Source of the DNA: Oligoflexales bacterium
GTDB taxonomy: Bacteria > Bdellovibrionota_B > Oligoflexia > Oligoflexales > JAPPIL01
NCBI GenBank assembly: GCA_965226195.1
Contig: OZ245333.1
Span: 2,087,127-2,151,126, forward strand
Direction of reading: 5' to 3'
Length of the DNA stretch: 64,000 bases
In this document: piece by piece, positions 1 through 64,000 of the stretch
How positions within the stretch are numbered: position 1 is the stretch's first letter
Layout: each line of letters starts with the position of its first letter
Position numbers and translations under genes: made by a program
The notes under the pieces: generated by a model
The model's input: the letters and a program-made list of their open reading frames with translations, nothing else
Told to the model about the DNA's origin: nothing
Databases searched by the model: none

Positions 1-10700: not shown

Positions 10701-10843
10701 TCCGCCCCATAAGATGTTTCAAGGAGAGGCGTTGCCGCGTTGTTGAGAACAGCGATAAGTTCAGAGGCCTGACCTTGTTCGTCGTCAGCAGGCTCTGTGT
10801 GCCCTTCGTCAACGCTTGTGTCGTTATCGTGTGGTTCTCGCAC
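7724..10843 (-). CDS. NAD-specific glutamate dehydrogenase, large (~1000-aa) bacterial class
   Basis: 1039-aa ORF with GDH catalytic-core motifs (ARGGVRVI, GGPDGDVAGNE, ANKGGVICSSYEV) embedded in long N- and C-terminal extensions, as in the Bac_GDH family. Confidence 0.85.
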   Translation of the reverse strand: MREPHDNDTSVDEGHTEPADDEQGQASELIAVLNNAATPLLETSYGAEKSGSELAAYIEEVSDTVRIGFDQSIAILSPWFFNNMPDVYYQTTPKAEKIKHLSAIITGHVFETKQTVELWNRHRNKVTYIGPGNDRQITLDMAHRLASINLDIKMGFLYFSRDYLLFLSSFFCQKRKPLDRNNLRITEKIEKAARLLLAEFPNNKDSVNYFLQRLDNDFVMYATVARIQLTYRMVHYMLQHEGAHTTVYRLKDTSQISLTLGTKGVETSKILEQILNLIHRYGFSIVRAFMVNFNEDWKEPISVLNFALSVDQVRQKEAEEVSLLKLNKALRTLGWVDNDEYTNFSKDRWSLSINSINLVRAIAQWIHILLGKRNHYYYSQYKIRETFFKHAKLVKDAIDLFRLRFDPLNDREKAAQQYDHDKQKLLDTIDKVIDEVEKTIMVESVHFINNILKTNYFLHTKTGLAFRLAPQILDKKYYPHEPFGIFYIVGIGYRFFHVRWKDIARGGVRVIISKTVSDADFALSGLFDEVYGLSRAQQLKNKDIPEGGSKGVLLVRPGTDKDRAMRGAINAFLDLLVPTDEAHEESSSQQIRYYDADEIIYLGPDENVSEELIEWIAEQAGRRGYRYASAFVSSKPQNGINHKRYGVTSEGVNVFVEHTLRHLGIDFKRENFSITMMGGPDGDVAGNELKILHREYGERARVKVVADGKGIAYDPDGLDWQELLRLCTESVSIASFNPKFLQSDKAFVREADTAENIAARNEMPLQVEADIFIPAGGRPYTVSDKNWRLLLDADGQPTKKAIVEGANIFFTSEARDELQKHGILIVKDSSANKGGVICSSYEVLASLLLSSEEFCAIKEHYVQQVIRILQDKAASEAQLLFREYVAHGRQKNLVAISMEISAQINSVKGVLLEYLLDNPQELDEDRIYQKTILANCPAILVKKYANRILHDLPQAHKIAILASAIASNIIYREGIDWIESLSAADRLRVALAYVNQEQLTSDLIAQVESSAMQDKDKIAKVLSMGATRNLTMLEIIDRL

Positions 10844-10894
10844 TGTTTTTCCCCTCTAGCAGCGTGCTTTCTGGCACACTGTTTGCTCGTGTCC

Positions 10895-11031
10895 CGGCTC
10901 GTTGCCGCTTTCTAGCTTCGCACGGTTCTTTGCCGCTTTCCTGCTTCGCACGGCTCGTTGCCGCTTTCCTGCTTCGCACGGTTCTTTGCCGCTTTCCTGC
11001 TTCGCACGGCTCTTTGCCGCTTTCTAGCTCC
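10895..11031. repeat. Tandem array, about 5 x 28 bp, of the CTTTGCCGCTTTC(C/T)(T/A)GCT(T/C)C repeat family
   Basis: Direct reading shows the unit ctttgccgctttcctgcttcgcacgg(c/t)t repeated head-to-tail. The array fills the gap between the GCS2 stop and the GDH start. Confidence 0.9.
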
Positions 11032-11034
11032 ACC

Positions 11035-12447
11035 TCATTGCCCCAGCAGTGCCGCCCACTTTTCTTCCAACTGCAACAACTGCTCAGGGCAAAGATAACC
11101 CTTGTCGCTATTCTTTACCAGCATCTGTATATCGGCAGCTGGTGTTTTGTTTTTCAGGGTAAAATGCTCGAAAAAAACTTGCAGGCGATTTTTTGCTCCT
11201 GTGCAGCGAAAACGTGGCGGCAATGCCTCCAAACCAGCAAGTGCCAGTTCCGTTAGCCAGTGCAGGCGTTGGTGAAAATTTGCCTCGACCCGTGCGAGAC
11301 CGTGACAAGCAAGATGCATCATTTCTTCTTGACGACCGAGTTCAGGCAACAATGCATCGAGCACGCGATCGAGATGGGGCGGGTGGTAGACGATGCCCAG
11401 ATAAAAGGCTACTGGTGCAGGTTGCCAGATGAGTGGTTGGCAGTCGATCGAACGCAACTCAAGATACCCACGCGGGCGCACTTCGGGAAAAAGAGTGTAG
11501 AGATGATCCCTAAAATCCTTGACAGTCGGACGCATGCCCTTGATTCCCACATCAAGCCAATCCAGAAAAGTGGTGCTGTGCTGCTTGTCGTTACCGAGTC
11601 GCACCACGAGTGCTTGCAGAGCAAAATCGAGATAAGCTTGCACACAGGCAGCACGGCTGCGTTCACGTGCGATTGCTTGTAGTGCAGGAAAACCTGTGCG
11701 AGTGCGGTCGAGTTCACGCCAGACGTGGGTGCGGAAAGTCTGCATCTGCATGTGATGGCGATCCCATACGCCAGATGTGGCAAACATTGCCGCGCTGTAG
11801 GGGGCGAGGAGATTGCAGACTAGGTAGCGTTTGGCCAGCAGGTCCTCACTTGCACCGTAGTCAAGGTTGACCTGTTGTGTGCAAGCTTGCTGCATCATGC
11901 GTCTGCCGATGGGGGAAAAGTGCCCGAAGTGATAGTCGAGCAGCAGGTAGGTGGTTTTGGGAATTTGCAAGCCGATCTCGCTTAGCGTATGCCACGGGTT
12001 GATGCCAAGTCGCAGCAGATGTATCGAGTGATGCGCGAGATGGGCAGCCAGTTTCTCTTGCACCACCCTACTACGGTTTAGCACCTTGTGCAGGTCGGTA
12101 TGTGGCTGCGAAGAATACTCAATCTGTCCGCCCGGCTCGAAGGTGAGGCTGTCGCCCTCGCCAAGATCGAGCCGCAGTGCTTCTTTAGATAACAGCTCGT
12201 CGCCCGCGTAGGTATCAGGCCAACCTTCCTGCAGAGCTAGGTCACGCAACATTGTGCGCAGCCCTTTCCCTTCAGCACTGAAGAACGGCACAACCGTCGG
12301 GAAGGAGTTGGCAGTAACCTGAGCCGCGATCATCTCGACTTCAATGCCAACGAGGTCATCGTCTGTGGCGCGCAGTGGGAACAGTTCGTCATGAACGATT
12401 TGAGCGCAGATGTCCTTGTCGATAGGGTAATCAGGTGGGTTGTTCAT
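11035..12447 (-). CDS. Glutamate--cysteine ligase family protein (GCS2 / plant-type)
   Basis: The ORF carries LVGIEVE and TFEPGGQIEYS motifs typical of family-2 gamma-glutamylcysteine ligases. The start is set at the ATG at 12447 (MNNPPDYP), 1 nt after the upstream gene's TGA. Confidence 0.7.
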   Translation of the reverse strand: MNNPPDYPIDKDICAQIVHDELFPLRATDDDLVGIEVEMIAAQVTANSFPTVVPFFSAEGKGLRTMLRDLALQEGWPDTYAGDELLSKEALRLDLGEGDSLTFEPGGQIEYSSQPHTDLHKVLNRSRVVQEKLAAHLAHHSIHLLRLGINPWHTLSEIGLQIPKTTYLLLDYHFGHFSPIGRRMMQQACTQQVNLDYGASEDLLAKRYLVCNLLAPYSAAMFATSGVWDRHHMQMQTFRTHVWRELDRTRTGFPALQAIARERSRAACVQAYLDFALQALVVRLGNDKQHSTTFLDWLDVGIKGMRPTVKDFRDHLYTLFPEVRPRGYLELRSIDCQPLIWQPAPVAFYLGIVYHPPHLDRVLDALLPELGRQEEMMHLACHGLARVEANFHQRLHWLTELALAGLEALPPRFRCTGAKNRLQVFFEHFTLKNKTPAADIQMLVKNSDKGYLCPEQLLQLEEKWAALLGQ

Positions 12448-12448
12448 T

Positions 12449-13105
12449 TCACTCGGCCAGTTCCTGCTGCGGTGTAGTTGTAGTGCCATGCGTCAACACT
12501 AGCTTCATTACCGCATCGGCGTTAGCAACTTTTCTCTTTACCAGCCTTTGAAAGCCATTAAAAGCAATAACCGCAGGAATTGCCACCAGCAGACCGACGG
12601 CAGTGGCAACGAGAGCTTCGGAAATGCCAGCCATAACAACGGACACGCCGCCTTCAGGGTTGTGTGAGAGGTCGTTGAAGGCCTGAATAATACCCAGCAC
12701 TGTGCCGAACAAGCCGATAAAGGGAGCGTTATTGCCCAGTGTGCCAAGCACAACGAGGCCGCGATCGAGCTGCTGACGCTGTCCGATCAAGACGTTGAGC
12801 ATACTCTGCTCGACTGCCTGTATGCCACGTCCGCGATTGCGGAAGGCCGCCAATGCTACCTGACTTTCAATGGCACGGCTCTGCTCGCACAGGGCGATGG
12901 CTCGTTCATATTCACCGCTGCTCAGGCAACGGGTCAATTCGTGCGTGAAGGGGCGCAGGTTGAGACGCAAGCGATAGAAACACCAGAGTCTCTCCAGCAT
13001 AACTGCCACCGACACCACGCTCAGCAATACCAACAGCCACAACACCCACTCAGTACCAATCAAACTGAGCGCCAACAATTCCTGCACAATATCGAATTCA
13101 GGCAT
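12449..13105 (-). CDS. MotA/TolQ/ExbB proton-channel family protein
   Basis: 218-aa ORF with three TM segments and the conserved C-terminal channel region (LGTLGNNAPFIGLFGTVLGII..., ALVATAVGLLVAIPAVIAFN). No ExbD/TolR partner gene is adjacent. Confidence 0.8.
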   Translation of the reverse strand: MPEFDIVQELLALSLIGTEWVLWLLVLLSVVSVAVMLERLWCFYRLRLNLRPFTHELTRCLSSGEYERAIALCEQSRAIESQVALAAFRNRGRGIQAVEQSMLNVLIGQRQQLDRGLVVLGTLGNNAPFIGLFGTVLGIIQAFNDLSHNPEGGVSVVMAGISEALVATAVGLLVAIPAVIAFNGFQRLVKRKVANADAVMKLVLTHGTTTTPQQELAE

Positions 13106-13232
13106 CTTCTTCTCTCCCCCACTACCTTCCCTTTATCCTACCACACTTTCTCTCTCTGGCTACGGGGGGGTGTTTTGTGCCAAGACAGAACTCTTGACAC
13201 GCGAAGACATTTGGGTAGAATGCATTTTCTCT

Positions 13233-13306
13233 GCGGGCATAGCTCAGCTGGCTAGAGCGTCGCGTTGCCATCGCGAAGGTCGAGGGTTCAAATCCCTTTG
13301 CCCGCT
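13233..13306 (+). tRNA. tRNA-Gly (anticodon GCC)
   Basis: A hand-folded cloverleaf gives acceptor GCGGGCA/TGCCCGC, anticodon stem TCGCG/CGCGA, loop TTGCCAT, T-arm GAGGG-TTCAAAT-CCCTT and discriminator U. No CCA is encoded. Confidence 0.9.
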
Positions 13307-13307
13307 T

Positions 13308-13522
13308 TTTGTTTTTATGCGGGGAGCGTTCCCCTGGCTTTGTTGCATAAGTTCCGTTGATTATAACATGCTGTTACCATAGCACTTTTATGTGGGGAGC
13401 GTTCCCCTCCCCGCTTTGCGCGGCTCTTTGCCAAAGGCGTGCCCGAAGGCACGCCTAGCTCCACACCCCTGCGTGTTCGCAGACTTCTCGTTTGGGTCAG
13501 GTGCAATCATCCTGCTGCACCA
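13308..13522. repeat. Copy A of a ~215-bp near-identical duplicated non-coding element (partner at 24288-24499)
   Basis: Only a handful of mismatches and small indels separate it from 24288-24499. It contains GGGGAGCGTTCCCC motifs and the hairpin GGCGTGCC-CGAA-GGCACGCC (13436-13455), embedded in a split copy of the short-repeat core. Confidence 0.85.
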
Positions 13523-14153
13523 TTCACACATGTGTGAATGCTCTTTGTCGCTTCCTAGCTCCAGCTAACGCATTCGCGTGAAATGGTTCGCTGTGATGCT
13601 TCCTCCCGCCCCTGTGTAAACTTTTGCGGACAATGCAAACTTGTGTGTAACACGAGCAACTTCTCCATAACATCAATATGATCATTATGAGATTGTCAAT
13701 GCTCGGCACTATGCCTATACCCCAAAGAAAAACCCCGTATTAAAACTCGCGGCTTTAGAGGCAAGTTCAGATGATGGGCAGCACAAATATGCCAACACCT
13801 ATATCCATCTTTGCGGGCGAGGGTTGTTGTGACCCAAGCAGTGTGCCAGAAGGCACGCTGCTAATCCTTATTGCCAAAGGGCACAAGCAAGTGGAAGCTA
13901 GCAAGCAGCAAAAGGATTGCGTAGCACGCCCGGGAGGCCAAATGTTAGGCGCGCAAGGCAGACCTTGGCTAGCACTACGCCTGAGTGTACGAAGCGAGCT
14001 AGAGCGAGAAAGCGGCAAAGAGTTCGCGAAGCGAGCGTTACAAAAAAGCGGCGTAAGCTAGCATTCATCCATTCAGCTGCGTCCAGCAGCTGAAAAAAAA
14101 CAAAACAAGCTAATGATTAGTTTTTTTCTCGCAGGTTACGTATACTGGCGGGC

Positions 14154-14942
14154 ATGATTTTCCTGCCGTTACTGTTGTTTCTTGTCGCATTTGTGCTGGT
14201 TAGCAGCCGCCAGCGACTCGCACAGCAAGCATTGGAGACGCTGACAGGGACAGTCAGGTTGATTACCGAAGCCGTGCTGAGCAACGACCTCGCGCGGCTT
14301 AATGCTCCGACGACAACGACTGCCCCAGCCTGCCGTTTTGTGGGTGAATTGGCACAGACACACCTCTATCGTGGCGAACTGCGCGTCGAAGCACTGCGTC
14401 TGCTACAACAGGCGATTGCTGCGGCACGTGAGCAGCAGCGTTTACAAGGGCAACTGCGTATGCTGTTCATGACCCGTGTGGGTGGTGTGATTGTCTTTAG
14501 CATGCTGGGTAATTTTTTGCTGAGCCATCTGATTGCCGCCGCTCCACACTCGTATCTCGTTACCGTCGTTGGCATTGCAGTGTTGCTGGCGGGTGTGTTG
14601 GTGTTGGAAAAAACCCTGCCCGCGTCGTGGTTCTGGCAACGACACGATCTCAGTGCGCATGGACAACACTGGACAAAGGCACTGTTCGACCGTCACGACC
14701 ACAGCTTTCACCCGATACTGCAGCAAATACAACAGCGCGAGATTATGCTGGGCATCGACCTAAGTGTGGAGAAGACTGCGTTTCTTACCCACTGGCAACA
14801 CGAGCGGCAGGATGCGGAAAAAGCAACCTTGCGCAGGTATCAGGATTTTTTCCCTATCCTAGAACTGCTCGTCTTTGCTACGCTTGCCGCGCTGCATCTG
14901 TCACCTGTCTTGCGCAGTCTGTTCGCACTGCTCAGTGACTAG
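14154..14942 (+). CDS. Hypothetical membrane protein
   Basis: 262-aa ORF with several hydrophobic segments. No recognised motif. Confidence 0.45.
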   Translation: MIFLPLLLFLVAFVLVSSRQRLAQQALETLTGTVRLITEAVLSNDLARLNAPTTTTAPACRFVGELAQTHLYRGELRVEALRLLQQAIAAAREQQRLQGQLRMLFMTRVGGVIVFSMLGNFLLSHLIAAAPHSYLVTVVGIAVLLAGVLVLEKTLPASWFWQRHDLSAHGQHWTKALFDRHDHSFHPILQQIQQREIMLGIDLSVEKTAFLTHWQHERQDAEKATLRRYQDFFPILELLVFATLAALHLSPVLRSLFALLSD

Positions 14943-15400
14943 AAAGGCACGTCGTCAAGACCGCTGCCATTGCCTACGCCAGCAGCACCCGCGGTTTCGT
15001 GCGGCACCTGCGGCACCTGCGGTGAATCATCTCTACGCCCGCCTTGTTCTTCAGAAGGCTTGTTGCCGAGAAACTGCACGTTGGACGCAACCACCTCAGT
15101 GGAGTAGCGTTTTTGTCCGTTCTGATCTTCCCACGAACGCGTTTGCAAACGTCCTTCGATGAAGACAGGACTGCCTTTATGCAAGTACTTGCAGCAGTTC
15201 TCCGCCTGCCGTCCCCAGATAACGACCCGATGCCAGTCGGTGATGCTTTGCTTCTCGCCCTCAGGTGTATTGCGGAACTCGGTGGTTGCCACGCTAATGT
15301 TAGTCAGCGGAGTCTGGCTCTGCGTATAGCGCAACTCAGGATCCTGACCCAAATTGCCGATGAGTTGGACGCGATTGTAAGATGCCACTGTATGCCTCAT
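14939..15400 (-). CDS. ssb: Single-stranded DNA-binding protein
   Basis: OB-fold SSB N-terminus (YNRVQLIGNLGQDPELRYT...WHRVVIWGRQAE), a Gly/Pro-rich linker and the acidic tip DDVPF. Confidence 0.9.
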   Translation of the reverse strand: MRHTVASYNRVQLIGNLGQDPELRYTQSQTPLTNISVATTEFRNTPEGEKQSITDWHRVVIWGRQAENCCKYLHKGSPVFIEGRLQTRSWEDQNGQKRYSTEVVASNVQFLGNKPSEEQGGRRDDSPQVPQVPHETAGAAGVGNGSGLDDVPF

Positions 15401-15507
15401 ATAGTTAAAATTTACGCGCTAAATGATAGCAAATAGGAAAAAAAATGTCTACCGCTTGTTTTATGGCAGTTAAAGAGTGGTACGAGCCAAGATAGTGCTC
15501 GTGAAGA

Positions 15508-16419
15508 TCAGAGCCTTAAGCCCAAACCACCCCACATGGTGAAGAAGTTGTGGTAGCCCTGCGAAGTAGCGAGCAGGGTGAAATTACGCAGCTCAACTTT
15601 GATGAATATACGCTTCAGAAAGTGGTATTTCTGTCCTACGCCTAAACTTATAAAGGGCTTGGTCTGTTGTTCGGCCTCAGGTCGTCCACCTGTGCCCCAC
15701 TGATTTTTTTCATTCTCACTAGCTCCATGGTTTCCCATTAAGTTATCTATTTCACCCGGATCGTCTACTGTTTGTTTATTGCGAGCTTGCTTTTCGTTAC
15801 GAAGCTTTTTGCGGAGGCCATAGAAGGTAGCCATAGCCATGCCGCCGCCCATGCTCAGGAAAATATCCATGTGGCTGGTACGTGGTAGGAAAGAAAAAAT
15901 CTGCTTGCCATAGACTGGCGACCAAACTGCACTGATTGAGAACAGTTTGTCGATTTCCGTAATTGACATGTAGGCGGGGCCAATGTTTAGCTTGCCTTTA
16001 TGCGCTTTGTCATGAAGAGCATCACCCTTATCACCGAGTGGAGGAGTGTAACATTTGCGTCTAAGCGACGTAAGCGACGTGGCATTTTTGCCGCGAAAAT
16101 CGTTGTAAAAGCTCTCGATGCACGTGCGTTCTGCTCTGTCTGTGTTTATCGCCATTGCCCCTTCGAGAGCCAACCCCCACTCTTCCGAGAAGTGATAGCT
16201 GATGCCACCGTGCAGTATCACCGTATCGACAAACGACTGGTTCAGAATTCCCCCTAAGTTGGCATTTACCTCAATGCGGTTTCTTTTGGGGAAAAGTTTT
16301 CGTAGCACCAGAGCCTGCCCTTCAGTTGCCTTGCGGTAACCTTTTGGCTTCCCCCAAACAGGGGTAACGAGACCCAGTAGCAGCACCGCCAGTAACAATC
16401 TGGGCAAAATAGTCTCCAT
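15508..16419 (-). CDS. Putative outer-membrane beta-barrel protein
   Basis: Signal peptide (LLLAVLLLGLVTPVWG), alternating beta-strand-like segments and an aromatic/hydrophobic C-terminus. Confidence 0.45.
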   Translation of the reverse strand: METILPRLLLAVLLLGLVTPVWGKPKGYRKATEGQALVLRKLFPKRNRIEVNANLGGILNQSFVDTVILHGGISYHFSEEWGLALEGAMAINTDRAERTCIESFYNDFRGKNATSLTSLRRKCYTPPLGDKGDALHDKAHKGKLNIGPAYMSITEIDKLFSISAVWSPVYGKQIFSFLPRTSHMDIFLSMGGGMAMATFYGLRKKLRNEKQARNKQTVDDPGEIDNLMGNHGASENEKNQWGTGGRPEAEQQTKPFISLGVGQKYHFLKRIFIKVELRNFTLLATSQGYHNFFTMWGGLGLRL

Positions 16420-16616
16420 TGCGATCGCAGTTTAAGCATCTGCTTATTATTCTAAGTTTATTCGCCCTATCATGCCAGTGATGTGCTTGGCTGTCTTGAC
16501 CATTGGATTGGTAAATAACTGTATAAACAAGACTTTACAAACATTGCTAATTAAATTCCGTAACACGCCGATTAGAGAGGGTGAAGAGAATTGTTTAGCT
16601 GCAACGGAGGTGACAC

Positions 16617-16898
16617 ATGGCAACGCAAATATCGAAACTGGAACAATCACTGGTCGAACTAGGAGCTGAGGTGTTCAAACTCAGGCACGAGATGGCAGAG
16701 ATGCGGGATTTCCATGCCTGTGTCGTAGAAATACTGAACGGGCTACGCTTATTGCTGGAGGATAAGGGGGCAATCACACTTGCCGACCTTGACGCAGCCG
16801 CGGCCAATGTCGGTCTGATTAGTCAAGGGCAAGAACCGCTTGAACAACTTGAAGTCGTCGATCAAGAGATCCTTGCACGCAAGCGGCTGTCGCATTGA
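16617..16898 (+). CDS. Hypothetical small coiled-coil protein
   Basis: 93-aa ORF, preceded by GGAGG; no homology recognised. Confidence 0.35.
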   Translation: MATQISKLEQSLVELGAEVFKLRHEMAEMRDFHACVVEILNGLRLLLEDKGAITLADLDAAAANVGLISQGQEPLEQLEVVDQEILARKRLSH

Positions 16899-16987
16899 GC
16901 TGAGTTGTTAATTGCCTCAGCTTCAAAGATGGAAGATGGGGCAATTATTGTGCGGCAAGCCTTGCCGCCTGTCAGTTGCAGCTTAAT

Positions 16988-17467
16988 CTATTCGCAAGCC
17001 TTTTCAGCCGTCACCCACGTGGTGACCTTTTCCTTGGTCAAGCCACCGAGCTGGTCTTTACCGGGATGCTCCTTGTCAGCGAGATCGCCAGTGAGATACG
17101 TCCACAGCTTGTCCGCATCGAGTAAATTTTTCTCCTTGACTTTAGCTAGCATGCCTTCTTTGTTGCTAGCGGCGTTGGTCTCACCTGCCTTCAGCGCAAA
17201 CCCACCCTCGTCAGTCGCACTCGAATGACAGCCAGAGGCATCACAACTGTCTGTCTTGATATGCGGCTGGATGTTGCTGGCAAACGCTGTCGATGCCGCA
17301 GGGCAACCGTCCGTTGTTTCTGTTGGTTCATTCTCGCCATTGCACTGCCACAACATCAATGCCGCGACAATCGCTACGCTAACCCTTTGCCGCTTTTTAG
17401 CTCCGCTAACTCTTTGCTGCTTTCTAGCTTCGCTAACTCTTTGCCGCTTTCTAGCTCCACGCATCAT
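16988..17467 (-). CDS. Putative lipoprotein with a CX4CH (heme-c-like) motif; paralog of 17756-18196
   Basis: Lipobox-like LMLWQC and the motif SCDASGCH, with a shared architecture with the neighbouring gene. The only available N-terminus consists of three 27-nt repeat units (ARKRQRVSE/ARKQQRVSG/AKKRQRVSV). Confidence 0.55.
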   Translation of the reverse strand: MMRGARKRQRVSEARKQQRVSGAKKRQRVSVAIVAALMLWQCNGENEPTETTDGCPAASTAFASNIQPHIKTDSCDASGCHSSATDEGGFALKAGETNAASNKEGMLAKVKEKNLLDADKLWTYLTGDLADKEHPGKDQLGGLTKEKVTTWVTAEKACE

Positions 17468-17496
17468 CTCTCCCTCCTTTAATTGGTAAAAAATAT

Positions 17497-17754
17497 CTCT
17501 TCCTAGCTTCGCTAGACTCTTTGCCGCTTCCTAGCTCCGCTAGACTCTTTGCCGCTTTTTAGCTCCGCTAGACTCTTTGCCGCTTTTTAGCTCCGCTAGA
17601 CTCTTTGCCGCTTTTTAGCTCCGCTAGACTCTTTGCCGCTTTTTAGCTCCGCTAGACTCTTTGCCGCTTTTTAGCTCCGCTAGACTCTTTGCCGCTTTTT
17701 AGCTCCGCTAGACTCTTTGCCGCTTTTTAGCTCCGCTAGACTCTTTGCCGCTTT
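17497..17754. repeat. Pure tandem array, about 9 x 28 bp (unit AGCTCCGCTAGACTCTTTGCCGCTTTTT)
   Basis: Direct reading shows nearly identical units without spacers. They fill essentially the whole intergenic gap between the two CX4CH lipoprotein paralogs. Confidence 0.95.
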
Positions 17755-17755
17755 A

Positions 17756-18196
17756 CTAGCGCCCACTGCTACATTTTTGCTCAGCTGCTAACCATGCCGT
17801 GATGCCCTCCTCGGTGATGTGTCCTGCGGCAACTTGGTTGCCCCCACCATGGGTATCGTCAGTGATCTTGTCAAGCAGCACACCATCTCCCATCAGCCAC
17901 CTGTTGCGGTGAGAAATCATATTAGCCCGATTGCCGGTGGCGGTATCTTCGTTTTCTTTCTTTAGCAGCTCAAGTCCACCACCGGGAGCGTCGGCATCAC
18001 TGCCATGACAGCCTCCGCCGCTACACGATGCATCTATGGCAGTCTGGATATTTAGCTCAAAAGTATAGAGTGCTAGTTGGGGGCACTCTTTTCCTTCGAT
18101 TGGTGGTAGTTCGGGTGTGGGGGACTGTGGGTCGTTGTTCTCGTCGCTGCACTGCCAGATAGAGCACAGCAGCACGATGCACAAGATGCGCGCCAT
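17756..18196 (-). CDS. Putative lipoprotein with a CX4CH (heme-c-like) motif; paralog of 16988-17467
   Basis: Start chosen at MARILCIVLLCSIWQC (lipobox-like). Motif SCSGGGCHG and a conserved C-terminal ...TAWLAAEQKC. Confidence 0.55.
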   Translation of the reverse strand: MARILCIVLLCSIWQCSDENNDPQSPTPELPPIEGKECPQLALYTFELNIQTAIDASCSGGGCHGSDADAPGGGLELLKKENEDTATGNRANMISHRNRWLMGDGVLLDKITDDTHGGGNQVAAGHITEEGITAWLAAEQKCSSGR

Positions 18197-18314
18197 GGGT
18201 AAATCCTTGCATTGAACTAGAATTCCTTCCCTCCATGTTAGCATGGAGAAGATTGAAATTCCAGAACTAGTTAGTTATAATCATGGGTGATTTTGTTTTT
18301 CAGCGGGTTTTGCT

Positions 18315-18773
18315 GTGCGTTATTGGTTGATGAAATGCGAGCCGTCGGTCTACTCGATAGACGACTTGCAAAAAGAAAAAAACGCCATCTGGGACGGGGT
18401 GCGCAATTATCAAGCACGCAACATGTTGCGCGACGACATCAAGTTGCACGACAAAGTGCTCTTCTACCATTCCAATGCTAATCCTTCGGGTGTTGCGGGC
18501 ACGGCAGTGGTCAGCAGGGAGTCTTTCCCCGACCCGACCGCATTCGACCCTGAGTCACAATACTACGACCGCCAGTCTAGTGTTTATGAGCCGCGTTGGT
18601 TTAGTGTTGAGGTGACCTTCGTTGCCAAGTTTACTGTCTTTGTACCGCTTGCACTTTTGAAGACCACCCGCGGCTTGGAGAACATGCTGGTCATCAAAAA
18701 AGGCATGCGTCTGTCAGTGCAGCCCTGCAACGAGAAAGAATACAACATCATCGTCAAGCTTGGACAAGGCTGA
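18315..18773 (+). CDS. EVE (PUA-like, DUF55) domain protein
   Basis: 152-aa ORF with the typical EVE N-terminus YWLMKCEP..YSIDDL......WDGVRNYQARN. Confidence 0.75.
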   Translation: MRYWLMKCEPSVYSIDDLQKEKNAIWDGVRNYQARNMLRDDIKLHDKVLFYHSNANPSGVAGTAVVSRESFPDPTAFDPESQYYDRQSSVYEPRWFSVEVTFVAKFTVFVPLALLKTTRGLENMLVIKKGMRLSVQPCNEKEYNIIVKLGQG

Positions 18774-18806
18774 GTTTTTTCAGCTGCGACAAGCAAATGA
18801 CAAAAA

Positions 18807-19899
18807 CTAACTCTTGAGTTTGCTGAGCAGAAAGGTGTGAATAAACTCCTCAATACCTCCGTCGAGCACGTTGTCAGGGTTGTGGTGTTCGAGTGAGGTG
18901 CGGTGATCCTTGACCATCTTGTAGGGGTGAAGGACGTAGCTTCTGATTTGATTGCCCCACGCAATGCTGCTCTTCTGGCTTTCTTCCTGTTCGGCTTGTT
19001 TTTTGCGCTCTTCGAGTTGGCGTTCGTAGAGTCGGCTCTTTAAAATTTTCATCGCCTGATCGCGGTTTTGGTGCTGGGAGCGCTGGGTCTGGCTTTGCAC
19101 CACAACCCCCGTAGGCCGGTGGGTAATGCGCACGGCAGAGTCGGTCTTGTTTACGTGCTGCCCACCCGCACCGCTGGCACGATAGGTGTCGATGCGCAAA
19201 TCGGAAGTATTAATTTCTATTTTAATGTCGTCTTCCACCACTGGCGCAACATAGACTGAAGCGAAACTGGTATGACGACGTGCACCCGTGTCAAAGGGAC
19301 TGATGCGCACGAGACGATGCACGCCAATTTCTGACTTCAGCAAGCCATAGGCATACTCGCCGCTGACCTCGAAGGTAACGTTCTTAACCCCCGCCTCTTC
19401 ACCGTCGAGTTGATCGAAAATTTCGCGACTGAAGCCCTTGATTTCAGCAAAACGCAAATACATGCGCAGCAGCATCGCCACCCAGTCGCAGGATTCCGTG
19501 CCACCCGCACCCGCGTTGATGGTAACGAGAGCCGCACTGCTGTCGAGCTTGCCACCGAGCAAACTCTCGACCTCCAATGCACTCAACGTCCGTGTGAAAT
19601 CACGCAGCAGTTGCTCAGCCTCAGTGCGAAACTCATCCCCTTCGTGGGCTAATTCGCATGCCGTTTCCAGATCGCCACACAAAGCATCGAGCTTCTGCAC
19701 CGTCGCGAGAAAACCTGCCAGTGCTTTCTTCTCCTTCGCTACTCGTGCCGCTTCTTGTGGCTTATCCCACAAAGTTGCCAGCTGCTCTTCTAACTGCTGC
19801 AAGCGCGTATGCTTGGCCTCGATGTCAAAGAAACCCCCGAATCTGCTTGAATTTTTCCTGCAGACCAGCAAATTCTGCTACAATCGTATCTAGTTCCAC
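18807..19899 (-). CDS. prfB: Peptide chain release factor 2 (requires programmed +1 frameshift)
   Basis: The main ORF carries SPF-type RF2 sequence and the GGQ motif (YRASGAGGQHVNKTDSAVRITH). A short upstream frame (GTG at 19899, preceded by GAGGAG) ends at CTT TGA C. The exact start is uncertain. Confidence 0.9.
19824..19839 (-). promoter_or_regulatory. prfB: prfB +1 programmed frameshift site (CGGGGG TTT CTT TGA C)
   Basis: The reverse complement of 19824-19839 reads cgggggtttctttgac. This gives an SD-like GGGGG 3 nt upstream of the CTT-TGA-C slippery/stop context, identical in logic to E. coli prfB. Confidence 0.85.
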
Positions 19900-19912
19900 C
19901 CACTTCTCCTCG

Positions 19913-20983
19913 TTAGATTTGCCGACAATTGAGCTGAGCACCCGCTGGTACAATCAGCACCGCCGCACTGTTTTTTTCGCACATAACCTCCATCTTGCCA
20001 AGCTTGGCAGGCAGAAACAACGGTTGATAGCCAGCAATTTTTGTCGGCCCCAGCTGCCAAGTTCCTCGCCAACACAACATGATGCCATAACCATCAACTA
20101 TGTTCAGACTCAACGCAGTGCGTTGTGTGGCAGTGAGCGTGAACAAACAGTAGTAAGGATTGTTGCTGCGCTGTAAAATTTCCATCCCTTGTATGCAAAA
20201 ATGTTTTTGCGCTGACGGTAAGATACGTGGGTGCAGTTTTTCTCGCTGTTGTGCGGCGGTATTGATCAGCGGCAGGGCGCGGGCGAGGGTTAGCGGACGA
20301 GCTTTGCCGTGTTGCGGGTCAAGCTCACCGGCATCGTTATACTTGTGTCCCCAATCCCAGAGACGTAACGTTTCACCACCGCGTCCTTGCAACAAGTGTT
20401 GCACCTCCAGCACGACTGCACCAGCACCGAGTGCATGTATAGTGCACGGGGGAATTTCTAGGTAGCTGTCTTGGTGCAACGCAAGCGTCGCCAGCTGTGT
20501 TGCTAACGTTCCCGCACTAATTTCTTCCCGCAATTGTGACCTGCTCAGCATCGTGTCGAAGCCAACATAAGCCTTGCTGTTTTCTACCGCCGCGAGCACT
20601 AACCATGACTCCCACTTGCCTGCCAGTGGTGTGTCAACATCTAAATCAGGGTGTAGTTGCACTGACAAGGGCCGTGCTGTGTTAATTAGTTTTACCAACA
20701 ATTGACAGTAGGGGCCGCGCTGCTCGACCACTGCCTCAGATAGTGCCGCACGTGGGTCGGCAGCAATGGCTGTGTCGAGGCGTGTTTGCGTGGACACAAC
20801 CCGTGAGGGATACTGTGGGTCGCAGGAAAACTCCCAGCATTCACCGATTCGTGGACGCGATTTACCTTGTGTTAAGTCGTTGCACAGCAGCGGGTAGATG
20901 TCTTGCCCCGCCCAAGGCGTGCGGGATAACGGCAAGGCATTGAGTGGCTGCAACAGGATGGGGCGAGTGAAATCGACCGACAT
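19913..20983 (-). CDS. Mannose-6-phosphate isomerase, class I-like
   Basis: N-terminal PWAG...IGECWEFS and ...LLVKLINTARPLSVQLHPD motifs resemble type I PMI (ManA). Confidence 0.55.
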   Translation of the reverse strand: MSVDFTRPILLQPLNALPLSRTPWAGQDIYPLLCNDLTQGKSRPRIGECWEFSCDPQYPSRVVSTQTRLDTAIAADPRAALSEAVVEQRGPYCQLLVKLINTARPLSVQLHPDLDVDTPLAGKWESWLVLAAVENSKAYVGFDTMLSRSQLREEISAGTLATQLATLALHQDSYLEIPPCTIHALGAGAVVLEVQHLLQGRGGETLRLWDWGHKYNDAGELDPQHGKARPLTLARALPLINTAAQQREKLHPRILPSAQKHFCIQGMEILQRSNNPYYCLFTLTATQRTALSLNIVDGYGIMLCWRGTWQLGPTKIAGYQPLFLPAKLGKMEVMCEKNSAAVLIVPAGAQLNCRQI

Positions 20984-21324
20984 CAGCCCGGTGGCCAGCC
21001 AAGTTGTTTGCCACCGAGAATATGTGCATGAATATAGTCAACACTCTGCTGTCCGTGTTTGCCAATGTTAAAGACGATGCGATAACCGTCTTCGCCCGTA
21101 AGTTTTTGGGCGACGCGAGCAATGCCTTGAATGTAGCGACCGATCGATGCGGGGTCACCCTGTTGGAAATCAGCAAAAGATGTGCGCTTCTCTTTGGGGA
21201 TGACCAACACATGCACGGGAGCTTGCGCGTTGTTATCCTCGAAGGCGAGCATATCGTCGTCCTCGTGAATGATTGTCGCGGGCAGTTCCTTGCGAATAAT
21301 TTGGTCGAAAACAGAGTCAGCCAA
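20983..21324 (-). CDS. HIT (histidine triad) family nucleotide-binding protein
   Basis: 113-aa ORF with the HIT motif YIHAHILGG and a HinT-like N-terminus (IFDQIIRKELPA). Confidence 0.85.
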   Translation of the reverse strand: MADSVFDQIIRKELPATIIHEDDDMLAFEDNNAQAPVHVLVIPKEKRTSFADFQQGDPASIGRYIQGIARVAQKLTGEDGYRIVFNIGKHGQQSVDYIHAHILGGKQLGWPPG

Positions 21325-21409
21325 TGCTACACCTCAAATTAAGTTTACGCCAGAGCACAACAATTAGGTTAAATTTTTCTGTTAATCAGTATGCACTAGG
21401 GTTATACTC

Positions 21410-21715
21410 ATGATTGTTGTCTGTGGCAAGACTAACTTGAGGTTTCGGTCATTGGCATACCGCAAAATTATCGTCGATAATCCTGTTTGCATGCGCCGTT
21501 TTCACCTCGCTTGTGATGACGAAGCTGGAGCGGCAGAAGCGCCCGTGGAACTGCGTTGTCCTCATTGTCAAGTGGTTATTTTTAAAACTGACGGCCAGTC
21601 TGCTGTGCATTTTTTGCGCGAGGAAAACCTCACCAAAGTCACTGCACTTAGTTCGCAGTTGATCAACGACTGTGCCTTGCAGGATAATTTTCAGCGCTCA
21701 CCGCGAGGTGGATGA
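21410..21715 (+). CDS. Hypothetical small Cys-containing (zinc-ribbon-like) protein
   Basis: 101-aa ORF with a CPHC pair and further Cys residues. It ends 1 nt before the GATase start. Support is weak. Confidence 0.3.
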   Translation: MIVVCGKTNLRFRSLAYRKIIVDNPVCMRRFHLACDDEAGAAEAPVELRCPHCQVVIFKTDGQSAVHFLREENLTKVTALSSQLINDCALQDNFQRSPRGG

Positions 21716-21716
21716 G

Positions 21717-22379
21717 ATGTCTGCATGTGTGGCGGTGATCGATCCTGCGGTCAGTTCTCCAGCGACAACTGGTTTTAATGAGATGGCGATGTTGTCGCCC
21801 CTGCCGCTCACCTATCACTTGCCTTTTTTGTATGGCATCACATCGTTGCTCTCTCTCAATCAGGATAAAATTGCGGGTGCGGTTGTGCTGGGTAGTAACA
21901 GTAGCATCAACTCACCTTTCCCACACCAAGAACTGTTTACTGCATGGCTGCACAGATTTTGCGAGCGACAACGACCGCTACTCGGTATTTGCTACGGTCA
22001 CCAGTTGCTCGCTTCGGTTTTTGGCGGCAAGGTGGCTTTCATGCATCCCGACCTCAAGAAAATATCAGGCTTGCGCAACATCGAGGTGCTGGGCGACGAG
22101 CGACTCGGCATTGTCGCACGGCAGCAGGAGATGGTCGTCTCACACAACGAAATCGTCACCACTATCCCCGATGGTTTCGAGGTCTTCGCCCGCAGCAAGG
22201 ACATCCCTTATGAGGGATTGCGTCATCGTGAGTTGCCTATTTGGACAATGCAGGCACATGTTGAAGCAACACAGGAGTTTCTCTACAGTCAGGGTATCCG
22301 CATGAGTTTGCCTGCGGAGGTCAAAGCGCGAGGGTTTGCTCTGATTGCCGCTTTCCTTGCCTACTGCAACAAAATTTGA
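21717..22379 (+). CDS. Class I glutamine amidotransferase-like protein
   Basis: GATase1 nucleophile elbow LLGICYGHQLLA. The start is set at MSACVAVID. Confidence 0.7.
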   Translation: MSACVAVIDPAVSSPATTGFNEMAMLSPLPLTYHLPFLYGITSLLSLNQDKIAGAVVLGSNSSINSPFPHQELFTAWLHRFCERQRPLLGICYGHQLLASVFGGKVAFMHPDLKKISGLRNIEVLGDERLGIVARQQEMVVSHNEIVTTIPDGFEVFARSKDIPYEGLRHRELPIWTMQAHVEATQEFLYSQGIRMSLPAEVKARGFALIAAFLAYCNKI

Positions 22380-22482
22380 TTTTTCCGCGGCTTTTGCTAT
22401 CGTCGCATGTGTGCTATGCTGGAGCTAGAAAGCGGCAAAAAGTCTCCACGAGGCTTGAGTCTGATTGAAACAGAGGAGTGTT

Positions 22483-22962
22483 ATGGATACGGCTGGTTTT
22501 GCTAAAGTAAAGGGCTATCTCAACGAACTGGGATTGGCGATTATCAAGGAGGTTGCCGACGATGACCTGTTTATCGTGCAGGACGAGGACAACGGCATCA
22601 ACAATTTAGTTATCGATGTCGAAGACCCGATTGTTGTTCTCGAACAGTTTATCATGGACGTGCCTAAGCAGGGGCAGGAGTATTTTTATCGTCGCCTGCT
22701 GCAGATGAACCGCGCACTCGTGCACGGTGCATTTGTGCTCGATGGGGAGCTAGAAAGCGGCAAAAAGTTAGCGGCACAGCCGCTAGAAAGCGGCAAAAAT
22801 CTGCGACATGAGCGTAGCGAAGTGGTGGCACAACGTGTTTATTTTCGGGATACCTTGCAGCTGCAAAATCTTGATCTCAACGAACTTGAAGCTTCGATCA
22901 AGGCGTTGTCGCTAGGTTTGGCTGAAGTCAGTAGCGAGCTGATTGAATTTTCCAAAAACTAA
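22483..22962 (+). CDS. YjfI-like (DUF2170-like) protein paired with PspA, carrying two in-frame repeat units
   Basis: The ATG at 22483 is preceded by AGAGGAG, and the gene lies immediately upstream of a PspA-family gene, as in yjfI-yjfJ. The internal LESGKKLAAQP-LESGKNLRHE segment is encoded by repeat units at 22746-22800. The family call is tentative. Confidence 0.5.
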   Translation: MDTAGFAKVKGYLNELGLAIIKEVADDDLFIVQDEDNGINNLVIDVEDPIVVLEQFIMDVPKQGQEYFYRRLLQMNRALVHGAFVLDGELESGKKLAAQPLESGKNLRHERSEVVAQRVYFRDTLQLQNLDLNELEASIKALSLGLAEVSSELIEFSKN

Positions 22963-22976
22963 CGGAGGTTGTAATA

Positions 22977-23681
22977 ATGACAGGCTTTTTTATGCGGTTG
23001 TTTGGTGTAGCAAAATCAGAAGGACATGCATTGATTGACAAGCTGGAAGACCCTATCAAGATGACAGAGCAGGGGTTGCGGGATTTGCGCAATGATTTAG
23101 AGTTGTCGATGCGCAGCTTGGCACAGGTAAAGGCAGAGTGTATTCGCATGCAGCGTGATGCTGATGACCAACGGCGGGCGGCGGAGGATTTCGAGCGCAA
23201 GGCGAGGTTGTTACTGACTCGCCTGAAAGAGGGTGAGCTGACTGCGGACAAGGCAGAGCCGTTGGCGGCAGAGGCACTTAACAAGCAGAAGGAATACCTT
23301 GAGCGTTGCAACACACTTGAGACACAGCATGCCACTCAGCAGCGTGCCACCGAGCAGTTGCAGGTCAAAGTCAACAAACTGCACCAAACGATTCGCAAAT
23401 ACGATAACGAACTGCTGACCTTGAAGGCAAGGGCACGCACGGCACAATCGATGCGCAAGATCAATCAGCAGCTGGCGGGGGTTGACTCCGGCTCGACGAT
23501 TTCCATGCTGGAGAAGATGAAAACTCGTGTCGTTGAGGAAGAGTCGCTGGCTGAGGCTTACGGTGAGGTGGGGGCAAGCGTGTCCACCGTCGAGCAGGAA
23601 ATCGACGATACCTTGCGTGGCTCTGCGGCAGTAAGCAGTGCGTCATTAGCGGATTTGAAGAAAAAAATGGGCATCACCTGA
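22977..23681 (+). CDS. PspA/IM30 family protein
   Basis: 234-aa coiled-coil ORF with a PspA-type N-terminus (LIDKLEDPIKMTEQGLRDLRNDL). GGAGG lies 9 nt upstream of the ATG. Confidence 0.85.
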   Translation: MTGFFMRLFGVAKSEGHALIDKLEDPIKMTEQGLRDLRNDLELSMRSLAQVKAECIRMQRDADDQRRAAEDFERKARLLLTRLKEGELTADKAEPLAAEALNKQKEYLERCNTLETQHATQQRATEQLQVKVNKLHQTIRKYDNELLTLKARARTAQSMRKINQQLAGVDSGSTISMLEKMKTRVVEEESLAEAYGEVGASVSTVEQEIDDTLRGSAAVSSASLADLKKKMGIT

Positions 23682-23682
23682 C

Positions 23683-23922
23683 GTGGCCAACCCCAAGAAA
23701 TACGGCATAGTCTTTTACAACACACTAGCCGCGGCCAAGAACGACATCGACAACATTCGTTCCAAAGCACGCGGCCTCGACCAACTGAACATCGTCATCA
23801 GGGCCGAGGCAGACATGAACGACCCTGACCTCAACCTTATCGGCAAGGTCTTCGCTGGCCTCGCCTGGGCGACAATTCACGAACGCCGTATTGCCGAAGG
23901 CTGGTATCTCGACCCACACTGA
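23683..23922 (+). CDS. Hypothetical small protein
   Basis: 79-aa ORF that starts 2 nt after the pspA stop. No homology recognised. Confidence 0.35.
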   Translation: MANPKKYGIVFYNTLAAAKNDIDNIRSKARGLDQLNIVIRAEADMNDPDLNLIGKVFAGLAWATIHERRIAEGWYLDPH

Positions 23923-24209
23923 TCACTCGCGGCGGTATTCTGCCACGTGGGGCAGGACGAGTTGCACTTATTAACTTGGTGGTTATACCAGCAGCAGTCA
24001 CTGTATGCCTCGCAGTCCTGCGGCTCGCCGTCAAAATACCAACAAGCACTACCTTCAGCCTCTCGGCATTGCCCTGAGTCCCAGTCATATTCGCAGAAAG
24101 GATACCGAGAGTCGCATGCTGCACTACCGCCGTAAATACTACAGCCGTATTCAGCTGTGGCAACACTGCTCACCAGAAAAACCCCCAGCACGACACAAAT
24201 TTTTCTCAT
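23877..24209 (-). CDS. Small secreted cysteine-rich protein
   Basis: Signal peptide MRKICVVLGVFLVSSVATA followed by a mature part of about 90 aa with 12 Cys. Its 3' end overlaps the convergent 23683-23922 ORF. Confidence 0.45.
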   Translation of the reverse strand: MRKICVVLGVFLVSSVATAEYGCSIYGGSAACDSRYPFCEYDWDSGQCREAEGSACWYFDGEPQDCEAYSDCCWYNHQVNKCNSSCPTWQNTAASDQCGSRYQPSAIRRS

Positions 24210-24287
24210 GCCCATCTCTCCTGATTGGAATTTTCAATAATTGTGTGGCACTATCGCTCAATTACCTGAAGTTTGCAACCAAGTATT

Positions 24288-24499
24288 TGTTTTTATTGTG
24301 GGGAACGCTGGCTTTGTTGCATAAGTTCCGTTGATTATAACATGCTGTTATCATAGCATTTTTATGTGGGGAGCGTTCCCCTCCCCGCTTTGCACGGCTC
24401 TTTGCCAAAGGCGTGCCCGAAGGCACGCCTAGCTCCACCCCCCCCTGCGTGTTCGCAGACTTCTCGTTTGGGTCAGGTGCAATCATCCTGCTGCACCAT
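24288..24499. repeat. Copy B of the ~215-bp duplicated non-coding element (partner at 13308-13522)
   Basis: Near-identical to copy A, and includes the same GGCGTGCC-CGAA-GGCACGCC hairpin (24410-24429). Confidence 0.85.
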
Positions 24500-24883
24500 G
24501 TCTCATGCTAAAGCATTGGCGTGAAATGGTTTGCAGGTCTGCTTGCACCTGACCATTGTCAATTTCTGTGGACACTACGGGCCTGTGCGTGGTGCAGGCA
24601 TTACCTTTGCAACACCTATAAGATTCTTACTGCTAAAGGGTTATAGGATATAAACATGCCTGCCCTGAGTTATGCAACAAAGCCGGACATGCTGGGTGCT
24701 CTCGCTACTTGCTTTCACTACTTGATGCTGAAGGAGACTAAAAAGCAATCAGAGGGGTACCGGCTATTTTGACCCATGTCTGCAACAACCATCTTTATAG
24801 GAGCTAACAAAAAGACAGCAAGCATCGACCCGTCATCTGCGCCAGCAGCTGAAAAAAACTAAGCTGCGCTAGCAAGTAACACC

Positions 24884-25864
24884 TTATGTCACATGAACAA
24901 GGATACGCTTGCTGGTTTTACGAGCTAGCATCTGCTCGGCTACTGAAGGTAAGTCGGTGAGTGTAATTTCTTTGTCGCACAACATGTCAAATTGACGTGG
25001 CTTAAGCTCGGCCGCGAGGCGTTGCCAAAGACGGCGGCGTTGTGACCGCGGACAGTTGTTGGAGCTGATACCGAGCAAATTCACCCCGCGCAGAATGTGA
25101 GGGAAGATAGTGCTGTTGAGGTCGGCAGAAGACGCAAGACCGACACAGGCAACGTTACCATGTAGTGCGGTTGCCTTGAGCAAGGCTGTCAGGTATTTGC
25201 CGCCAAGATTATCGATTGCCCCGCCCCAACGCACTGAGGCAAGCGGTGCTGAGCTATGCTCAAGCAACTGTGCGGTTGTGCAGATTTTCTCCGCCCCTAA
25301 CTGTTGTAGCCACGTGTGGCTGCCCTGCTTGTCGCTCACGGCGATAACTTTGTAACCACGCTGACTGAAAATAGCGACGGCGATACTGCCAACTCCGCCT
25401 GAAGCTCCTGTGATAACAATATCACCTAGCTCTGGCATTTGTGCATTGCGTTCCATCTGTTCGAGACATAGTGCTGCAGTAAATCCCGCCGTGCCGAGTG
25501 TAATTGCTTCCTTTAGTGTCAGACCTTGCGGCAAGGGAATGAGATGCTGGGCTGCGACCGCGGCTATCTCGCAGTAACCACCATCGTGTTCTTCCCCCAG
25601 CCCGCAACCTGTAGCCAGCACCTTGTCACCGCAAATAAACGGAGCAGTGCCAGCATCGAGCACTTCACCAGCAAGGTCAACACCAGCAATCAGCGGAAAC
25701 TTGCGAATAATACGTCCACGACCTGTGATTGCCAATGCGTCCTTGTAGTTGAGTGCCGAGTAATGCACTCGCACCAGCACTTGCCCTGCACGCGACACGG
25801 GTGCCGCGGCATCAACTATCTCTGCCTTGTAGGTGTCGGTGTTAGAAATTTGTAAAGCTTTCAA
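24884..25864 (-). CDS. YhdH/AcuI-type NADPH-dependent oxidoreductase (MDR superfamily)
   Basis: YhdH-like motifs VHYSALNYKDALAITG, FPLIAGVDLAGEV and ITGASGGVGS. The likely start is the TTG at 25864, which overlaps the upstream gene's TGA (TTGA). Confidence 0.8.
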   Translation of the reverse strand: MKALQISNTDTYKAEIVDAAAPVSRAGQVLVRVHYSALNYKDALAITGRGRIIRKFPLIAGVDLAGEVLDAGTAPFICGDKVLATGCGLGEEHDGGYCEIAAVAAQHLIPLPQGLTLKEAITLGTAGFTAALCLEQMERNAQMPELGDIVITGASGGVGSIAVAIFSQRGYKVIAVSDKQGSHTWLQQLGAEKICTTAQLLEHSSAPLASVRWGGAIDNLGGKYLTALLKATALHGNVACVGLASSADLNSTIFPHILRGVNLLGISSNNCPRSQRRRLWQRLAAELKPRQFDMLCDKEITLTDLPSVAEQMLARKTSKRILVHVT

Positions 25865-26556
25865 TGCTGCTGCTTTCCTTGCGGTGTTAGTGCGACGCTC
25901 AAGCCCTTCATGGCATAGTAGAGGCAACCGCCGTTAAAAATGTGCCAGAGAAAGTGCGTGCCAGTCGGAAAATGCGGGCAGATGTGTGCGTCAAGAATGC
26001 GGCAAAATAGCGAGGCGGAAAAAAAAGCAAGTGCCACACCGTAGATTGTTGCTTCTGCGCAGCGACGACGTAAGCGATCAAGATAAAACAAGGCGATAAC
26101 CAGCAACGGGCTGAAGTAAAATTCCGAGTTGTTCAAAAATTCAATCTTGAAAACACGCAAAAATGCGGTGCAAATTACAAACAACATGGTAATGGCAATC
26201 GTAGTGCTTGTCTTGAGACGCAGCACGCAAGTCAGCCAAGTGATAACGTAGACAATCATGAACAAGCTTATCGGGCCAACATCAAGAAACAACGCCCAGA
26301 AGCGAGCAAAACTGTGGAACAGTGAACTGCCAATTGCAATTGCTAAAATTAAATACTGGAGAACTGTAAACAACAACGCGCAGTTTAGCGGGCGTAACTT
26401 TCTCACCGCAAAGAAAGCGATAAAAAAGGCAAGGTTGGAAAATAAATTCCACGGCTCTGCCAGCAGTCCGTCCGCGGTGCGCTCGCAGTATAAGTCAACC
26501 AGCCCGCTCAGCGGCGGAATGTCATGTAGCCAAGTCTTATCCATAGCTGCCTGCAC
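25861..26556 (-). CDS. Ceramidase-like (alkaline ceramidase/CREST superfamily) membrane protein
   Basis: 7-TM-like ORF with YCE....EPWNLFSNLAF, GSSLFH and HFLWHIF motifs. Confidence 0.6.
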   Translation of the reverse strand: MQAAMDKTWLHDIPPLSGLVDLYCERTADGLLAEPWNLFSNLAFFIAFFAVRKLRPLNCALLFTVLQYLILAIAIGSSLFHSFARFWALFLDVGPISLFMIVYVITWLTCVLRLKTSTTIAITMLFVICTAFLRVFKIEFLNNSEFYFSPLLVIALFYLDRLRRRCAEATIYGVALAFFSASLFCRILDAHICPHFPTGTHFLWHIFNGGCLYYAMKGLSVALTPQGKQQH

Positions 26557-26853
26557 ATGTTGTCAGTAGCTGGGGCACGACGCGGATAGTTCGGCCTGAA
26601 TCTGTTGCTGACAACATATGACGCACATAGTTGCACGGTGAATTCTTTGCCGCTTTCTCGCTCTAACCTTTAAGCATAGCAGCACTGCTGGGTCAAAGCA
26701 AAAAATACGTCTGTACCTCTTGCGTAGCATGCGAAAATCGTTTCTAATTATACACAGAGCTAATTTTTACAATCGGGCTAGTTTGCTGCTGCGTTGACTG
26801 TCTGCTCGTAGCTTGGGGCTAGCTTATATTCGCGGGGAAGGGATATTTTTACC

Positions 26854-27759
26854 ATGAAAAAAACAGCCGAGAACCTCTATCCACATTCTGCTACGTTGTT
26901 TCGTTTCTGCAAAGCAGCACTTGAGATTCACTACGACGGCAACGTCAAGGTTATTGATCAAGATGTAGGAGCAATTCTTGGCTATGATCCAGCCGATTGC
27001 AGCCACTGGAAAAAAGGCAAAAAAAACATCCGTGCCCTATCAACGTTACGCAGTCTTGCCGATCATTTGCGCATCGACGAGCACCTGCTAATCAGCATTG
27101 CTGCGGGCAAAGTCAGCTTGCCAGAGGCAGTGTTCGAGTTCAGAGGATATGGTGATTTTAATTTACAAGAAAAACCGCTTGAGGTTCTCAAGAAAGAATT
27201 TTTTAAAAACCCTTCGGTATGGCAGATAGGTGATAGCATCAAGACCTTTGAGGAGGTGTTTGATGTCAATCGCAATGTGGTTGCTAATATTGCCAACAAA
27301 GTTTTGCAACTAGGCAAATTCGACGAATCTCCTATCTATGTACCTGAAATTTTTAGTCTTTTTCCCAACATTAACCTCGTTATTGACCCAGACCTAGAAG
27401 AGCCTTATGTGTCTAGCTACGAGGGTGAGGGACAAGCCATGCATTGTACCATCAGCTATCGCGACGAAGATATGAAGCCCTACATCAGATTTCTGCTGGT
27501 GAAGGAGCTGTTTAAATTCCTCTGCCTAGCACAGCATTCTCTCACTGAGCAGCTCAGCGTCGCCCCGAAGGAGGTGCTTGATGTGCAGGGCAACATCTTT
27601 GCGGGCATGATGCTTATTCCCGACCATCTGTTGCGCAAAGAGGTCGATAGTCTCGACAGCACGCTGGATTTTGTGGCTCAACTCACCGGTACCTTCTGGG
27701 TTTCCAAGGCATTGATGAACAGCCGCCTGCGTGATTACATGGACAACATGGCCAACTGA
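26854..27759 (+). CDS. Hypothetical regulator: XRE-like HTH N-terminus plus ImmA/IrrE-like C-terminus with degenerate HExxH
   Basis: The N-terminus (DVGAILGYDPADCSHWKKGKKNI...LRSLADHL) looks like an XRE HTH. In the C-terminus, LLVKELFKF sits where HExxH is expected, followed by NIFAGMMLIPDHLL. Confidence 0.4.
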   Translation: MKKTAENLYPHSATLFRFCKAALEIHYDGNVKVIDQDVGAILGYDPADCSHWKKGKKNIRALSTLRSLADHLRIDEHLLISIAAGKVSLPEAVFEFRGYGDFNLQEKPLEVLKKEFFKNPSVWQIGDSIKTFEEVFDVNRNVVANIANKVLQLGKFDESPIYVPEIFSLFPNINLVIDPDLEEPYVSSYEGEGQAMHCTISYRDEDMKPYIRFLLVKELFKFLCLAQHSLTEQLSVAPKEVLDVQGNIFAGMMLIPDHLLRKEVDSLDSTLDFVAQLTGTFWVSKALMNSRLRDYMDNMAN

Positions 27760-27779
27760 CGCGTCTCAATCAGAGATTA

Positions 27780-28505
27780 TCACTCAAGCGGAAACGAGCC
27801 GTCGCCGGGAGTCTCGTCGTTGTTGCTCTTGAACTGCACTTGGTCAAAGTGCGGACTGTCGAACTGCAGGTTGAAGCTTGTGTTGAGCTGACCGTTTGTC
27901 AGGGCGGACTTCAGCACCTTAAATATGAGGCGGAAGCTGTTGCCTTTTTTCATGTTGTTAGTCTCAATATGTAACTCATCTCGTGACACATACGGTGAAC
28001 CGCTGCGGAAATGCTGTAGATTGGTGTGCTCGCCCTGTTGATACGAGCCCACAGGCATGGTGACGATAAAGGTCGGGTACTTCCACTGGCATTTGTTCCC
28101 TGCTCTTTCTTGGCAGTAAGACTGCACCTTTTTCCGCCTGACCGCATCGTCTTCTTCTGCGGTGAAGGTAACTTCTAAGTTGAAGTGATTTCCATCTTGG
28201 TCACTGACATAGACAATGGAGCGAGCATAGCTGCCGGCGAGATACTTAACCTCATCCACAAATTTATACACACTATTATCATCACTTAGCTCCTGATGCT
28301 TTCTCCTGTCACTATCATTATTGTCGTCATCATCATGTGTCGGTGATGGCGATGGTGTAGGTGTAGGTGAGCCCGCTGGACTGGGCAGTGGCAATGGTAA
28401 CTGTTGCCCCGTTTGGTCCCAGTCAGGTGTTTGCCGCTCTACTGGCTGCTGGCAACTGGATGAGATCGCAACAATTGTAAACAAAACGAGAAGAAGAACT
28501 TGCAT
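27780..28505 (-). CDS. Hypothetical lipoprotein with Pro/Thr/Ser and poly-Asp linker
   Basis: Start at MQVLLLVLFTIVAISSSC (lipobox), followed by a low-complexity PTPTPSPSPTHDDDDNND linker. Confidence 0.5.
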   Translation of the reverse strand: MQVLLLVLFTIVAISSSCQQPVERQTPDWDQTGQQLPLPLPSPAGSPTPTPSPSPTHDDDDNNDSDRRKHQELSDDNSVYKFVDEVKYLAGSYARSIVYVSDQDGNHFNLEVTFTAEEDDAVRRKKVQSYCQERAGNKCQWKYPTFIVTMPVGSYQQGEHTNLQHFRSGSPYVSRDELHIETNNMKKGNSFRLIFKVLKSALTNGQLNTSFNLQFDSPHFDQVQFKSNNDETPGDGSFPLE

Positions 28506-28581
28506 TACATGCCTTAAAGCTAGTCCACTAGGCTTGTCGGTGTGCTGAGTAAAAACTTTAGGAAGAAATGCAACGGTAAAA

Positions 28582-29325
28582 TCAAGATAAAGCCAAATCC
28601 GCCGCAATATCTATGCCTTTGCTGTCGTGGGTCGCACGATACAGGTAGATAGGGATGCCAAGTTCGAGAGCACGCAGCTGTTCGAGTTTTTCCTGTTTTT
28701 CCAGCACTGAGGGGGGTGCAGCACAAAAGCGTGCCAATGCCTTACGGTTGTAAGCATACACGCCGATGTGCTTTAAGAAGACAGGTGGCACTTCGCTGTC
28801 CACCGCATAGGGCAGCGGACGACGCGAGAAATACAGGGCACGGTCGTGCTGGTCAGCGACGACCTTCACCACATTCTGGTCGTGGTAAGCCTGTGCTGCA
28901 CTGCTAGCAAAAACCAGTGTTGCCATCGCGGTCTCTGTCGCGAGCGAGGTAAATCGCTGGCACAAGGCTAGTAGATCGTGGCAAGCCACCTCAGGTTCAT
29001 CGCCCTGCACATTCAAAACGTAACGACAATCTCGGTCAGTGGCGACCTCATGGCAACGCTCCGTTCCGCAGACATGTGCTGTGCCTGTCATTTGCACAGG
29101 CACAGCGTTTTTTTGGCATAAATCAAAAATTTCTTTTGCGTCAGTTGCGACAATTATCTGTGCTCCTTGTTTAGCAAGGGGGGCGATGTTGTCGTAGGTG
29201 CGCAGAATCAGGGGGCTGCCGTGCAGAAGTTGCAGCGCTTTGTGGGGCAGGCGTTGCGATGCAAGGCGGGCTGGGATGACGACGAGCCAGTTTTTTAAGC
29301 AATGGTGACTATCTTTTGTTGACAT
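28582..29325 (-). CDS. kdsB: 3-deoxy-manno-octulosonate cytidylyltransferase (CMP-KDO synthetase)
   Basis: KdsB N-terminus VVIPARLASQRLPHKAL and the NVQGDEP motif. Confidence 0.85.
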   Translation of the reverse strand: MSTKDSHHCLKNWLVVIPARLASQRLPHKALQLLHGSPLILRTYDNIAPLAKQGAQIIVATDAKEIFDLCQKNAVPVQMTGTAHVCGTERCHEVATDRDCRYVLNVQGDEPEVACHDLLALCQRFTSLATETAMATLVFASSAAQAYHDQNVVKVVADQHDRALYFSRRPLPYAVDSEVPPVFLKHIGVYAYNRKALARFCAAPPSVLEKQEKLEQLRALELGIPIYLYRATHDSKGIDIAADLALS

Positions 29326-29340
29326 CTGCTATAATGAGAA

Positions 29341-30498
29341 ATGATGACAAAATTCCCGCGGGGAAGGATTATGGCGCGTCCGGTCGAGGATGACAATGTT
29401 TTTTTCTTCGACACGTTTCTGCCGTTGTGTGAGCAGTCTTTTCGCTTCAACTGTTTTGTCAGTAGCAACGTTACTAGAGCATTCTCTTGCTTGCTCCGCA
29501 CGACGGAAGAGTTTTACAGCGAGCTGAAGGACATGGAGGATAGCGAGCAGCGCTTGCCACACTTTATCAAGCACTGCTGGCAGGGATTAGAGAAGTCACC
29601 CCGTCCAGTCAAGGCAATTGACAAAGACAAGCTAGCTGCCGCTATTGTAAAGTGTTCTCCAGAGGAGCGTGGTTATTTGGCTGCACTTGACTGTCTCGGC
29701 TTGACGGACGCTGAGACACGGGAGGTTTTCGCTCTCGACAGCACGGAAGTGCTCACCGAGAAGACCACCGCGGTGCGTCAGCAGCTAGCCAAAGACGGTG
29801 ATTTCGACGCAATCAAGCCAAAGATACAGGATTTGTTTCGCACTGCAACGTTGAGCGAAGCGCAGCGTAACAAATTGCGCGACCTTATTTTGCCGGGCTT
29901 CGACGATCAGACAGAACAGGATAAGGTCAAAAGCGATGCCGAATCTGGTTTGCGAAAAGAACGCTTGCGCAACTATCTCATCGTTGGCATCGGTCTAATT
30001 ATACTCGGTGTTGCGGCACGTTATTTTCAGCAGGGGCAGGATGTCGAAGCAAAAGTTATCGAGTGGCTAGGCTATGAGACGCTGGCGATCGAGGAAGACC
30101 CGCAGCGGCTCGACTTTCCCTCCAGCAACACCGCAGAAATTCGCAGCTATTTTGCCAATCACCGTGGCTTGAATTTCCAGCATCATCTGCTCCGCACACC
30201 ATCTGCATGGCAGCCGCGGGGTGCAAGTGTTATCGACTATGACTCTATGTTGGTGGCAGTGGTCAGATACGAAGACATCAATAGTGATGATTTTGTTCTG
30301 CACTACTCTTTCCGCGGCAAGGCAGACAACCTGTCAGCATCGCCGGAAAACACTGTAGATGACTTCACCTATCGCTCGTATGCCTCTGATGAACTCAACA
30401 TGATTGCGTGGTCACAGGATCAGTCGGTTGCGGTACTGGTTGGGCGTTTGGGAACAGAGGATCTTGTTGTGCTGGGGAAAACCTCCAGCTCTGAATAA
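29341..30498 (+). CDS. Hypothetical membrane-anchored regulator (sigma-70 region-4-like HTH, one TM segment, extracytoplasmic domain)
   Basis: The segment SPEERGYLAALDCLGLTDAETREVFAL resembles an ECF sigma region 4. One TM segment (LIVGIGLIILGVAARYF) is followed by a C-terminal domain of about 150 aa. The start is uncertain. Confidence 0.4.
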   Translation: MMTKFPRGRIMARPVEDDNVFFFDTFLPLCEQSFRFNCFVSSNVTRAFSCLLRTTEEFYSELKDMEDSEQRLPHFIKHCWQGLEKSPRPVKAIDKDKLAAAIVKCSPEERGYLAALDCLGLTDAETREVFALDSTEVLTEKTTAVRQQLAKDGDFDAIKPKIQDLFRTATLSEAQRNKLRDLILPGFDDQTEQDKVKSDAESGLRKERLRNYLIVGIGLIILGVAARYFQQGQDVEAKVIEWLGYETLAIEEDPQRLDFPSSNTAEIRSYFANHRGLNFQHHLLRTPSAWQPRGASVIDYDSMLVAVVRYEDINSDDFVLHYSFRGKADNLSASPENTVDDFTYRSYASDELNMIAWSQDQSVAVLVGRLGTEDLVVLGKTSSSE

Positions 30499-30521
30499 AT
30501 AAATATCACGGAGAACGAACC

Positions 30522-30884
30522 ATGCTTCATTATGTGCAAATCCTGTTTTTCACGCTAGCAGTGCTGGCCATCCTTGCAATCAGTGACAGAGGAGCAGCGA
30601 ACTCAGCAATGGACATTATCCCCATCACTAACGGCTGCTATACGATAGCCAGCGAGCGAACCTGCCCACCAGAAATCAGCGGTTATGTGCCCGTCAGTGC
30701 TGGCCCCGATGATGTTTTTTTCATCTATCCCTTCGGGGACATCCCCGGCCAACAGCAGCAACAGACGATTCAACAGGTGGAGCCGGGCAAAGAGGGCAAG
30801 CTTCATGTCAATCCGACGCAACAATATCTGAACAACCCCAATCAGCAGACAGGTCAAGGAGGTGCACTTATTCACACGCCGTAA
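30522..30884 (+). CDS. Hypothetical small secreted Gln-rich protein
   Basis: 120-aa ORF with a signal/anchor and a QQQQQ tract. Confidence 0.4.
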   Translation: MLHYVQILFFTLAVLAILAISDRGAANSAMDIIPITNGCYTIASERTCPPEISGYVPVSAGPDDVFFIYPFGDIPGQQQQQTIQQVEPGKEGKLHVNPTQQYLNNPNQQTGQGGALIHTP

Positions 30885-31863
30885 GTGCACAGAGCTGATA
30901 CAATAGCCGCGCCGCGACATTCTCGTCCCAGTGGTTCGGTGCTGGCACAACTTCGCACAAGTCAGCCCCGATAACTTCCCGTCCTGAGGCGTGCAGCCGA
31001 GAAAACAGCAGCAGCACATCGTTGAAACTCAATCCACCCGGCACGGGTGTGCCTGTATGCGGACACAATGACGGGTTGAGAGCATCGATGTCGAACGAAA
31101 CATAAACTCGCGCTGGTAAACACGCTACGATCTCGTCAACGACATTGATAAAACTGCGCTGATAGAGGTCATAGTCAAAAAAAACCTCAGCCCGTGTTTC
31201 TAAACTGCCGGCAAAATCATACTCCGCAGCACAAAAATCACGAATACCGACATGCACGATTTTGCTCACCGAATCAACCTGTGTCATCGTCTGATACATG
31301 ATCGAGGCGTGGCTGAAGTTCAAGCCTTGATAGGCACGACGATAGTCAAAATGTGCATCGAGGTGCAAGATACCAAAATCCACACATTGCGTGCCGAGTT
31401 GTTGCAAAAATCCAAATGACACACTGTGATCACCACCGAGCAGTACGACTTTCTTGCTCTCAGCATGCAACTTGGCTGTTGCCTGCTGCACGGCCGTGTT
31501 GAGCTTACTACTAAGTGCATTGATACGAGCAATCTTCTGTTTTGCTGTCAGTTTCTGTAATTCAGCCAGCAACATCTGTTGTTGGGCGATAACAGGGTGA
31601 GAGAGTTCTTGCATGCACATGCCACGTCGGTAAGCTGACTGCGCAAAGTCAAACGCGTACAGGTCAATCTCGTGGCTAGCCTTCAACACCGCGGGTGGCG
31701 CTGCTGCCGTGCCGCGGCCGTAGGAAACAGTCAGTTCCCAAGGTACCGCCAGCACGACTAGAGCACAGTCTTGGTAAGCAACATCAAACCCAAACAAACC
31801 GCGCTCAGGCGGCACAGCTTCGCCCTGTTCGGCACGGGTAAACTGCTCGTCGGTCAGCATCAT
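30868..31863 (-). CDS. Ureohydrolase (arginase/agmatinase/formimidoylglutamase) family protein
   Basis: Mn-binding motifs LLGGDHS, HLDAHFD and SFDIDALNP...TGTPVPGGLS. Confidence 0.8.
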   Translation of the reverse strand: MMLTDEQFTRAEQGEAVPPERGLFGFDVAYQDCALVVLAVPWELTVSYGRGTAAAPPAVLKASHEIDLYAFDFAQSAYRRGMCMQELSHPVIAQQQMLLAELQKLTAKQKIARINALSSKLNTAVQQATAKLHAESKKVVLLGGDHSVSFGFLQQLGTQCVDFGILHLDAHFDYRRAYQGLNFSHASIMYQTMTQVDSVSKIVHVGIRDFCAAEYDFAGSLETRAEVFFDYDLYQRSFINVVDEIVACLPARVYVSFDIDALNPSLCPHTGTPVPGGLSFNDVLLLFSRLHASGREVIGADLCEVVPAPNHWDENVAARLLYQLCALTACE

Positions 31864-34695
31864 CTAGTAGACAGGCAAGGTCTTGAGCTGTTTTAACTCA
31901 CTAAGTGGCACGGTGTTAGGCAATGTCTTAATCGGCTTGCCTTTGGCAAACAGTGCCACTGACAACTGGCCATGGCTAAGTATTTCTTCCCATGCCGCGA
32001 GTACTTCGTCTTTAGTAATCTCACGCAAAGCCGCGATAACTTGCTGCCGATAGTCAAAGTTGCCGTCAAGTTTGATTGCCCCCGCTTGCAGGCGCTGATG
32101 ACGCTCAAAAATGTTTTTCTCTGGCTGCTGAAGGTTTTGCACAATACTACGTCGATAGTCGGCGAGTTTCTCGGCACTAAGCCCCGCCAGTTGCACCGCC
32201 ATCAGTGGTAAGAAATTCTCGATGCGTTGCTGAATAGCAGGTGGATTGAAACCCTCTGACTGCACAATAAACCTGATACCCAGTGTCTTTTTGCGGTAAT
32301 GCAGCCCTGCATGCACGATATAGCCGAGTTGTTGTTTGGTGCGCAGTTCCGTGTAAAAAGGCGCACTGATGTGGGTGTCGATAATGCGCAGGATCGCATC
32401 ACGCTTTGGCGTGCGTGCTCCTAGTGTCATAATCCGAATCAAGGCATTGTTGTTGCTCTCCGTCGTGAACGCATAGCTATACTTCTTGTCCAACTGCACC
32501 GTCTGCTGCTGCCCACGCTTCTCCGGCGGTAACGGCTTGGCTTGTAAGCTCTCCAGCACTTCACGCAGCTTAGCCCGTATGACCTTTTCACGCAAATTGC
32601 CATAAGCAATTCCCTCATAAGCAGCCTCCGCCAGAACTTGTTCAGCGTAGCTGCGCACTTCGGCAAGTGTCACGCTATCGATAAGTGGCAGGTATTCTTG
32701 GTAATCGATCATCGTTGGCGTTATCGCGGCATTGAGCTTACGCATGGCTTGCTGATAGGCGTGTTCCCACGTGAGGTTGGCGAGATCACGTTTCATTTTG
32801 TTCTTGATAACGATGAAAGTCGCATCGTCAATTGCGATTGTTTGCATTTTTTTGCCGACTGCGACCAACAACTGTGGCAACTTGTCTGCATAACCGCCCA
32901 TATCGATGCTGATACCGTAATCGGTCGGGGTAATGCTGAAACTCAACCCAGACATCAGAATCGGATATTTCCACTCGTTGATGCTCTCGTTTACCGCCCG
33001 CACATAGAGCAGCGACAGCAGCTTATGCCGCGGATCGCTGTTTACCCTTGCACTCAACAGATGCAGGTGCAGCTGTGCTTTCGGCAGCTTGAACTCCGTA
33101 TCCTGCTGAAACCAGAACAATCCCTGTGCACCATCGAGCAGTCGATAGGGACGTTCACGCTTCTCATCGGCATACACATCAAGTTCGTCAGGAATCCACT
33201 TATTGGGCGAGGGATAGCGCAGTTCAGATGCAGCAGGTGGCTTGCGCCATGCTTGCCATACCGATGCAGGAATTTTTTGCACACTGTATCGTGCTCCGTA
33301 ATAAGGCTCAACTTCAGCCGTCTTGACTCCTTTGGCTGCCACCATTGCCTGCAATGTGTCAGGTTTGATGTGGTCGAGGAATAGTTTGAAGTCAGCGGGC
33401 GAATAGTCAAAATAAAGGCTATCATTCTTGATAATCTCTAACGCAGGATGTTGATACATGCGGGTTGAAAACTCTACCACTGCATTTGCACCCTCTGGTG
33501 GATCGCGAAAATCGTAACCCGTCTGTGCCATTTTCTTGTTCTCGTCAAAATAATAACGCTGCAAGCCAGTCTTGCGCAGCATGGCGATGTAGGAGAAAAA
33601 CAGGGCAACGATGTCATCGGTAGCTTGCAAGCCATGCTCTGTCAGCGTAATCTTGATCTCAAATTCACCGACATAACTGCTCGATGTAGTTCCTGCCGAC
33701 AGACCACTGGCATAACCTTTTGCCTTCAGCAGCGACAACAACGAGCCTTCGCCCTCATCCCCGACCAACGCACCGAGCAAAAGGTGCGGCTTGGTGCGCC
33801 AGTATTTTTCTGGGGTAGGGACGGTAAAACTGAGCGCAAGCTGCTTAATGTCGGCTACGGGCTCAACCTCGATACGGCGCGGTAGACTAGCTGGATCATA
33901 AATATCTGCACTGTAGGTAATGGCAGCACGCTTGCTGTTTTTGACTTGAGAAAACAGCTCCGTAATCAACCGCTCCTGCTCGTCAAGACTAATGCGGGAC
34001 AGCATGGCAAGATACATGTGGTTGGCAGAGTAATACTTGCGATAAAAATCAATCAATATCTCTGGCTTGGCGTTTTTCAGTGTTTCACGGTCGCCAGTGG
34101 AGAAACTACGCCGCGGGTGGCCTTCACGATACAGCATCCGCACGATCTGTCGCGTGCGCCAGTAGTCATTCTGTAGGTTCTTCTGGTGCTCGGAATTAAC
34201 CGCGGACAGCTCTCGCTCGACGTATTCGGCATTGAACAGTGGGGAAATGAAAAACTGCCCGAAGCGGTCAAGCGCACCACGAAATCCGTCGTGGTTGACT
34301 TCAAAATGGTAGTTGGTGTGCTCACGGGCAGTAAAGGCATTGTGGTAACCCTGAAACTCAGCGAGATACTTGTCGTATTCACCGACTTGTGGATACTTCT
34401 CCGTGCCCAGAAACAGCATGTGCTCCAAAAAATGCGCCAAACCCTGATGTCCAGCGGGATCGGCAAGGCTGCCCACTCGGATATCCATCGAGGCAGCAGA
34501 TTTTTTTGCCCGCGGGTCGTGCATGAGCAAAGCGTTCAGGCCGTTTTTCAGCTCAATAGCTCGATAGGTGCGTCTGTCCACAGCTGCGTTCTCCGCAAAA
34601 ATTCCACTCCACAAACGCTGCCATGTCGTGCTGCAACCACTCAACAGTAATCCAACCACAGCAACACAGGCTAACAGCCTGATGCGTACAGACAT
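31864..34695 (-). CDS. M16 family zinc peptidase (pitrilysin/insulinase-like)
   Basis: 943-aa ORF with a signal peptide plus lipobox-like LLSGC. Inverted zinc motif HFLEH (GLAHFLEHMLFLGTEKYP). Confidence 0.85.
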   Translation of the reverse strand: MSVRIRLLACVAVVGLLLSGCSTTWQRLWSGIFAENAAVDRRTYRAIELKNGLNALLMHDPRAKKSAASMDIRVGSLADPAGHQGLAHFLEHMLFLGTEKYPQVGEYDKYLAEFQGYHNAFTAREHTNYHFEVNHDGFRGALDRFGQFFISPLFNAEYVERELSAVNSEHQKNLQNDYWRTRQIVRMLYREGHPRRSFSTGDRETLKNAKPEILIDFYRKYYSANHMYLAMLSRISLDEQERLITELFSQVKNSKRAAITYSADIYDPASLPRRIEVEPVADIKQLALSFTVPTPEKYWRTKPHLLLGALVGDEGEGSLLSLLKAKGYASGLSAGTTSSSYVGEFEIKITLTEHGLQATDDIVALFFSYIAMLRKTGLQRYYFDENKKMAQTGYDFRDPPEGANAVVEFSTRMYQHPALEIIKNDSLYFDYSPADFKLFLDHIKPDTLQAMVAAKGVKTAEVEPYYGARYSVQKIPASVWQAWRKPPAASELRYPSPNKWIPDELDVYADEKRERPYRLLDGAQGLFWFQQDTEFKLPKAQLHLHLLSARVNSDPRHKLLSLLYVRAVNESINEWKYPILMSGLSFSITPTDYGISIDMGGYADKLPQLLVAVGKKMQTIAIDDATFIVIKNKMKRDLANLTWEHAYQQAMRKLNAAITPTMIDYQEYLPLIDSVTLAEVRSYAEQVLAEAAYEGIAYGNLREKVIRAKLREVLESLQAKPLPPEKRGQQQTVQLDKKYSYAFTTESNNNALIRIMTLGARTPKRDAILRIIDTHISAPFYTELRTKQQLGYIVHAGLHYRKKTLGIRFIVQSEGFNPPAIQQRIENFLPLMAVQLAGLSAEKLADYRRSIVQNLQQPEKNIFERHQRLQAGAIKLDGNFDYRQQVIAALREITKDEVLAAWEEILSHGQLSVALFAKGKPIKTLPNTVPLSELKQLKTLPVY

Positions 34696-34698
34696 TGC

Positions 34699-35154
34699 TC
34701 ACTCCCGCATCGAGTTAGGGCATACTAGTGAGGTCTTCCTCGTCGCAGAACGTGTATTGTGAGAAGAAGAGACATGATAGCTAACCTCAATCCGCAACCG
34801 CGCAGGCACGTAATTGCCCAGCGACGCGGTGAGATTGCGCCCTGCATTGAACTCGCTCTCGCCCGCGGGCACATACTCACGCTTGCAGTAGGTTGTTTGC
34901 ACATTTTCGATAAGCATGTCGAGGTTGATATAGCTCTCCTCTTCTACCTTCATCACTTGCGCTGGTCGGGTGACAGTGCCCTTGATCAACAGCTGAGTTT
35001 GTCCCGCTTCCTGCTCACCTGTCAGCGACGCACTCACCGCAATGGTGCGTGCTTCAAAAGCGGAGAAACGCAAACTCTCCAACACTACAAGCTGCATGTC
35101 GTCTGCGAATGACACGCCAGATAGTGAAAATAGCAAAACCAACCAACACCTCAT
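34699..35154 (-). CDS. Hypothetical secreted protein (first gene of the M16/ureohydrolase operon)
   Basis: 151-aa ORF with a signal peptide; it ends 3 nt before the M16 gene start. Confidence 0.45.
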   Translation of the reverse strand: MRCWLVLLFSLSGVSFADDMQLVVLESLRFSAFEARTIAVSASLTGEQEAGQTQLLIKGTVTRPAQVMKVEEESYINLDMLIENVQTTYCKREYVPAGESEFNAGRNLTASLGNYVPARLRIEVSYHVSSSHNTRSATRKTSLVCPNSMRE

Positions 35155-35717
35155 ATCTAACTCCTAAAAGTGGAAAAAAAGAACACACAAAGTTTACCAT
35201 TCTAACACAACCATGGGCAATAGCAACACCGCACGGGGGCGTGATGAAAGAGTCCGTTCTAGCGGGGTTAAAATACAGTTATCCACTTAATATAATTAGT
35301 ATAAATATATTTTATTGGAAAAATTAAAGAAAAATAAAATTCTGTCGATAAGGGAGTTAGGATATTTTTTGGAGGAACAAAGGTATGCGTTACTTTTTGC
35401 TCGTATTTGCATTGGTTCTTGGGTGTCAGGAGAGGGAGGATAGGCAAGTTCCGCAGATATAAGTAACAGAGAGCACGAACACATCTGCCGATGCTGAAAC
35501 TCCACCCATCGCCTTCACTACGGATCTGCCCAAAGGCATATCGTCTGTTACGAGTGTTGAGGTCACCGTACGTGGCACTGCGACTGAGTATAAGTATGCT
35601 TTCACCTCAGAGATCGGTGCTGGCTGTAGTGATGCCGGTTACGGAAATTTTCAGAGTCTTAACAAGAAGTTAAAGATAGATGATCTCGGTGCAGACGGCA
35701 TCAAGACCGTCTGCATA

Positions 35718-36926
35718 GTGGGCAGGAGCAGCGATGGCACAGAGCAGGAACAGCCTGAACTCTATCAGTGGATGAAATTTACTGCCGATGCGTCTACACC
35801 TCCGCCACCTGTACCTGTTGTGACTGTGAAGGATATTCAGGACGAATATCACGAGGATACCATTACGCTGGAGGTCGAGGCTGAAAATGGTGCAACTCAC
35901 TATCAGCTTGCCTTCAAAAAGGGCTTACTCGATTGTGAGGAAGATTTAGAGGATAGTGATTATGGAGAGGAAAAAGAAGTCAGTGCTGATAACGGGACGT
36001 TCACACTTTACCACGTAAATTCTAACGGAGCTTACACCCTTTGTTTGCGGGGCAAAAATGGTGCTAATGTGCAGGACAATGTGTCACAATATGCTTTCGA
36101 GAAGGTTGACCCACCGCTACCAGAGTCTGCAGGCATGTTAGACATTACAACGTCGCATAAACCGACAAAAATTTACTTTGCTAGCACCTCCTATGGTCAT
36201 CGCGTAATAACGCTGAGCAACAAGGGCGATAGCGATTTAGAATGGAAGATTGAAGCTGAAGCTGCTATAGACTGGTTGAAGATAGGTACGGCAGAGAATA
36301 ATTTGAGCGTCGTTAGTGCTGCAAATAACCTTGTCAGTGGAACGTTGGCCGCGCAGGAAAAGACCACTGTTTGGCTCAGGCTAGCAGATATTTACAAGAC
36401 CGACTACGAAGCAGGGAAAAAAACGGCAATACTGAAAGTTCATAACGTCAGCGGTGGCGATGATCCCGTGAGTATTGATGTCAGCCTACAGGTTCCCACA
36501 GTGGAGTTAAACCCTGATCCTCCGACAGTATCGCTCAGCAAATACAAAAAGACAGGCAAAATCATGCTGCACAACTCAGCTACAAATGCAAATTGGGCCG
36601 TTGGGTATCAGTTCTCCCCTCTTTTGATCAATGAATTTCAGGATATCGTTAGTTATAAGACACTTAAGGATGCGGGCTACACCAAATATATCGAGTTTAC
36701 CGTCGATGAGGATAAATTAGCGCAGAAGGAGGACGGCTACAGCGGAGCGATGATTTACATGCTCATCACTAACACAAGCAGCAAGGTGGAAGAATCAAGA
36801 GATAAATCATGTGGCACTACTAAATTAGAGGGTGGCGAAAAGACAACAATTGGATTCAAGGTAGAATTCACGCCTAGGTTTACTACCAATGTCTGTTACT
36901 ATTTTAGCGTGACTGTGAAGAAATAG
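35718..36926 (+). CDS. Hypothetical beta-rich surface protein; the frame continues upstream to a lipoprotein signal peptide at 35385 but is broken by an in-frame TAA (35460-35462)
   Basis: This is the ORF-track segment. The same frame is open from 35463. Upstream, an ATG at 35385 (GGAGG 9 nt before it) encodes MRYFLLVFALVLGC... and then hits TAA. Confidence 0.55.
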   Translation: MGRSSDGTEQEQPELYQWMKFTADASTPPPPVPVVTVKDIQDEYHEDTITLEVEAENGATHYQLAFKKGLLDCEEDLEDSDYGEEKEVSADNGTFTLYHVNSNGAYTLCLRGKNGANVQDNVSQYAFEKVDPPLPESAGMLDITTSHKPTKIYFASTSYGHRVITLSNKGDSDLEWKIEAEAAIDWLKIGTAENNLSVVSAANNLVSGTLAAQEKTTVWLRLADIYKTDYEAGKKTAILKVHNVSGGDDPVSIDVSLQVPTVELNPDPPTVSLSKYKKTGKIMLHNSATNANWAVGYQFSPLLINEFQDIVSYKTLKDAGYTKYIEFTVDEDKLAQKEDGYSGAMIYMLITNTSSKVEESRDKSCGTTKLEGGEKTTIGFKVEFTPRFTTNVCYYFSVTVKK

Positions 36927-36946
36927 TCGCGATCCCTGCCAGCTCT

Positions 36947-37453
36947 CTAATTAATCTCTCGGTCGAGGACGATGCGCACGTCGCTACTACCACGCTTGAC
37001 CTGTTGCAGTGTGCCAACCAAATCACCGGGTTGGTCTGCCCCACCCTGTCCGTCACGGTCAAGCCGCACCTTGATGTTGAAGGTTGCGGGTGGGTCGCTC
37101 TGCTGTGCCATCAACTGTAAGTTATCCTTCGTAATCGTAAAGCCGTAGTTGCTGTTGCTGGCAAAATCAACATTATCCCGATATGCCCCCCACGGCATAG
37201 AAGAACGGCGTGGCTTATTACCGACAATCGCATCAGCTTCGATAACCGTGATCGGTATGTTGCCTGCGCTAGCGTCACGTAAAATGATAAATATCGTGCG
37301 AGCTGTCTTGCTCTTCTCCAGCAAAGGTGGAGCTATCTCAACCGTGCCGTTGACGTAAATCTTTGTTTCATCGCCAACCAATAATGCGTAGCCTATCGCA
37401 AACAGCACTACTGCACCGAAAAAAATGAAGGAAATGATCTTGATATTCTGCAT
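36947..37453 (-). CDS. Hypothetical membrane-anchored protein
   Basis: 168-aa ORF with an N-terminal TM segment. Confidence 0.45.
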   Translation of the reverse strand: MQNIKIISFIFFGAVVLFAIGYALLVGDETKIYVNGTVEIAPPLLEKSKTARTIFIILRDASAGNIPITVIEADAIVGNKPRRSSMPWGAYRDNVDFASNSNYGFTITKDNLQLMAQQSDPPATFNIKVRLDRDGQGGADQPGDLVGTLQQVKRGSSDVRIVLDREIN

Positions 37454-37462
37454 CAGCCAACC

Positions 37463-38173
37463 TCAAATAATAGCGTAATCCGTGATAATCATGTCCGCAC
37501 CTGCGGCTACTGCCTGCCTTGTCTCTGTGTCATTCGCCGGCAAGTAGGCAACCACCCGTGCCCCTTTATCATGATAACGTGAAAACACCGCGGGATGAAA
37601 TAACAACTTGCCACACAGATGCGCCGAGACCGCATAAGTCTTGCCGCGCGGCAAAGTCAGCAGCGGGGCGACACCGAGCAACATGGCAACCCCAACCAGA
37701 TAGCACTGCGACTTGCGAGCAAAAAATTCAGCGGCGGGAAAAAGAGCCCGCAATTGCCGTTCGTGTCGCTGCCGCTCACATAAAAAAATCGTGCCTTGCT
37801 CAAACAAACTTCGGTCATAGCTTCGTAGTAGGCTGATAGTATGTGCCGCACTCTCTTTCTTGATGTCAAAAATCCACCGCCAGCCACGATAACGGACGAT
37901 AAACTCAGCAAAGAACATCAACTCCGTTCCACAAGGATGACGCAGAGTGCTGACCTCGTCCTTTGTTAATTGCTCGATACATGTGTCGGGCTTGCCCAGC
38001 TTGACCAATGTGCGATCATGGTAGAGCACGATATGTCCGTCCGCCGTGACCCGCAAATCTGTCTCGATAACGTCAAAGCCGGCCTCGCGTGCTGCATCAA
38101 ACGCCGGGCGGGTGTTCTCCGCAAACTTCTGTGTGTAGCCACGATGACTGATCCAAATCGGTCTCTCGCTCAT
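37463..38173 (-). CDS. Glycerophosphodiester phosphodiesterase family protein
   Basis: GDPD motifs ISHRGY...ENTRPAF and VIETDLRVTADGHIVLYHDRTL. Confidence 0.8.
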   Translation of the reverse strand: MSERPIWISHRGYTQKFAENTRPAFDAAREAGFDVIETDLRVTADGHIVLYHDRTLVKLGKPDTCIEQLTKDEVSTLRHPCGTELMFFAEFIVRYRGWRWIFDIKKESAAHTISLLRSYDRSLFEQGTIFLCERQRHERQLRALFPAAEFFARKSQCYLVGVAMLLGVAPLLTLPRGKTYAVSAHLCGKLLFHPAVFSRYHDKGARVVAYLPANDTETRQAVAAGADMIITDYAII

Positions 38174-38216
38174 TCAGTTACTCAATGCTCAAGACCATTC
38201 ACTAGTAACACCGTTC

Positions 38217-39053
38217 TCAAAAAACTCCACATTCTCCAAAGTGATCGGCCTTAACGTTGTCGTCGATGTTGACTAGTGCCACGTAACACTGGTTGTCTTT
38301 GTCAAAAAAATCATCGCTCGGATGTGCGACGAGTTTCATCGTTGGCAGCGGCAAGTGCGAGAAGGCGCTCGCCACAAGCCCATAGCCACTGATATTGCTC
38401 TCGCCTGTGCGTGCCGCGACATACCAAGACCCCTTGTGCCTCGCTGGTATTCCCGGATCGAAGTTGAACTCGATGACAGGTGCACCCCGACTGCCCGGCT
38501 CGGCGTAAATTACCTTCATGTCGTATTTGCCTTCTTCAGAACGCAACGGATGCTTGCGCACTGCATGCTCCTTGCCAGCAGCAACAACACTGACTACTAG
38601 CGATGCCCCCTCAGGCATATCGACACGCAGAAAAATATCTTCAAACTGTGCGGCTTGCTGTCCCGCGTCAAGCTCGGCCATGACTCGTGTGCCAACCTTG
38701 CTCGACCACTCAGGCAGCTCGTTTTTCGGTTCAAGCCACATCAGAATTGCCTCTGGCAATTCTCTGCCATCAGCATCGACGACATGCAAACGCACCCGTT
38801 CGCTGCCTTGTGGCAGCTTGGTATTGCCCAAATTGATGTTGAGATCGAACAATTTGCCAACCCGCTGGACAATGGTTTGACCCGAAGGGATTTTGTCGTA
38901 CTTATGGCCTGTATCATCCGTCTCATCACCATCACCTCTGTTATTCCCCGGTCGTTGCCCTGAATCACCCGCGAGCTTGCTTTCGTTACAAGACACCGCA
39001 ATACAAAGCAACATCAGCGACAATGCAGAAAAAAGTGCAAGTCGATGTTTCAT
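38217..39053 (-). CDS. Hypothetical lipoprotein
   Basis: Start at MKHRLALFSALSLMLLCIAVSC (lipobox). Confidence 0.5.
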   Translation of the reverse strand: MKHRLALFSALSLMLLCIAVSCNESKLAGDSGQRPGNNRGDGDETDDTGHKYDKIPSGQTIVQRVGKLFDLNINLGNTKLPQGSERVRLHVVDADGRELPEAILMWLEPKNELPEWSSKVGTRVMAELDAGQQAAQFEDIFLRVDMPEGASLVVSVVAAGKEHAVRKHPLRSEEGKYDMKVIYAEPGSRGAPVIEFNFDPGIPARHKGSWYVAARTGESNISGYGLVASAFSHLPLPTMKLVAHPSDDFFDKDNQCYVALVNIDDNVKADHFGECGVF

Positions 39054-39104
39054 CGGATAACCCCATTGCATGTAAGTTATGCTGCAGCAAAATAGGAAAA
39101 AGAG

Positions 39105-39180
<76 letters not shown>

Positions 39181-39344
39181 GCAGACTCACTGATAATAGC
39201 AGATTAACATACCGCAGGGAAAGAAAATTAGCAGGCAAAATCACCAGCACCACATTTTTTTCTTGGCTAAGGGATATGACTGTAGTAGTTACCACCCTTT
39301 GAACATCTGACAATCTGCCATCTCCACATAAGGAATCCCTCCTC

Positions 39345-40598
39345 ATGTCTGAGCCTTGTTCCCGCAAAGAGGTATTTGCATGGGCACTTTACGATTGGGC
39401 GAACTCAGCTTTTGCCACGACAGTGATGGCTGGCTTCTTCCCCATCTTTTTCAAAAAATACTGGCATGCAGGCAGCGAGGCAACTGTCTCCACCATGCAT
39501 TTGGGCATGAGCAACTCCATTGCCAGTCTCTGTGTCGCCATCCTTGCTCCTATTCTCGGTGCAGTGGCTGACAATACCAGATCAAAGAAAAATTTTCTGG
39601 GGTTCTTCGCTCTGCTCGGTGTCGTCACCACCGCACTGCTGTTCACTGTTAATCAAGGCGATTGGCTGACCGCGGCTTGCCTTTATGCCCTAGCGACAAT
39701 CGGTTTTCTCGGCGGTAATGTCTTCTACGATGCCATGATTATCAACGTCGCCACTGACAGAAGCATCGACGGTGTGTCGGCATTTGGCTATAGTCTTGGC
39801 TATCTCGGCGGTGGCATTCTCTTTGCTGTCAACGTACTGATGTTCCAGTTTCCCCATTTTTTCGGCTTTGCCGACGGAATTACTGGTGTGAAAGTTTCTT
39901 TCCCACTGGTTGCCATTTGGTGGGGAGTGTTTGCCATTCCGCTGTTCGTGCTGGTCAAGGATCGCAACCCTGACGCGGTTGTCATCGGAACAGCCATCGG
40001 CAAGGGACTCAGTCAGCTGTGGCAAACACTAAAAGAGATTAGAAAACATAAGAACGTCGCGTTGTTCTTGCTCAGTTACTGGGTCTACATCGACGGCGTG
40101 CATACGGTCATCGTGATGGCAATCGACTACGGCATGTCGATCGGATTGGAAGCCAAAGATCTCATTGCCGCGCTGCTGCTTACCCAGTTCGTTGGTTTTC
40201 CCGCGGCGCTCGGCTTTGGCAAGCTTGCCAGCCGTCTTAACGCCAAAATTGGCATACTCATCGCCCTTGCCACCTACTGCGCAACCTCCATCTACGGCTA
40301 TTTTATGGATAGCGCACTGGAATTTTACATCCTTGCCTTCATTATTGGACTGGTGCAGGGCGGGGTGCAGTGCCTGTCACGCTCGCTGTTCGCCACACTC
40401 ATCCCCAAAGAAAACTCCACGCAGTTTTTCGGTTTCTACAACATGATGGGCAAATTCGCCACCATCATCGGCCCTGCCATCATGGGACAAGTAGCCTACT
40501 GGACTGGCAATCCACGTCTATCGATAGCCTTCATCTCGGTGATGTTTGTTGTCGGCGGCTTGCTGCTCTGCACGGTGAAAGTGAAGACAGCTGGCTGA
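39345..40598 (+). CDS. MFS transporter, UMF1/Atg22-like family
   Basis: 417-aa ORF with 12 TM-like segments and the typical N-terminus EVFAWALYDWANSAF. Confidence 0.75.
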   Translation: MSEPCSRKEVFAWALYDWANSAFATTVMAGFFPIFFKKYWHAGSEATVSTMHLGMSNSIASLCVAILAPILGAVADNTRSKKNFLGFFALLGVVTTALLFTVNQGDWLTAACLYALATIGFLGGNVFYDAMIINVATDRSIDGVSAFGYSLGYLGGGILFAVNVLMFQFPHFFGFADGITGVKVSFPLVAIWWGVFAIPLFVLVKDRNPDAVVIGTAIGKGLSQLWQTLKEIRKHKNVALFLLSYWVYIDGVHTVIVMAIDYGMSIGLEAKDLIAALLLTQFVGFPAALGFGKLASRLNAKIGILIALATYCATSIYGYFMDSALEFYILAFIIGLVQGGVQCLSRSLFATLIPKENSTQFFGFYNMMGKFATIIGPAIMGQVAYWTGNPRLSIAFISVMFVVGGLLLCTVKVKTAG

Positions 40599-40978
40599 AT
40601 TGTCTTCACAAGACATGAGTTTTTGTTTTTTGTCAGTTGCTATGCAACTGACGGTAGAGGGGCACGCTGCTTTTCGTTAGCTTTTTGAATGTGGAAAAAT
40701 CGAATCTACTGTAAGTGTCAGACAATGCATGATAATTAATGCTTACCTCCTATGCGTGTCGAGGGTTGCTTGTGCTCCTTGGCAGGAGCCTAACGGAGTC
40801 ACAACAACCATCGCCCGCAAAACAAGAATTGGTGTCGGCAGCCTCGATTTTTCCACCTTCAAAAGCATCAAAGCCGTGTGCCAATCGTCTTGGGTTTGGC
40901 TTTTAGGGAAGGTAAGTGTTGACTGTATGTGTTTTTTGCAGAAGATATAGAACTGGTGTTCTTTTAGGAGTGCTAAGT

Positions 40979-41881
40979 ATGCAAGCTTTTGCAGGTTTGA
41001 CAAATACGGACATCGTACAAGTCGAGAGGCTTGGTCTACAGTGGCAGCGAGGCAAGGTGTGTGACATCGTCAGCAATGACAAGGAGATGTTGCTCATTTA
41101 CAGCGATCGGCTTAGTGCTTTCGATCGACATGTCGGGTTGGTGGCTGGTAAGGGCATCTCGTCGGCAGCCATGAGTGATTTTTGGTTTTCTCGACTATCT
41201 GATATTGCCCATCATTTTTGTGGACGCGTGCAGCCGCGGGTAATAAAGGTGCGCAAGACCGAGCCGATCAAGCTAGAAGTTATCGTGCGTGGCTACCTTG
41301 CCGGCAGCATGGAGCGTGCTTATCAGCGCGGTGCACGTAATTTCTGTGGCATTGAACTTGCTGCTGGACTTAGCCCTTATGTGCAATTGCCAGCTCCCAT
41401 CGTTACACCAACCACCAAAGAGGACGATCACGATCGCAACCTCAGTGCCGCGCAACTCATCGCCGCGGGGCTATGTTCTGCCGCAGAATGGCAACAGATC
41501 GAGACAACTGCCCTCCAGCTCTACCAACTCGGCAACACCTGTTATCGTCAACATGGCTACCTACTCGTCGATACCAAGTATGAGTTTGGACGTGCTGACG
41601 GCGAGATACTGCTAATCGACGAACTGCACAGCCAAGACTCCAGCCGCCTATGGCTGGCGGACTCGTATGCCCAACGCTTGCAAGCAGGACTTGTCCCTCA
41701 AGCAGTGGACAAGGACATCGCCCGTCGTTGGCTACTGGAGAACGGGAAAGATAAGACCGTGCCGGCGGAAGTGCTCGATCAACTCGGCCGCGAGTATCAA
41801 CAACTAACTGCACAGCTCACTGAGGTTACGCACACACCTTGTGCCCCACCTGACTACAAGCTGTGTGAACTGCTGCTGTAG
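40979..41881 (+). CDS. purC: Phosphoribosylaminoimidazole-succinocarboxamide (SAICAR) synthase
   Basis: Motifs GKVCDI, YSDRLSAFD, EVIVRGYLAGS, PIVTPTTKE..HD and LVDTKYEFG..DELHSQDSSRLW. The ATG at 40979 is preceded by AGGAG. Confidence 0.85.
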   Translation: MQAFAGLTNTDIVQVERLGLQWQRGKVCDIVSNDKEMLLIYSDRLSAFDRHVGLVAGKGISSAAMSDFWFSRLSDIAHHFCGRVQPRVIKVRKTEPIKLEVIVRGYLAGSMERAYQRGARNFCGIELAAGLSPYVQLPAPIVTPTTKEDDHDRNLSAAQLIAAGLCSAAEWQQIETTALQLYQLGNTCYRQHGYLLVDTKYEFGRADGEILLIDELHSQDSSRLWLADSYAQRLQAGLVPQAVDKDIARRWLLENGKDKTVPAEVLDQLGREYQQLTAQLTEVTHTPCAPPDYKLCELLL

Positions 41882-42009
41882 CTTTCGCCGCTCACCCAAA
41901 GAAAAACACTGCTTTGCCTTTGCCCCATCTAATTTTCAGGAGAATATCCTATCGTGGCATGCGATAAATTCTGCCCAGTGCGAGAACCGATCTCGCACCA
42001 TGCACAAAC

Positions 42010-42705
42010 CTAGATGGTAGCTCCTCCATACCTTGTGGTCAAAGCTTGCTTAATTGCTACCCACTCGTCAAGCACTTTACCTCTTATGTTCTGCTCTAGC
42101 GGTGCAGCATCAATTGGAACATCCCCTCTCTGGCGGTAGAATGTTCTTATGGCAGTCTCTATCTGTTCCGACAGCGGTTCAGACCAGTCGGCAAATTCTT
42201 TCTTTAACTGATCCATCTGTTCCAGATAAAAACCATAATTCAAGCTACGCAAGCGACCTGTGCTTGCTTCATTTGGTATTTTGGTGGAGCCACTAATCAT
42301 AGTTCTTAAGGCTGTAAATTCTTTGCGGGTAGCTTCCAGAGTGCTGCGCAAGTTTGCCAAGCGTTCTGCGAGTTGATCAACATCAGCACTGTTTGATAAT
42401 CTTGTGACCCGAACAGCAATCTCGTTTTTTGGAACCTGCACGCGGTAACCCTTGATAAGTTTCCTGACCACATCGTAGTTGCCGGCTTCCACCTGCGTTA
42501 TAACAGCAGTACTAACGGTCAAGTCATTGCCCTTACCAATGAGCTTACGCACTAGTTGTCGAGCCTCATTGAGCCTGCCTTTGTTGAGCAAACGCGAGAA
42601 AGTAGCTGCCGCTGACAACTCGCTGCTAACAGGCTCTTGCCTAGCAATCGGCTTGCAAGACGTACACGCGACCACCAACACAACACTAAAACACAAAGCC
42701 CTCAT
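42010..42705 (-). CDS. Hypothetical lipoprotein
   Basis: MRALCFSVVLVVACTSC lipobox-like N-terminus; the remainder looks helical. Confidence 0.45.
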   Translation of the reverse strand: MRALCFSVVLVVACTSCKPIARQEPVSSELSAAATFSRLLNKGRLNEARQLVRKLIGKGNDLTVSTAVITQVEAGNYDVVRKLIKGYRVQVPKNEIAVRVTRLSNSADVDQLAERLANLRSTLEATRKEFTALRTMISGSTKIPNEASTGRLRSLNYGFYLEQMDQLKKEFADWSEPLSEQIETAIRTFYRQRGDVPIDAAPLEQNIRGKVLDEWVAIKQALTTRYGGATI

Positions 42706-43148
42706 CGTCTAGCCACTCCCATGTTAAAAATAAACTTCACAATAATTATCGGAAGTTTTTCTATAACATTAATTTTTTTGTAACGAGACAATCTCATTGA
42801 TAATTCTATCGAGATTGTAGAGTTAGCACACTGGCTCTAAGCATGTAGTTATACTAACAAATGGGAGGACATTGCTACACTGCTAGGCATATTCTTCACT
42901 GGTAGGTCGTGTTGACAATCTGCTTGAAAAACCTGCCTACCACCAAACAAAAATAAATACAGGAAAATCATGATTGCTCCACCATAATGATCTTGCCGCG
43001 TGCCTTCGGCCCACTGCTTACGGGGAGTCTGTACGAAAACTCGACCATAGATAGTGCTTAACATGCTAACTAGTTTATTTTTACAAATAAAGTGTGTGTT
43101 TACTTCCCACGAGGTCGAGTTTCTCGGTAGGACTGCCTCGTGTTAACA

Positions 43149-43877
43149 CTAGACACACCGCCGCAATAACTCTTCACACTGTTCAGTAGGCGGCTCAATC
43201 AACTCTGCCGCAAGCAAGCGCACAACCGCACGTGGCAATTCTTTGCGCAATGTGGCGCTTATTTTGTCTTGCTCGCTGTCTGGCACGATGTCAGCAAGAC
43301 CGCACAAGAACTGTGCATGCGTGCGTCCGGCGCGATAGTCAGGTTCACGCTGTGGGTGTGGCAGCAATGCCTCGATCTTGTCCACCTCTGCACGGTAGAG
43401 CAGCGAAGCCTGATAGAGGAGATAGTTGCGACTGCGAAAGATCGACGTGCCGCCTACCTTGCGTTCTCCCCAAGCAATATCGCTGATACCACGATGGCGC
43501 AAATCGGCCCACGCAGCACAATAGACAGCAAAACTTTCAATCAATGCGGTGTTGATACGCTCAAAGTAGTGCGCATTGTGAAAGTAACGCCCTACCCACA
43601 GCCCTATACTGACGATGATGCAGTACTGGTGCAAGACCACCGCTCCGCCGCCGCCCTTGCGCCGCAAGACAGAAACACCTTGTGCCGCACAGCGTTCCTG
43701 ATAGCACGCAGCCTCAGGGCTATCGCTGTTACCCAACACTACTATGTCGCGCTCAGGTGACCAGACTTGTGTGCAGATTTTTTGCCGACATTGGGCAATG
43801 ACACGGCGATCGATACCACTTGCTATGCTTGTAGGGCTGTTTGTCCGCTTTCTAGCTCCGACCAACGCCCGTATCAC
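43149..43877 (-). CDS. Lipoate-protein ligase/octanoyltransferase (BPL_LplA_LipB) family protein
   Basis: Motifs RRKGGGGAVVLH and GERKVGGTS are typical of the family. The N-terminal residues VGARKRTN are encoded by a repeat-family unit. Confidence 0.5.
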   Translation of the reverse strand: MIRALVGARKRTNSPTSIASGIDRRVIAQCRQKICTQVWSPERDIVVLGNSDSPEAACYQERCAAQGVSVLRRKGGGGAVVLHQYCIIVSIGLWVGRYFHNAHYFERINTALIESFAVYCAAWADLRHRGISDIAWGERKVGGTSIFRSRNYLLYQASLLYRAEVDKIEALLPHPQREPDYRAGRTHAQFLCGLADIVPDSEQDKISATLRKELPRAVVRLLAAELIEPPTEQCEELLRRCV

Positions 43878-43884
43878 GATGAAG

Positions 43885-44313
43885 TCAACTCGAAGTGCTG
43901 TCCAAAGGTCGCAGTGCTTTGGCCAAAATATGCGGATGACCTTTGTTATTGATGCTGACCACGCCGAATACTTTCAGGCGTGTATCGCTCTGAGCATCGT
44001 CCAGTTGCTTGCGTTCCGCCGCTGACAGCTTGGTCAAGTCCACCACTAACTTCGCACTGCTGTCCGCCATCACCAGATACGTACGTTGCTTGCCTACCTT
44101 CTGCAATGCGCCCGCAACAATCACGGGTTTGCCTAGCAATACCCGATTGTTGAGATGCACTTCCTTGATACGCACATAACCAGTATCCGACAACAGCGAC
44201 TGCCCGAAGAGACGAAAACCCCACAAATCAAGCTGCTGCAACGCAACCTGCGAATGCTCACACCCCGCCAGCAGCAGGGGGGCAGCAACAAAAATCAACC
44301 TAAGCATCTTCAT
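43885..44313 (-). CDS. Hypothetical lipoprotein
   Basis: MKMLRLIFVAAPLLLAGC lipobox. Overlaps the rplQ 3' end by a few nt. Confidence 0.45.
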   Translation of the reverse strand: MKMLRLIFVAAPLLLAGCEHSQVALQQLDLWGFRLFGQSLLSDTGYVRIKEVHLNNRVLLGKPVIVAGALQKVGKQRTYLVMADSSAKLVVDLTKLSAAERKQLDDAQSDTRLKVFGVVSINNKGHPHILAKALRPLDSTSS

Positions 44314-44686
44314 TCGTCTCTTTCTCCCAACGAAAATCGACAAACTCGATCGTCACCATCTGCGCCCCATCGCCGGGACGCAAACCGCTACGTAAAATGC
44401 GAGTATAACCACCCTGTCGTTCCTTGAAACGTGGGGCTAAATCATTACACAGCTTGCTGACCGCCTCACGCTCGTGCAGCAGTGCTGCCGCCCGTCGCCG
44501 TGCTGCCAACGTGCCACGCTTGCCCCACGTGACGCACCGCTCGACCACCGGCCGCAACGCCTTCGCCCGTGGCAAAGTTGTCTCAATACTCTCGTGCATG
44601 ATCAAGGCAGTGCTCAAATTGCCCAGCATAGCCCGTCGATGCGCTGTGTCCCGTCCTAGTTTGCTATGTCCGTATAGATGTTTCAT
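44300..44686 (-). CDS. rplQ: 50S ribosomal protein L17 (bL17)
   Basis: MKHLYGHSKLGRDTAHRRAMLGNL... matches bL17 and lies downstream of rpoA. The start is set at the ATG at 44686; the longer ORF prefix is repeat-derived. Confidence 0.93.
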   Translation of the reverse strand: MKHLYGHSKLGRDTAHRRAMLGNLSTALIMHESIETTLPRAKALRPVVERCVTWGKRGTLAARRRAAALLHEREAVSKLCNDLAPRFKERQGGYTRILRSGLRPGDGAQMVTIEFVDFRWEKETNEDA

Positions 44687-44729
44687 GCTTCGCTCCGCTC
44701 GCTGGCTTGTTTGCCGCTTTCTTGCTTCA

Positions 44730-45740
44730 TCAGTGTTTCTGCTGATTATCCATATCTTTGCGGAACTTGTCCGCATCAAACCCGTCGATCGTCATGCCAA
44801 GTGATAAACCCATCTCACTCAAAATATCCTTGATCTCGTTCAGCGACTTGCGCCCGAAATTTTTTGTTTTGAGCATGTCTGTCTCAGAACGCGTAACCAA
44901 CTCGCCAATATACTTGATATCGGCATTTTCAAGACAGTTCGCCGCCCGCACACTTAACTCCAGCGAATCGACGGCCTTGAACAGGTTCTCGTTCAAAGCC
45001 GACTGCCGTTCGGAATCATCGTCGTAGCTCTCTTCCTCTTCCGCCTCATCGAAGTTGATAAAGCAAGTCAGCTGTTCCTTCAGAATCTTTGCGGCATAAG
45101 CAATGGCATCGTCAGGACGCACCGCACCGTTCGTCCACACCTCCAACGTCAGACGGTCGTAATCGGTCATCTGCCCGACCCGTGTATTGGAAACATCAAT
45201 CGCTACCCGTCGCACAGGCGCAAAAATTGAGTCAATGGCAATCATCCCCAATGGCAACTCTTCATCACGGTTGCGATCGGAAGAAAAATAACCCCGTCCA
45301 ATCTTGACCACCATCTCCATCTCAAAATTGCCGTCCTCACCTACTGTCGCAATCAACTGGTCGGGGTTGAGAACCTCGACATCGCCGCTGCTCTCGATGT
45401 CTCCAGCTCGCAACACGCTATTTGCACCGCCTTTGAGATGCACCGTCACTGGCTTATCACCGAGATAGCGCAGGTTGACCTGCTTGAGGTTGAGGATGAT
45501 GTCGGTCACGTCTTCCCGGACACCCTGCAAAGTCGAGAACTCATGATCGACCCCCGGAAGACGCACCGCCGTAATCGCCGCACCGTTGATGCCAGATATG
45601 AGAATACGACGCAGCGAGTTACCAATCGTCGTGCCGTACCCGCGCTCCAGCGGCTTAGCGATAAACTTGCCATACGTATCGTTGAGAATCTCGGCTTCGA
45701 TAGCCCGCGGCTTGATCAGTTCCAGCCAGTTGCGTTGCAT
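44730..45740 (-). CDS. rpoA: DNA-directed RNA polymerase subunit alpha
   Basis: 336-aa ORF with a typical RpoA N-terminal domain (GTTIGNSLRRILIS) and C-terminal domain (LELSVRAANCLE). Confidence 0.95.
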   Translation of the reverse strand: MQRNWLELIKPRAIEAEILNDTYGKFIAKPLERGYGTTIGNSLRRILISGINGAAITAVRLPGVDHEFSTLQGVREDVTDIILNLKQVNLRYLGDKPVTVHLKGGANSVLRAGDIESSGDVEVLNPDQLIATVGEDGNFEMEMVVKIGRGYFSSDRNRDEELPLGMIAIDSIFAPVRRVAIDVSNTRVGQMTDYDRLTLEVWTNGAVRPDDAIAYAAKILKEQLTCFINFDEAEEEESYDDDSERQSALNENLFKAVDSLELSVRAANCLENADIKYIGELVTRSETDMLKTKNFGRKSLNEIKDILSEMGLSLGMTIDGFDADKFRKDMDNQQKH

Positions 45741-45750
45741 AGTTGCTTCC

Positions 45751-46380
45751 TTATTTACTGTAAAGCTCGACGACGAGCCTCTCTTTTACATTCAAGCCGA
45801 GTTCGTCGCGCACAGGTAACGATTTTATTTTACCACACTTTTTGTCCTGATCGGCCTCGCACCAGCTGAGGGCTGGCCGCCTGTTGAATAAATCCGCCGC
45901 AAGCTTCAGCACATCCATCTTTTTACTCTTCTCTCGCACTTCAATCTCATCACCAACCTTTACCTGCAACGCAGGAATGTTGACAACCTTGCCGTTCAAC
46001 TCGATATGCTTCTGCCTCACCAGCTGCCGTGCCTCGTTGCGGCTACGCGCAAAACCCATTCGATAAACAATGTTATCAAGCCGACACTCCAGATTCTTGA
46101 AGAACACCTCCGAGACAATGCCCCGCTCACGGGTCGAACGCTCAAACGTATTACGAAATTGCTTTTCAAGCAAGCCATATACCTGCCGTACTTTTTGTTT
46201 TTCACGCAGTTGCACGCCATACTCCGAAGTCTTCTGTCGTCGCGCTCGCCCGTGCACCCCCGGTGGGTAGGCTCGCCGCTCAAACGCACATTTGTCAGTT
46301 TGACAACGATCGCCCTTCAAGAACAACTTCTGACCACTACGCCGACAAAAACGGCAAACCGCACCCCGATAACGTGCCAT
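45751..46380 (-). CDS. rpsD: 30S ribosomal protein S4 (uS4)
   Basis: [14 protein letters not shown]... matches uS4. The ATG overlaps the rpsK TAA (TAATG). Confidence 0.95.
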   Translation of the reverse strand: MARYRGAVCRFCRRSGQKLFLKGDRCQTDKCAFERRAYPPGVHGRARRQKTSEYGVQLREKQKVRQVYGLLEKQFRNTFERSTRERGIVSEVFFKNLECRLDNIVYRMGFARSRNEARQLVRQKHIELNGKVVNIPALQVKVGDEIEVREKSKKMDVLKLAADLFNRRPALSWCEADQDKKCGKIKSLPVRDELGLNVKERLVVELYSK

Positions 46381-46772
46381 TACACCCGCCTCCTCTTCGG
46401 TGGGCGGCAACCGTTGTGCGGAATCGGTGTCACGTCCTTAATCAGGTTAATCTTCAAGCCTGCCGCGGCGATCGCCCGCACTGCACTTTCACGTCCTGCC
46501 CCTGGCCCCCTGACCAGCACCGCGACGCTCTTCATGCCACAATCCATCGCCTTACGGGCCGCTTCCTCTGCGGCTGTCTGTGCCGCAAAAGGCGTGCTCT
46601 TGCGCGACCCCTTGAAGCCTTTCGTGCCTGCCGAAGCCCAACACACTACCGCACCGTTCACATCGGTGATAGTAATCATCGTGTTGTTGAACGTCGCATA
46701 CACATGCGTCACCCCAATCGGCACGTTACGTTTCGTCCTCTTACGTCTGCCACTGCTTGTTTTCGCTACCAC
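46380..46772 (-). CDS. rpsK: 30S ribosomal protein S11 (uS11)
   Basis: [18 protein letters not shown]...[11 protein letters not shown] matches uS11. Confidence 0.95.
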
Positions 46773-46782
46773 TCAGCTCCTC

Positions 46783-47166
46783 CTACTTAGCGCCAGGTGC
46801 TTTTTTCTTGCCTGCCACTGTTTTGCGCGGCCCTTTGCGGGTGCGGGCATTGGTCTTGGTGCGCTGTCCCCGCACTGGCAACCGCCGTCGATGCCGCAAA
46901 CCACGATAACTGCCCATATCAACCAACCGCTTGATGTTGATAGAAATCTCACGGCGCAAGTCACCCTCGACCATGCAGTCACGATCGATTACCCGCCGCA
47001 AGGCATTGATCTCGTCCGTACTCAAATCGCCTGCGCGTTTATCCGCGGTGATTTTCGCTCGCTCCACCACCTGCGACGCCGTCTTGTGTCCTATACCATA
47101 AATGCCTGTCAAGGCAATGGCGACCTTCTTGTTACCAGGCAGGTCAACGCCTGCAATCCTTGCCAC
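46783..47166 (-). CDS. rpsM: 30S ribosomal protein S13 (uS13)
   Basis: [15 protein letters not shown]...GIYGIG matches uS13. Confidence 0.95.
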
Positions 47167-47170
47167 AATC

Positions 47171-47284
47171 CTATCCTTGTCGCTGCTTGTGTTTCTTGAC
47201 CACGCAGATCACCCGCAACACACCCTTCCGCTTCACCACCTTGCACTTATCGCAAATTGGCTTCACACTCGCTCGAACTTTCAT
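47171..47284 (-). CDS. rpmJ: 50S ribosomal protein L36 (bL36)
   Basis: Not in the ORF track because it is too short. The reverse complement translates [37 protein letters not shown]. The ATG overlaps the infA TGA (ATGA). Confidence 0.9.
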
Positions 47285-47523
47285 CTCACCTCCCGCTGTT
47301 TTTTTTCCCGATACACGATACGCCCCCGCTTCAAATCATACGGAGAAATTTCGAGCTTAACACGATCGCCCGGCAAAATCTTGATAAAGTGCATGCGCAT
47401 CTTCCCACTAATATGTGCCAAAATATCATGCCCGTTGTCCAGTTTGACCTTGAACATCGCATTGGGCAACGATTCTCTAACCACTCCGTCAACTTCAAGA
47501 ATCCCCTCTTTAGGCATCGCCAT
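47281..47523 (-). CDS. infA: Translation initiation factor IF-1
   Basis: [34 protein letters not shown]...[16 protein letters not shown] matches IF-1. Confidence 0.95.
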
Positions 47524-48157
47524 CCTCGCCGATCAACGCCTGCAAGCGCACAAACACCGTTTCCTCCGCCTGTGCCGCATCAATCTCCGTCAGCAACTCT
47601 CGCTGCGCATAAAAATTCAACAGCGGCTCGGTCTCCTCACGGTAAACCTGCAAACGCCGCTCAATCTTCTCCACCATATCATCGCTGCGCTGTTCTAGTC
47701 CCCCGCCACATGTATCACAGACACCAGTCTGTCGCGGCAGATGGCTTTGTAAGTGATAGACGGCTTGACATTGTGGACATACTCTGCGTCCCGCAATGCG
47801 TGCCACGATCTTCTTATCACCAATACGCAAAAGAATAAACATTGCCACGGGAAATTCAGCCTGCAGCGTTTCAAGATCATGTGCCTGCTGCTGCGTGCGC
47901 GGATACCCATCAAGCACTACTCGTGCCGTGCCAAAATACCGCACCGCCGCCTTGACTATCTCAAACAAAACAGGATCGGGAACAAGTTCACCCCGTGCCA
48001 TAAGCGCCTCTGCCTGCTGACCAACCTTCGTGCCTGCTTTCACCGCCGCTCGCAACGCATCACCAGTTGACAATTTCTTAAACTGCATCCTCTGCACCAA
48101 CATATCCGATTGCGTCCCCTTACCAGCCCCCGGCGGGCCGCTGAGGAGGTAAATCAC
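47510..48157 (-). CDS. adk: Adenylate kinase (zinc-lid type)
   Basis: P-loop [10 protein letters not shown] and lid cysteines CPQC...CDTC. Confidence 0.93.
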
Positions 48158-49509
48158 AACCGCCCCCCGCGTGAGCGGATGGTGTTCTTTTTCAAAAAAG
48201 CATCGTAACGCAACGACTGCCGCTGTGATTCAATTTGTCGAAAGGTATCCAACGCCACCCCGACTACAATCAACAAGCTCGTGCCGCCAAAGAAAAACTG
48301 AATGCTGAACTTGCCCGTCAAAATCACAGGCAATACACACACTGCTGACAAATAGATCGCCCCCCATAACACTAGTCGGGTAACAACCTTATTGATGTAC
48401 TCCGCCGTGCGTCCCCCCGGTCGGATACCGGGCACGAAGCCACCATATTTTTTCAAATTTTCCGCAATATCGTCAGACTTGAACGTGATTGAGGTGTAAA
48501 AAAAGGTGAAGAAAATTATCAGTGATACATAAACCGAATTGTAAAGCCATTCGCCGGGGCCGAAAACACTGTTCAAGAAATCTCCTATCCACGAATTGGG
48601 ATACAACGCTCCCATCGTCACGGGAAACTGCAACATCGAGCTAGCAAAAATAGGCGGAATTACGCCAGCAGGATTGACCCGCACAGGCAAGTGCGTGTTC
48701 TGCCCGCCGTAGATACGTTTCCCAACCTGCCGCTTAGCATACTGCACAGGTATCTGCCGTGCTGCCTGCTCGACATAGACCACTCCCGCAACTACGACAA
48801 TGACGACAAAGAGGATTATCACGATGCGAAACAAGTCGAGCTGCGCACTCGTATATTGCGTGTAGGTATTGCCAATTAAGCCCGGCAAACCTGCGACGAT
48901 ACCTGCAAAAATTATCAACGAAATACCATTACCAACCCCACGCTCGGTAATCTGTTCGCCCAACCACATTACAAAGGCCGTGCCCGCAGTCAGCGACAGA
49001 GTTGTGTTCAACTTCCAACCGAGACCACCACTGATAACCAAACTGCGTCCAAGAAAATTCGAGCCTTCCAGTGTGTTGGCAATCATGAACCCCTGAATCA
49101 CCGCCAAGATAATTGTGCCATAACGTGTGTATTGGTTGATTTTTTTGCGGCCTGCATCGCCTTCCTTTGACAAAGCTTCCAGCTGTGGCACGACTACCGT
49201 CAACAGCTGTGAAATAATGGAAGCGGAAATATACGGCATCACCCCCAGTGCAAAGACGCTGAAGCGTTCCAATGCACCGCCAGAAAACATGTTAAACATG
49301 CCAAGGAGGTTGCCACCTTGCTGATCGAAGAACTCAGCTAGTGCTACTGTATCCACACCGGGGATAGGAATATGCACGCCGATACGATAGACCGCGAGAA
49401 ACGCCAGCGTGAACAAAATCTTGCGTTGCAAGTGATTTAATTTTCCCGCCGGCAGGCTGCTGACAAGATTCACAGATATCCCTTCACGACAACTCCCGAC
49501 ATTGCCCAC
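48154..49509 (-). CDS. secY: Preprotein translocase subunit SecY
   Basis: A 10-TM ORF with ...AVYRIGVHIPIPGVD, in the conserved position after rplO. The start is ambiguous between the ATG at 49509 and the GTG at 49473. Confidence 0.92.
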   Translation of the reverse strand: MGNVGSCREGISVNLVSSLPAGKLNHLQRKILFTLAFLAVYRIGVHIPIPGVDTVALAEFFDQQGGNLLGMFNMFSGGALERFSVFALGVMPYISASIISQLLTVVVPQLEALSKEGDAGRKKINQYTRYGTIILAVIQGFMIANTLEGSNFLGRSLVISGGLGWKLNTTLSLTAGTAFVMWLGEQITERGVGNGISLIIFAGIVAGLPGLIGNTYTQYTSAQLDLFRIVIILFVVIVVVAGVVYVEQAARQIPVQYAKRQVGKRIYGGQNTHLPVRVNPAGVIPPIFASSMLQFPVTMGALYPNSWIGDFLNSVFGPGEWLYNSVYVSLIIFFTFFYTSITFKSDDIAENLKKYGGFVPGIRPGGRTAEYINKVVTRLVLWGAIYLSAVCVLPVILTGKFSIQFFFGGTSLLIVVGVALDTFRQIESQRQSLRYDAFLKKNTIRSRGGRL

Positions 49510-49933
49510 CTGCAGCGGTGATCGCTTCCCGCGCCCCTTTGCTGAACTTATGCGCTGAGACGATCAAACTGCGATCAAGCTTACCACCCGCCAGAATTTT
49601 TAGTTTTTTGTTTTTGCTCAACGATACCAGCTTCTTCTCCTTCAGCTGTGCCGTGCCGATTTCTGTGCCCGCCTCGAAACAGTTGAGCCTCTCTACAGGC
49701 AACACCTCATAGTTAGTTCTGAAGATGTTACGAAAACCACGCTTCGGCAAACGTCGATAGAGCGGAGTCTGCCCGCCCTCAAAACCACAGGCAATCTTCC
49801 CGCCACGCCGTGCCGTCTGACCCTTGTGTCCCTTGCCTGCTGTCTTGCCTGTGCCTGAGCCGATACCACGTCCCAAACGTTTGCGGGCATGCTTCGCTCC
49901 TGCATTAGGGCGCAATTCCTGCAAGGTAATCAC
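49484..49933 (-). CDS. rplO: 50S ribosomal protein L15 (uL15)
   Basis: LQELRPNAGAKHARKRLGRGIGSGTGKTAGKGHKGQ matches uL15. Confidence 0.95.
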   Translation of the reverse strand: MITLQELRPNAGAKHARKRLGRGIGSGTGKTAGKGHKGQTARRGGKIACGFEGGQTPLYRRLPKRGFRNIFRTNYEVLPVERLNCFEAGTEIGTAQLKEKKLVSLSKNKKLKILAGGKLDRSLIVSAHKFSKGAREAITAAGGQCRELS

Positions 49934-50139
49934 GATACACCCCGTGCATCTTCTTTGTCCGTCAACAACTCGTATTCAAGCAAGTGATTTGCCTTGTTGA
50001 TCATGCCACGTATGCAGTTAGTGTCTTTTTTTACCACACTGTGCCTGATACGCCGCAAACCGAGTGCCCGCACGACACGCCTCATTTTCTGCGGCTGCCC
50101 AATCAGACTGCGTTTCTGCCGAATCAAAATCTTGCTCAT
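49930..50139 (-). CDS. rpmD: 50S ribosomal protein L30 (uL30)
   Basis: MSKILIRQKRSLIGQPQKMRRVVRALGLRRI matches uL30. The start is set at the ATG at 50139, just after the rpsE stop. Confidence 0.9.
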   Translation of the reverse strand: MSKILIRQKRSLIGQPQKMRRVVRALGLRRIRHSVVKKDTNCIRGMINKANHLLEYELLTDKEDARGVS

Positions 50140-50140
50140 C

Positions 50141-50680
50141 TCACGTTCCTCCACCAATACCTAGCGTAAAATGCTCAACCGACTTGTCCCGAAACGCGGC
50201 ATACTCGGCGATCGAAATCATCTGTGTCAAGCCATCCATCGTTGCCCTGATGACATTGTGAAAATTCTTTGTGCCATGCACCTTGCAAACGATGTCGGAA
50301 ATTCCTGCCAGTTCAACGATAACCCGCACCGCACCACCAGCGATAATGCCCTTACCTTTACGCCCCGGATACATCAGTACCCGTGACGAGCCATGACAGC
50401 CAATCGCGGAGAATGGAATCGTGCCGTCAACAATAGCAATCTCGGTTAAGCTCTTGCGTGCCCGCTCAGCCCCTTTGCGAATTGCCTCTGGCACTTCGGT
50501 TGCTTTGCCCAAGCCATAGCCGACTTTGCTCACCCCGTCGCCGACCACTACCGAAGCACTGAAACTAAAACGACGACCGCCTTTCACTACTTTCGCTACC
50601 CGTGCGACGTGAATTACCCGATCTTGCAGCCCTTCGGTGACAGGCTCGCCGCCAACTCCAAACGGATTCTTATTGGTCAA
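50141..50680 (-). CDS. rpsE: 30S ribosomal protein S5 (uS5)
   Basis: RVAKVVKGGRRFSFSASVVVGD...GLGKATEVPEAIRKG matches uS5. Confidence 0.95.
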   Translation of the reverse strand: MTNKNPFGVGGEPVTEGLQDRVIHVARVAKVVKGGRRFSFSASVVVGDGVSKVGYGLGKATEVPEAIRKGAERARKSLTEIAIVDGTIPFSAIGCHGSSRVLMYPGRKGKGIIAGGAVRVIVELAGISDIVCKVHGTKNFHNVIRATMDGLTQMISIAEYAAFRDKSVEHFTLGIGGGT

Positions 50681-51066
50681 AACTTCACTCCCCCTTCACG
50701 CACGCCCTCTGCTAGAGCTTTTAGGCGACCGTGATAATTGCAGCCATTGCGATCGAAAACTACCGTCTTCACTTCTTTTGCCAAACACGCAGCAGCTAGT
50801 TTCTGCCCCAGCACTTTGCAGTTTGCGACGTTCGCCCGTGAGGCTGCGCCACGCTTTTTGCCGCTTTCGCGCTCCAAATCATCTTTGCCGAACGAACTCA
50901 CCGCCACCAACGTATGCTGCTTCACATCGTCGATCACCTGTGCATAGATGTGCCGTGCTGAACGAAACACCGACAGACGTGGGCGCTCCGTCGTGCCGCT
51001 GATTTTCTTGCGAATACGCTTCTTACGCCGCAACAGCAGCATTAGCTTAAGTGTCTGCTTCTTCAT
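50677..51066 (-). CDS. rplR: 50S ribosomal protein L18 (uL18) with an apparent internal repeat-unit insertion
   Basis: RPRLSVFRSARHIYAQVID...FDRNGCNYHGRLKALAEGVREGG matches uL18. The internal LERESGKKRG is encoded by the repeat core at 50854-50875. Confidence 0.93.
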   Translation of the reverse strand: MKKQTLKLMLLLRRKKRIRKKISGTTERPRLSVFRSARHIYAQVIDDVKQHTLVAVSSFGKDDLERESGKKRGAASRANVANCKVLGQKLAAACLAKEVKTVVFDRNGCNYHGRLKALAEGVREGGVKF

Positions 51067-51077
51067 ATATCCCTTGC

Positions 51078-51620
51078 CTACTTCTTAGTCCCAGACTTGC
51101 CGACTTTAGTGGCAATAACCTCGTCTTTATAGCGCACACCCTTGCCGTGATACGGCTCTGGCTTGCGAAAACTTCTGATAGTTGCCGCCGTGCGTCCGAC
51201 ATGCTCTTTGTTCGCACCGCTGACGACGATGTTGTTCTGCTTGCCCACCTGCACCGTCACGCCTTCCAGCGGCGTAAATTCAATCGGATGGCTGTAGCCC
51301 AGACTCAAATTCAACACCTTGCCCTTCATTGTCGCACGATAGCCAACTCCAACCATCAACAGCTCTTTAGTGAAACCTTCGGTAACACCGACTACCATGT
51401 TGTTGATCAAGGTGCGCATCAAGCCGTGAAATTTTTTGTTCTCCTTCACCTTCTCATGCAAAGTAACGAGCACCTTATCGCCATCACGGGTTACCACCGT
51501 GCGGGGATGAATCTTCTGCTCCAACGCACCCTTTGGCCCCTTGACCTTCACAACATCGTCGCTGATCTTGAGATCAACAGCACTCGGCAATGTAATTGGC
51601 AACTCACCTATACGTGACAT
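51078..51620 (-). CDS. rplF: 50S ribosomal protein L6 (uL6)
   Basis: MSRIGELPITLPSAVDLKI...GYSHPIEF...KPEPYHGKGVRY matches uL6. Confidence 0.95.
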   Translation of the reverse strand: MSRIGELPITLPSAVDLKISDDVVKVKGPKGALEQKIHPRTVVTRDGDKVLVTLHEKVKENKKFHGLMRTLINNMVVGVTEGFTKELLMVGVGYRATMKGKVLNLSLGYSHPIEFTPLEGVTVQVGKQNNIVVSGANKEHVGRTAATIRSFRKPEPYHGKGVRYKDEVIATKVGKSGTKK

Positions 51621-51631
51621 CTCTGCTCCTT

Positions 51632-51713
51632 ACTCCGCTCGTCGCAGGACTCTTTGCCACTTGCTAGCTCCTCACTCCGCTCGTCGCAGGACTCTTTGCC
51701 ACTTGCTAGCTCC
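51632..51713. repeat. Two tandem 42-bp units of the repeat family in the rpsH-rplF spacer
   Basis: actccgctcgtcgcaggactctttgccacttgctagctcctc is repeated at 51632 and 51674. Confidence 0.9.
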
Positions 51714-51714
51714 A

Positions 51715-52110
51715 TCAATACACCGAACACAACAGCTCTCCACCCGTGCCACGTCGCCGTGCTTCACGATCGGTCATGACACCCTGAGAAGTTGAAAGCA
51801 CGACGATACCAAAACCGTTCTTGATCAAGGGAATGTCCTCGCTCCCCACATAACGCCGACAACCGGGACTACTAATGCGTTTAATCTCTCTAATTACACC
51901 GTTCAACGGGTCACGATACTTTAGCGTGATCTTCAACAAACCCTGCTTGCCATCACGAATACAGCGGTAGTTTTTGACAAAACCTTCTTGCCTGAGAATA
52001 TGTGCAATGGCAATCTTTATCCGCGACGCGGGCATACTTACCACCTCGTTACACGCCCGCTGCCCGTTACGAATACGAGTGAGAAAATCAGCAATAGGAT
52101 CAGTATTCAC
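51715..52110 (-). CDS. rpsH: 30S ribosomal protein S8 (uS8)
   Basis: DPIADFLTRIRNGQRA... matches uS8. Confidence 0.95.
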   Translation of the reverse strand: MNTDPIADFLTRIRNGQRACNEVVSMPASRIKIAIAHILRQEGFVKNYRCIRDGKQGLLKITLKYRDPLNGVIREIKRISSPGCRRYVGSEDIPLIKNGFGIVVLSTSQGVMTDREARRRGTGGELLCSVY

Positions 52111-52124
52111 AGCTTAAAAACCCC

Positions 52125-52310
52125 TTACCACGATGCTTTCTTAACGCCGGGCAACAATCCACTCAACGCCATCAGCCGAAAACAGATGCGGCAAATCAAA
52201 AACTTACGGTAAACCGCCTTCGAGCGCCCACAACGACTACAGCGTGTGTAAGCACGGGAAGAAAACTTAGGTTTACGACTTGCCTTTGCAATCAAAGATT
52301 TACGTGCCAA
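52125..52310 (-). CDS. rpsN: 30S ribosomal protein S14, short zinc-binding type (uS14)
   Basis: A 61-aa ORF with CSRCGR...CRIC, i.e. type-Z S14. Confidence 0.93.
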
Positions 52311-52320
52311 ACGCTGCCCC

Positions 52321-52881
52321 TTAATTCTTTTTGAACGGAAATTTAAACCGATCTAGCAAAGCTTTTGCTGTTATATCGTTTTCAGCAGAAGTGACAATAG
52401 TTATCGACAGACCGCTGATTTTTTCGACTTTATCGTAATCTATTTCAGGAAAAATAATCTGCTCGACAATACCCAGCGAGTAATTTCCTCGCCCATCGAA
52501 CGACTTGGGTGGATAACCACGAAAGTCACGAATACGAGGCACGGCAATGTTAATCAGCCGATAGAGGAACTCATACATCCTGTCATGACGCAAGGTCACC
52601 ATGCAACCAATCGGCATGCCATCACGGATCTTGAAACCAGCAATACTTTTCTTCGCTCGCCGCACGGCTGCCTTCTGCCCGGTAATACGGGCTAATTCCT
52701 GCAACGAGCTGTCGAGTGCCTTGACGTTCTGCGCTGCCTCACCTTTGCCGATGTTGGCAACGATCTTCTGCAAACGCGGCACTTGCATGGCGTTATTCAA
52801 CCCCAACTCTTGCTGCAACTCGCGGCGAAACTGCGTATATGCTTGCTTGAGCGCGGGCACGTGTGCTGCTTGCTTTGCCAT
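52321..52881 (-). CDS. rplE: 50S ribosomal protein L5 (uL5)
   Basis: [20 protein letters not shown]...RDFRG...[11 protein letters not shown] matches uL5. Confidence 0.95.
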
Positions 52882-53250
52882 CTACACTACCTCCGGTGCC
52901 AGCGATGCAATTTTGATAAAGCCGCGGTTGCGAATTTCACGTGCCACAGGGCCGAAAATACGCGTCCCAATTGGCTCGTTGTCCTTGTTGACCAGCACGC
53001 AGGCATTCTCGTCGAACTTAATCGTCGTGCCATCCTTGCGCTGCACTTCTTTCTTGGTGCGCACGACCACTGCCCGCTGCACGCTGCCTTTCTTGGTCTT
53101 GCTGCCCGGCAGCACCTCACGCACCGAGACGATGATAATATCGCCGGGTGCGGCATAACGTCGGTTCGTGCCGCCCGGAATTTTGAAACATTTCAAACGC
53201 CGCGCGCCTGAATTGTCCCCGCTCTGCAGAATGCTTTCCATTTGAATCAT
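52882..53250 (-). CDS. rplN: 50S ribosomal protein L14 (uL14)
   Basis: [24 protein letters not shown]...GPVAREIR matches uL14. Its TAG is immediately followed by the rplE ATG. Confidence 0.95.
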
Positions 53251-53576
53251 CTTGTCGCCACCCTTATGATTTCCAGCAGATTAAAGCTTTTGCGCTTGCT
53301 GCGTGGCCGACAGGGACGCACCAGCACCTCATCACCAAGCTGCGACTTGTTATCCTCATCGTGAAAGAGAATCTTCGTCGTGCGCTTAATATATTTGCGA
53401 TAGATAGGATGCTTGACCAAACGCTCAATCTTCAACGTGCGGGTCTTCGACAACGCCGCACTGATCACTACGCCTTTCAGCGTCTTGATGCGCGCTTTGC
53501 CTGCTTCGCTCGGCTTTTTGCCGCTTTCTGCTTCGCAGGACTCTTTGCCGCTTGCTCGCTCCGCTTCACTCGTCAC
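53247..53576 (-). CDS. rpsQ: 30S ribosomal protein S17 (uS17) with a repeat-derived N-terminal extension of about 25 aa
   Basis: The core [44 protein letters not shown] matches uS17. The N-terminal [26 protein letters not shown] is encoded by repeat units. The only in-frame start I can find is the GTG at 53576, which overlaps the rpmC end. Confidence 0.9.
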
Positions 53577-53793
53577 GCTGCACCTCCTGTGTCGTTGTCA
53601 GTGTTTCCACCGTACCCGATGTCTTGCGTTCTTGCTGTTCGGTGCGAATGGTAAGCACGCGTGCCAGCACCCGCCGCAACTTGCGCTGCTGTCCGATATT
53701 TATTCCTTCTTTGTTGAGTGGTGCACGCAACTTGGCTATCGCAAGCTGTTCACGCACGTTCTCCTCTGTCTCTTTCATGTCGGCAGCACTCAT
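53566..53793 (-). CDS. rpmC: 50S ribosomal protein L29 (uL29)
   Basis: MSAADMKETEENVREQLAIAKLR...QRKLRRVLARVLT matches uL29. The start choice is tentative and the C-terminal tail is longer than usual. Confidence 0.85.
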   Translation of the reverse strand: MSAADMKETEENVREQLAIAKLRAPLNKEGINIGQQRKLRRVLARVLTIRTEQQERKTSGTVETLTTTQEVQRDE

Positions 53794-53818
53794 CTTTCTT
53801 ATTTCCACTGTCGTCAGT

Positions 53819-54259
53819 TTAGCTAGCTCCACGTGCCTGCTCCCATACATCTGTGTTCCGCATCAACAAACGTGTCTTGAAGGGCAGTTTCGAGCCTGCC
53901 AGCGTCAAAGCACGCGCGGCAATGTCGGCACTGACATCTGCCATCTCGTAGAGAATCAAGCCCGGCGCAACGGGCGAGACATAGTGATCGACCGCACCTT
54001 TGCCACTACCCATGCGTGTCTCTGCCGCTTTCTTGGTCACTGGCTTGTGAGGAAAAACTTTAATCCACACCTTACCACCACGCCGAATGTGACGCGTCAT
54101 AGCAATACGTGCTGCTTCAATCTGCCGTGCCGTGATGTAACCCGATTCGGTTGCCATCAGTCCGTAACTGCCAAACGCCAACTCCGTGCCACCCTTGCTG
54201 TTGCCTTTGATGCGCACCTTATGCGTCTTGCGAAATTTCATTTTTTTTGGTGCTAACAA
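53819..54259 (-). CDS. rplP: 50S ribosomal protein L16 (uL16)
   Basis: MLAPKKMKFRKTHKVRIKG...RMGSGKGAVD matches uL16. Confidence 0.95.
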   Translation of the reverse strand: MLAPKKMKFRKTHKVRIKGNSKGGTELAFGSYGLMATESGYITARQIEAARIAMTRHIRRGGKVWIKVFPHKPVTKKAAETRMGSGKGAVDHYVSPVAPGLILYEMADVSADIAARALTLAGSKLPFKTRLLMRNTDVWEQARGAS

Positions 54260-54274
54260 CGCGACACTCCCTAT

Positions 54275-54910
54275 CTAACGCAAGACTTCTTCGCGGAAAA
54301 TCCACACCTTGATGCCAATCAAACCATACGTGGTCAATGCCTCCGCCGTGCCATAATCGATGTCAGCACGGATAGTATGCAGTGGCACACGTCCCTCTTT
54401 ATACTGCTCAACACGCGACATCTCTGCCCCACCGAGTCGGCCGCGGCAGGTAATCTTCACGCCTCGTGCTCCTGCCTTCATAGTGTTGGCGAGTGCTTTC
54501 TTCATTGCCCGTCGAAAGGAAACCCGCCGCACCAACTGCTGGCGAATGTTGTCGGCAACCAAGCGGGCCGACAGGTTGGGTTTCTTGACTTCGTAGACGT
54601 TGAGAATCGGCTCGCCTGAGCGCACCTGACAAAGTTTGGTCAGCTCGGCTTTCAAGCTTTCTGCCCCTGCACCCTTCTTGCCGATAATTATCCCCGGTCG
54701 GCTGCTGTAGATGTTGACTTTCAAGCTCTTCGCCGCGCGTTCGATTTCAATGCGATCGATGCCAGTCATCTCAAATTTTTTCTCGATAAAGGCACGGATA
54801 CGCATGTCCTCCTTCAGTAATTCGGCGTAATTGCGATCGGCAAACCAGCGCGAAAACCAGCTGCTGTTGATGCCAAGCCGAAAACCGATGGGGTTGACCT
54901 TTTGCCCCAT
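54275..54910 (-). CDS. rpsC: 30S ribosomal protein S3 (uS3)
   Basis: MGQKVNPIGFRLGI...KH-domain...GRLGGAEMSR matches uS3. Confidence 0.95.
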   Translation of the reverse strand: MGQKVNPIGFRLGINSSWFSRWFADRNYAELLKEDMRIRAFIEKKFEMTGIDRIEIERAAKSLKVNIYSSRPGIIIGKKGAGAESLKAELTKLCQVRSGEPILNVYEVKKPNLSARLVADNIRQQLVRRVSFRRAMKKALANTMKAGARGVKITCRGRLGGAEMSRVEQYKEGRVPLHTIRADIDYGTAEALTTYGLIGIKVWIFREEVLR

Positions 54911-55248
54911 TACAGTTCCTCCAGTTTCAAGACGATGTGCGAAGTACGTTTCCTTATCGGTGAAGCTCGCCCCCGTGCTCGCGGAATAAAACGCCGCAGT
55001 GTCGGGCCTTCCTCGACAAAAATTTCTTTTACCACCAGCCGCTCCTCGTCGATCGTTGCCGTGCTGCGTATATTGGACAGAGCCGAATCCAACAGTTTAG
55101 CTACAATGGGTGCGCTCTTCTTGTGTGTCGTGCGTAACATGTTACGCGCGGTCTGCACATGCTTGCCACGCACGAGGTTAGCAACCAAGCGTGCCTTGCG
55201 TGGTGCGATGCGGAAATTGCGCAATTTAGCCGTGTATGCCGCTGGCAT
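54910..55248 (-). CDS. rplV: 50S ribosomal protein L22 (uL22)
   Basis: AKLRNFRIAPRKARLVANLVRGK...RRFIPRARGRASPIRKRTSHI matches uL22. Confidence 0.95.
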   Translation of the reverse strand: MPAAYTAKLRNFRIAPRKARLVANLVRGKHVQTARNMLRTTHKKSAPIVAKLLDSALSNIRSTATIDEERLVVKEIFVEEGPTLRRFIPRARGRASPIRKRTSHIVLKLEEL

Positions 55249-55250
55249 GG

Positions 55251-55526
55251 TTATTTCTTCCCTTTCTTGCCTTTGTCGTCGCCGTGACCATGATACGTGC
55301 GCGTCGGAGAAAACTCACCCAGCTTGTGTCCCACCATGTTCTCCGTAACGTAGACGGGGATAAACTTTTTGCCATTATGCACCGCAAAAGTCAAGCCCAC
55401 AAAGCTCGGAATGATCATTGAACGCCGACTCCAAGTTTTGATTGGCTTCTTGTCCTGACGCGCCTTCTCTGCTTTTTTTAGCAGATAATCGGCAACAAAG
55501 GGATCTTTTTTTACCGAACGTGGCAC
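55251..55526 (-). CDS. rpsS: 30S ribosomal protein S19 (uS19)
   Basis: [11 protein letters not shown]...[28 protein letters not shown] matches uS19. Confidence 0.95.
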
Positions 55527-56323
55527 TATTTAGCTCCTCTTCTACGAATAATGTCCTTAGTGGTGCGCTTGTTATGCCTCGTCTTGTAACCTTTCGTTGG
55601 TTTCGACCAAGGGGTAACAGGATGCCGACCACCAGAGGTTTTGCCCTCACCGCCGCCATGTGGGTGATCGACAGGGTTCATTGCTACACCTCGCACCTTC
55701 GGTCGATGTCCGAGCCAACGCCTGCGTCCTGCTTTGCCGTAATTGATGTTGCTGTGTTCAGCATTGCTGACCGTGCCGACCGTTGCCAGACAAGCCTCTG
55801 GCACACGACGCATCTCGCCACTCGGTAATTTCAACTGTGCATTGCCATCGACCCGCCCGACCAACTGGCAAGATGCGCCAGCACCACGACCGAGTTGCCC
55901 GCCTTTGCCCGGCTTCATTTCGATGTTGTGGATGACTGTGCCAAAAGGAATGCGACTCAACGGCAGTGTATTACCTGCCTTAATCGGGGCTTTGGGCGAG
56001 GAGACGACAGTCATGCCTTCCTTCAATTTCATCGGAGCAAGAATGTAACGGCGCTCACCGTCATGGTAGAGAATGCGAGCGATAAACGAAGTGCGGTTGG
56101 GATCATATTCGATCGTCTCCACTTTGCCCGGCACTTCAAACTTATTGCGCTTAAAATCGATGACACGATAGAGACGCTTGTGCCCTCCGCCACGATGCCG
56201 CACCGTCACACGTCCGTTGCTGTTACGCCCTGCTTTTTTGTTAAGCTTAGCCAACAATGGTTTGAAAGCCGCAACCTTGCTCAATGGTCGGTAATCAACA
56301 CTTGATGCGCCGCGCTTGCCCAT
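55526..56323 (-). CDS. rplB: 50S ribosomal protein L2 (uL2)
   Basis: [23 protein letters not shown]...[12 protein letters not shown] matches uL2. Confidence 0.95.
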
Positions 56324-56325
56324 CG

Positions 56326-56613
56326 CTAATTATCCTCAAACATTGTGATCGTCTGCCCTTGCTCAAGGGTGATGTAGGCTTTCTTGTAATTCTTACGCTT
56401 GCTAACGTGCATGCCACGTCGCTTAACCGCACCGCGCACGATACAGCTGTTGACGTGTGTCACTTTGACATCAAACAGGCTCTCGACCGCACGCTTGATA
56501 TCGGCTTTACTGGCCTTCAGAGCAGTTTTGAACAGATACTTGTTGTTATTCTCGCGCAACTTGCCGCTTTTTTCGGAGACGATGGGTTTTTCCAGCACGG
56601 CAAAACGGTTCAT
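56326..56613 (-). CDS. rplW: 50S ribosomal protein L23 (uL23)
   Basis: PIVSEKS......[24 protein letters not shown] matches uL23. Confidence 0.93.
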
Positions 56614-57263
56614 GCCGATGCCTCCTGTGCCGCGGGCTTGTTGCTGAGCCGTGTGATGATGACCTGCAACGCTGCAGCACTCAGAATCAAACTGTTGTGG
56701 GCAGCAATGTGCAAAGCGTTGATTTCACGTGGATCGATGACCGCGGTGCGATAGATATTGCGAGCTGATTTGTAGAGAAAGTCGTCTTTGCGGTCGTCAG
56801 ACAGCAGTGTTTTTTTCGTGCCAAAAGTTTGTAGCATAGCGCAGATTTTTTTGGTTTTGTATTCCTGCAGCGGAATGGCATCGACGACATGCAGGTTGCC
56901 GCTGCGAAAACGGTCGGAAAGCATGACTTTCAGTGCGAGGTTTCTCATCTTGCGGGGCAGTGTGCGTCGATATGAGCGCGGCTGAGGCCCATGCGAAATC
57001 GCTCCGCCACGCATCAGTGGTGAGCGGTTTGAGCCTTGGCGGGCATTGCCTGTGCCTTTTTGCCGAAAGGGTTTCTTGCCACCGCCGCTTACTAGTGCTC
57101 GTGTTTTGGTGGCGTGTGTGCCTTGCCTCTGGTTAGCTTGCAAATTGACGACAACTTCGTGAATCAAGCCGGGGTTGGGTTTGACTGCGAAGATGTCTGC
57201 CGCTAGTTCCAGTTTGCGCACTTCCGTGCCGTTGATGTCTTTGATGCTGACTGCGAGGCTCAT
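56610..57263 (-). CDS. rplD: 50S ribosomal protein L4 (uL4)
   Basis: QRQGTHATKTRALVSGGGKKPFRQKGTGNARQGS matches uL4. The ATG at 57263 overlaps the rplC TGA (ATGA). Confidence 0.93.
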   Translation of the reverse strand: MSLAVSIKDINGTEVRKLELAADIFAVKPNPGLIHEVVVNLQANQRQGTHATKTRALVSGGGKKPFRQKGTGNARQGSNRSPLMRGGAISHGPQPRSYRRTLPRKMRNLALKVMLSDRFRSGNLHVVDAIPLQEYKTKKICAMLQTFGTKKTLLSDDRKDDFLYKSARNIYRTAVIDPREINALHIAAHNSLILSAAALQVIITRLSNKPAAQEASA

Positions 57264-57940
57264 CGTTTCGCCTTGACTGCTGGTTTGAGAATGACAAAAC
57301 CACCACGCTGACCGGGCACTGCCCCCTTCACCGCGACGACGCACTGCTCGGTATCGACTGCCAACACCTTTAGATTTTGCACTGTGCGGTTGACGTTACC
57401 CATCTGTCCCGGCAGTTTCTTGTTCTTGAACACCCGTGCGGGTGAGGCACGGCCGCCCAGTGAGCCGGGACGGCGGTGAAAACGCGAGCCGTGTGTGCGT
57501 TTTCCCGTCTTGTGTCCCCAACGCTTGACTACACCCTGAAAACCACGCCCCTTGACAATACCCTGCACGTCGAGCAGTTTCACGTCCTTGAGCATATCGA
57601 CACTCAGCGCCGTACCGATACAATCGTCAGGCAGCGACTGGGCACTGCGAAACTCTTTGCAGTGGGCGAAGTTTTCGCTGATACCTGCCTTGCGCAGACG
57701 ACCATGATCGGGTTTGCGCAATTGCTTCTCTTTGCACTCATCATAGCCAATCTTGATAGCATCATACCCGTTGCGCTCGGCGTTCATAACGGCAATAATT
57801 CTCTGCGTCTCAACCTTAATCAGCGTCACTGCTGCCAACTCGCCTTCGTGCGGAATGCGAGTCATACCTGCCTTGCGCCCGATGAGTCCGTATAGCTCAG
57901 GTGTTTCTTCTGCTGCGGTTGTTTCTGCTGTGTCGTTCAT
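57260..57940 (-). CDS. rplC: 50S ribosomal protein L3 (uL3)
   Basis: [12 protein letters not shown]...[14 protein letters not shown] matches uL3, with a short acidic N-terminal extension. Confidence 0.93.
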
Positions 57941-57948
57941 CTCTGCAT

Positions 57949-58266
57949 CTACTGTAGTTTGACTTCAACATCTACGCCAGAGGCAAGGTCGAGCTTCATC
58001 AGAGCATCGACTGTCTGCTGCTTGGGACTCAAGATGTCGAGCAAGCGCTTATGTACTCTAATCTCGAACTGCTCCCGTGACTTCTTATCGCCATGCGGAC
58101 TACGCAACACCGTATAGCGGCTGATTGCAGTCGGCAACGGAATCGGCCCCGCCACCCGAGCTCCCGTGCGCTTCGCACGCTCAACAATCTCCGCGGCAGA
58201 TTGATCGACCAAACTATGGTCGTAGCCCTTGAGCTTTATTCGTATTTTTTGGTTTTCCATGTCCAA
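57949..58266 (-). CDS. rpsJ: 30S ribosomal protein S10 (uS10)
   Basis: [23 protein letters not shown]...LPT...[18 protein letters not shown] matches uS10. Confidence 0.95.
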
Positions 58267-58381
58267 TTCAACATCACAACGCTAGTCATTAACGATAGCA
58301 CTGACCACGCAAAAAAAGAGAGATGGAACGGGCACGCCGCCCCAAGCCGCAACCTTCAAACGTGATGCAGGCGAAGGGCAG

Positions 58382-58410
58382 AATTTAGATAATTGTGTGA
58401 CGGCTGTCAA
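58382..58410 (-). promoter_or_regulatory. Candidate sigma-70 promoter of the S10 operon (TTGACA-N17-TAAATT)
   Basis: The reverse complement reads TTGACAGCCGTCACACAATTATCTAAATT, about 115 nt upstream of the rpsJ start. This rests on sequence pattern only. Confidence 0.4.
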
Positions 58411-58585
58411 CGGTTTTTTGGATTTTTTGTAAAAATAGACACTCTGCCCTGAAACACCCCCCATATCCATGCTCGCGATTTTAAGTGGCGGACAAAATAA
58501 AAAAAGTATTGAAAAAAGCCGCAGCAATCAGATATAAGCTCCAACTCACGCGTTTGATGAGCTGAATTGCCACGAGGATAGTAAG

Positions 58586-58882
58586 GTGGGACAGAGTAAA
58601 AAAACAGAACAGCTGACGATCGCAGCGACGCGGCGGGAGAAGACAGGCAAGGGTTATGCTCGCAAGCTGCGACGGGCGGAGCAATTACCGGGAGTGATTC
58701 TCGATCGCGGCAAAAGCACGGCGATTGAACTTGACCCAAAATTGCTGGGCAAGGTGTGGAAGAGTGGTAAGCGTTTTGTGCTGGAGTTGGATGGCGAAGC
58801 GCACAAGGCGCGGTTGCATGACGTGCAGATCGATGCGGTGAAACGCACACCGTTGCACGTTGACATCATGTATGAGCGGTGA
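58586..58882 (+). CDS. rplY: 50S ribosomal protein L25 (bL25, short form)
   Basis: 98-aa ORF: ...RREKTGKGYARKLRRAEQLPGVI...RTPLHVD, located upstream of pth. Confidence 0.8.
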   Translation: MGQSKKTEQLTIAATRREKTGKGYARKLRRAEQLPGVILDRGKSTAIELDPKLLGKVWKSGKRFVLELDGEAHKARLHDVQIDAVKRTPLHVDIMYER

Positions 58883-59466
58883 AGCTGCTCGTCGGGCTGG
58901 GTAATCCCACGCCGCACTACGCCTTTACCCGCCACAATGCAGGTTTTATCTGTCTCGACTTGCTGGCGACAGAGTATAGCCTGACGTGGACGGAGAAAAA
59001 AAAACTGCGGGCTTTGGTGGCGCAAGGTGAGGTATTTGGCACAAAGTGTCTTTTGCTGAAACCGCAGACATGGATGAACCATAGCGGTCAAGCGGTGGCC
59101 GCGGCGGTGAATTTTTTCCGCCTCATGCACGACGACGTGGTGGTCTTGTATGATGACCTCGACGTGCCCGCAGGACGAGTGAAGTGCAAGGACGCTGGCA
59201 GTAGCGGTGGACACAACGGCGTGCAGAGTGTCATTGATTGTCTGCACAGCCAAAATTTCCAGCGCATCAAGCTGGGGGTGGCACGTCCGCCAGAAGCGCA
59301 GCATTCGGGGGATGGGAGCGAGAAAGCGGCAAAAAGCAGACCCACGAGCGGAGAGGAGTGGGTGCTGGGAAAATTCAGTGCAGCTGAGCTGGAAGTTTTG
59401 CGCACAGAGATGTATGAACAGGTGCTGCTGCGGTTGCGGCAGATTTTCAGAGAAACGCAGGCTTAA
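58879..59466 (+). CDS. pth: Peptidyl-tRNA hydrolase with an apparent internal repeat-unit insertion
   Basis: KLLVGLGNPTPHYAFTRHNAGF and ...GGHNGVQS match Pth. The segment PPEAQHSGDGSEKAAKSRPTSGEE interrupts the usually short G.G.P....VL loop and contains the repeat core at 59315-59336. Confidence 0.9.
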   Translation: MKLLVGLGNPTPHYAFTRHNAGFICLDLLATEYSLTWTEKKKLRALVAQGEVFGTKCLLLKPQTWMNHSGQAVAAAVNFFRLMHDDVVVLYDDLDVPAGRVKCKDAGSSGGHNGVQSVIDCLHSQNFQRIKLGVARPPEAQHSGDGSEKAAKSRPTSGEEWVLGKFSAAELEVLRTEMYEQVLLRLRQIFRETQA

Positions 59467-59491
59467 GCCGCCTGCCAGTGGAGAAGATGCT

Positions 59492-60157
59492 ATGTTGAGA
59501 GATTACGAGTTCACGATGATTGTCAGACCAGACCTGTCGGAAGAAGGCATCGGTGCGGTGATGACACACTACGAGCAAAAAATTGCCGATAGCGACGGCA
59601 GTGTGCTCAGAAAAGACGCAGTGGGGACGAAACGCTTCTCCTACCCAATCAAGAGATGCTTCCGCGGTTACTACGTCAACTACGATATTTCCGCCGACCC
59701 GAAAGTGGTCAAAGACATGGAACATCAGATTCGTTTCGACGATAAGGTTTTGCGCCACCTCATTATCGGCATGGATCGGCGCAGGTCAGCTGCAGTGCGA
59801 AAAGAGATTGCCGCGGAACAAAAGCGCATCGCTGAAGCACAAGCCGAGTCCGCCGCTCGTCTCGGAGAAAGCAGTGTCTCGGCAACACCGCCCGACTCGG
59901 ACATGCCAGAGCTTAGTCAAGAAACGGTAATCGACAGCACCCCGCCCGTTGGAGAAGTTATGGAAAGCGATGTCACATTGCCCGCAAGTGGGGCTACTGA
60001 AACTGAAGCAGCAGCATCGCTCAATGCAAAAACGGTTGTAGACGGTGTGTCGCCCAACAGCGAGGATACGGTGGTCGATAAATCACCACCGCTAACGGAG
60101 GAAACAGTTATCGACAGTGTGCCGTCAGGCAGCGAAGAAGACGAGAAGGTGGAGTAA
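59492..60157 (+). CDS. rpsF: 30S ribosomal protein S6 (bS6) with a long acidic, internally repetitive C-terminal tail
   Basis: MLRDYEFTMIVRPDLSEE...KRFSYPIKR..RGYYVNYD matches bS6. The start is at the ATG at 59492. The tail of about 100 aa contains four xTV(I/V)Dxx(S/P)Pxx(S/T)E repeats. Confidence 0.9.
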   Translation: MLRDYEFTMIVRPDLSEEGIGAVMTHYEQKIADSDGSVLRKDAVGTKRFSYPIKRCFRGYYVNYDISADPKVVKDMEHQIRFDDKVLRHLIIGMDRRRSAAVRKEIAAEQKRIAEAQAESAARLGESSVSATPPDSDMPELSQETVIDSTPPVGEVMESDVTLPASGATETEAAASLNAKTVVDGVSPNSEDTVVDKSPPLTEETVIDSVPSGSEEDEKVE

Positions 60158-60180
60158 CAGAGCGAGTAGGGAGAGATGAG

Positions 60181-60624
60181 ATGCGAGTGATTCTTACGAA
60201 AGACGTTGCAGGATTGGGCAGCAGCGGGGCAGAGATAGTGGTGAAAGGCGGTTATGCCCGCAATTTTCTGTTGCCGTCACGTTTGGCAGTGTTGGCTAGC
60301 GGGAAAAACAAAGCAATCAACGAACATCATCGTCGAGTCATCGCCCGTCAACAGGAGAAGTTGCTAAACGCTGCGAAAGCTACCGCAGAACAACTCGGCA
60401 AATTGTCGCTCACTATCGCCCGGCAGGTAGGTGAAGGTGAGCGTATTTTTGGCACGGTAACCACGGGCGAGTTGGAAAAAATGATCAAAGCCGAAGGAAT
60501 TGAAGTTTCTCGCAAGGACATCGTGCTTGCTGAAGAAATCAAAAAGACAGGAATCTATGAAGCAGAGATAAAGCTGCACCCCCAACTTACAGCTAAATTC
60601 AAAATTTGGGTCGTGGCAGCTTGA
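60181..60624 (+). CDS. rplI: 50S ribosomal protein L9 (bL9)
   Basis: MRVILTKDVAGLGSSGAEIVVKGGYARNFLLP matches bL9. Confidence 0.93.
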   Translation: MRVILTKDVAGLGSSGAEIVVKGGYARNFLLPSRLAVLASGKNKAINEHHRRVIARQQEKLLNAAKATAEQLGKLSLTIARQVGEGERIFGTVTTGELEKMIKAEGIEVSRKDIVLAEEIKKTGIYEAEIKLHPQLTAKFKIWVVAA

Positions 60625-60639
60625 GGAGGTGGATAGAAC

Positions 60640-61968
60640 ATGTCCGCGGCTGTCCCTCCTCACTCGGTGGAAGCCGAGAAAGCGGTGCTTGGTGCGATTC
60701 TCAATGAACCCGCAACCTTCATCAACGTCTCCAACATTCTGCGCCAAGAACATTTTTATCTCGAAAAACATCAAGTAATCTACGCAGTCATCGCCGAACT
60801 TGATCGAGATGGCCGTGCCGCCGACGTTATTACCGTCGCAGAGTTGGCTGGTTATCGTGGGAAAATTTCGGTCGCCTACCTGTCGGAATTAGTGGACAGC
60901 TGCCCCGTAACGCTGCACATCGACCACTATGCCAATATTGTTAAGCAGTGCTCCGTGCGCCGTAAAATTATCAAGTGCTGCCAAGATGTCATCAAAAAAA
61001 CATTGCACTTCGACGGACGTGACGAAGAATTTTTAGAGCAAATTGAAAAAGAACTGCTGCAGGCAACCGAAGAACAGGAACAGCGTGGCCTGATTCCCGC
61101 GGGTGATATCATTGGAGCAGTAATGGATGAGTTGGAAAGCCGTATCGGGGCGGGAGACGAGCTGACAGGTGTGCCAACTGGCTTCAAGGATATCGATGCA
61201 GTAACAGGCGGATGGCAAGCGAGCGATTTGATAATTCTCGCGGCACGGCCGGGTATGGGCAAGACTGCAATGGCATTAAACTGGGCAGTATCAGCAGCAC
61301 GCAAGGGTGTCCCCACCGCGGTGTTCTCGTTGGAGATGTCAAGAAATCAGTTGGTCATGCGTTTGTTGGCATCGGAAGCAAAAATCGATGCGGCTAAAAT
61401 GCGTCGCGGCAATTTAAACGAAGGCGAGCAAGACATGCTGATGCAAGGCATGCGTCAGTTGAACGATTTACCTGCACAGCTCAGCATCGACGATACCCCC
61501 GCGATTACCATGATGGAATTGCGCTCGCGCTGTCGGCGTTTCAAACGTGAACATGGACTTGGTTTAATTGTCATCGACTACTTGCAGTTGGTCGGTCGCA
61601 ATGTCGAGACCCGCTACGAAAACCGTGAGCGGGAAATTTCGGAAATTTCCCGCAGCTTGAAAGCGTTGGCAAAAGAATTAAGCGTGCCCGTCATCTCGTT
61701 AGCACAGCTGAACCGCGCCCCCGATGCACGCCCCGATAAACGCCCGCGCATGAGTGATTTGCGCGAATCAGGTTCGATGGAACAAGATGCCGACCTCGTG
61801 CTGTTTATTTACCGTGACGAATACTATCACAAGTCTTCCGAAGAAGCAGGCAAAGCAGAAGTCATCATCGGCAAAAACCGACACGGGCCGATGGAAACGA
61901 TTGAACTCGCTTTCCTCGCCAACTACGTGTCCTTTCACACCCTCGACACGACTGAGTTTCATCAGTGA
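60640..61968 (+). CDS. dnaB: Replicative DNA helicase DnaB
   Basis: PPHSVEAEKAVLGAIL, Walker A ARPGMGKTA, and the IVIDYLQL and SGSMEQDADLV motifs. Confidence 0.95.
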   Translation: MSAAVPPHSVEAEKAVLGAILNEPATFINVSNILRQEHFYLEKHQVIYAVIAELDRDGRAADVITVAELAGYRGKISVAYLSELVDSCPVTLHIDHYANIVKQCSVRRKIIKCCQDVIKKTLHFDGRDEEFLEQIEKELLQATEEQEQRGLIPAGDIIGAVMDELESRIGAGDELTGVPTGFKDIDAVTGGWQASDLIILAARPGMGKTAMALNWAVSAARKGVPTAVFSLEMSRNQLVMRLLASEAKIDAAKMRRGNLNEGEQDMLMQGMRQLNDLPAQLSIDDTPAITMMELRSRCRRFKREHGLGLIVIDYLQLVGRNVETRYENREREISEISRSLKALAKELSVPVISLAQLNRAPDARPDKRPRMSDLRESGSMEQDADLVLFIYRDEYYHKSSEEAGKAEVIIGKNRHGPMETIELAFLANYVSFHTLDTTEFHQ

Positions 61969-62161
61969 AACAACTGCTGCTGTGAAATGAGAGAGAGAGT
62001 ACCTTGATATTTCACAAGGAAACTTAAACAATGTAAAAATTTTATATCTAAAACTGTTAATACTATGTCTACTGCTTACATTCGGTGTGGCAAATTTCTG
62101 CGCAGGAGACAAGCAATACAACATTGTTTGGTTGCACACAGCCTCCTCCCTAGCAAATACC

Positions 62162-62929
62162 CTAGTGTAATCTCAAGGCATTTTCGTTAACTTTAAGTTG
62201 TAAGAAATCAGCTATACTAGTTATGATAACGCGCAAGTCTGTTTTGTTTCCCAAACTAGTCATAGCATGAAAATCAGAACTAAAAATATCGTTCCAATGT
62301 TTATCCGTAATTACATCACGGTTGTGATAGGAGGCTACCTGACAGCCATGAAAACCGCAGGTCTGAGAAGCTGAAGTCGGGATGGTGCGCGGTGCTTTAT
62401 CACCGATAGCTCGCTTTGCCTTCTTCTCATTCCCGGAATGTCCTTGGAGTGCTTTCTCCGCCTTTTTGTTGCTTATGATAGTTAGAGGAACATAAATGGG
62501 AGCAAGAATGCCCATTGTAAGTATAGTTCCAAGAACATATACCCTTGCCGCGGCAACATGCTGCCTATAGAGAACATGGTACTGCAGAGGCGAAAGGTGA
62601 ACTAGCCTGACTTCTACCGCGGCAGACAAATGAACTTTATCTTGACCTGCAAGATACTTTTTGCCGACAATATCAACTTCCTCTCCAGTCGTCGTCAATA
62701 AAGCACTGCGGCAAACACTGTTGTCAACAAACACACCCGCGCTGTATTCTGACAGATACTTGCAAACTAATAGACGATAACGTTGGTATTTTGCCACCTC
62801 CCCTCCTGCAACTGGGACAATTCCCAACACCAGGTCACCGTTGGTAACCGAAGCTGTAAGAGCGCTGGGCTCTCGTCCGCAAGAGAGCATAACTACCCAT
62901 AGCAACAGTACTTTTCTATAAATAAACAT
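62162..62929 (-). CDS. Hypothetical lipoprotein (AT-richer gene)
   Basis: MFIYRKVLLLWVVMLSCG lipobox-like N-terminus. No recognised domain. Confidence 0.45.
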   Translation of the reverse strand: MFIYRKVLLLWVVMLSCGREPSALTASVTNGDLVLGIVPVAGGEVAKYQRYRLLVCKYLSEYSAGVFVDNSVCRSALLTTTGEEVDIVGKKYLAGQDKVHLSAAVEVRLVHLSPLQYHVLYRQHVAAARVYVLGTILTMGILAPIYVPLTIISNKKAEKALQGHSGNEKKAKRAIGDKAPRTIPTSASQTCGFHGCQVASYHNRDVITDKHWNDIFSSDFHAMTSLGNKTDLRVIITSIADFLQLKVNENALRLH

Positions 62930-63403
62930 ATTTTATATCCTTTAATAAAATAGTAAGTATTATCATCTCGCTCAATATAAAAATTTTTCAACAATTTGTC
63001 AAGTTAAAGATGATAAGATACTTAATAATCAGGGGTTATGCAGAGATTAAAACTCTGGAAGGTACCTTTTGGTTAACCCATCGTCCTCACGCAACTTCTT
63101 CAACCTTGCCCCTTCAATAATGCACCAGCGCTAGAGTACTTCCTGCTCAAGTCAGCGAACACACTTTCCGCTCAATCACCCACTTCAAACTCCTCGCTCA
63201 GAACATGCAGAGCCAGTCTAATTTTTTTAAGCAAGAGCTAATTGTTACTTTAGTCACTTTCCCTGTCTGCAATACCTGCCACATGATTCTATTGCGTATT
63301 ATTTTTTTGCTACTCTACCCCAATGTGAGGAGAAATTTAAGCCAAAACTTGACAGAGAGATACATAATCATGTAGCTGATTTGGACAACAATTGAGGTAT
63401 GGT

Positions 63404-64000
63404 GTGCTACGGCTGTTGTTATTGATACTGTGTTGTCTGACATGGCAAGCGGGTGCAGAGCCTTGGTTGGGCATTAGGTTTGCCCAGAACTGTGCTGGTT
63501 GTCATGCGCCGGGGCGGATTAACTTGCCGCCGATGGATCGTCGCTGCACGTTGTCATGTCAGGGTTGCCACGTTAACCCCAACGGGGGTGGATTGCGTAA
63601 TTTTTATGGCAAGTGGAACGAAAATCGCTGGTTGCGTTCTTTTGTCATCGAAGCTTTGCGACCTGCTTCTTCTTTTGCCCCCGTCAACAAGCAGCACTAT
63701 CGCACAGCTTTGTCGCCTACTGCAGATAACAAGAAGAGGATTCGCAAAAAGGGACATCCCTTAGTTGTCGCACCGCAGCAGCTGTTGGTGGATGAAAAAC
63801 CTTATGCTCGCGATGGTTTGGAATTCAAGACGGCGCGGGATGATTTTCAGTTTTTGCAGCAGATTCCGCAAGAAGACCCTTATCGCCTGCATGATGCCAG
63901 CAAAATCGATGGCGGCGCGGAATTGCGCTATCAGTATTTGACTAAGCTTAACAAATCGACTAAGCCGCTGTCGTTTTTGATGTCTGCTGATGTCGGCTTA
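63404..64000 (+). CDS. Putative c-type cytochrome-like secreted protein, two CxxCH motifs (partial, runs off the window)
   Basis: Absent from the ORF track because there is no stop in the window. The frame is open from 63380 to 64000, and a GTG at 63404 is preceded by GAGG. It translates VLRLLLLILCCLTWQAGAEPWLGIRFAQNCAGCHAPGRINLPPMDRRCTLSCQGCHVNPNGGG... Confidence 0.55.
   Translation, partial: MLRLLLLILCCLTWQAGAEPWLGIRFAQNCAGCHAPGRINLPPMDRRCTLSCQGCHVNPNGGGLRNFYGKWNENRWLRSFVIEALRPASSFAPVNKQHYRTALSPTADNKKRIRKKGHPLVVAPQQLLVDEKPYARDGLEFKTARDDFQFLQQIPQEDPYRLHDASKIDGGAELRYQYLTKLNKSTKPLSFLMSADVGL

Follow-up and report, generated by a model that had tools for sequence, protein, structure and literature searches.

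A 64-kb stretch of the genome of an Oligoflexales bacterium, hereafter the window, carries many copies of a very short repeat built on a purine-rich core of 22 nt (GGAGCTAGAAAGCGGCAAAGAG in its sense form). We consider it likely that these copies form a lineage-restricted family of ultra-short, non-palindromic repeats, which behaves as mobile DNA that is selfish or neutral, is tolerated by its host, and expands in tandem. The family is common to several species of one Oligoflexales clade and has so far been seen only there. An earlier note on this DNA had described a dispersed short-repeat family in spacers, at gene 5' ends and within conserved ORFs. Every site that it listed holds a copy, and Pfam and PDB alignments bear out the contexts it gave. 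Beyond that note, the family extends to several species, its insertions differ between close relatives, its empty sites tend to carry GAG or GGAG, and its spacer copies are MIRU-like.

Structure of the repeat and its copies in the window

At three or fewer mismatches the core has 23 matches in the 64-kb window and none in 100 dinucleotide-preserving shuffles. With an nhmmer profile made from 134 copies, 33 units are detected at 15 loci in the window (E<0.06), along with two hairpin-split variants that are partial profile matches only. The copies are listed below, with profile extents in brackets.

10893..11033, minus strand: five 28-nt units, head-to-tail, in the GCS2-GDH spacer (core search, profile, TRF)
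13418..13462 (profile 13418-13432), minus strand: hairpin-split variant GGAGCTAGG-CGTGCCTTCGGGCACGCC-TTTGGCAAAGAGCC, in copy 1 of a ~270-nt element
13539..13563, minus strand: single copy plus a 16-nt perfect palindrome, TTCACACATGTGTGAA (core search, profile, paralogue comparison)
13894..13913, plus strand: weak degenerate copy, GAAGCTAGCAAGCAGCAAAA, non-coding, in the same region as the 13539 copy (profile, E=0.03)
14002..14028, plus strand: single copy with tail GCGAAGCGAGCG, 126 nt upstream of ORF 14154-14942
17378..17460, minus strand: three 27-nt units, in frame (GARKRQRVS EARKQQRVS GAKKRQRVS), in ORF 16988-17467
17497..17754, minus strand: nine 28-nt units, head-to-tail, 98% identical, in the spacer between ORF 17756-18244 and ORF 16988-17467
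22420..22447, plus strand: single copy in the spacer between a GATase gene and a CesT-like gene (core search, profile)
22744..22800 (profile 22744-22798), plus strand: two in-frame units, ELESGKKLAAQPLESGKNL, in CesT_Tir_1-family ORF 22465-22962
24391..24436 (profile 24391-24406), minus strand: same hairpin-split variant as at 13418..13462, in copy 2 of the ~270-nt element
26638..26663, minus strand: single copy in a divergent intergenic region, ~80 nt upstream of ceramidase-family ORF 25861-26556
43837..43860, minus strand: diverged copy, in frame (GARKRTN), at the 5' end of an LplA/B-family ORF (start GTG 43877 or TTG 43865)
44687..44729 (profile 44701-44729), minus strand: copy with GCCAGCGAGCGGAGCGAAGC tail, filling the rpoA-rplQ spacer
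50853..50885 (profile 50853-50876), minus strand: 33-nt in-frame insertion (core + CGTG + GCGCAGC) in rplR (L18)
51630..51714 (profile 51643-51715), minus strand: two 42-nt units in the rpsH-rplF (S8-L6) spacer
53495..53566 (profile 53508-53564), minus strand: ~2.5 units that extend S17 at its N-terminus (27 protein letters, not shown)
59314..59358 (profile 59314-59338), plus strand: ~42-nt unit in pth, third frame, GSEKAAKSRPTSGE

The core has GGAG as its start and AGAG as its end, and is followed by a variable tail in which GCG(N)AGC or GCGGAG is frequent; some tails are of low complexity, e.g. AGCGAGCGAAGCGAGCG. Unit lengths are ragged (18, 27, 28, 33, 36, 42, 44, 54 and 72 nt), many periods are multiples of 9 (18, 27, 36, 45, 54, 72), and arrays are direct, head-to-tail repeats of up to 9-15 units. 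A contrast between 27-nt coding and 28-nt non-coding units holds at 17.4 kb but is no general rule, because some arrays without a confirmed coding role have 36- or 42-nt units. Consensus and folding revealed no terminal inverted repeats, a criterion for a MITE, in the core or the units. When seven representative units or arrays were folded against dinucleotide shuffles, six showed no excess structure (z -0.6 to +2.0), the sole hairpin-forming subfamily being GCGGCAAGGAAGCCGC (z -2.9). Rfam returned only tRNAs at the gathering threshold for the window and five repeat-rich loci, and at an E-value threshold it gave no match to the repeat in window 13200-14200. An assembly artefact is excluded by the family's presence in related genomes and by an independent short-read Logan contig that is 100% identical to window 51684-53548; both ends of this contig break within repeats.

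In-frame copies within ORFs were recognized against Pfam domains, PDB alignments and orthologues that lack them, and in the PDB alignments they fall at gaps of solved homologues. The three units at 17378..17460 directly follow the ATG ATG CGT of ORF 16988-17467 and extend the basic N-terminal region of a signal or lipoprotein-like peptide (...VAIVAALMLWQC); the orthologue in the related genome OY282434.1 (138 aa, MIRVAVAMVAALWLWQC) is without the 27-nt repeats. The units at 22744..22800 divide the CesT_Tir_1 Pfam domain, at a site that is filled with a different internal arrangement in relative L034 and is empty in L035 (133 aa; GATGAGGAGGGGCAGCGG). The LplA/B-family genes of L036 and L037 have shorter, unrelated 5' ends. 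In rplR the insertion encodes LERESGKKRGA (11 aa), at a position that corresponds to a 7-9-residue gap in solved L18 structures, and L18 is 129 aa long in the window versus 118 aa in L036 and L037. The S17 extension (TRF 53501-53565, 27 nt x 2.4) gives a protein of 109 aa, versus 84 aa in L031, 88 aa in L037 and 92 aa in L036, an N-terminal gain of ~25 aa, and a search for an alternative in-frame start codon in S17 found none. The pth copy has GAG in place of the family's TAG and adds 14 aa to Pth, at a site that is empty in OY282434.1 (CAGCATTCAGGGGAGGATTGGGTG). In the Pth model (mean pLDDT 89.9) the insert (residues 142-153) scores below 50, and a disordered loop is predicted for it.

Judging from their reading frames, the inserted segments are presumably translated. 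Read in sense, the element has two open frames, and the TAG-less GCGAG subfamily has an open third frame as well; the encoded peptides (GARKRQR, ELESGKE, SEKAAKS) are hydrophilic. A reading of the family as a functional protein repeat with a nuclear-localisation-like KRQR motif was rejected, since the copies use every one of the three frames and the arrays of 28-nt units are non-coding.

Some spacer copies fill the junction between adjacent genes. The array at 10893..11033 (TRF 10895-11029, 28 nt x 4.6) lies between a GCS2-family glutamate-cysteine ligase gene (11035-12489) and an NAD-glutamate dehydrogenase gene (7724-10843), its first unit beginning 1-3 nt past the upstream stop codon. A ~77-codon ORF, with its GTG 1 nt past that stop, spans the array and ends 16 nt beyond the downstream GTG. 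The rpsH-rplF spacer is 94 nt long in the window (TRF 51625-51713, 42 nt x 2.1) versus 9-10 nt in L031, L036 and L037; the insertion sits exactly at the Shine-Dalgarno GGAG of an empty state that reads stop-AGGAGGnnnnn-ATG, and a mini-ORF of 35 codons runs from an overlap with the S8 stop (TGATG) to 10 nt beyond the L6 ATG. The rpoA-rplQ (rpoA/L17) spacer is 43 nt long versus 6 nt in L036, and in it a 15-codon mini-ORF, MKQESGKQASERSEA*, overlaps both the rpoA stop (TGATG) and the rplQ start (ATGA). The element's GGAG stands ~6-8 nt upstream of the rplF and rplQ start codons, being provided 8 nt upstream of the rplQ ATG by the tail of the copy. Mini-ORFs thus bridge stop and start in three of four spacers (S8-L6, rpoA-L17 and GCS2-GDH). 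In the fourth, the nine-unit array (TRF 17504-17754, 28 nt x 9.0, 98% matches; profile extent 17510-17754), they are absent and TAG or TAA closes all three frames. With two to three frames of the element open, chance could account for part of this bridging.

Other copies lie in non-coding DNA. The 13539..13563 copy and its palindrome together form a ~33-35-nt insertion in copy 1 of a duplicated ~270-nt element, the paralogue of which, at ~24480, is without the insertion and reads CATGAG/ACATGG there (the slash marking the site), so that the two make a filled and empty pair within the window. The segment 13970-14055, which holds the 14002..14028 copy, matches a mosaic module abundant in OY282434.1. 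The 26638..26663 copy is sense relative to the ceramidase-family ORF. The closest relative, L034, has a copy with one substitution at the site equivalent to 22420..22447.

Distribution, orientation and turnover among relatives

Among 185,579 species genomes the exact core occurs in one, OY282434.1, a related species with 77-85% DNA identity (about 83%) to the window genome, where it is found at at least 25 loci. That the window might itself belong to OY282434.1 was rejected, given that none of the 25 loci overlaps it and that the orthologues there are about 80% identical. Copies are also present in relatives L033, L034 and L036, and a 2.18-Mb relative likewise has a copy; in all, the family is common to four or more sister genomes that are complete or nearly so, and to several relatives from metagenomes. 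The earlier note had allowed that the core might be absent outside the window or might belong to a described family. It is abundant in the sister genome OY282434.1, and it has no match in Rfam or in the searched literature, which held no publication on these genomes or this repeat. A wider distribution finds no backing: a metagenome scan gave four isolated single copies on contigs of unrelated GC content, which look like chance matches, and a scan of viral contigs for the core gave none. Density is very uneven, with 33 units in the 64-kb window and none in several 17-20-kb loci of relatives.

The core in OY282434.1 is one module of long mosaic intergenic repeats, where it is mixed with other motifs in variable order and nested inside longer repeat units (U-elements). 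These mosaic regions hold multi-copy Rpn/YhgA-like genes, and their clusters of the core are 19 sense versus 16 antisense. In the window, all assignable loci in or near genes are sense, 13 of 13 by a count that includes the weak 13894 copy, the sub-threshold 43837 copy and three divergent-region copies scored against the downstream gene. Because the mosaics are 19 to 16, we read the sense bias as a filter rather than a feature of the mechanism, and a mechanistic coupling of orientation to transcription was rejected on the same figures.

The sense orientation in the window bears on a second reading, that the repeat is a functional mRNA cis-element, whether a ribosome-binding or standby site, a translational-coupling module as proposed for MIRUs, or a site for an RNA-binding regulator (CsrA). 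It would agree with this reading that most copies lie within ~100 nt of a start codon, that the element places its own GGAG ahead of rplF and rplQ, that mini-ORFs bridge stop and start in three operon spacers, that some units fold worse than shuffles (z +1.7, +2.0) as an accessible leader would, and that the core is conserved across species. However, presence is not conserved gene by gene, the same ribosomal-protein junctions being empty in three relatives, copies also lie deep within ORFs in all three frames, and the OY282434.1 mosaics have both orientations in similar numbers. A stem of 6 bp around a GGA loop (TCTAGC-GGA-GCTAGA) is possible in tandem units, but this CsrA-type hairpin fails as a general explanation, since the stem is limited to arrays with TCTAGC tails and is thermodynamically unfavoured there, the array folding worse than shuffles (z +0.88). 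We judge a cis-acting function of this kind to be unlikely, and infer instead that the element has no function tied to a particular site and acts as selfish or neutral DNA.

The comparison of orthologous sites in five relatives, where copies are present in some and absent in others, favors this reading of tolerated mobile DNA. Because individual copies differ between close relatives, they must have been gained, lost, expanded or contracted recently. S8 of L036 has an independent 24-aa insertion. The Pth site holds zero, one or two copies among 16 relatives, and the empty allele of OY282434.1 falls within a clade that is otherwise filled (270/300 bootstraps). The spacer of OY282434.1 that is orthologous to that of the nine-unit array is 64 nt long and has one degenerate copy, and so the array has expanded in the window lineage. 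Copies that lie farther apart are no less alike (Mantel rho 0.08, p 0.22). Some neighbors have common variants, yet the test leaves no clear signature of local spread.

If the repeat were instead non-mobile, cryptically simple sequence, it would have arisen independently at purine-rich sites by replication slippage and biased mutation. The ragged ends, the periods in multiples of 9 and the low-complexity tails are all compatible with such an origin, as is the clear local expansion from one degenerate copy to nine. Against it, an identical 22-mer, with 9-12 invariant positions, recurs at dozens of unlinked sites in two species, where no chance match is expected. Local slippage is further excluded as the source because filled sites gain the complete core in one step relative to clean empty orthologues. 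These alignments of filled and empty sites appear largely to refute the simple-sequence origin, which we hold to be highly improbable.

A comparably slim chance attaches to the proposal that the core is a bulk genomic signal spread by molecular drive, i.e. a DNA-uptake sequence (USS/DUS-like) or a polar translocase or recombinase motif, of which density rather than position matters. Conservation of the exact core across the species of the clade recalls DUS dialects, and both the fast turnover of individual sites and the presence in coding DNA, in tolerated frames, as well as between genes would fit. But head-to-tail arrays of 9-15 units and nested mosaics are foreign to uptake sequences or to Chi/KOPS, copies arise as insertions of 33-84 nt and not as point mutations, and orientation tracks gene direction, flipping within a few kb, rather than the direction of replication. 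The very uneven density also counts against it. Uptake motifs are single, dispersed and born by point mutation, and often form inverted pairs at terminators, whereas the family described here consists of insertions and direct arrays.

The empty sites also suggest where mobile copies insert. GAG is found at the junction in 5-6 of 8-9 empty sites, versus a background of 5-11%, in a comparison that also took in the U-elements, with some junctions ambiguous and with the rule having been defined after the data on these 8-9 sites were seen; the L18 and signal-peptide sites do not fit it cleanly. GAG or GGAG also flanks the inserts, which bears on a MITE-like target-site duplication of fixed length; the junctions are again ambiguous, and microhomology-mediated copying would look alike. 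No transposase, reverse transcriptase or RAYT was found in the 64-kb window, nor was a RAYT or reverse transcriptase found in the relative loci examined.

These junctions could be the product of RNA-templated copying, in which a reverse transcriptase realigns on GGAG/AGAG microhomology in a telomerase- or DRT2-like manner and integration follows at GAG nicks. A core that starts with GGAG and ends with AGAG, arrays with an 18-nt period (GGAGCTAGAAAGCGGCAA followed by GGAG...) such as realignment on microhomology would yield, GAG at empty sites, and a strictness of core conservation across species that suggests a conserved template are all in its favor. RNA intermediates were reportedly also proposed by Elhai in 2008 for cyanobacterial SDRs of similar size. 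Neither a reverse transcriptase nor a template locus was found in the 64-kb window or the relative loci examined, however, and DNA template switching explains microhomology junctions equally well. We consider this route very unlikely.

Comparison with known short repeats

Rickettsia palindromic elements (RPEs; Ogata et al. 2000) are ~105-146 bp long and palindromic (review PMC3184786). The earlier note had been reminded of them, and rightly, given that comparison with solved homologues and with orthologues without the insert bears out the in-frame insertions. Like RPEs, the present repeats are dispersed between genes and in frame within conserved protein genes, their peptides are tolerated on the protein surface (here in L18, S17, Pth, the CesT-like protein and S8 of L036), and they belong to one lineage, lack an identified transposase and vary in copies between related species. 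As that note also observed, they are much shorter and form head-to-tail arrays. The units here are of 18-72 nt with a 22-nt core and no structure beyond shuffles, the TRF arrays have no counterpart in RPEs, which are without long head-to-tail arrays, and the host is an Oligoflexales clade rather than Rickettsia.

REPs are imperfect palindromes that are strictly extragenic, occur as inverted doublets and are linked to RAYTs (PMC3116915). The present family shares short units (~20-40 nt) and high copy number with REPs, BIMEs, REPINs and the neisserial mosaics, and the role of the core as a module of long mosaic intergenic repeats in OY282434.1 resembles neisserial intergenic mosaics and REPs. 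The earlier note's view that the family is atypical for REP/BIME elements holds, as its units lack palindromic structure, run head-to-tail and in part lie within genes (rplR, rpsQ, pth and the CesT-like ORF), and the window and the relative loci examined yielded no RAYT. Membership in either REP/BIME or RPE fails because the units are non-palindromic. Pneumococcal BOX, RUP, SPRITE and similar repeats may be fused to the 5' end, 3' end or interior of ORFs (PMC3184786). They too are modular small repeats, some in tandem iteration, but they exceed 100 bp, are structured or MITE-like, and are unrelated in sequence.

In arrangement the spacer copies resemble MIRUs, which have units of ~40-100 bp at ~40-50 loci per genome (PMC3184786). 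In both, tandem units in operon spacers are co-oriented with the genes (here in the GCS2-GDH, S8-L6, rpoA-L17 and 17756/16988 spacers), copy number varies, and mini-ORFs overlap flanking stop and start codons, here in three of four spacers. In contrast to the present family, with units mostly of 27-42 nt that are also intragenic, MIRUs have not been reported within conserved ORFs, and the nine-unit array here differs further in having no open frame. The small ORFs of MIRUs that overlap the stop and start codons of flanking genes were reportedly described by Supply et al. in 1997.

In size, cyanobacterial SDRs are close counterparts. According to what Elhai et al. are said to have reported in 2008, these are 21-27 nt long and occur both inside other repeats and within short tandem repeats, and at least one of them inserts only into a specific short target (HIP1). 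They are reportedly confined to a coherent subgroup of genomes, their mobilizing machinery unknown, and SDR4, SDR5 and SDR6 are said to have a common hairpin backed by compensatory changes. The present family is of similar size (~20-30 nt), its preference for GAG or GGAG parallels the HIP1 target, and its core is likewise nested, in the U-elements of OY282434.1 and in the duplicated 270-nt element. It differs in that only the GCGGCAAGGAAGCCGC subfamily forms a hairpin, with no consistent stem in general, in its unrelated sequences and phylum, and in the prominence of in-frame insertions in ribosomal proteins and of 9-15-unit arrays.

Proposed mechanism and significance

We propose that a copy-and-insert process makes new copies of the repeat and favors GAG or GGAG sites, including Shine-Dalgarno sequences and Gly or Glu codons. 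Because the core is bracketed by GGAG...GAG, insertion would restore GAG on both sides, so that a ribosome-binding site would stay beside the downstream start codon. Slipped-strand mispairing would then lengthen and shorten the arrays, and selection would act as a filter, the survivors being copies that leave genes functional. Proteins would tolerate the hydrophilic peptides where these form a disordered loop or extend a terminus. Inserts that survive in tightly coupled operons would be those with a mini-ORF linking the upstream stop to the downstream start, and in two of the three mini-ORF spacers a GGAG of the element itself is found shortly before the downstream start codon.

The identity of the 22-nt core across species with 15-30% protein divergence is unexpected for decaying neutral DNA, and implies sequence-specific machinery or function. 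One tentative, and on balance doubtful, explanation is that a dedicated and undescribed copying machinery, active to this day, recognizes the core or uses it as a template, makes inserts of 15-45 nt at GAG or GGAG and builds arrays by repeated copying. An RNA-templated polymerase with realignment on the GGAG/AGAG ends might be one form of such machinery, a nuclease or recombinase with sequence specificity another; the Rpn/YhgA-like genes of the OY282434.1 mosaics are one candidate.

To our knowledge, no mechanism of movement has been established for very short repeats like RPEs and cyanobacterial SDRs, and most families of this kind that we know of are old and decayed, or are without close relatives that have empty sites. 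Here, many lineage-specific insertions lie in highly conserved genes and in 10-nt operon junctions, which allows a base-by-base alignment of the filled state with the empty one. The target rule (GAG/GGAG), the structure of the unit and the search for any co-occurring enzyme thereby become testable by comparative genomics. In practical terms, the repeats break short-read assemblies and displace the annotated starts and ends of genes. For the bacteria of this clade, which are probably host-associated, the family shows the capacity of essential proteins (S8, S17, L18, Pth) and translationally coupled junctions to absorb foreign sequence. If a dedicated machinery does exist, these repeats would be among the smallest mobile elements known, active across several complete sister genomes and reshaping their ribosomal proteins.

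The repeat family and its setting

The core CTCTTTGCCGCTTTCTAGCTCC has 23 matches in the window at ≤3 mismatches, and 100 dinucleotide-preserving shuffles of the window returned none to the 22-nt core at that threshold. In its sense, purine-rich form the core reads GGAGCTAGAAAGCGGCAAAGAG, with AGC at positions 3-5 and AAGCGGCAA at positions 10-18 the most invariant. A profile HMM built from 134 repeat copies identifies 33 units at 15 loci (E<0.06) and partially matches both hairpin-split core variants. An earlier note had claimed a dispersed family at no fewer than 14 loci, with units in tandem; core matches, HMM and the following Tandem Repeats Finder arrays recovered every site that it listed.

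10895-11024: 28 nt x 4.6
17504-17754: 28 nt x 9.0, 98% matches
51625-51713: 42 nt x 2.1
53501-53565: 27 nt x 2.4

The family is real. A Logan short-read contig from the same strain (L026, ERR14231558) is 100% identical to window positions 51684-53548, with both ends inside repeats, and this independent contig indicates that the repeats are not one assembler's product. It breaks at the k-mer GGCAAAGAGTCCTGCGA, common to the S17 copy and those between S8 and L6; assemblies built from short reads are broken up by the repeats, and gene calls lose their ends.

GGAG opens each core and (A)GAG closes it, unit ends are ragged, and periods of 18, 27, 28, 33, 36, 42, 44, 54 and 72 nt occur. In 18-nt arrays GGCAA abuts the next GGAG, and tails frequently read GCG(N)AGC or GCGGAG. 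Single units and arrays fold no better than shuffles (z -0.6 to +2.0) and the units are not palindromic; the GCGGCAAGGAAGCCGC subfamily is the only hairpin former (z -2.9). Across the window and the 25 core-bearing loci of the related Oligoflexales species OY282434.1 (L001-L025), 47 of 71 core-to-core spacings are multiples of 9 nt (18, 27, 36, 45, 54, 72), apparently non-coding arrays included. The 28-nt period is confined to the window in this comparison, and the 36-nt unit that lacks TAG has no stop in any of the three sense frames.

Pfam and PDB comparisons place the copies in spacers, at gene 5' ends and inside conserved ORFs, the mix of contexts previously proposed.

Copies in the window by context
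GCS2-GDH spacer, co-directional: 5 x 28 nt
Spacer from ORF 17756-18244 to ORF 16988-17467, co-directional: 9 x 28 nt
Spacer from GATase to CesT-like gene, co-directional: repeat copy
rpoA-rplQ spacer, co-directional: repeat copy
rpsH-rplF spacer, co-directional: 2 x 42 nt
Signal or lipoprotein-like peptide, ORF 5' end: three 27-nt GARKRQRVS-like units lengthening the basic N-terminal region
S17, ORF 5' end: N-terminal extension of ~25 aa, the sole in-frame start codon lying upstream of the repeats
LplA/B-like ORF, 5' end: begins with a repeat copy
L18 and Pth: copy inside each ORF
CesT_Tir_1-family protein: copy inside the ORF, cutting the Pfam domain in two

The insertions in ORFs are in frame, and the inserted segments are probably translated. 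All three sense frames are in use, giving GARKRQR, ELESGKE and SEKAAKS; the Pth copy uses the SEKAAKS frame, with GAG replacing the family-consensus TAG.

All 13 gene-assignable loci in the window are in sense orientation, a count that includes a weak copy at 13894, a below-threshold copy at 43837 and three divergent-region copies scored against the downstream gene. The long intergenic mosaics of OY282434.1, by contrast, hold 19 sense and 16 antisense clusters, so a survival filter is the best reading of the strict bias seen within genes and close to them, with selection probably acting on which orientations persist. In antisense orientation the repeat has a stop in one frame and yields Cys/Phe/Leu-rich peptides in the other two, and would place CTCC, complementary to the Shine-Dalgarno sequence, on the mRNA. 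The sole antisense copy found within any ORF is a 15-unit array in OY282434.1 (L010 2598-4445, minus strand), through which a NuoN-like (Proton_antipo_M) ORF runs, gaining a C-terminal tail of ~150 aa (SADSLPLSSS).

The window has several other features.

Window 13290-13620 and 24260-24600 (+): ~270-nt element, a direct repeat ~97% identical over ~210 nt, the first copy directly downstream of a tRNA gene
Window 43020-43142 (-): ~120-nt segment of the U-element family, 3' of the LplA/B-like gene
Window 1592-4246 (-): 884-aa ORF combining a Sigma54 DNA-binding domain (658-715) with a partial subtilase (Peptidase_S8) match (200-348)

The ~270-nt element carries a promoter-like TTGTTG-N16-TATAAC, a hairpin-split core and two strong hairpins, GGGGAGCGTTCCCC and GGCGTGCCCGAAGGCACGCC; it has no match in Rfam and could represent a mobile module or the gene for a small RNA. 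The unusual domain combination of the 884-aa ORF could stem from a gene fusion, from wrong joining of the ORF or from an RpoN that has diverged.

Distribution and turnover among relatives

Rfam searches returned tRNAs only, with no repeat-family match, and the exact core occurs elsewhere in just one of 185,579 species genomes scanned (one genome per species), namely OY282434.1, a 2.84-Mb MAG from an uncultured member of the Oligoflexales. The window is not part of that genome: none of its 25 core loci overlaps the window, the Pth and RF2 encoded in the window have identical counterparts on another contig, of 2,951,284 bp, and the syntenic DNA is 77-85% identical, which makes the two separate species with the same core. 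Copies are also present in L034 (RF2 92% identical to that of the window), L036 (RpoA 94% identical) and L033, from a 2.18-Mb genome (Pth 70% identical), so that the family is common to several species. A degenerate 22-mer scanned against JGI metagenomes had only four isolated matches, on contigs of unrelated GC content, and a scan of a viral collection gave no core match.

Most copies of the core in OY282434.1 form one module of long intergenic repeat mosaics, adjoining and sometimes inserted inside U-elements, repeat units of ~215-300 nt (…CCGTTGTCTTGGCACGGCGCAGACCTGCCGAGAAACTC…GCACATGCCTTGTGCAAAAAAATAA…GGTCGAGTTTTCGCACGG…). About 80-90 related segments occur in L001-L025, filling intergenic stretches as long as 2.3 kb (e.g. 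L017 3290-5617); Rfam has no match for them. An IS3-family transposase ORF (L025 3295-4323; HTH_Tnp_1 … HTH_21) is interrupted between its domains by ~110 aa of ELESGKE/SAKPAK repeats belonging to the family, and the frame shifts to GARKRQ within the array. Two further features of the syntenic locus of OY282434.1 (L031) have no counterpart in the matching syntenic segment of the window.

L031 7646-8422: ankyrin-repeat protein between the S10 operon and pth, hinting at association with a eukaryotic host
L031 13131-15447: BsobI-like restriction-modification pair 3' of dnaB

Orthologous DNA of five relatives was aligned to the window sites, and the insertions differ between them.

Window sites compared with relatives
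rpsH-rplF junction: window 94 nt, two 42-nt units at GGAG; L031, L036 and L037 stop-AGGAGGnnnnn-ATG, 9-10 nt
L18: window 129 aa (+33 nt); L036 and L037 118 aa
S17: window 109 aa; relatives 84, 88 and 92 aa
rpoA-rplQ spacer: window 43 nt; L036 6 nt
Signal-peptide protein: window 3 x 27 nt; OY282434.1 none
Spacer upstream of it: window nine copies; OY282434.1 one degenerate copy
CesT-like protein: window filled; L034 filled, with a different internal arrangement; L035 empty
S8: window without insertion; L036 its own 24-aa insertion of diverged copies

The Pth site varies among 16 relatives: it may be empty, hold a single copy or two in tandem, or retain a decayed one. A neighbour-joining tree nests the clean empty allele of OY282434.1 in an otherwise all-filled clade (270/300 bootstraps), implying that the copy was lost precisely or that this one site gained copies repeatedly. 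Within the window, the duplicated 270-nt element has one copy with the core and a paralogue without it. These filled and empty states indicate that, over the time in which species diverge, copies are acquired and lost, expand and undergo rearrangement; despite this turnover of individual copies, the core consensus is unchanged across the clade.

The C-terminus of L29, which overlaps the rpsQ start, varies among relatives in length (83-102 aa) and sequence.

Window 53566-53850: L29 ORF, with six additional N-terminal residues
L036 2015-2266, L037 2034-2342 and L031 1870-2130: L29 ORFs

Possible target preference, and tolerance of the copies

The empty junctions suggest a preference for GAG or GGAG.

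S8/L6: AGGAG, then G
Pth: GGGGAG, then GAT; in L033 CATGAG, then TGG
CesT-like: GATGAGGAG, then GGG
270-nt element, empty paralogue: CATGAG, then ACA
rpoA/L17: CTGAG, then CGG
U-element: GCC, then GAGAAAC

The L18 and signal-peptide sites do not fit this rule cleanly. Between 5 and 11% of sense-strand positions are equally near a GAG, giving p ~2e-5 to 7e-4 for five of eight sites, values we take as suggestive because the rule was defined after the data were seen. If it holds, insertion at a Shine-Dalgarno sequence would be harmless, since the element regenerates GGAG beside the start codon, as in GGAGCAGAG-ATG (rplF) and GCGGAGCGAAGC-ATG (rplQ).

Within proteins, the L18 insert falls at a 7-9-residue gap in solved L18 structures, the S17 N-terminus is longer than that of E. 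coli S17, and in a predicted Pth model (mean pLDDT 89.9) insert residues 142-153 score below 50. In three operon spacers an ORF runs from on or beside the upstream stop codon to the downstream start or slightly beyond it.

S8-L6 spacer: TGATG start, 35 codons
rpoA-rplQ spacer: MKQESGKQASERSEA*, its TGA overlapping the rplQ ATG
GCS2-GDH spacer: 77 codons

Such bridging ORFs were reportedly described for MIRUs by Supply et al. in 1997 and taken to preserve translational coupling. A similar role for these mini-ORFs is plausible; as two to three frames of the repeat lack stops, they could partly be chance.

Known systems and a possible mechanism

The earlier note judged the repeat atypical for REP/BIME elements and reminiscent of Rickettsia palindromic elements (RPEs), with a much shorter unit, and these judgements stand. 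Tests for the features of REP/BIME/REPIN elements (palindrome, extragenic location, inverted doublets) and of MITEs (terminal inverted repeats) found instead a non-palindromic, partly intragenic repeat with neither inverted doublets nor terminal inverted repeats. It resembles RPEs in its in-frame, tolerated, lineage-restricted behaviour but differs in size (periods of 18-72 nt) and palindromy. Cyanobacterial SDRs are similar in size, nesting and target specificity, but their shared hairpin has no general counterpart here; MIRUs are similar in their operon-spacer arrays, orientation and mini-ORFs but differ in unit size, and the Oligoflexales repeat is also intragenic. In-frame fusion of small repeats to ORFs is documented in several bacteria (PMC3184786), so the kind of element is already known. 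The finding itself is well supported. Within the literature searched, what is new is the family, its tiny unit that is not a palindrome, its tendency to form arrays and the clade that hosts it.

The evidence best supports reading the repeats as an ultra-short mobile family that is selfish or neutral. We hypothesize that new copies would arise by a copy-and-insert process favouring GAG/GGAG sites, that arrays would grow and shrink by slippage, and that copies would persist only where genes keep working. This reading does not account for one fact: the core is exactly conserved between species with proteins that differ by 15-30%. Such conservation argues for sequence-specific machinery or a template.

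The 64-kb window contains no transposase, reverse transcriptase or RAYT. Two features elsewhere are leads to the copying machinery.

L008 2441-3588 and L013 2546-3547 (OY282434.1): Rpn/YhgA-like pseudogene of a putative transposase (Pfam Transposase_31), apparently split into two ORFs, inside mosaic repeat regions; no fewer than two copies, with 89% identity across 1.2 kb
L032, a further locus: TnpB gene

The C-terminal part of the former has GIEQG-type peptide repeats of its own. It is a candidate for a role in RecA-independent recombination, tied to the repeats only by its proximity. Sister genomes with filled and empty sites, both clean, now make it tractable to ask how repeats this short move, a question that has long been open.

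Follow-up and report, generated by a model that had tools for sequence, protein, structure and literature searches.

Two repeat blocks at a pair of lipoprotein-like genes

The window analyzed here, a stretch of 64,000 nt from contig OZ245333.1 of an Oligoflexales bacterium, encodes two paralogues on its minus strand, and the spacer that separates them is occupied by a tandem array of 28-nt units (Table 1). This array was called by TRF at 17504 to 17754 with a period of 28, 9.0 copies, 98% matches, and a score of 481, which bears out the preliminary description of the gap between the two genes as a spacer-less array of about nine such units. The units are contiguous and head to tail, as is typical of a minisatellite or VNTR, and a three-frame translation is closed by TAG or TAA in all frames within three units. 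In several genomes, the last codons and the stop of the upstream paralogue lie inside the first unit, and in relatives this stop is the CTAG of that unit.

Beyond a short unique leader, the repeat resumes inside the downstream gene as three 27-nt units (17458 to 17432, 17431 to 17405, and 17404 to 17378), of which the first reads GGA GCT AGA AAG CGG CAA AGA GTT AGC on the gene strand. On the plus strand, their core CTCTTTGCCGCTT is found at 17383, 17410, and 17437, i.e., with spacings of 27 and 27 nt. Both the units and the peptide that they encode in frame are as initially described, except that the block ends at 17378 and not at 17385.

Table 1. Repeat-bearing features of the window and their neighborhood (positions refer to the window).
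Feature	Position	Strand	Remarks
Upstream paralogue	17756–18196	−	First repeat unit, degenerate (GGGCGCTAGTAAAGCGGCAAAGAG), contains the last codons and the TAG stop
Non-coding tandem array	17499–17754	−	Nine 28-nt units GGAGCTAAAAAGCGGCAAAGAGTCTAGC and a terminal partial unit GAAGCTAGGAAG (17499–17510)
Unique leader between the repeat blocks	17468–17498	−	AT-rich stretch AGATATTTTTTACCAATTAA and SD AGGAGG (17473–17478)
Start codons ATG ATG	17462–17467	−	5 nt past the SD, with the coding repeats further downstream; starts of orthologues aligned
Small secreted/lipoprotein-like gene	16988–17467	−	Invariant WQC, CX4CH motif, weak PSCyt1 match; carries the coding repeats
Three in-frame 27-nt units	17378–17458	−	GARKRQRVS-EARKQQRVS-GAKKRQRVS; 25-aa insertion in the predicted signal-peptide n-region
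Non-coding array, 28 nt × 4.6	10895–11029 (TRF: 10895–11024)	−	In the spacer that follows the stop of a GCS2-family gene and precedes the start of the large GDH gene
Non-coding array, 42 nt × 2.1	51625–51713	−	rpsH-rplF spacer; last unit provides the rplF SD, TAAGGAGC
In-frame array, 27 nt × 2.4	53501–53565	−	N-terminal extension of S17 (rpsQ); ESGK frame; GTG start and SD upstream
CesT_Tir_1-like gene, two in-frame units 33 nt apart	22749–22800	+	LESGKKLAAQP / LESGKN; split Pfam domain
Single core in rplR (L18)	50854–50872	−	Within a 33-nt in-frame insertion, ..LERESGKKRGAAS..
Single core in pth	59318–59336	+	Third sense frame, SEKAAKS; this stretch is shorter in solved Pth proteins
Single intergenic core	22424–22442	+	
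Other single core	13541–13559	−	
Other single core	13897–13915	+	
Other single core	14004–14022	+	
Other single core	26643–26661	−	
Single core	44707–44725	−	Upstream of the true rplQ start

Translation of the downstream gene through its repeats, starting at the SD and ATGATG ahead of them, is well supported by the gene structure since these signals are conserved upstream of the block and no alternative in-frame start is available. The AT-rich leader, the SD, and the ATG are indeed kept in all six relatives examined (L074, L075, L076, L081, L082, and L083), and no in-frame ATG, GTG, or TTG was found inside the repeats or between them and the hydrophobic core. Later candidate starts are restricted to codons 37 to 39, only three to five codons ahead of the invariant cysteine, where initiation would remove a signal peptide that is kept by every homologue. 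By its gene structure, which offers no usable downstream start codon, translation from a point after the repeats, a possibility raised early on, is improbable.

The protein belongs to a family that is present in around 14 related lineages and has 21 invariant alignment columns. Homologues P0003 to P0014 as well as the paralogue start with M-x-R-[VI]A..ALxLWQC, while the protein encoded in the window has 25 extra residues after MMR. The polarity of this difference is that of an insertion, given that these homologues begin without the 25 residues, and the coding units are a recent insertion into the n-region of the signal peptide. Close relatives carry zero, one (P0002, MWGARKRQRFSVAI..), two (P0088), or three (P0089 and P0090) coding units, every one of which is, at the DNA level, of a 27-nt stop-free GTTAGC or TTTAGC type; freedom from stops is found in five genomes. 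Though the encoded peptide is strongly basic (11 K/R and one E), it is not the only positively charged N-region available to the protein as had been proposed, because MMR precedes the repeat and orthologues have M-x-R alone. A canonical lipobox follows a hydrophobic core and reads [LVI][ASTVI][GAS]C. In the "lipobox-like" LMLWQC of the preliminary description, the sequence is L-W-Q-C, with W-Q-C invariant in 16 of 16 aligned homologues, but the tryptophan at −2 and the glutamine at −1 are atypical of a lipobox.

The orthologous spacer is highly variable among relatives. No array is found in OY282434.1 (L076), the 2.84-Mb chromosome of an "uncultured Oligoflexales bacterium" that has 64 nt with one degenerate unit at this position and represents a sister species, given that its orthologue of the downstream gene product is only 62% identical. 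The spacer of L082 has no array either, while arrays of 18 nt × 6.9, 39 nt × 3.6, and 28 nt × 2 are found in L075, L074, and L083, respectively, compared to 28 nt × 9 in the window. In L081, a near-identical strain that shares its contig with L077 (around 99% identical to the window), the array has about nine units, a mixture of 28-nt GTCTAGC units and two 27-nt GTTAGC units. When the same locus is compared across genomes, the spacer array thus has nine, about nine, two, or zero units, and the coding block has three, three, two, or one.

A repeat family dispersed over the genome

The units of both blocks share a core of around 21 nt, GGAGCTAGAAAGCGGCAAAGAG, that is followed by a variable tail, and they are members of a family of purine-rich, asymmetric units of 18 to 45 nt that all hold a GGAG. 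When up to two mismatches are allowed, a 13-mer of the core matches the window 33 times where 2.64 matches are expected, a count that none of 100 shuffled sequences reached. The window and 40 loci of OY282434.1 (384 kb) together contain 222 core matches compared to around 0.3 in shuffled sequences, and these loci are scattered over the whole chromosome of the sister species. In the window, the density of core sites is around one per 4 kb. Of the other modules that flank arrays in OY282434.1, two are absent from the window and a third occurs just once, at 14029, so that the core alone is the shared element. The core is conserved between lineages whose orthologous proteins are only 57% to 79% identical, while the tails and periods of the units differ.

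Beyond this clade, genomes of other taxa and JGI metagenomes gave singletons with the exception of one locus with two relaxed matches, and nothing similar was found by BLAST in plasmid and phage collections. Rfam detected two tRNAs across the whole window and neither a known RNA family nor a CRISPR repeat, and searches of the literature gave no description of the core motif or of Oligoflexales repeats. Based on these searches, the family appears to be specific to this lineage of Oligoflexales and previously undescribed.

The units themselves contain no palindrome or notable inverted repeats, and we found no terminal inverted repeat, hairpin, or associated gene. As RNA, the array has less structure than its shuffles (z = +2.85), while pairs of units folded as DNA give z-scores from −0.8 to +2.9. 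Hairpin elements of the REP, RPE, BIME, or MITE type were therefore rejected as candidates because the arrays fold less well than shuffles and have no palindromic or terminal-inverted-repeat structure.

Besides the lipoprotein-like gene, copies are found both in spacers and in conserved genes, where core-bearing insertions of 21 to 51 nt correspond to empty sites in relatives; filled and empty sites, when compared, showed neither a duplication of the target site nor a clear mark of insertion. The 27-nt array in rpsQ, the 28-nt array upstream of GDH, and the non-coding 42-nt units between rpsH and rplF had all been described before and are present as such (27 × 2.4, 28 × 4.6, and 42 × 2.1 copies, respectively). 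The 33-nt spacing ascribed to a "YjfI-like" gene is also real, but Pfam names this gene CesT_Tir_1. S17 is 17 to 25 aa longer, with its Pfam domain starting only at residue 35 and the alignment to E. coli S17 setting in at residue 29, and a 92-aa S17 that lacks the array is present in one relative. Similarly, the 11 additional residues of L18 are absent from P0020, P0021, and L080, and 118-aa relatives including OY282434.1 have no insertion, while other lineages carry inserts of 14 to 20 aa at the same loop. NuoN of OY282434.1 contains an array of around 145 aa that is read antisense (SLPLSSSADS..), shows spacings of 18, 27, 36, and 45 nt only, and lies past the Pfam domain and ahead of a last hydrophobic segment, possibly a transmembrane helix. 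A helicase-like protein of the same chromosome has 36 nt × 4.4 in frame, and the gyrB-gyrA spacer of L012 also holds an array.

The reading frame differs between these genes: the ARKRQR frame is used in the lipoprotein, the ESGK frame in S17, L18, the CesT-like protein, and L039, the SEKAAKS frame in Pth, and the antisense SLPLSS frame in NuoN. Four frames are in use altogether, three of them sense and one antisense, and the repeated entity is DNA and not a peptide. Copy number can differ between close strains, as seen at the rpsH-rplF spacer in three assemblies that have 2.1, 4.1, and 8.1 copies between flanks of around 99.6% identity, while the coding array of S17 stays at 2.4.

Unit length and reading frame

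The 27-nt and 28-nt units differ by a single base, GTTAGC compared to GTCTAGC (GAGT-TAGC compared to GAGTCTAGC), and the extra base of the 28-nt unit puts a TAG into the ARKRQR frame (GTC TAG). Since the common unit of the sister species has 27 nt (GGAGCTAGAAAGCGGCAAAGAGTCAGC), the 28-nt form may be a derived variant that is tolerated only outside of ORFs.

The preliminary description had proposed that the reading frame is under selection wherever units are translated and called for a comparison of unit lengths modulo three between coding and non-coding arrays. We made this comparison on the window, the 40 loci of OY282434.1, and the related spacers, i.e., on around 0.4 Mb selected by the presence of the motif, with coding regions called by a crude codon-usage gene caller and checked with Pfam. 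The period is a multiple of three in each of the five independent coding arrays (27 in the lipoprotein, 27 in S17, 33 in the CesT-like protein, 18/27/36/45 in NuoN, and 36 in the helicase-like protein), and likewise in all eight site-by-period classes into which they can be divided. Among the non-coding array/period classes, 17 of 30 are multiples of three, which exceeds the expectation of one third (p = 0.007), though collapsing ten loci with one shared 36-nt unit, a choice of the analyst, leaves 7 of 20 (p = 0.52). Fisher's test for coding against non-coding arrays gives p = 0.02 by class and p = 0.08 by site with its five coding sites.

A genuine frame filter acts on translated arrays, but it is nearly tautological because an out-of-frame array would not have been scored as coding. 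Conversely, no rule applies to non-coding arrays, and the contrast of 27 and 28 nt is not a signature of coding and non-coding sequence: beyond the 17 of 30 non-coding classes, the 18-nt and 39-nt spacer arrays of L075 and L074 are two orthologous non-coding arrays with multiple-of-three periods, and the mixed array of L081 shows that 27-nt units occur in non-coding sequence as well. The proposal of selection on frame is therefore supported in part, as a survival filter on translated units, while the difference in period between coding and non-coding arrays that came with it is not.

We note that the excess of multiple-of-three periods among the 30 non-coding classes is not predicted by a pure filter. 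A 9-nt sub-period behind the spacings of 18, 27, 36, and 45 nt was considered and rejected because a lag analysis gave no consistent 9-nt self-similarity.

Origin and maintenance of the repeats

We consider it likely that the two blocks are local arrays of a lineage-specific short repeat that vary freely in the spacer and are filtered for reading frame inside ORFs. Such arrays would probably grow and shrink through slipped-strand mispairing or unequal recombination like other minisatellites (VNTRs), as we infer from their pattern of variation. In the spacer, any unit length could be amplified, which would account for the 18-nt, 28-nt, mixed 28/27-nt, and 39-nt units of different genomes. In the downstream gene, a core would have been inserted just past codon 3 and then amplified to one to three copies. 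Inside this ORF, only stop-free units with a multiple of three nucleotides would persist, a demand that the 27-nt GTTAGC unit fits while the 28-nt GTCTAGC unit would shift the frame and introduce its TAG, and purifying selection would remove frame-breaking or stop-bearing variants wherever an array lies in an ORF. The Lys/Arg-rich extension itself is probably tolerated and close to neutral because positive charge is acceptable in an n-region and the leader is probably removed by cleavage. The frame filter would also account for the units that stay in frame in S17, L18, the CesT-like protein, Pth, and NuoN.

The conservation of the core between species is nevertheless hard to square with purely neutral junk and suggests that a function or an active process may be involved. 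One possibility, which we regard as unlikely though worth keeping in sight, is that the core is the substrate or product of a sequence-specific process that has gone unrecognized. Such a process would hold the core constant between species, seed new sites through short insertions of 21 to 51 nt even within essential genes such as rpsQ, rplR, pth, and nuoN, and leave behind arrays that later expand, in which case the core would represent a new class of very short expanding elements distinct from REP/RAYT, MITE, and RPE. The more general reading that some active, sequence-specific process (a mobilizing or recombination enzyme, biased gene conversion, or an uptake bias) spreads or keeps the core, with the arrays as by-products, also seems unlikely to us. 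It would explain why the core is conserved while tails and periods diverge, why sites are so dense, and why core insertions sit in conserved genes with empty sites in relatives, but we found none of the traces that a mobile element might leave (an associated gene, terminal inverted repeats, target duplications, or hairpins) and nothing similar in plasmids or phages. Tandem arrays are, furthermore, atypical of uptake sequences, and there is no replichore polarity: motif strand and position in OY282434.1 show local co-orientation only and no global switch, which also led us to reject a Chi-like or KOPS-like role. An active process of this kind would be compatible with a frame filter as the main explanation of the contrast between 27 and 28 nt.

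Regulatory arrays would be another explanation, with the repeats serving as 5′ leader, ribosome standby site, or promoter spacer and their copy number tuning or switching a downstream surface protein. This reading has some appeal given that every unit contains GGAG, that the last rpsH-rplF unit provides the SD of rplF, that the array RNA has so little structure, that copy number differs among close strains, and that the intergenic copies in the window are co-oriented with the downstream gene. At the 40 loci of the sister genome, however, the four arrangements of intergenic copies and flanking genes are found 22, 21, 20, and 20 times, i.e., without any orientation preference, and this random orientation weakens models that act at the RNA level or through a promoter. 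A scan for promoters and terminators detected no sigma-70-like promoter or terminator on the gene strand of the array, relatives with zero, two, or nine units share the conserved leader and SD, and single cores lie at no fixed distance from start codons. Changes in copy number cannot switch the frame of the downstream gene either because the period inside its ORF is a multiple of three. Taken together, we find a regulatory role of the arrays quite unlikely.

It also seems doubtful, and in our view improbable, that the Lys/Arg-rich peptide itself has been selected as an adaptive extension of the n-region for targeting or export with the DNA repeat being secondary. The peptide is indeed strongly basic, is placed where signal peptides need positive charge, and is encoded by units free of stops in all five genomes mentioned above. 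Yet homologues P0003 to P0014 and the paralogue function with M-x-R only, close relatives have anything from no to three copies, an identical unit is present untranslated next door, and the other frames give unrelated acidic or serine-rich peptides in S17, L18, Pth, and NuoN. An artefact, be it an assembly error (to which tandem repeats are prone) or a pseudogene with its true start past the repeats, is largely refuted and hardly credible since the same architecture recurs in assemblies obtained independently of each other from different samples (L074, L075, L081, L082, and L083), the protein family is conserved with its invariant columns, and there is no usable downstream start.

Among known systems, the lineage-specific repeat with frame-filtered arrays that we favor most resembles RPE and MIRU. 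The Rickettsia palindromic elements (RPE; Ogata et al. 2000) are dispersed, lineage-specific repeats of about 105 to 146 bp that are palindromic, usually present as single insertions, and found in intergenic regions as well as in frame within genes including housekeeping genes, where the resulting peptide is tolerated without being functional (PMC3184786). The repeats described here share the in-frame insertions in conserved genes whose orthologues are without them (S17, L18, the lipoprotein, and NuoN), but unlike RPE they have a core of only around 21 nt in units of 18 to 45 nt, are non-palindromic, and are amplified into tandem arrays that vary in unit length. The mycobacterial interspersed repetitive units (MIRU; Supply et al. 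1997) are 40 to 100 bp long, occupy around 40 to 50 loci in operon spacers, have imperfect inverted repeats and, at filled sites, tetranucleotide direct repeats, and overlap flanking stop and start signals with their unit ends; their copy number is polymorphic, and they were not reported inside essential coding sequences (PMC3184786). Similarly, the repeats of the window lie in operon spacers with the stop of the paralogue in a first unit and the SD of rplF from a last unit, and their copy number is polymorphic. They differ from MIRU in the size of their units, in having no notable inverted repeats or target duplication, in a unit length that varies at one and the same locus, and in being translated in several frames. 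Copy number varies at the rpsH-rplF spacer, the lipoprotein spacer, and the coding block in the manner of a VNTR, and the number of core matches (33 compared to 2.6 expected) is that of an interspersed family. By this comparison, the repeats behave like RPE and MIRU-VNTR but differ from both in size and palindromy, and we would therefore assign them to neither.

Resemblances to other systems are more superficial. In the opa genes of Neisseria, changes in the copy number of a CTCTT pentamer in the leader shift the reading frame and switch the gene on or off. The downstream gene likewise has tandem repeats of strain-variable copy number in the part that encodes the signal peptide, but a change in the number of its 27-nt units only lengthens the leader. 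With the frame kept in all variants and no promoter found across the array, a phase-variable contingency locus seems unlikely. DNA uptake sequences (USS/DUS) are dense short motifs common to related species and tolerated in coding regions in particular frames, but they are not known to be amplified into long tandem arrays as the core is here; the likeness observed is one of density and of conservation between species. The array of direct repeats of around 28 nt in a non-coding stretch is also reminiscent of CRISPR, which was rejected because the units are contiguous without spacers, have no palindrome, match nothing in Rfam, and belong to a dispersed family with members inside ORFs.

The contrast between 27-nt and 28-nt units is thus the expected outcome of frame constraint, and the repeat family is the more noteworthy result. 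If active maintenance of the core is borne out, a new way for repeats to spread would be indicated. That ribosomal proteins, NuoN, and a signal peptide tolerate such low-complexity insertions can be seen as a set of natural experiments on where proteins accept foreign peptides, and strains of uncultured Oligoflexales, be they host-associated or environmental, may be typed with the arrays as hypervariable markers. At the same time, the repeat family inflates and corrupts gene calls; in relatives with longer rpsH-rplF arrays, spurious ORFs of 63 and 124 aa are annotated within the repeats.

Paralogous, possibly secreted proteins beside the spacer array

In the products of the two paralogous genes that flank the 28-nt spacer array, as in all of their homologues, the hydrophobic leader is followed by a W-Q-C that never varies, and an S-C-x4-C-H motif is likewise shared; Pfam gives a weak match (E = 0.004) to PSCyt1, a cytochrome c domain of planctomycetes. 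Instead of ordinary lipoproteins, the paralogues may represent small proteins that are secreted and bind haem or a metal. In the relative represented by locus L082, the spacer lacks the core array, and the upstream paralogue carries a C-terminal tandem repeat with a 9/18-nt period that encodes ..KNSKNSENSENSDN and differs from the core family.

Coordinates of the genes, arrays and gene calls discussed
Feature	Location	Strand	Context
Downstream paralogue	window 16988-17467	-	flanks spacer array
Upstream paralogue	window 17756-18196	-	flanks spacer array
C-terminal repeat	L082 1402-1460		upstream paralogue of a relative
Microsatellite (GCGCA) x 26.8, pentanucleotide	L076 201-334		near orthologous locus, OY282434.1
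Family arrays, 18-nt x 7.9 + 27-nt x 4.6	L012 6945-7219		gyrB-gyrA spacer, OY282434.1
63-aa ORF	L077 3268-3459		rpsH-rplF array
124-aa ORF	L078 2895-3269		rpsH-rplF array
S14 gene (rpsN/Z), 61 aa, Zn-ribbon type, TTG start	window 52125-52310	-	rplE-rpsH gap

Arrays and composite repeats in a sister species

On the sister-species chromosome OY282434.1, the two family arrays take up the whole length of the gyrB-gyrA spacer, and the gyrA frame stays open through them as far as the gyrA ATG. Arrays of this chromosome are also enclosed in larger composite intergenic repeats (loci L006, L038, L056, L059, L071 and others) with further conserved modules, e.g., CTTAGCACAAGTCTCCGTTGTCTTGGCACGG and ..GCACATGCCTTGTGCAAAAAAATAATCTGA.., and one 36-nt unit is shared by around ten loci; the window lacks these modules.

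Ribosomal protein genes

Two public gene calls in related assemblies lie wholly within the expanded rpsH-rplF array and are probably spurious proteins arising from the repeat. Among L18 homologues of other lineages (P0017, P0018, P0019 and P0023 in alignment A2), Ser/Ala/Lys-rich inserts of 14 to 20 aa (..ASEKASDTKSLARRS..) occupy precisely the loop that holds the core-bearing insertion in the window's L18, and this shared loop could be either a hotspot hit repeatedly by insertion or the site of an old insert that has been diverging. The rplE gene (L5) directly follows rplN (L14), with the junction at window 52881-52882, and rplX (L24) is absent between them both in the window and in the gene calls of a related assembly (L077 1733-2662); L24 may be encoded elsewhere or be missing. 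The S14 gene in the rplE-rpsH gap was left uncalled by the gene caller of the same assembly.

Follow-up and report, generated by a model that had tools for sequence, protein, structure and literature searches.

A short dispersed repeat in an Oligoflexales bacterium and its probable entry into the gene for ribosomal protein uL18

The uL18 gene and its inserted segment

The sequence that we analyzed is a stretch of 64 kb, here called the window, which contains a ribosomal protein operon with the gene order S8-L6-L18-S5-L30-L15-SecY. The first-pass annotation of this DNA had proposed that a 22-nt repeat core is embedded in frame in the gene for ribosomal protein uL18, and this is confirmed by an exact match within an ORF whose product is recognized as uL18 by Pfam (PF00861, E=1e-39, profile positions 8-116 of 116). 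When the 129-aa ORF product was compared with solved uL18 chains in the PDB by phmmer, the best E was 3e-29. The features of the locus are as follows.

50677..51066, minus strand: uL18 (rplR) gene, 129 aa, host of the insertion (ORF, Pfam PF00861, solved uL18 chains)
50854..50875, minus strand: 22-nt repeat core GGAGCGCGAAAGCGGCAAAAAG (exact match, in frame within uL18)
50841..50873, minus strand: 33-nt in-frame insertion AGCGCGAAAGCGGCAAAAAGCGTGGCGCAGCCT, comprising core and spacer (nucleotide alignment against the insert-free relatives L083, L001 and L087)

The core in uL18 translates as (L)ERESGKK. It had been taken for the inserted segment, and although its position stands, its extent does not: the insertion defined by alignment is 33 nt rather than the 22-nt core alone, with a boundary that is ambiguous by approximately 2 nt. 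These 33 nt supply 11 codons, encode the peptide ERESGKKRGAA, and split an ancestral GCA (Ala) codon at ...CTG G|CA CGG.... No target-site duplication is present at this junction, where CTGG|CACGG became TTGG-[33 nt]-CACGG; there is only a microhomology of about 2 nt.

The added length depends on the reference. An earlier estimate of about 7 residues roughly holds against E. coli, in which 111 residues align with 119 of the window protein, whereas the difference from the closest insert-free relatives is exactly 11. Aligned as proteins, the 118-aa forms, which are 82-92% identical, read ...SSFGKDG[LVM]-ARANV..., and the window lineage has 11 further residues at this point. Alignments with the solved uL18 chains all carry a gap of 5-9 residues, at the window segment LERESGKKRGAAS. 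The insertion reading had also implied that relatives without the repeat family would lack these residues, and this is so for L001 – an uncultured Oligoflexales MAG (OY282434.1) related to the window – and for L087, both of which have no repeat copy in their sampled loci and a 118-aa uL18 without the insert. L083, in which the sampled loci hold only two repeat copies, likewise has the 118-aa form.

A database search among close relatives returned uL18 lengths of 118, 129, 132, 134 and 138 aa, corresponding to 0, 11, 14, 16 or 20 extra residues at the same loop; four relatives have other inserts there, of 14-20 residues. The form seen in the window is present in four assemblies (window/L089, L084, L090 and P0122), which represent the window lineage or its allele, and it was recovered in independent assemblies from at least three samples. 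The inserted amino acids are identical in all four carrier genomes, and the single nucleotide difference among them is synonymous.

That difference bears on a further observation of the first-pass annotation, which had noted CGCG in place of the CTAG of the canonical core. We see the same substitution, and in the 97% identical L084 the corresponding letters are CGAG, so that the uL18 core has two mismatches to the canonical core in the window and one in L084. Because L084 carries CGAG, a common variant in the family, the likely path is CTAG > CGAG > CGCG, with a synonymous (Arg) last step. Loss of CTAG would not have been needed to keep the uL18 frame, since GAG CTA GAA would be open.

The resemblance to the family extends beyond the core. 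The 13 nt that follow the 22-nt core in uL18 are similar to the spacers of other units: the tail CGTGGCGCAGCC resembles CATGGCGGAGCAG of the uS17 units in relative L081 and CCGTGCGAAGCAG of the array at 10.9 kb in the window. Over its whole length, the insert matches a 39-nt unit of the L081 uS17 array at approximately 30 of 34 positions in an alignment made by eye. Given this match and the spacer-like 13 nt, the uL18 insert is one complete unit of the family, in agreement with the one-unit insertion originally suggested.

We modeled the protein with AlphaFold2 from a 20-sequence alignment (mean pLDDT 75.9). Residues 65-75, which are the 11 inserted residues, are the sole segment of uL18 with a pLDDT below 50, and they lie between strand 51-57 (strand 3) and helix 80-96, consistent with the loop placement proposed at the outset. 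A Foldseek search matched the core of the model to many uL18 chains from ribosome structures, with TM scores of 0.65-0.72. On this model the 11 hydrophilic residues are predicted to form a disordered loop, and the remainder of the essential uL18 is intact.

Sequence, abundance and orientation of the repeat family

The 22-mer is the core of a lineage-specific, dispersed family of short repeats. At up to 3 mismatches, the window contains 8 matches to the uL18 22-mer (0.01 expected) and 23 to the canonical core GGAGCTAGAAAGCGGCAAAAAG (0.00 expected from shuffles). With a relaxed search the count rises to 31 copies at approximately 13 loci. Each unit is 27-45 nt long and consists of the 22-nt core (consensus GGAGC[T/G]AG[A/C]AAGCGGCAAA[G/A]AG) and, after it, a spacer that varies (5-23 nt). 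Units are purine-rich and non-palindromic. Tandem Repeats Finder reports a 28-nt period at 10895-11029 and at 17504-17754; at 51625-51713 it finds two units of 42 nt, and at 53501-53565 units of approximately 27 nt. The loci outside uL18 are listed here.

10895..11031, minus strand: tandem array of about 5 units, 28-nt period, in the GCS2-like/NAD-GDH spacer (sense orientation)
13541..13562, minus strand: solo diverged copy beside a 20-nt perfect palindrome (orientation relative to transcription ambiguous)
14001..14050, plus strand: composite copy, core plus GAAGCGAGCGTTACAAAAAAGCGGCG, resembling the longer uL18 insert ("type A") found in sister lineages (sequence match)
17383..17458, minus strand: three in-frame units, 27-nt period, directly after the ATG of ORF 16988-17467 (ORF translation)
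17504..17754, minus strand: non-coding tandem array of 9 units, 28-nt period, directly upstream of ORF 16988-17467 (Tandem Repeats Finder)
22421..22442, plus strand: canonical core standing alone in the spacer before the CesT-like gene (sense orientation)
22746..22800, plus strand: two in-frame cores (ELESGKKLAAQPLESGKN) in a CesT_Tir_1-family protein encoded at 22483-22962 (Pfam, ORF translation)
26633..26663, minus strand: single copy lying 77 nt ahead of a ceramidase-like gene (sense orientation)
43841..43858, minus strand: in-frame core (GARKR) near the N-terminus of ORF 43149-43877 (core search)
44688..44729, minus strand: single unit that constitutes the RpoA-uL17 spacer (core search)
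51625..51713, minus strand: two 42-nt units filling the uS8-uL6 spacer (Tandem Repeats Finder)
53501..53565, minus strand: two to three in-frame units forming an N-terminal extension of uS17 (translation)
59315..59336, plus strand: in-frame core in peptidyl-tRNA hydrolase (Pth), read as GSEKAAKS (open frame 58876-59466)

Several of these copies illustrate how the repeat sits within genes. In Pth, CGAG replaces CTAG and so removes what would be an in-frame TAG; alignments to solved structures end just before the core, 179 residues span 162 profile positions, and the copy is also present in L084. The cores of the CesT-like protein read ELESGKK, and its Pfam domain is divided into two stretches. 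ORF 16988-17467 begins MMR-GARKRQRVS x3 followed by a hydrophobic segment, and at this one locus the period is 28 nt in the non-coding array and 27 nt immediately after the ATG. The uS17 GTG start is common to relatives that do not have the units. Upstream of uL6, the AAGGAG that precedes the ATG is itself the 3' end of the last unit in the uS8-uL6 spacer.

The relatives add further ribosomal proteins to the set of hosts. In L084, uS8 carries an in-frame repeat with a net insertion of 45 nt that is not in the window uS8, and uL30 reaches 150 aa with approximately 13 in-frame units of 18 or 27 nt. The uS17 of L081 has five in-frame units of 39 nt and a length of 153 aa, compared with 114 aa in the close relative L090, and the family is in frame in uL15 of both L081 and L090. 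Near-identical genomes thus differ in unit number, both in uS17 and in uL30 (75 aa versus 150 aa), and at a given spacer the copy number ranges from 0 to about 8 between relatives with no obvious consequence. We also note that a spurious 109-aa ORF has been called as a "gene" between uS8 and uL6 in L081.

The core is translated in all three frames, yielding unrelated peptides. Wherever CTAG would produce an in-frame TAG, the copy has CGAG or CAAG, without exception, and CTAG is common in the other frames and in spacers. The use of three frames and the loss of CTAG in the stop frame indicate a DNA-level repeat under frame selection, not a conserved peptide. Orientation is also constrained: at 12 of the 13 window loci, which use either DNA strand, the copies are sense with respect to the gene that hosts or follows them, with the thirteenth ambiguous, and every copy in L084, L081 and L090 is sense-oriented.

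Folding of five unit variants in search of a hairpin gave z values of -0.24 to +0.03 relative to shuffled controls, so that a hairpin reading of the REP, RPE or MITE kind was rejected, and an Rfam scan of 10-60 kb of the window, at gathering thresholds, returned only two tRNAs, leaving the repeat unmatched. Terminal inverted repeats are absent, the unit ends (GGAGC... and ...GAGCGGAG) being direct rather than inverted. No target-site duplication was seen at the L084 uS8 insertion. Beside the arrays there is no transposase or reverse transcriptase; Pfam assigned the eight flanking ORFs to housekeeping families only.

The density of the family was surveyed in the 64 kb of the window and in about 10-20 kb of each relative. 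It is 4.8 hits per 10 kb in the window, 9.2 in L084, 5.4 in both L081 and L090, 1-3 in L082, L083, L085 and L086, and 0 in L001 and L087. Density follows insert status, the two genomes with no copies being insert-free in uL18. Distant loci totaling 878 kb gave 0.03 hits per 10 kb (three weak hits). An exact scan of JGI metagenomes with the degenerate core produced a single match, L091, which lies in a K/E-rich ORF and is probably coincidental.

History of the uL18 loop and competing explanations

We used a nucleotide tree of 6 kb of the operon, which replaced a three-gene protein tree that was too weakly resolved. The window and L084 group together with 100% support, and L081, L086 and L083 form (L081,(L086,L083)), the two nodes having 91% and 81%. 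L085 and L087 fall outside this group, and where the window lineage stands with respect to these two has a bootstrap of only 38%. The longer inserts of L081, L086, L085 and L082, which we call type A, measure 42-60 nt, occupy the same uL18 loop, and have in common the motif ...AAGCGAGCGATACAAAAAGCCTGGCG.... Their motif AAGCGAGCGWTACAAAAAGC matches window positions 14001-14050 with 2 mismatches, against 0.02 such matches expected. In the operon tree, type A inserts are interleaved with the insert-free state of L083. Because this second, older type of insert exists in sister lineages, the history of uL18 is not one simple event.

By eye, type A differs from the window insert (type B) in the frame of the core, in the insertion point, by 2-3 nt, and in the left flank; type B interrupts the Ala codon, which type A follows. 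In our view, these three differences suggest that the uL18 loop is an insertion hotspot and that the two types are separate events. Other parts of the operon retain an older record. Decayed homologous inserts are present in uS8 of L085 and L087, where L084 has a near-canonical insert, and remnants of the repeat remain in the uS8-uL6 spacer of L083 and L085. From the decayed inserts and the spacer remnants it follows that the repeat family is older than the clade.

The type B insert has also appeared on a second background. L090 and the contig that contains the window derive from one sample. Over L6-L18-S5 it is 97.7% identical to L081 and 84.7% identical to the window, and it is L081-like at essentially every informative site, with the exception of one contiguous window-like patch of approximately 60 nt that holds the type B insert and its immediate flanks. 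The confinement of the patch indicates short-patch allelic replacement between co-occurring lineages as its apparent source; the alternative is that it is a chimera introduced by polishing.

The reading that we favor, and hold to be quite probable, is that a unit of this lineage-specific repeat entered uL18 and added a disordered loop, against a background of local growth, dispersal by means other than a transposase, and filtering by selection. One 33-nt unit would have inserted inside the Ala codon of an ancestral ...FGKDGL-A-RANV... loop. Locally, the family would grow by slippage or unequal recombination of head-to-tail units, and new sites and allele exchange would arise by short-patch recombination or templated insertion; a transposase is disfavored because inverted ends, a target duplication and a mobility gene close by are all lacking. 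Within ORFs, selection would let survive only those copies that are free of stops, a multiple of three in length, and situated in loops or at termini. The uL18 segment is then most likely a tolerated passenger and not an adaptive module, neutrality being our assumption. Such a coding filter does not explain why intergenic copies are also sense-only, which hints at an RNA-level constraint or a feature of the mechanism. Possible causes of the polarity are selection against antisense pairing with abundant sense copies in mRNA, an RNA-level function, or insertion linked to transcription.

L083 is nested among lineages with type A, and so the window insert could instead be a remodeled descendant of the older one: a remnant of one ancient type A insertion that the ancestor of the clade already had, shortened or overwritten in this lineage by gene conversion from other repeat copies and lost in those with 118 aa. 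We regard this as possible but unlikely. It draws on the occupation of one loop, with the common AAGCGAGCGATACAAAAAGCCTGGCG, in the outer lineage L085 as well as in L081, L086 and L082, and on the right half of type A, which agrees by eye with the window insert in about 18 of 21 positions. The uS8 inserts, decayed in L085 and L087 and near-canonical in L084, offer an analogue, and L090 demonstrates replacement of one type by the other on the same backbone. Yet the core frames differ (ERESGKK versus SEKAS) and there is a 1-nt difference in spacing to the downstream anchor (by eye), so that simple descent of type B from type A needs compensating frameshifts. The insertion points are not the same, the left flank in the window lineage is still the ancestral D-G/D-L and shows nothing of the left half of type A, and the 118-aa forms share with more distant relatives a G-[LVM]-A-R junction that deletion would not easily re-create. 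As a sole explanation, simple common descent of the window and L081-type inserts was rejected on account of their frames and insertion points.

The repeat may alternatively be primarily a functional RNA or DNA signal – such as a purine-rich, Shine-Dalgarno-like (GGAG/AAGGAG) element acting in translation or mRNA stability, or a protein-binding site – whose copies in ORFs are by-products or regulatory. The sense orientation of 12 of the 13 window loci, and of all copies in L084, L081 and L090, speaks for this, as do the many copies that fill intra-operon spacers, the provision of the uL6 AAGGAG by the 3' end of a unit, and the retention of remnants in the uS8-uL6 spacer across lineages. We nevertheless find it doubtful: the units show no conserved secondary structure (z about 0) and match no Rfam family, spacer copy number goes from 0 to about 8 without obvious effect, close relatives have insert-free alleles of uL18, uS8 and uL30, and selection against antisense copies could also yield the polarity.

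Similarly improbable, in our judgment, is that the unit is a miniature mobile element that has neither palindrome, terminal inverted repeats nor target duplication, and whose insertion is tied to the polarity of transcription through RNA-templated or transcription-coupled template switching. RNA templating here could mean a reverse transcriptase or repair templated by a transcript. Were this true, the element would enter transcribed regions preferentially and create new disordered segments in core ribosomal proteins, hotspots such as the loops of uS8 and of uL18 (between strand 3 and the helix) would be hit repeatedly, and alleles would spread between co-occurring species.

We think it very unlikely that selection on the protein favored the inserted peptide as an adaptive extension, for example as a charged loop contacting rRNA, a factor or the host, with its similarity to the repeat secondary. 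The invariance of the amino acids in four genomes, with the one nucleotide difference synonymous, would fit such selection, as would the spread of the allele to a second lineage and the persistence of several different inserts at the loop. Against it, the core also occurs in non-coding DNA and is read in three frames as unrelated peptides, close relatives do well with 0, 11, 14, 16 or 20 residues added, disorder is predicted for the segment, and four near-identical sequences give no power to detect selection. Lastly, a match due to chance, or to misassembly of low-complexity sequence – suggested by the E/K/G/S-rich peptide and by the exact core in a K/E-rich ORF of an unrelated metagenome contig – is effectively refuted by the 0.00-0.01 matches expected in 64 kb, the coverage of all 33 nt by the match, the independent assemblies from at least three samples, and the three weak hits in 878 kb of distant loci.

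Ribosomal proteins are encoded by some of the most conserved genes, and as a rule a family of them varies little in length. In this narrow clade, uL18, uS17, uS8, uL30, uL15, Pth and others have been lengthened by a repeat of about 30 nt, and copy numbers shift between genomes that are only about 2% apart. The system lends itself to the study of how selection filters frame, stop codons and position, and its sense-only polarity and recurrently used loops lead to testable hypotheses of RNA-level constraint and of hotspot targeting. There are practical consequences as well, in that the inserts distort the ribosomal protein alignments used for phylogenomics and for checks of MAG quality, and give rise to spurious ORF calls in spacers. 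We believe that the main interest lies in the repeated lengthening of core ribosomal proteins and in the unexplained transcription-sense polarity.

Comparison with known repeat systems

The core sequence is absent from the searchable literature, and we found no matching description of repeats in Oligoflexales or of in-frame repeats in ribosomal proteins. We place the window repeat among the short repeats that invade coding regions.

Uptake sequences, the DUS of Neisseria and the USS of Pasteurellaceae, are short conserved motifs of high density that are also translated inside genes. They accumulate by point substitution, add no length, are not in tandem, and are not tied to the sense strand, whereas the copies described here add 33-45 nt to genes and are sense-only.

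Intragenic tandem repeats, such as minisatellite-like VNTRs and the PARCELs (PMC2996958), share with the window repeat the head-to-tail units that differ in number between close strains, and in-ORF units that are a multiple of three and encode hydrophilic, probably disordered segments. Variation of the slippage type is what we see in the 10.9- and 17.5-kb arrays, uL30 and uS17. The uL18 copy, however, is a solo unit at a new locus and not a local expansion, and copies of its nucleotide unit lie at no fewer than 13 loci per 64 kb, both coding and non-coding. PARCELs are 75-nt palindromic units in ORFs of unknown function and not in core ribosomal proteins (PMC2996958), and the window repeat is not one of them.

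MITEs and repeats of the REP/BIME type (ERIC, Correia, BOX, REPIN) are sometimes fused in frame to ORFs, and like the window repeat they are short, non-autonomous, present in high copy, and concentrated in spacers within and between operons (PMC10969869). The repeat described here is neither a MITE nor a REP, having no terminal inverted repeats, no hairpin, and no target-site duplication at the uL18 and uS8 junctions. It is much shorter than either group and can expand in tandem; in addition, its units are non-palindromic, many are intragenic, and all are in direct orientation, unlike those of REP/BIME elements. No cognate transposase or RAYT was seen within the 64-kb window.

The closest analogue is the Rickettsia palindromic elements (RPEs), which are palindromic sequences of approximately 100-150 bp that lie in frame in many unrelated genes (PMC10969869). 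Both are dispersed between genes and in frame within unrelated, often essential ones, the added peptide seems compatible with the fold, and the bacteria have small genomes and are likely host-associated (PMC10969869 for the RPE side). In-frame copies of the present repeat occupy uL18, Pth, the CesT-like protein and uS17 in the window, and uS8, uL30 and uL15 in relatives. Length and palindromy set it apart from RPEs, since its units are 27-45 nt and do not fold beyond shuffled controls, and it further differs in its head-to-tail arrays, its fast changes in copy number, its sense polarity, its use of three frames, and its host, which is Oligoflexales-like and not Rickettsia. The repeat offers a second system, mechanistically distinct from RPEs, in which to study how selfish or slippage-prone DNA supplies new protein segments in essential genes.

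In-frame repeat units in uL30 and uS8

In L084, a locus from a close relative of the window lineage, uL30 (L084:10928-11380) is 150 aa long because it carries approximately 13 in-frame repeat units with 18- and 27-nt periods, whereas uL30 is 63-70 aa in relatives without repeat units and, in the genome of the window itself (window 49930-50157), is called at 68 aa within an ORF of 75 aa. Despite this gap in length, the operon DNA of L084 and that of the window are only 1.7% apart.

A net in-frame insertion of 45 nt, with the canonical CTAG core intact, is present in the uS8 gene of L084 (9110-9165) and absent from that of the window (51715-52110). The identical site is occupied in the relatives' loci L085 and L087 by decayed homologous inserts of 36 nt, and this shared occupancy marks the site as a second hotspot loop.

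Other ribosomal proteins also differ in length. The C-terminus of uS5 (window 50141-50152) has three extra codons in the window and L084, ending in GIGGGT rather than the GIG of relatives; these codons are not repeat-derived. L081 (a sister lineage), L086 and L090 have a longer uS10 (131-133 aa, versus 103-105 aa) and a longer uL3 (248-252 aa, versus 225-234 aa). Only the uL4 proteins of L081 and L090 reach 230 aa, versus 213-218 aa, with that of L086 at 213 aa.

uL18 variants and a core match outside the clade

We compared L090:10150-10260 (ERZ26694896 ctg117924) with L081 and with window 50820-50900. The backbone of L090 is of the L081 type (97.7% identity), and its window-type uL18 insert sits on a window-like patch of approximately 60 nt. 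The patch reflects either short-patch recombination between lineages approximately 15% apart or a polishing chimera; L090 derives from the same metagenome sample that yielded the window's own contig.

A uL18 variant of 123 aa (P0013), encoded on a 196-kb contig, is 96% identical to the window protein, insert included, and is frameshifted after residue ~102, probably through an assembly or sequencing error in a different assembly of the window lineage.

In the JGI metagenomes, the only exact match to the core was at L091:2821-2842 (Ga0172362_10014833), on a 6.5-kb contig. The coding sequence around it is K/E-rich (...IEELESGKKRKKKI...), and the match may be coincidental.

Arrays between and ahead of genes

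Part of the window combines the following features:

13233-13306, + strand, tRNA
13521-13540, perfect 20-nt palindrome, CATTCACACATGTGTGAATG
13541-13562, diverged repeat copy immediately upstream of the palindrome, the sole copy of ambiguous orientation relative to transcription
13771-14061, 96-aa ORF holding two repeat copies, with the C-terminal end ...LERESGKEFAKRALQKSGVS

The 96-aa ORF had no Pfam match, and may be either a real gene or an open frame generated by the repeats. A 109-aa "gene" called between uS8 and uL6 in L081 (9139-9468) consists almost entirely of 27-nt repeat units plus spacer, and is probably a spurious ORF within an expanded intergenic array.

The array at window 17383-17754 has a 28-nt period where it is non-coding. 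Immediately past the RBS and start codon (ATG) of the ORF at 16988-17467, on the minus strand, the period shortens to 27 nt; with this change, from GAGTCTAGC to GAGTTAGC, an in-frame TAG is lost.

Follow-up and report, generated by a model that had tools for sequence, protein, structure and literature searches.

We have found a large, ecologically widespread clade of bacteria in which rplX, the gene for ribosomal protein uL24, is missing from its place between rplN (uL14) and rplE (uL5). In the window, by which we mean the whole 64-kb stretch of DNA that was analysed, the two neighbours adjoin directly within a superoperon that is canonical at all other positions. The rplX-less junction is a shared character of the clade, older and broader than the window's genome alone. 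The gene has either moved elsewhere in the genome or been lost; we hold the former to be the more probable and the latter to be a serious contender.

Background

uL24 is conserved in Bacteria, Archaea and Eukarya alike and is classically the protein that initiates assembly of the 50S subunit. As a universal marker it belongs both to the set of 16 ribosomal proteins on which trees are built and to the 120 bacterial markers of GTDB, and rplN-rplX-rplE is among the most stable gene orders known. Ribosomal protein genes can occur outside their usual cluster, as do rpsD in Firmicutes and rpsJ in cyanobacteria, and in land plants rpl24 has been transferred from the plastid rpl14-rpl24-rpl5 cluster to the nucleus. 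We know of no report of such a displacement for rplX, a gene of the middle of the spc operon, nor of another bacterial lineage whose rplX, by itself, has moved out of that operon. Bacteria of the Candidate Phyla Radiation (CPR) are reportedly without uL30 throughout, and without bL9 and uL1 in subsets. In an L24-less E. coli mutant, bL20 is said to be able to replace L24 in assembly initiation at lower temperatures.

Losses of uL24 have been published only for endosymbionts whose genomes are <1 Mb, where they correlate with the loss of bL9 (Nikolaeva et al. 2021, Mol Biol Evol, PMC7782861). The ribosomal proteins lost first or often in reduced ribosomes are bL9, bL25, uL29, uL30 and bL36 (PMC7782861). 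uL24 is individually dispensable in E. coli according to Shoji et al. 2011, as cited in PMC7782861. Full-text literature searches found no mention of an absence of uL24, rplX or L24 in Oligoflexia or Bdellovibrionota, and full-text searches on such an absence in general returned nothing relevant on an rplX-less clade.

Methods

Relatives were collected with an L5 protein scan of one genome per GTDB species, which returned 80 loci, with a protein search that found closer relatives, and with a metagenome scan for which the clade-specific L14 N-terminus served as bait and which returned 80 further loci. A neighbour-joining tree was built from concatenated L14 and L5 (140 loci, 303 columns). The L24 HMM was built from the 79 L24 genes found in the loci of other species and was run on stop-to-stop ORFs from all six frames, with a minimum length of 20 aa. 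The window was also searched by tblastn with E. coli and B. subtilis L24.

Results

On the minus strand of the window, the rplN stop codon (TAG, 52882-52884) abuts the rplE start codon (ATG, 52879-52881), with a spacer of 0 nt and no rplX. The junction reads ...CCGGAGGTAGTGTAGATGGCAAAG on this strand, or in codons GCA CCG GAG GTA GTG TAG ATG GCA AAG. Its features are as follows.

52882-53250, minus strand: rplN (uL14), 122 aa, full length, stop codon TAG; Pfam Ribosomal_L14 over positions 1-122 of 122, E 1e-49
52321-52881, minus strand: rplE (uL5), 186 aa, full length; Pfam Ribosomal_L5 and Ribosomal_L5_C (residues 30-183)
52890-52894, minus strand: GGAGG, a Shine-Dalgarno-like motif for rplE within the last rplN codons (Pro-Glu-Val), 8 nt 5' of the ATG

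As judged from the sequence, the GGAGG at 52890-52894 is the putative ribosome-binding site of rplE, and translation of L5 in the window is probably tightly coupled to that of L14. The same uL5 protein is present on independent contigs.

The junction lies within a complete set of neighbours, and further ribosomal protein genes stand upstream of rpsJ.

44300-58266, minus strand: S10-spc-alpha superoperon (rpsJ ... rplQ), canonical at all positions except rplX, with Pfam assignments on every ORF
53566-53850, minus strand: uL29, 94 aa, 23.7 bits against a Pfam cut-off of 24.5
52125-52310, minus strand: rpsN, short S14 form, 61 aa
58586-58882, plus strand: rplY (bL25), Pfam Ribosomal_L25p, E 6e-18; often lost in reduced genomes, kept here
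59492-60157, plus strand: rpsF (bS6), 221 aa, with a normal S6 domain at residues 5-92
60181-60624, plus strand: rplI (bL9), Pfam Ribosomal_L9_N and L9_C; retained here

The gene order is the canonical rpsJ-rplC-rplD-rplW-rplB-rpsS-rplV-rpsC-rplP-rpmC-rpsQ-rplN-...-rplE-rpsN-rpsH-rplF-rplR-rpsE-rpmD-rplO-secY-adk-infA-rpmJ-rpsM-rpsK-rpsD-rpoA-rplQ, and the rplX expected between rplN and rplE is not there. Pfam confirmed S10, L3, L4, L23, L2, S19, L22, S3, L16, L6, L18, S5, L30, L15, SecY, Adk, IF-1, L36, S13, S11, S4, RpoA and L17, together with S17, S14, S8 and a weak L29 in the ORFs flanking rplN and rplE. The claims of an earlier sequence-only reading of this DNA are upheld on these points. 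It had held that rplX is missing from the rplN-rplX-rplE slot, and the TAG and ATG are indeed contiguous, with no L24 profile match in the window. It had held that the remaining S10/spc/alpha genes keep their canonical order, which the Pfam assignment of each ORF bears out. It had also held that L24 is fused to neither neighbour; both L14 and L5 are of normal length and are covered by their profiles from one end to the other, and such a fusion was rejected on this ground.

The window encodes bL9, bL25, uL29, uL30 and bL36, that is, all five of the often-lost ribosomal proteins. Its uL29 is long, at 94 aa versus 67-72 aa in deeper members of the clade; the ORFs at the uL29 position in two related contigs (L082 and L083) have no Pfam match on record. 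In several related contigs rpsN was overlooked by gene callers, leaving a gap of ~200-260 nt between L5 and S8 in the gene lists. The genes rplY-pth-rpsF-rplI-dnaB form a cluster (58586-61968, plus strand) divergent from the adjoining rpsJ. The region upstream of rpsJ differs in L082, a relative of 87% identity, where it encodes a PDZ/S41 protease and a TPR protein. The bS6 of the window bears an acidic tail of ~125 aa after the S6 domain, with repeated ...ETVIDS... motifs. rpsF is followed by rplI after 23 nt without rpsR (bS18) between them (59492-60624, plus strand), and no S18 was detectable anywhere in the 64-kb window. Since bS18 is essential in E. coli and, to our knowledge, has not been reported lost, rpsR is presumably encoded elsewhere in the genome.

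The junction is reproduced in separately assembled reads. A Logan short-read contig (L001, run ERR14231558) crosses it and is 100% identical to window positions 51684-53548, and two others (L170 and L171, runs ERR14231557 and ERR14231558) are 100% identical to positions 53524-64000 and 55317-61969, in the upstream part of the operon. An alternative assembly had been proposed as a test of the sequence-only reading; the ERR14231558 contig across the junction, at 100% identity, shows no rplX. A dnaB-based extension of the window returned only short Logan contigs identical to the window.

The L24 HMM found no match in any of the six frames of the window (best E 2.5), and a hidden or overlapping L24 ORF was rejected on this ground. 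Among related contigs, the best E was 2.5 in L001, L002 and L082-L086 and 5.5 in L087-L089, and the ~40 rplX-less JGI loci yielded no match. The sensitivity of the HMM was apparent in 22 metagenome loci outside the training set, where L24 between L14 and L5 was matched at E 1e-17 to 1e-45, truncated copies included. By tblastn the best E in the window was 0.07, and these matches were two short fragments in a non-coding stretch. No L24 was found in 50 rplX-less loci with a total of 469 kb, all centred on the superoperon (<=10 kb either side in the relatives). The L24 profile detected no rplX pseudogene remnants in the rplN-rplE spacers of other clade members.

Comparison across genomes sets this arrangement apart from the rule. 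L24 lies exactly between L14 and L5 in 79 of the 80 GTDB-species loci. The lone exception, JACPKR01, was also the best match, at 61% L5 identity; this MAG comes from groundwater, bears the label "Deltaproteobacteria bacterium" and has 3 nt between the L14 stop and the L5 start. In the metagenome scan, ~40 loci lacked L24 and had a gap of 6-153 nt from L14 to L5, and 22 loci from other lineages kept L24, so that the control loci with rplX in the slot number 101 (79 GTDB-species and 22 metagenome loci). The closer relatives were as follows.

87% L5 identity: ENA contig, 2.18 Mb; rplN and rplE adjacent
79% L5 identity: ENA contig, 2.56 Mb, and Logan contig; rplN and rplE adjacent
77% L5 identity: two assemblies; rplN and rplE adjacent
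68% L5 identity: Logan contig; 43-nt spacer
68% L5 identity: JGI contig, 538 kb; 104-nt spacer
64% L5 identity: MAG labelled Pseudobacteriovorax sp.; 28-nt spacer

Clade contigs in ENA are ERZ25070786 ctg150390c (2,180,710 bp) and ERZ25072670 ctg256745 (2,558,385 bp), and close relatives have the operon on single contigs that are 1.57-3.22 Mb long. Among named relatives, the MAG labelled Pseudobacteriovorax sp., a genus of the Oligoflexia, Bdellovibrionota, according to NCBI, is the one nearest to the clade. The earlier reading had called a clean excision or relocation of the gene unusual and had proposed that the spc operon be compared in related genomes. The controls agree with the first statement, and the comparison found the same rplX-less adjacency in relatives from 87% down to 61% L5 identity.

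In all, rplN is followed directly by rplE, with a spacer of 0-153 nt, in 48 loci; groundwater, freshwater and soil are among the metagenomes from which they come. The sample names of clade loci refer to groundwater, lakes, rivers, sludge and saline lakes. A single branch of the L14+L5 tree has exactly these 48 loci on one side and the 92 loci with L24 on the other, in 50 of 50 bootstraps. The removal of rplX is therefore a single ancient event, inherited by the whole clade. All other L24-less loci together are the sister group of the window's subclade, which forms one of the clade's two basal branches; no credible sister lineage keeping rplX was resolved in the L14+L5 tree.

A second clade marker is a lipoprotein gene that directly follows rplQ and co-occurs with the rplX-less junction.

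43885-44343, minus strand: lipoprotein gene with lipobox LLAGC, directly after rplQ; no Pfam family
Homologues after rplQ in related contigs: L002 18269-18697, L082 18501-18935, L083 18607-19011, L085 17541-17975, L088 19166-19570, L089 18196-18609

The lipoprotein, of 134-152 aa, occurs in all clade loci with enough flanking sequence, as well as in several JGI clade loci, and none of the 79 rplX-bearing outgroup loci has it. When it served as bait in a metagenome scan, nothing was returned. This ORF without Pfam family was considered as a relocated L24 and rejected for its signal peptide and lipobox. L14 itself is also distinctive: that of the window carries the clade signature ...SGDNSGA...KCFK...IASLAPEVV, and the C-terminal end reads IASLAPEV in the clade versus MKI[IV]SLAPEV in outgroups.

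Some features are restricted to parts of the clade. In the 77%-identity subclade, uL5 has an N-terminal tail of ~55 aa that is rich in Lys, Ala and Thr and resembles histone H1 (L085 8277-8996 and L086 5368-6087; tail-bearing proteins P0013-P0015, P0017 and P0121). This low-complexity extension, confined to one subclade, was considered as a remnant of L24 and rejected. Members with a spacer show conserved hairpin-like elements between rplN and rplE, such as GCCGGTATAGCGGGAAGGTCGCTGCTCCGGC and ACCGGTATTGTGAGGAGGTCGCAGGTCCGGT, with apparent compensatory changes.

Hairpin-like spacer elements: L103 1851-1925, L128 8092-8180, L100 2557-2625
Hairpin-like spacer elements: L105 1743-1850, L110 10367-10470, L118 10367-10475

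By analogy with E. coli, these hairpins may be an S8 operator at the start of L5; RNAalifold predicted no structure on a mixed set of spacers. The rplN-rplE spacer of L140 (10370-10480), the member that diverges furthest within the main branch, is 153 nt long and has three tandem copies of ~18 nt (GGGGTGTTGTTAGAATAT).

Discussion

We consider it fairly probable that the uL24 gene is retained as a copy elsewhere in the genome. The spc operon lost its rplX by one clean deletion, in the ancestor shared by a deep environmental clade, and in the window rplE now begins immediately after the rplN stop, probably using the GGAGG embedded in the end of rplN. On the proposed reading a duplicate or acquired copy of rplX would have arisen elsewhere before this deletion, and the ribosome would still contain uL24, made from a gene outside both the superoperon and the 64-kb window. 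Known precedents match this proposal in part. Displaced rpsD and rpsJ are likewise single genes outside the S10/spc/alpha superoperon whose function is retained. The plastid rpl24 provides a model in which the gene leaves the cluster and the protein stays in the ribosome, although that was a transfer from organelle to nucleus and not a move within one bacterial chromosome.

Relocation is favoured over true loss because the ribosome shows no sign of reduction, given that the window encodes every one of bL9, bL25, uL29, uL30 and bL36, and because the relatives' contigs reach 1.6-3.2 Mb, whereas published uL24 losses occur only in genomes <1 Mb. Two further observations favour it. No compensating clade-wide size change was found in operon-encoded proteins that sit close to the tunnel exit or act early in assembly, uL23, uL22, uL4 and uL3 among them (uL29 was not recovered by the comparison), and rpsR is also gone from its usual place between rpsF and rplI. 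If rpsR is encoded elsewhere, single ribosomal protein genes do leave conserved clusters in the window's lineage. Against relocation, no clade L24 was found in the 469 kb, although this DNA, all centred on one operon, says little on the rest of the genome.

True loss would mean that the whole clade makes its 50S subunit without uL24, with uL3 and other early binders initiating assembly and the tunnel-exit site left empty. We regard this as the less probable outcome, yet one with substantial points in its favour. The deletion is free of remnants in every member, the L24 profile being blank in the spacers as well as in the clade DNA. When rpmD (uL30) is absent inside spc operons it has usually been really lost, and sample names place most of the clade in cool waters and groundwater, where an L24-less E. 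coli mutant is said to be viable. E. coli rplX-null strains show that a bacterial ribosome assembles and works without uL24, although these are laboratory mutants with slow, temperature-sensitive growth and not a natural lineage. The dispensability of uL24 in E. coli, as cited in PMC7782861, makes loss physically possible, and uL24 has been lost repeatedly in endosymbionts (PMC7782861). The tiny-genome cases resemble the present one in that rplX is absent from the rplN-rplE slot and uL24 is among the dispensable ribosomal proteins. They differ in that they are endosymbionts of <1 Mb that have lost bL9 and others, whereas the present clade is environmental, keeps bL9 and the other four, and has relatives with single contigs of 1.6-3.2 Mb; its lack of L24 was read around one superoperon. 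Neither mark of reductive loss is found here, be it a genome below ~1 Mb or the co-loss of bL9, bL25, uL29, uL30 and bL36, and uL23, uL22, uL4 and uL3 carry no extension that would compensate for a missing uL24. The CPR bacteria offer another parallel, since there too a missing ribosomal protein gene of a conserved operon is a shared derived character of a deep lineage; the protein is a different one, the genomes are small, the lifestyles are symbiotic, and the absence there was checked on whole genomes. It seems to us rather unlikely that the Oligoflexia-related Bdellovibrionota concerned, a widespread lineage at class level whose genomes are of normal size, do without uL24 while their ribosomes are otherwise unreduced.

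Between them, the two remaining explanations take up only a very small share of the probability. The operon or its immediate flank might still carry a uL24 gene that escapes recognition through divergence, fusion or overlap. The unusually long uL29 of the window, just under the Pfam cut-off, and the 55-aa L5 extension could be taken to point that way. However, every ORF from rpsJ to rplQ is assigned and none is spare, the six-frame profile searches were blank, and the extra gene after rplQ encodes a lipoprotein with a signal peptide. The L5 extension has no KOW motif besides being of low complexity and limited to one subclade, and the enlargement of L29 is limited to the window's subclade, with L29 of normal size in deeper rplX-less members, so that a cryptic local uL24 is very improbable. 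Still more so, to the point of being negligible, is a sequencing or assembly artefact in which a collapsed or mis-joined region dropped rplX: Logan contigs from two runs are identical to the window, one of them across the junction, dozens of unrelated ENA, NCBI and JGI assemblies have the same rplN-rplE adjacency, and both ORFs beside the junction are intact.

Conclusions

With rplX never in its place, the clade will always seem to fall slightly short of completeness when quality is checked with marker genes or when phylogenies are drawn from the operon. The rplN-rplE junction is a simple synapomorphy by which the clade can be recognised on short contigs. If uL24 is truly lost, this would be the first such loss for a bacterium with a normal-sized genome and a notable exception to the universality of uL24. 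A genome-wide absence of the gene would make the clade the first natural, non-endosymbiont system in which 50S assembly and the function of the tunnel exit could be studied without uL24.

Follow-up and report, generated by a model that had tools for sequence, protein, structure and literature searches.

The window analysed here, the whole stretch of DNA under study, covers 64 kb of the genome of an uncultured Oligoflexales bacterium. It contains rpsQ, the gene for ribosomal protein uS17 (S17), which lies in the S10-spc operon between rpmC (uL29) and rplN. The gene order L16-L29-S17-L14 is the same in the window and in all of the relatives. The features of this locus are listed in Table 1 together with the other copies of the repeat described below.

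The minus-strand frame of rpsQ translates exactly as was written in a preliminary description of this DNA. Pfam PF00366 matches S17 residues 35-102 over its full length (profile 1-68 of 68, E=5.2e-24), and PDB uS17 chains are matched with a best E of 1e-21. The AlphaFold model is a five-stranded OB fold (strands 33-39, 45-55, 62-72, 83-89 and 97-105) with pLDDT >90 across residues 33-105, and its N-terminal tail is predicted to be disordered. Because residue 29 of the window protein aligns with residue 4 of E. coli uS17, the extension relative to E. coli amounts to about 25 residues. The GTG at 53576 is the sole canonical start of this frame because an in-frame stop lies 8 codons upstream and the next candidate, a GTG at codon 37, is already within the conserved core. 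The preliminary description was therefore right that no in-frame ATG, GTG or TTG lies between the repeat units and the core, and that the only start overlaps the end of rpmC; the overlap is 11 nt, with the rpmC stop codon TGA at 53566-53568.

Judged from the sequence, S17 would almost certainly carry a floppy tail of about 25 residues made from two in-frame repeat copies directly past the start codon. TRF reports the array at 53501-53565 with a period of 27, 2.4 copies, 78% matches and a score of 79. The first base of unit 1 lies 4 nt past the rpmC stop codon, and the absence of this unit from the orthologue in the relative L005 accounts for the 27-nt (9-aa) difference from P0002/L005. Unit 2 is homologous to the single unit of L005, AAGCTAGAAAGCAGCAAAAAG. 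The 27-nt period given in the preliminary description was correct, but its count of about three units was not, since the third lines up with QRAAGEAR, the ancestral sequence in relatives that lack the repeat. This partial unit is most likely ancestral N-terminal sequence that has only a repeat-like composition.

The long C-terminal tail of rpmC, also pointed out earlier, is real: it extends about 23 residues past the Pfam domain. It has no similarity to the repeat. Both the tail and the GTG start are common to all relatives, repeat-free ones included, and the tail is, on this sequence comparison, a separate clade-wide trait that is not linked to the repeat. Pfam PF00831 matches rpmC residues 16-71 of 94 (E=5e-5) with 23.7 bits, slightly below the 24.5-bit cut-off. 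The true rpmC start is likely the GTG at 53832 (VELAKL...).

Table 1. Genes and signals at the rpsQ locus and repeat copies elsewhere in the 64-kb window.
Feature	Position	Strand	Basis or remark
rpmC (uL29)	53566..53850	-	ORF; C-terminal tail of ~23 aa holds the rpsQ SD and start codon
Shine-Dalgarno AGGAGG, in rpmC tail codons, 6 nt upstream of the rpsQ GTG	53583..53588	-	from sequence
rpsQ start codon GTG, 11 nt within the rpmC 3' end	53574..53576	-	sole canonical in-frame start between upstream stop and codon 37; homologous to GTG/ATG start in six relatives
rpsQ (uS17) CDS, 109 aa, with probably repeat-derived N-terminal extension	53247..53576	-	ORF, Pfam, PDB uS17 matches; between rpmC and rplN
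S17 repeat unit 1: core GAGCGAGCAAGCGGCAAAGAG (53541-53561) plus linker TCCTGC, encodes ERASGKESC	53535..53561	-	2 mismatches to 21-mer core
S17 repeat unit 2: core GAAGCAGAAAGCGGCAAAAAG (53514-53534) plus linker CCGAGC, encodes EAESGKKPS	53508..53534	-	4 mismatches to 21-mer core
Partial "third unit" in S17 (EAGKAR)	53490..53507	-	aligns with CGAGCAGCAGGCGAGGCACGT (RAAGEAR) of repeat-free S17 genes of L086 and L087
Conserved uS17 OB-fold core, residues 29-109	53250..53492	-	alignment to E. coli uS17 residues 4-82
Repeat in S8/L6 intercistronic spacer, 2 units of 42 nt	51625..51713	-	4 units in L001, 8 in L002
Repeat unit in frame within rplR (uL18), ..LERESGKK.. in an 11-aa loop insertion	50854..50874	-	insertion absent from L087, L088 and E. 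coli L18
Single repeat unit filling the rpoA/rplQ spacer	44707..44727	-	L003 has 4 units of 37 nt there
Two in-frame units (ELESGKK..PLESGKN) splitting a CesT-like chaperone domain	22747..22800	+	Pfam match in two stretches; kept in P0025 and P0028
Intergenic array, nine 28-nt units, stops in all frames	17504..17754	-	RNA fold z=+2.0 for the 146-nt stretch 17615-17760
In-frame array of three 27-nt units (ARKRQRVSE...) that supplies the N-terminal, positively charged part of ORF 16988-17467	17373..17457	-	kept in orthologue P0024
Intergenic array, ~4.6 units with a 28-nt period, flanked by a GCS2-family gene and the gene for a large glutamate dehydrogenase	10895..11030	-	tandem and core matches
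In-frame unit in peptidyl-tRNA hydrolase (Pth), third frame (SEKAAKS), TAG of the unit changed to GAG	59316..59336	+	core match, Pfam

The repeat family in the window and its relatives

The sense core of the repeat is GAGCTAGAAAGCGGCAAAGAG, followed by a linker of 6-21 nt; the unit is purine-rich and non-palindromic. In the 64-kb window the 13-mer core has 33 matches with at most 2 mismatches, compared with 2.6 expected, and the 21-mer core has 33 matches with at most 5 mismatches, compared with 0.0 in 20 shuffles. These copies lie at about 13 separate loci, and the repeat is also present in the relatives L003, L086, L087 and L092. At nearly all of the loci, intergenic ones included, it has the orientation of the local gene; the orientation is ambiguous at one or two (13541 and a weak match at 7695). 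Most copies lie between cistrons, in 5' UTRs or within the initial ~30 codons of a gene, the sites being mostly cistron junctions, where several units begin 2-4 nt past the upstream stop codon.

Units occur in frame within many proteins, and the use of all three reading frames contradicts an independent origin of the 21-nt core from a conserved peptide motif. Hosts other than S17 are L18, L30, L15, Pth, the CesT-like protein and an LplA/B-like protein; L30 and L15 carry the unit in the relatives L003/L086. The Pfam matches of Pth and the CesT-like protein are interrupted or stretched by the insert. The uL18 insert has the sequence DDLERESGKKRGAA. The peptides of the sense frames are hydrophilic (ELESGKE, GARKRQR and SEKAAKS). 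In coding arrays the period is a multiple of 3 (27, 33, 39 and 42 nt), the 27-nt arrays being those of S17, ORF 16988-17467, P0027 (4.6 perfect copies) and P0026. The intergenic arrays have periods of 28, 28 and 37 nt and stops in all frames, with the exception of the 42-nt S8/L6 array, which is an open mini-ORF.

Copy number varies between strains. The S8/L6 spacer holds 2 units in the window, 4 in L001 and 8 in L002, a variation of the VNTR type, and across genomes this junction forms a series from no unit through one unit to arrays. S17 has two units in the window, one in L005 and none in several other relatives, and a change in number (2 vs 1) is seen solely between the window and L005. 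The S17 protein is identical in the window, L001 and L002 (three assemblies), with exactly two units in each, and its sequence recurs in independent assemblies from different samples. In L003 the same DNA repeat is read in S17 in a different frame (ARKRQ) from that of the window. Uniform presence is not the rule at the junctions, where L088 lacks the repeat at sites at which close relatives have it.

The Rfam scan of the whole window at gathering scores found two tRNAs only and nothing at the repeats. When four arrays were folded and compared with dinucleotide shuffles, none was more stable (z = +2.0, +0.8, -0.9 and +0.1), a test that covers palindromic or hairpin structure only. A REP, MITE or RPE type of structure was dropped as a candidate because the arrays fold no better than shuffles. 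The array of nine 28-nt units was also considered as a putative protein-sponge RNA of the CsrB/RsmZ type, which would present several GGA motifs in hairpin loops. Each of its units contains GGA within UAGC-GGA-GCUA; the predicted ensemble does not favour these hairpins and the centroid is nearly unpaired. At two junctions the last, truncated unit provides the SD, namely that of L6 (AAGGAGCAGAGATG) and that of L17 (GGAGCGAAGCATG), and mini-ORFs made up of the S8/L6 and rpoA/L17 copies overlap the neighbouring cistrons at both their start and their stop codon (TGATG...ATGA).

Several sequence collections were searched as well. A scan of genome contigs with the S17 alignment returned one close relative only, the uncultured Oligoflexales MAG L006, which has no repeats; the remaining 79 loci of that search were distant and were used only as an L24 control. 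When the repeat peptides of all three frames were combined into one composite query, a protein-database search gave matches only in the Oligoflexales clade, a result to be read with the fact that single-unit insertions are too short for significance in a database of that size. Exact 20-mers of the repeat had no match in IMG/VR viral contigs and matched two singletons in JGI metagenome contigs; these had no further units and GC contents of 59% and 37%, and were set aside as chance matches given their unrelated contig GC and the missing additional units. Nothing in the scans of the JGI and IMG/VR contigs thus points to a phage or a mobile element as the source.

Translation and selection of the S17 tail

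We infer that the S17 tail is translated from comparison between relatives. Seven genomes, repeat-bearing and repeat-free alike, share a homologous rpsQ start codon and SD, with the SD context ACAGGAGGTGCAnnGTG conserved in L005, L086 and L087 and CAGGAGATGC...ATG in L003 and L088; in repeat-free relatives this start is only 7-14 codons from the core. The residues AGEAR just ahead of the core are conserved at the amino-acid level. Moreover, none of the three lineages with the repeat in S17 has a stop in the rpsQ frame across it, although the units are read in two different frames and have periods of 27 or 39 nt, while every frame of the 28- and 37-nt spacer arrays has stops. All of this speaks against a start of S17 at a non-canonical codon by the core (ATC Ile30 or CTG Leu33), in which case the units would be an untranslated spacer as at S8/L6 and rpoA/L17. 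Such a start would fit the intercistronic position of other family copies, and L003 has GGAG 5 nt upstream of its ATC (GGAGCGCGCATC), but the window has no GGAG before the ATC, and ATC and CTG starts are rare in bacteria; we regard it as very unlikely. The shortness and imperfect identity of the array might suggest that it arose by chance in low-complexity sequence or through misassembly, but the units match a core that is abundant in the window and absent from shuffles, and the same S17 sequence was assembled independently from different samples, so that this explanation can practically be dismissed. It is thus highly probable, as far as comparison of sequences can tell, that a lineage-specific dispersed repeat has inserted two 27-nt units in frame into rpsQ and that these are translated as the N-terminal extension. 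The earlier suggestion of a slippage-prone repeat being read as part of uS17 appears to be borne out by the homologous start and SD, the open frame, the conserved AGEAR and the lack of another start; orthologues with an extension do show repeat similarity, and repeat-free ones have short N-termini.

What selection acts on is a separate matter. The tail might be a functional extension for which the repeat served as raw material, for example by contacting 16S rRNA h7/h9 as in mycobacteria or by aiding assembly. In its favor, the N-terminal extension of M. smegmatis uS17 contacts h7 and h9 (PMC5876184), the same S17 protein is kept in all three assemblies of the window species, and the L003 version is basic (RKRQ). 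However, sequence, charge, length and even frame differ between close relatives: the extra length varies from 6 to 27 residues, and the charge of the tail, counted from the sequences, is about -1 in the window and about +2 in L003, a lack of conservation that argues against a specific peptide function. Several relatives have no extension, most changes between the window and L005 in the repeat part of S17 are non-synonymous, and the tail is predicted to be disordered, so that a selected function seems unlikely. It is also conceivable, though rather doubtful, that the repeat works chiefly as a cis-element at the RNA level. Unstructured, purine-rich and bearing an SD-like GGAG, it would lie at cistron junctions and keep initiation regions open or act as a ribosome standby or coupling site, with the S17 peptide as a by-product. 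This is compatible with translation of the tail and differs solely in the target of selection. RNA function, rather than mere tolerance, could explain why intergenic copies lie strictly in the sense direction and at junctions, and the SDs provided for L6 and L17, the overlapping mini-ORFs and the folding of arrays no better, or even worse, than shuffles point in the same direction. On the other hand, copies also lie deep within genes (L18 at about codon 65, Pth, the CesT-like gene at about codon 95, and L15), the four-fold variation in the number of units at one junction looks like neutral change and not like tuning, and L088 manages without the element at the same junctions. The orientation bias, too, could stem from selection against antisense copies, with their hydrophobic or stop-containing frames and possible pairing of CUCC with the SD. 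Most likely, the repeat tail of S17 is a tolerated passenger without a specific function.

Spread of the repeat and comparison with known elements

The S17 insertion is one instance of a lineage-wide invasion by the repeat that includes universal ribosomal proteins. Units have probably reached new sites by copying, for which ectopic recombination, gene conversion or some mobilisation system are candidates, and would then have expanded or contracted locally by replication slippage or unequal recombination. Neither a transposase nor a reverse transcriptase was linked to the units. Because rpsQ starts 11 nt ahead of the rpmC stop, a unit landing just past this stop would fall within S17, where survival would be limited to variants whose period is a multiple of three and whose frame has no stops. 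Since the sense frames of the repeat encode hydrophilic peptides, the product would be a disordered tail, at a terminus able to tolerate extensions. The phylogeny behind two independent S17 insertions is shallow, with 5-13% protein divergence, and the L18 insertion common to the window and L003 is in conflict with it. As a side observation, the repeat resembles the ancestral translation-initiation region of L6 (L088 spacer GGAAGCTAGCATG...) and the L16 coding segment 54018-54038; an origin from either was considered and not adopted, the similarity being suggestive but too short for such a claim.

A bolder and rather improbable proposal is that the 27/28-nt unit would represent a new class of ultra-small, non-palindromic, transcription-oriented element which targets cistron junctions, either as an SD-like coupling module or merely tolerated, and remodels spacers and the termini or loops of S17, L18, L30 and L15 in one Oligoflexales clade. 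If this were true, the dispersal mechanism would also be new, for example RNA-mediated or translation-coupled.

Several known systems resemble the repeat in part. A literature search found no account of the Oligoflexales 27/28-nt repeat or of repeat-derived uS17 extensions. Rickettsia palindromic elements (RPEs) were reportedly presented by Ogata et al. in 2000 as selfish DNA in protein-coding genes. RPEs are summarised in PMC10969869. RPEs and the Oligoflexales repeat are both dispersed and lineage-specific, with many in-frame, presumably translated and fold-compatible insertions in unrelated conserved housekeeping genes; for the repeat described here, in-frame copies that orthologues lack are seen in S17 and L18, and in L30 and L15 of L003/L086. 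However, RPEs are palindromic, hairpin-forming single insertions of ~100-150 bp, whereas the Oligoflexales unit is short, folds no better than shuffled sequence, forms tandem variable arrays, is strictly sense, uses three frames and reaches S17, L18, L30 and L15. At 27-28 nt (variants 33-42 nt) and commonly in tandem, it also falls outside the length range of RPEs and MITEs taken together (single copies of ~100-400 bp). Nor are the arrays CRISPR-like, as the units abut directly with no unique spacers between them.

There is also a likeness to the small dispersed repeats (SDRs, 21-27 nt) of Nostocaceae cyanobacteria, said to have been described by Elhai et al. in 2008 (Genome Res 18:1484). SDRs are cited in PMC3116915 and PMC5861425. 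They too are shorter than 30 nt, dispersed in the genome, confined to one lineage, inserted in otherwise conserved sequence and have no known mobilising enzyme. They differ in belonging to another phylum and in their unrelated sequence, and are said to be largely non-coding and partly palindromic. To our knowledge, tandem in-frame arrays of SDRs in ribosomal proteins have not been reported. The strain-to-strain variation in unit number (2, 4 and 8 at S8/L6; 1 vs 2 in S17) and the coding periods divisible by three recall VNTRs generated by slipped-strand mispairing, but classical VNTRs are locus-specific and typical of surface or contingency genes, whereas here a single unit family is spread over many loci, with ribosomal and housekeeping genes among them. 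REP/BIME, ERIC, Correia/NEMIS and MITE-like elements are likewise short, abundant, lineage-specific, often placed in operon spacers and co-transcribed (PMC3116915, PMC10969869). All of these are palindromic or bear inverted repeats at their ends, and they are found either way round or as inverted pairs, in contrast to the single orientation and shuffle-like folding of the Oligoflexales unit.

Mycobacterial uS17 also has extra N-terminal residues ahead of an unchanged OB-fold core (PMC5876184); the chain in PDB 5v93_q is 135 aa long, its core starting at residue 52. The presence of this extension on the assembled 30S indicates that the N-terminus of bacterial uS17 tolerates extensions. We know of no link between the M. 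smegmatis extension and any dispersed repeat. The latter extension is reported to be ordered enough for its rRNA contact (PMC5876184), while the Oligoflexales tail is repeat-built, variable and predicted to be disordered.

Ribosomal proteins are among the most conserved genes and serve as phylogenetic markers that are assumed to evolve slowly and cleanly. In this clade, units of a very small repeat have entered four such proteins again and again, not always in the same reading frame, and the units turn over among closely related genomes. The family therefore offers a natural experiment on how far the ribosome surface tolerates unstructured sequence, on the birth of new protein termini and loops from non-coding repeats, and on overlapping genes as a constraint on where repeats can land. 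If the element acts in translational coupling or moves by a new mechanism, it would be a new class of bacterial small repeat. Such insertions also inflate or confuse gene calls and can disturb alignments of marker proteins. The 131-aa calls of S10 in L003 and L086 do not stem from the repeat and seem to have had their starts placed too far upstream. Spurious ORFs of 63 and 124 aa are called over the S8/L6 array in public assemblies.

The rpsQ start and its repeat-derived extension

The S10-spc ribosomal protein operon lies on the minus strand of the window. The rpsQ start codon, a GTG (53574-53576), shares 11 nt with the last rpmC codons (rpmC stop, 53566-53568). A stop codon lies in frame 8 codons 5' of this GTG, and the following in-frame ATG, GTG or TTG is codon 37, within the near-invariant IKTLKGVV block. 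The Pfam S17 profile was matched full-length by residues 35-102, and residue 29 pairs with E. coli uS17 residue 4 in the PDB alignment, so that about 25 N-terminal residues are extra. ORF translation and Tandem Repeats Finder showed that the preliminary description was accurate as to the GTG start, the rpmC overlap and the 27-nt period. Of its approximately three repeat units, two are inserted units, while the third aligns with the ancestral RAAGEAR codons of relatives; two units would therefore have been inserted, after codon 5. The observation of a repeat-derived S17 extension was confirmed, and its interpretation is supported, with two units in place of three.

A protein search gave 22 S17 orthologues, and DNA was fetched for several of them; the sole named genome among the close ones is OY282434.1, an uncultured Oligoflexales MAG. 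The alignment with related uS17 that the preliminary description had proposed was run: the rpsQ start codon and SD context (ACAGGAGGTGCAnnGTG or CAGGAGATGC...ATG) align with those of the window in 7/7 relatives with DNA and are homologous with or without the repeat. S17 of the window, like the identical proteins of loci L001 and L002, has two units in the ELESGKE frame. That of the related locus L005 (N-terminus MTSEAKLESSKKPRAAGEARIKTL; 80% identical) has one, the window being longer by exactly 27 nt. In L003, from another species, the N-terminus is MSETQSGARKRQTSIAEQSGASKRQGDSNASGARIKAL, and repeat DNA (GGAGCTAGAAAGCGGCAA...GGAGCTAGCAAGCGGCAAGGAG) is read in the RKRQ frame. S17 of L086 and L087 (N-termini MADEAQQRAAGEARIKTL and MANETRVAGEARIKTL) lacks the repeat, which does occur in L30 and the S8/L6 spacer at these loci. 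L088, L089 and L006 have a short S17 N-terminus (e.g. MSETQASIKTL) without the repeat, and none was found in 15-20 kb of these loci.

A rough, shallow neighbour-joining tree of eight ribosomal proteins paired the window with L005, L086 with L087 and, weakly, L003 with L088. This grouping, together with the different frames and N-terminal anchors, suggests that S17 received the repeat in two independent insertions. The tree is of limited depth, however, and an 11-aa insertion in L18 is common to the window and L003 (it is absent from L087 and L088); conceivably, S17 gained the repeat once and the unit was later lost in some lineages and reframed in others.

It is probable that the extension is translated, as the preliminary description had read it, and the comparison with relatives lends support to this. 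The homologous start and SD are kept with or without the repeat, the stretch directly N-terminal to the core shows conservation at the amino-acid level, rpsQ has no other canonical start, and the repeat frame is open in every repeat-bearing lineage. In addition, the periods of coding arrays are multiples of three: S17, ORF 16988-17467 and the related database proteins P0027 (4.6 perfect copies) and P0026 have 27 nt, the CesT-like gene 33 nt, L003 S17 39 nt and the L003 L30 tail 42 nt. Those of intergenic arrays are 28, 28 and 37 nt, and every frame there contains stops.

The S17 tail is regarded as a tolerated passenger, because its net charge (about -1 in the window vs about +2 in L003, counted from sequences), length and reading frame vary among close relatives, and because most differences that separate the window from L005 within the repeat part are non-synonymous. 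AlphaFold2 predicted a confident OB core (pLDDT above 90, residues 33-105) and an N-terminus without structure (pLDDT below 50, residues 8-26). Bacterial uS17 can bear N-terminal extensions: one of 13 residues in M. smegmatis touches h7 and h9 of the 16S rRNA, M. tuberculosis has a longer one (PMC5876184), and the core of a 135-aa PDB uS17 chain begins at residue 52. Structural contact by the tail, especially the basic L003 version, is therefore conceivable by analogy.

A dispersed repeat family

The repeat core (sense strand, GAGCTAGAAAGCGGCAAAGAG) was found throughout the window, where it occupies about 13 distinct loci. The 13-mer core gave 33 matches at ≤2 mismatches (2.6 expected), and the 21-mer core gave 33 at ≤5 mismatches (0.0 in shuffles). 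The loci run in the same direction as the local gene, on either strand, with one or two ambiguous (13541 and a weak match at 7695). Two sense frames are open, GAG CTA GAA AGC GGC AAA GAG (ELESGKE) and GGA GCT AGA AAG CGG CAA AGA (GARKRQR); the third contains TAG, where the peptidyl-tRNA hydrolase copy has GAG (SEKAAKS). Since proteins use all three frames, the likeness is one of DNA and not of a peptide motif.

Features of rpsQ and repeat copies in the window
Feature	Position	Strand	Description
rpsQ (S17) ORF	53247-53576	minus	109-aa product
rpsQ SD AGGAGG	53583-53588	minus	6 nt upstream of GTG
In-frame coding copies, S17 (rpsQ)	53501-53565		27-nt unit, 2.4 copies, 78% matches (Tandem Repeats Finder)
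In-frame coding copy, L18	50854-50874		
In-frame coding copy, peptidyl-tRNA hydrolase (Pth)	59316-59336		
In-frame coding copies, CesT-like chaperone	22747-22800		
In-frame coding copy, LplA/B-like ligase	43838-43858		
In-frame coding copies, ORF	16988-17467		three 27-nt units forming charged N-terminal region
Intergenic array	17504-17754		nine 28-nt units, 98% matches, near-identical
Intergenic array	10895-11030		about 4.6 units
rpsH/rplF (S8/L6) spacer copies	51625-51713		two 42-nt units
rpoA/rplQ spacer copy	44707-44727		one unit
5' UTR copy	22422		
5' UTR copy	26643		87 nt upstream of minus-strand ORF 25861-26556

Repeat insertion is a clade-wide phenomenon. The L30 C-terminal tail is built of the repeat in L003 (ELELESGKESCDERSEDLESGEDK...) and similarly in L086, with no such tail in the window L30, and L003 L15 has an internal GARKRQGAGEAS insertion. 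Database matches to the repeat peptides were confined to proteins of this clade, including P0027, on the 3.2 Mb contig of the window (five ELESGKELAK units), and P0026 (three ARKRQRVSE units). A 20-mer scan gave two chance singletons only in JGI metagenome contigs and no match in IMG/VR viral contigs. L086 rplR (8910-9326) has its own 20-aa insertion (AASVSSQKASKKASDTKSLARQ), different from the 11-aa repeat-derived one of the window and L003 but in the same L18 loop; it could be a diverged copy or mark an independent insertion hotspot.

A hairpin-type REP, MITE or RPE element was rejected, since the arrays matched no Rfam family in a scan of the window and shuffled sequence folded at least as well as they did; for 146 nt of the 28-nt array (17615-17760) the fold was worse than in shuffles (z=+2.0). 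The small dispersed repeats of Nostocaceae, reportedly 21-27 nt long (Elhai, in 2008), are nearest to the repeat in size, and slippage-type tandem repeats in dynamics. A literature search found no description of this repeat. Rickettsia palindromic elements, which have entered many housekeeping genes by in-frame insertion (PMC10969869), are nearest in behaviour. The repeat is unlike all of these in joining five properties: its unit is 27/28 nt long and non-palindromic, its copies are strictly sense-oriented, they expand in tandem, they are read in all three frames, and they reach universal ribosomal proteins.

Several further observations were made in the window. The units at 17504-17754 each hold UAGC-GGA-GCUA, reminiscent of GGA-motif sponge RNAs, with hairpins not favored by folding. 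Directly 3' of these nine non-coding units lie those of ORF 16988-17467, whose N-terminus (17373-17467; MMRGARKRQRVSEARKQQRVSGAKKRQRVS followed by VAIVAALMLWQC) resembles a signal peptide, the three 27-nt units building its putative positively charged n-region. A conserved rplP/uL16 coding segment (54018-54038, GACCAAGAAAGCGGCAGAGAC; TKKAAE) equals the core at 17/21 positions and occurs also in L006 (9584-9604), a relative without the repeat family; it could be a chance likeness or, possibly, a progenitor sequence. A block of about 250 nt is duplicated at 13312-13611 and 24308-24554, in 136-, 58- and 53-nt segments with 75-100% identity; a tRNA (13233-13306) lies beside one of the copies, and the block holds a core variant split by a GC-rich hairpin (GGAGCTAGGCGTGCCTTCGGGCACGCCTTTGGCAAAGAGCCG).

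Expansion and placement of units

Between the S8 stop and the L6 start, L088 has only TGAGGAAGCTAGCATG, L087, L003 and L086 have one unit, and the window, L001 and L002 have 2, 4 and 8. The last three encode one and the same S17 protein, with a single synonymous DNA difference over the 221 nt that were compared across the junction. Intergenic arrays therefore grow and shrink quickly, as slippage or unequal recombination would give, and this mechanism of local expansion is reasonably supported.

At several junctions the unit starts 2-4 nt past the upstream stop: TGA-TG-GAGCTAG after S8, TGA-GCG-GAGCTAG after rpoA in L003, TGA-GGTG-GAGCTAG at the 11 kb array and TGA-AGCG-GAGCGAG after rpmC. Because the rpsQ start precedes the rpmC end, a unit placed just past the rpmC stop would necessarily fall in rpsQ, where it would persist only when in frame and stop-free. 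The antisense frames are hydrophobic or stop-containing (LFAAF*, SLPLSS, LCRFLA), which would suffice to filter orientation in coding DNA. The intergenic orientation bias needs another reason, either an RNA-level effect or transcription-linked spread.

The S8/L6 array of 42-nt units is itself an open mini-ORF, M(ELASGKESCDERSK)n (window 51606-51716, L001 4862-5053, L002 2895-3269), with an ATG that shares bases with the S8 stop (TGATG) and an end just 3' of the L6 start. This mini-ORF has 35 aa in the window and is called as 63- and 124-aa genes in public assemblies; it may be translated, or may be open merely since that unit frame lacks a stop. In the rpoA/rplQ spacer (44680-44730) the single unit forms a 15-codon mini-ORF (MKQESGKQASERSEA) flanked at both ends by stop/start overlaps (TGATG ... 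ATGA), so arranged that translational coupling would be feasible. In L003 this spacer holds four 37-nt units, and every frame contains stops.

Neighbouring genes of the operon

The L29 domain match of the 94-aa rpmC ORF (residues 16-71, E=5e-5, 23.7 bits) is just under the Pfam gathering cut-off (24.5), and the uL29 of this clade is therefore divergent. The start of this longest ORF is an ATG lying 32 nt within rplP (53819-53850), and relatives start at a GTG equivalent to 53832 (VELAKL...), which is the probable true start, giving an 88-aa L29 and a 14-nt overlap with rplP. The unusually long C-terminal tail pointed out in the preliminary description is present (about 23 aa) and is unrelated to the repeat: all relatives have it with or without repeats, and comparison across them showed no similarity to the repeat. 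The tail, which encodes the rpsQ SD and start codon, is a separate clade feature.

The slot that rplX (uL24) universally occupies lacks this gene here, with the L14 stop abutting the L5 start (window 52881-52882; L001-L006 and L086-L089). With an E. coli L24 query, tblastn found L24 in 78/79 non-clade S17 loci and gave no match in the 64-kb window or at any clade locus. The S10 call is 131 aa long in L003 (5076-5471) and L086 (1687-2082) and 103-105 aa in the other relatives; the extra N-terminal residues are neither conserved nor repeat-derived, and the two longer calls probably have their starts set too far upstream.
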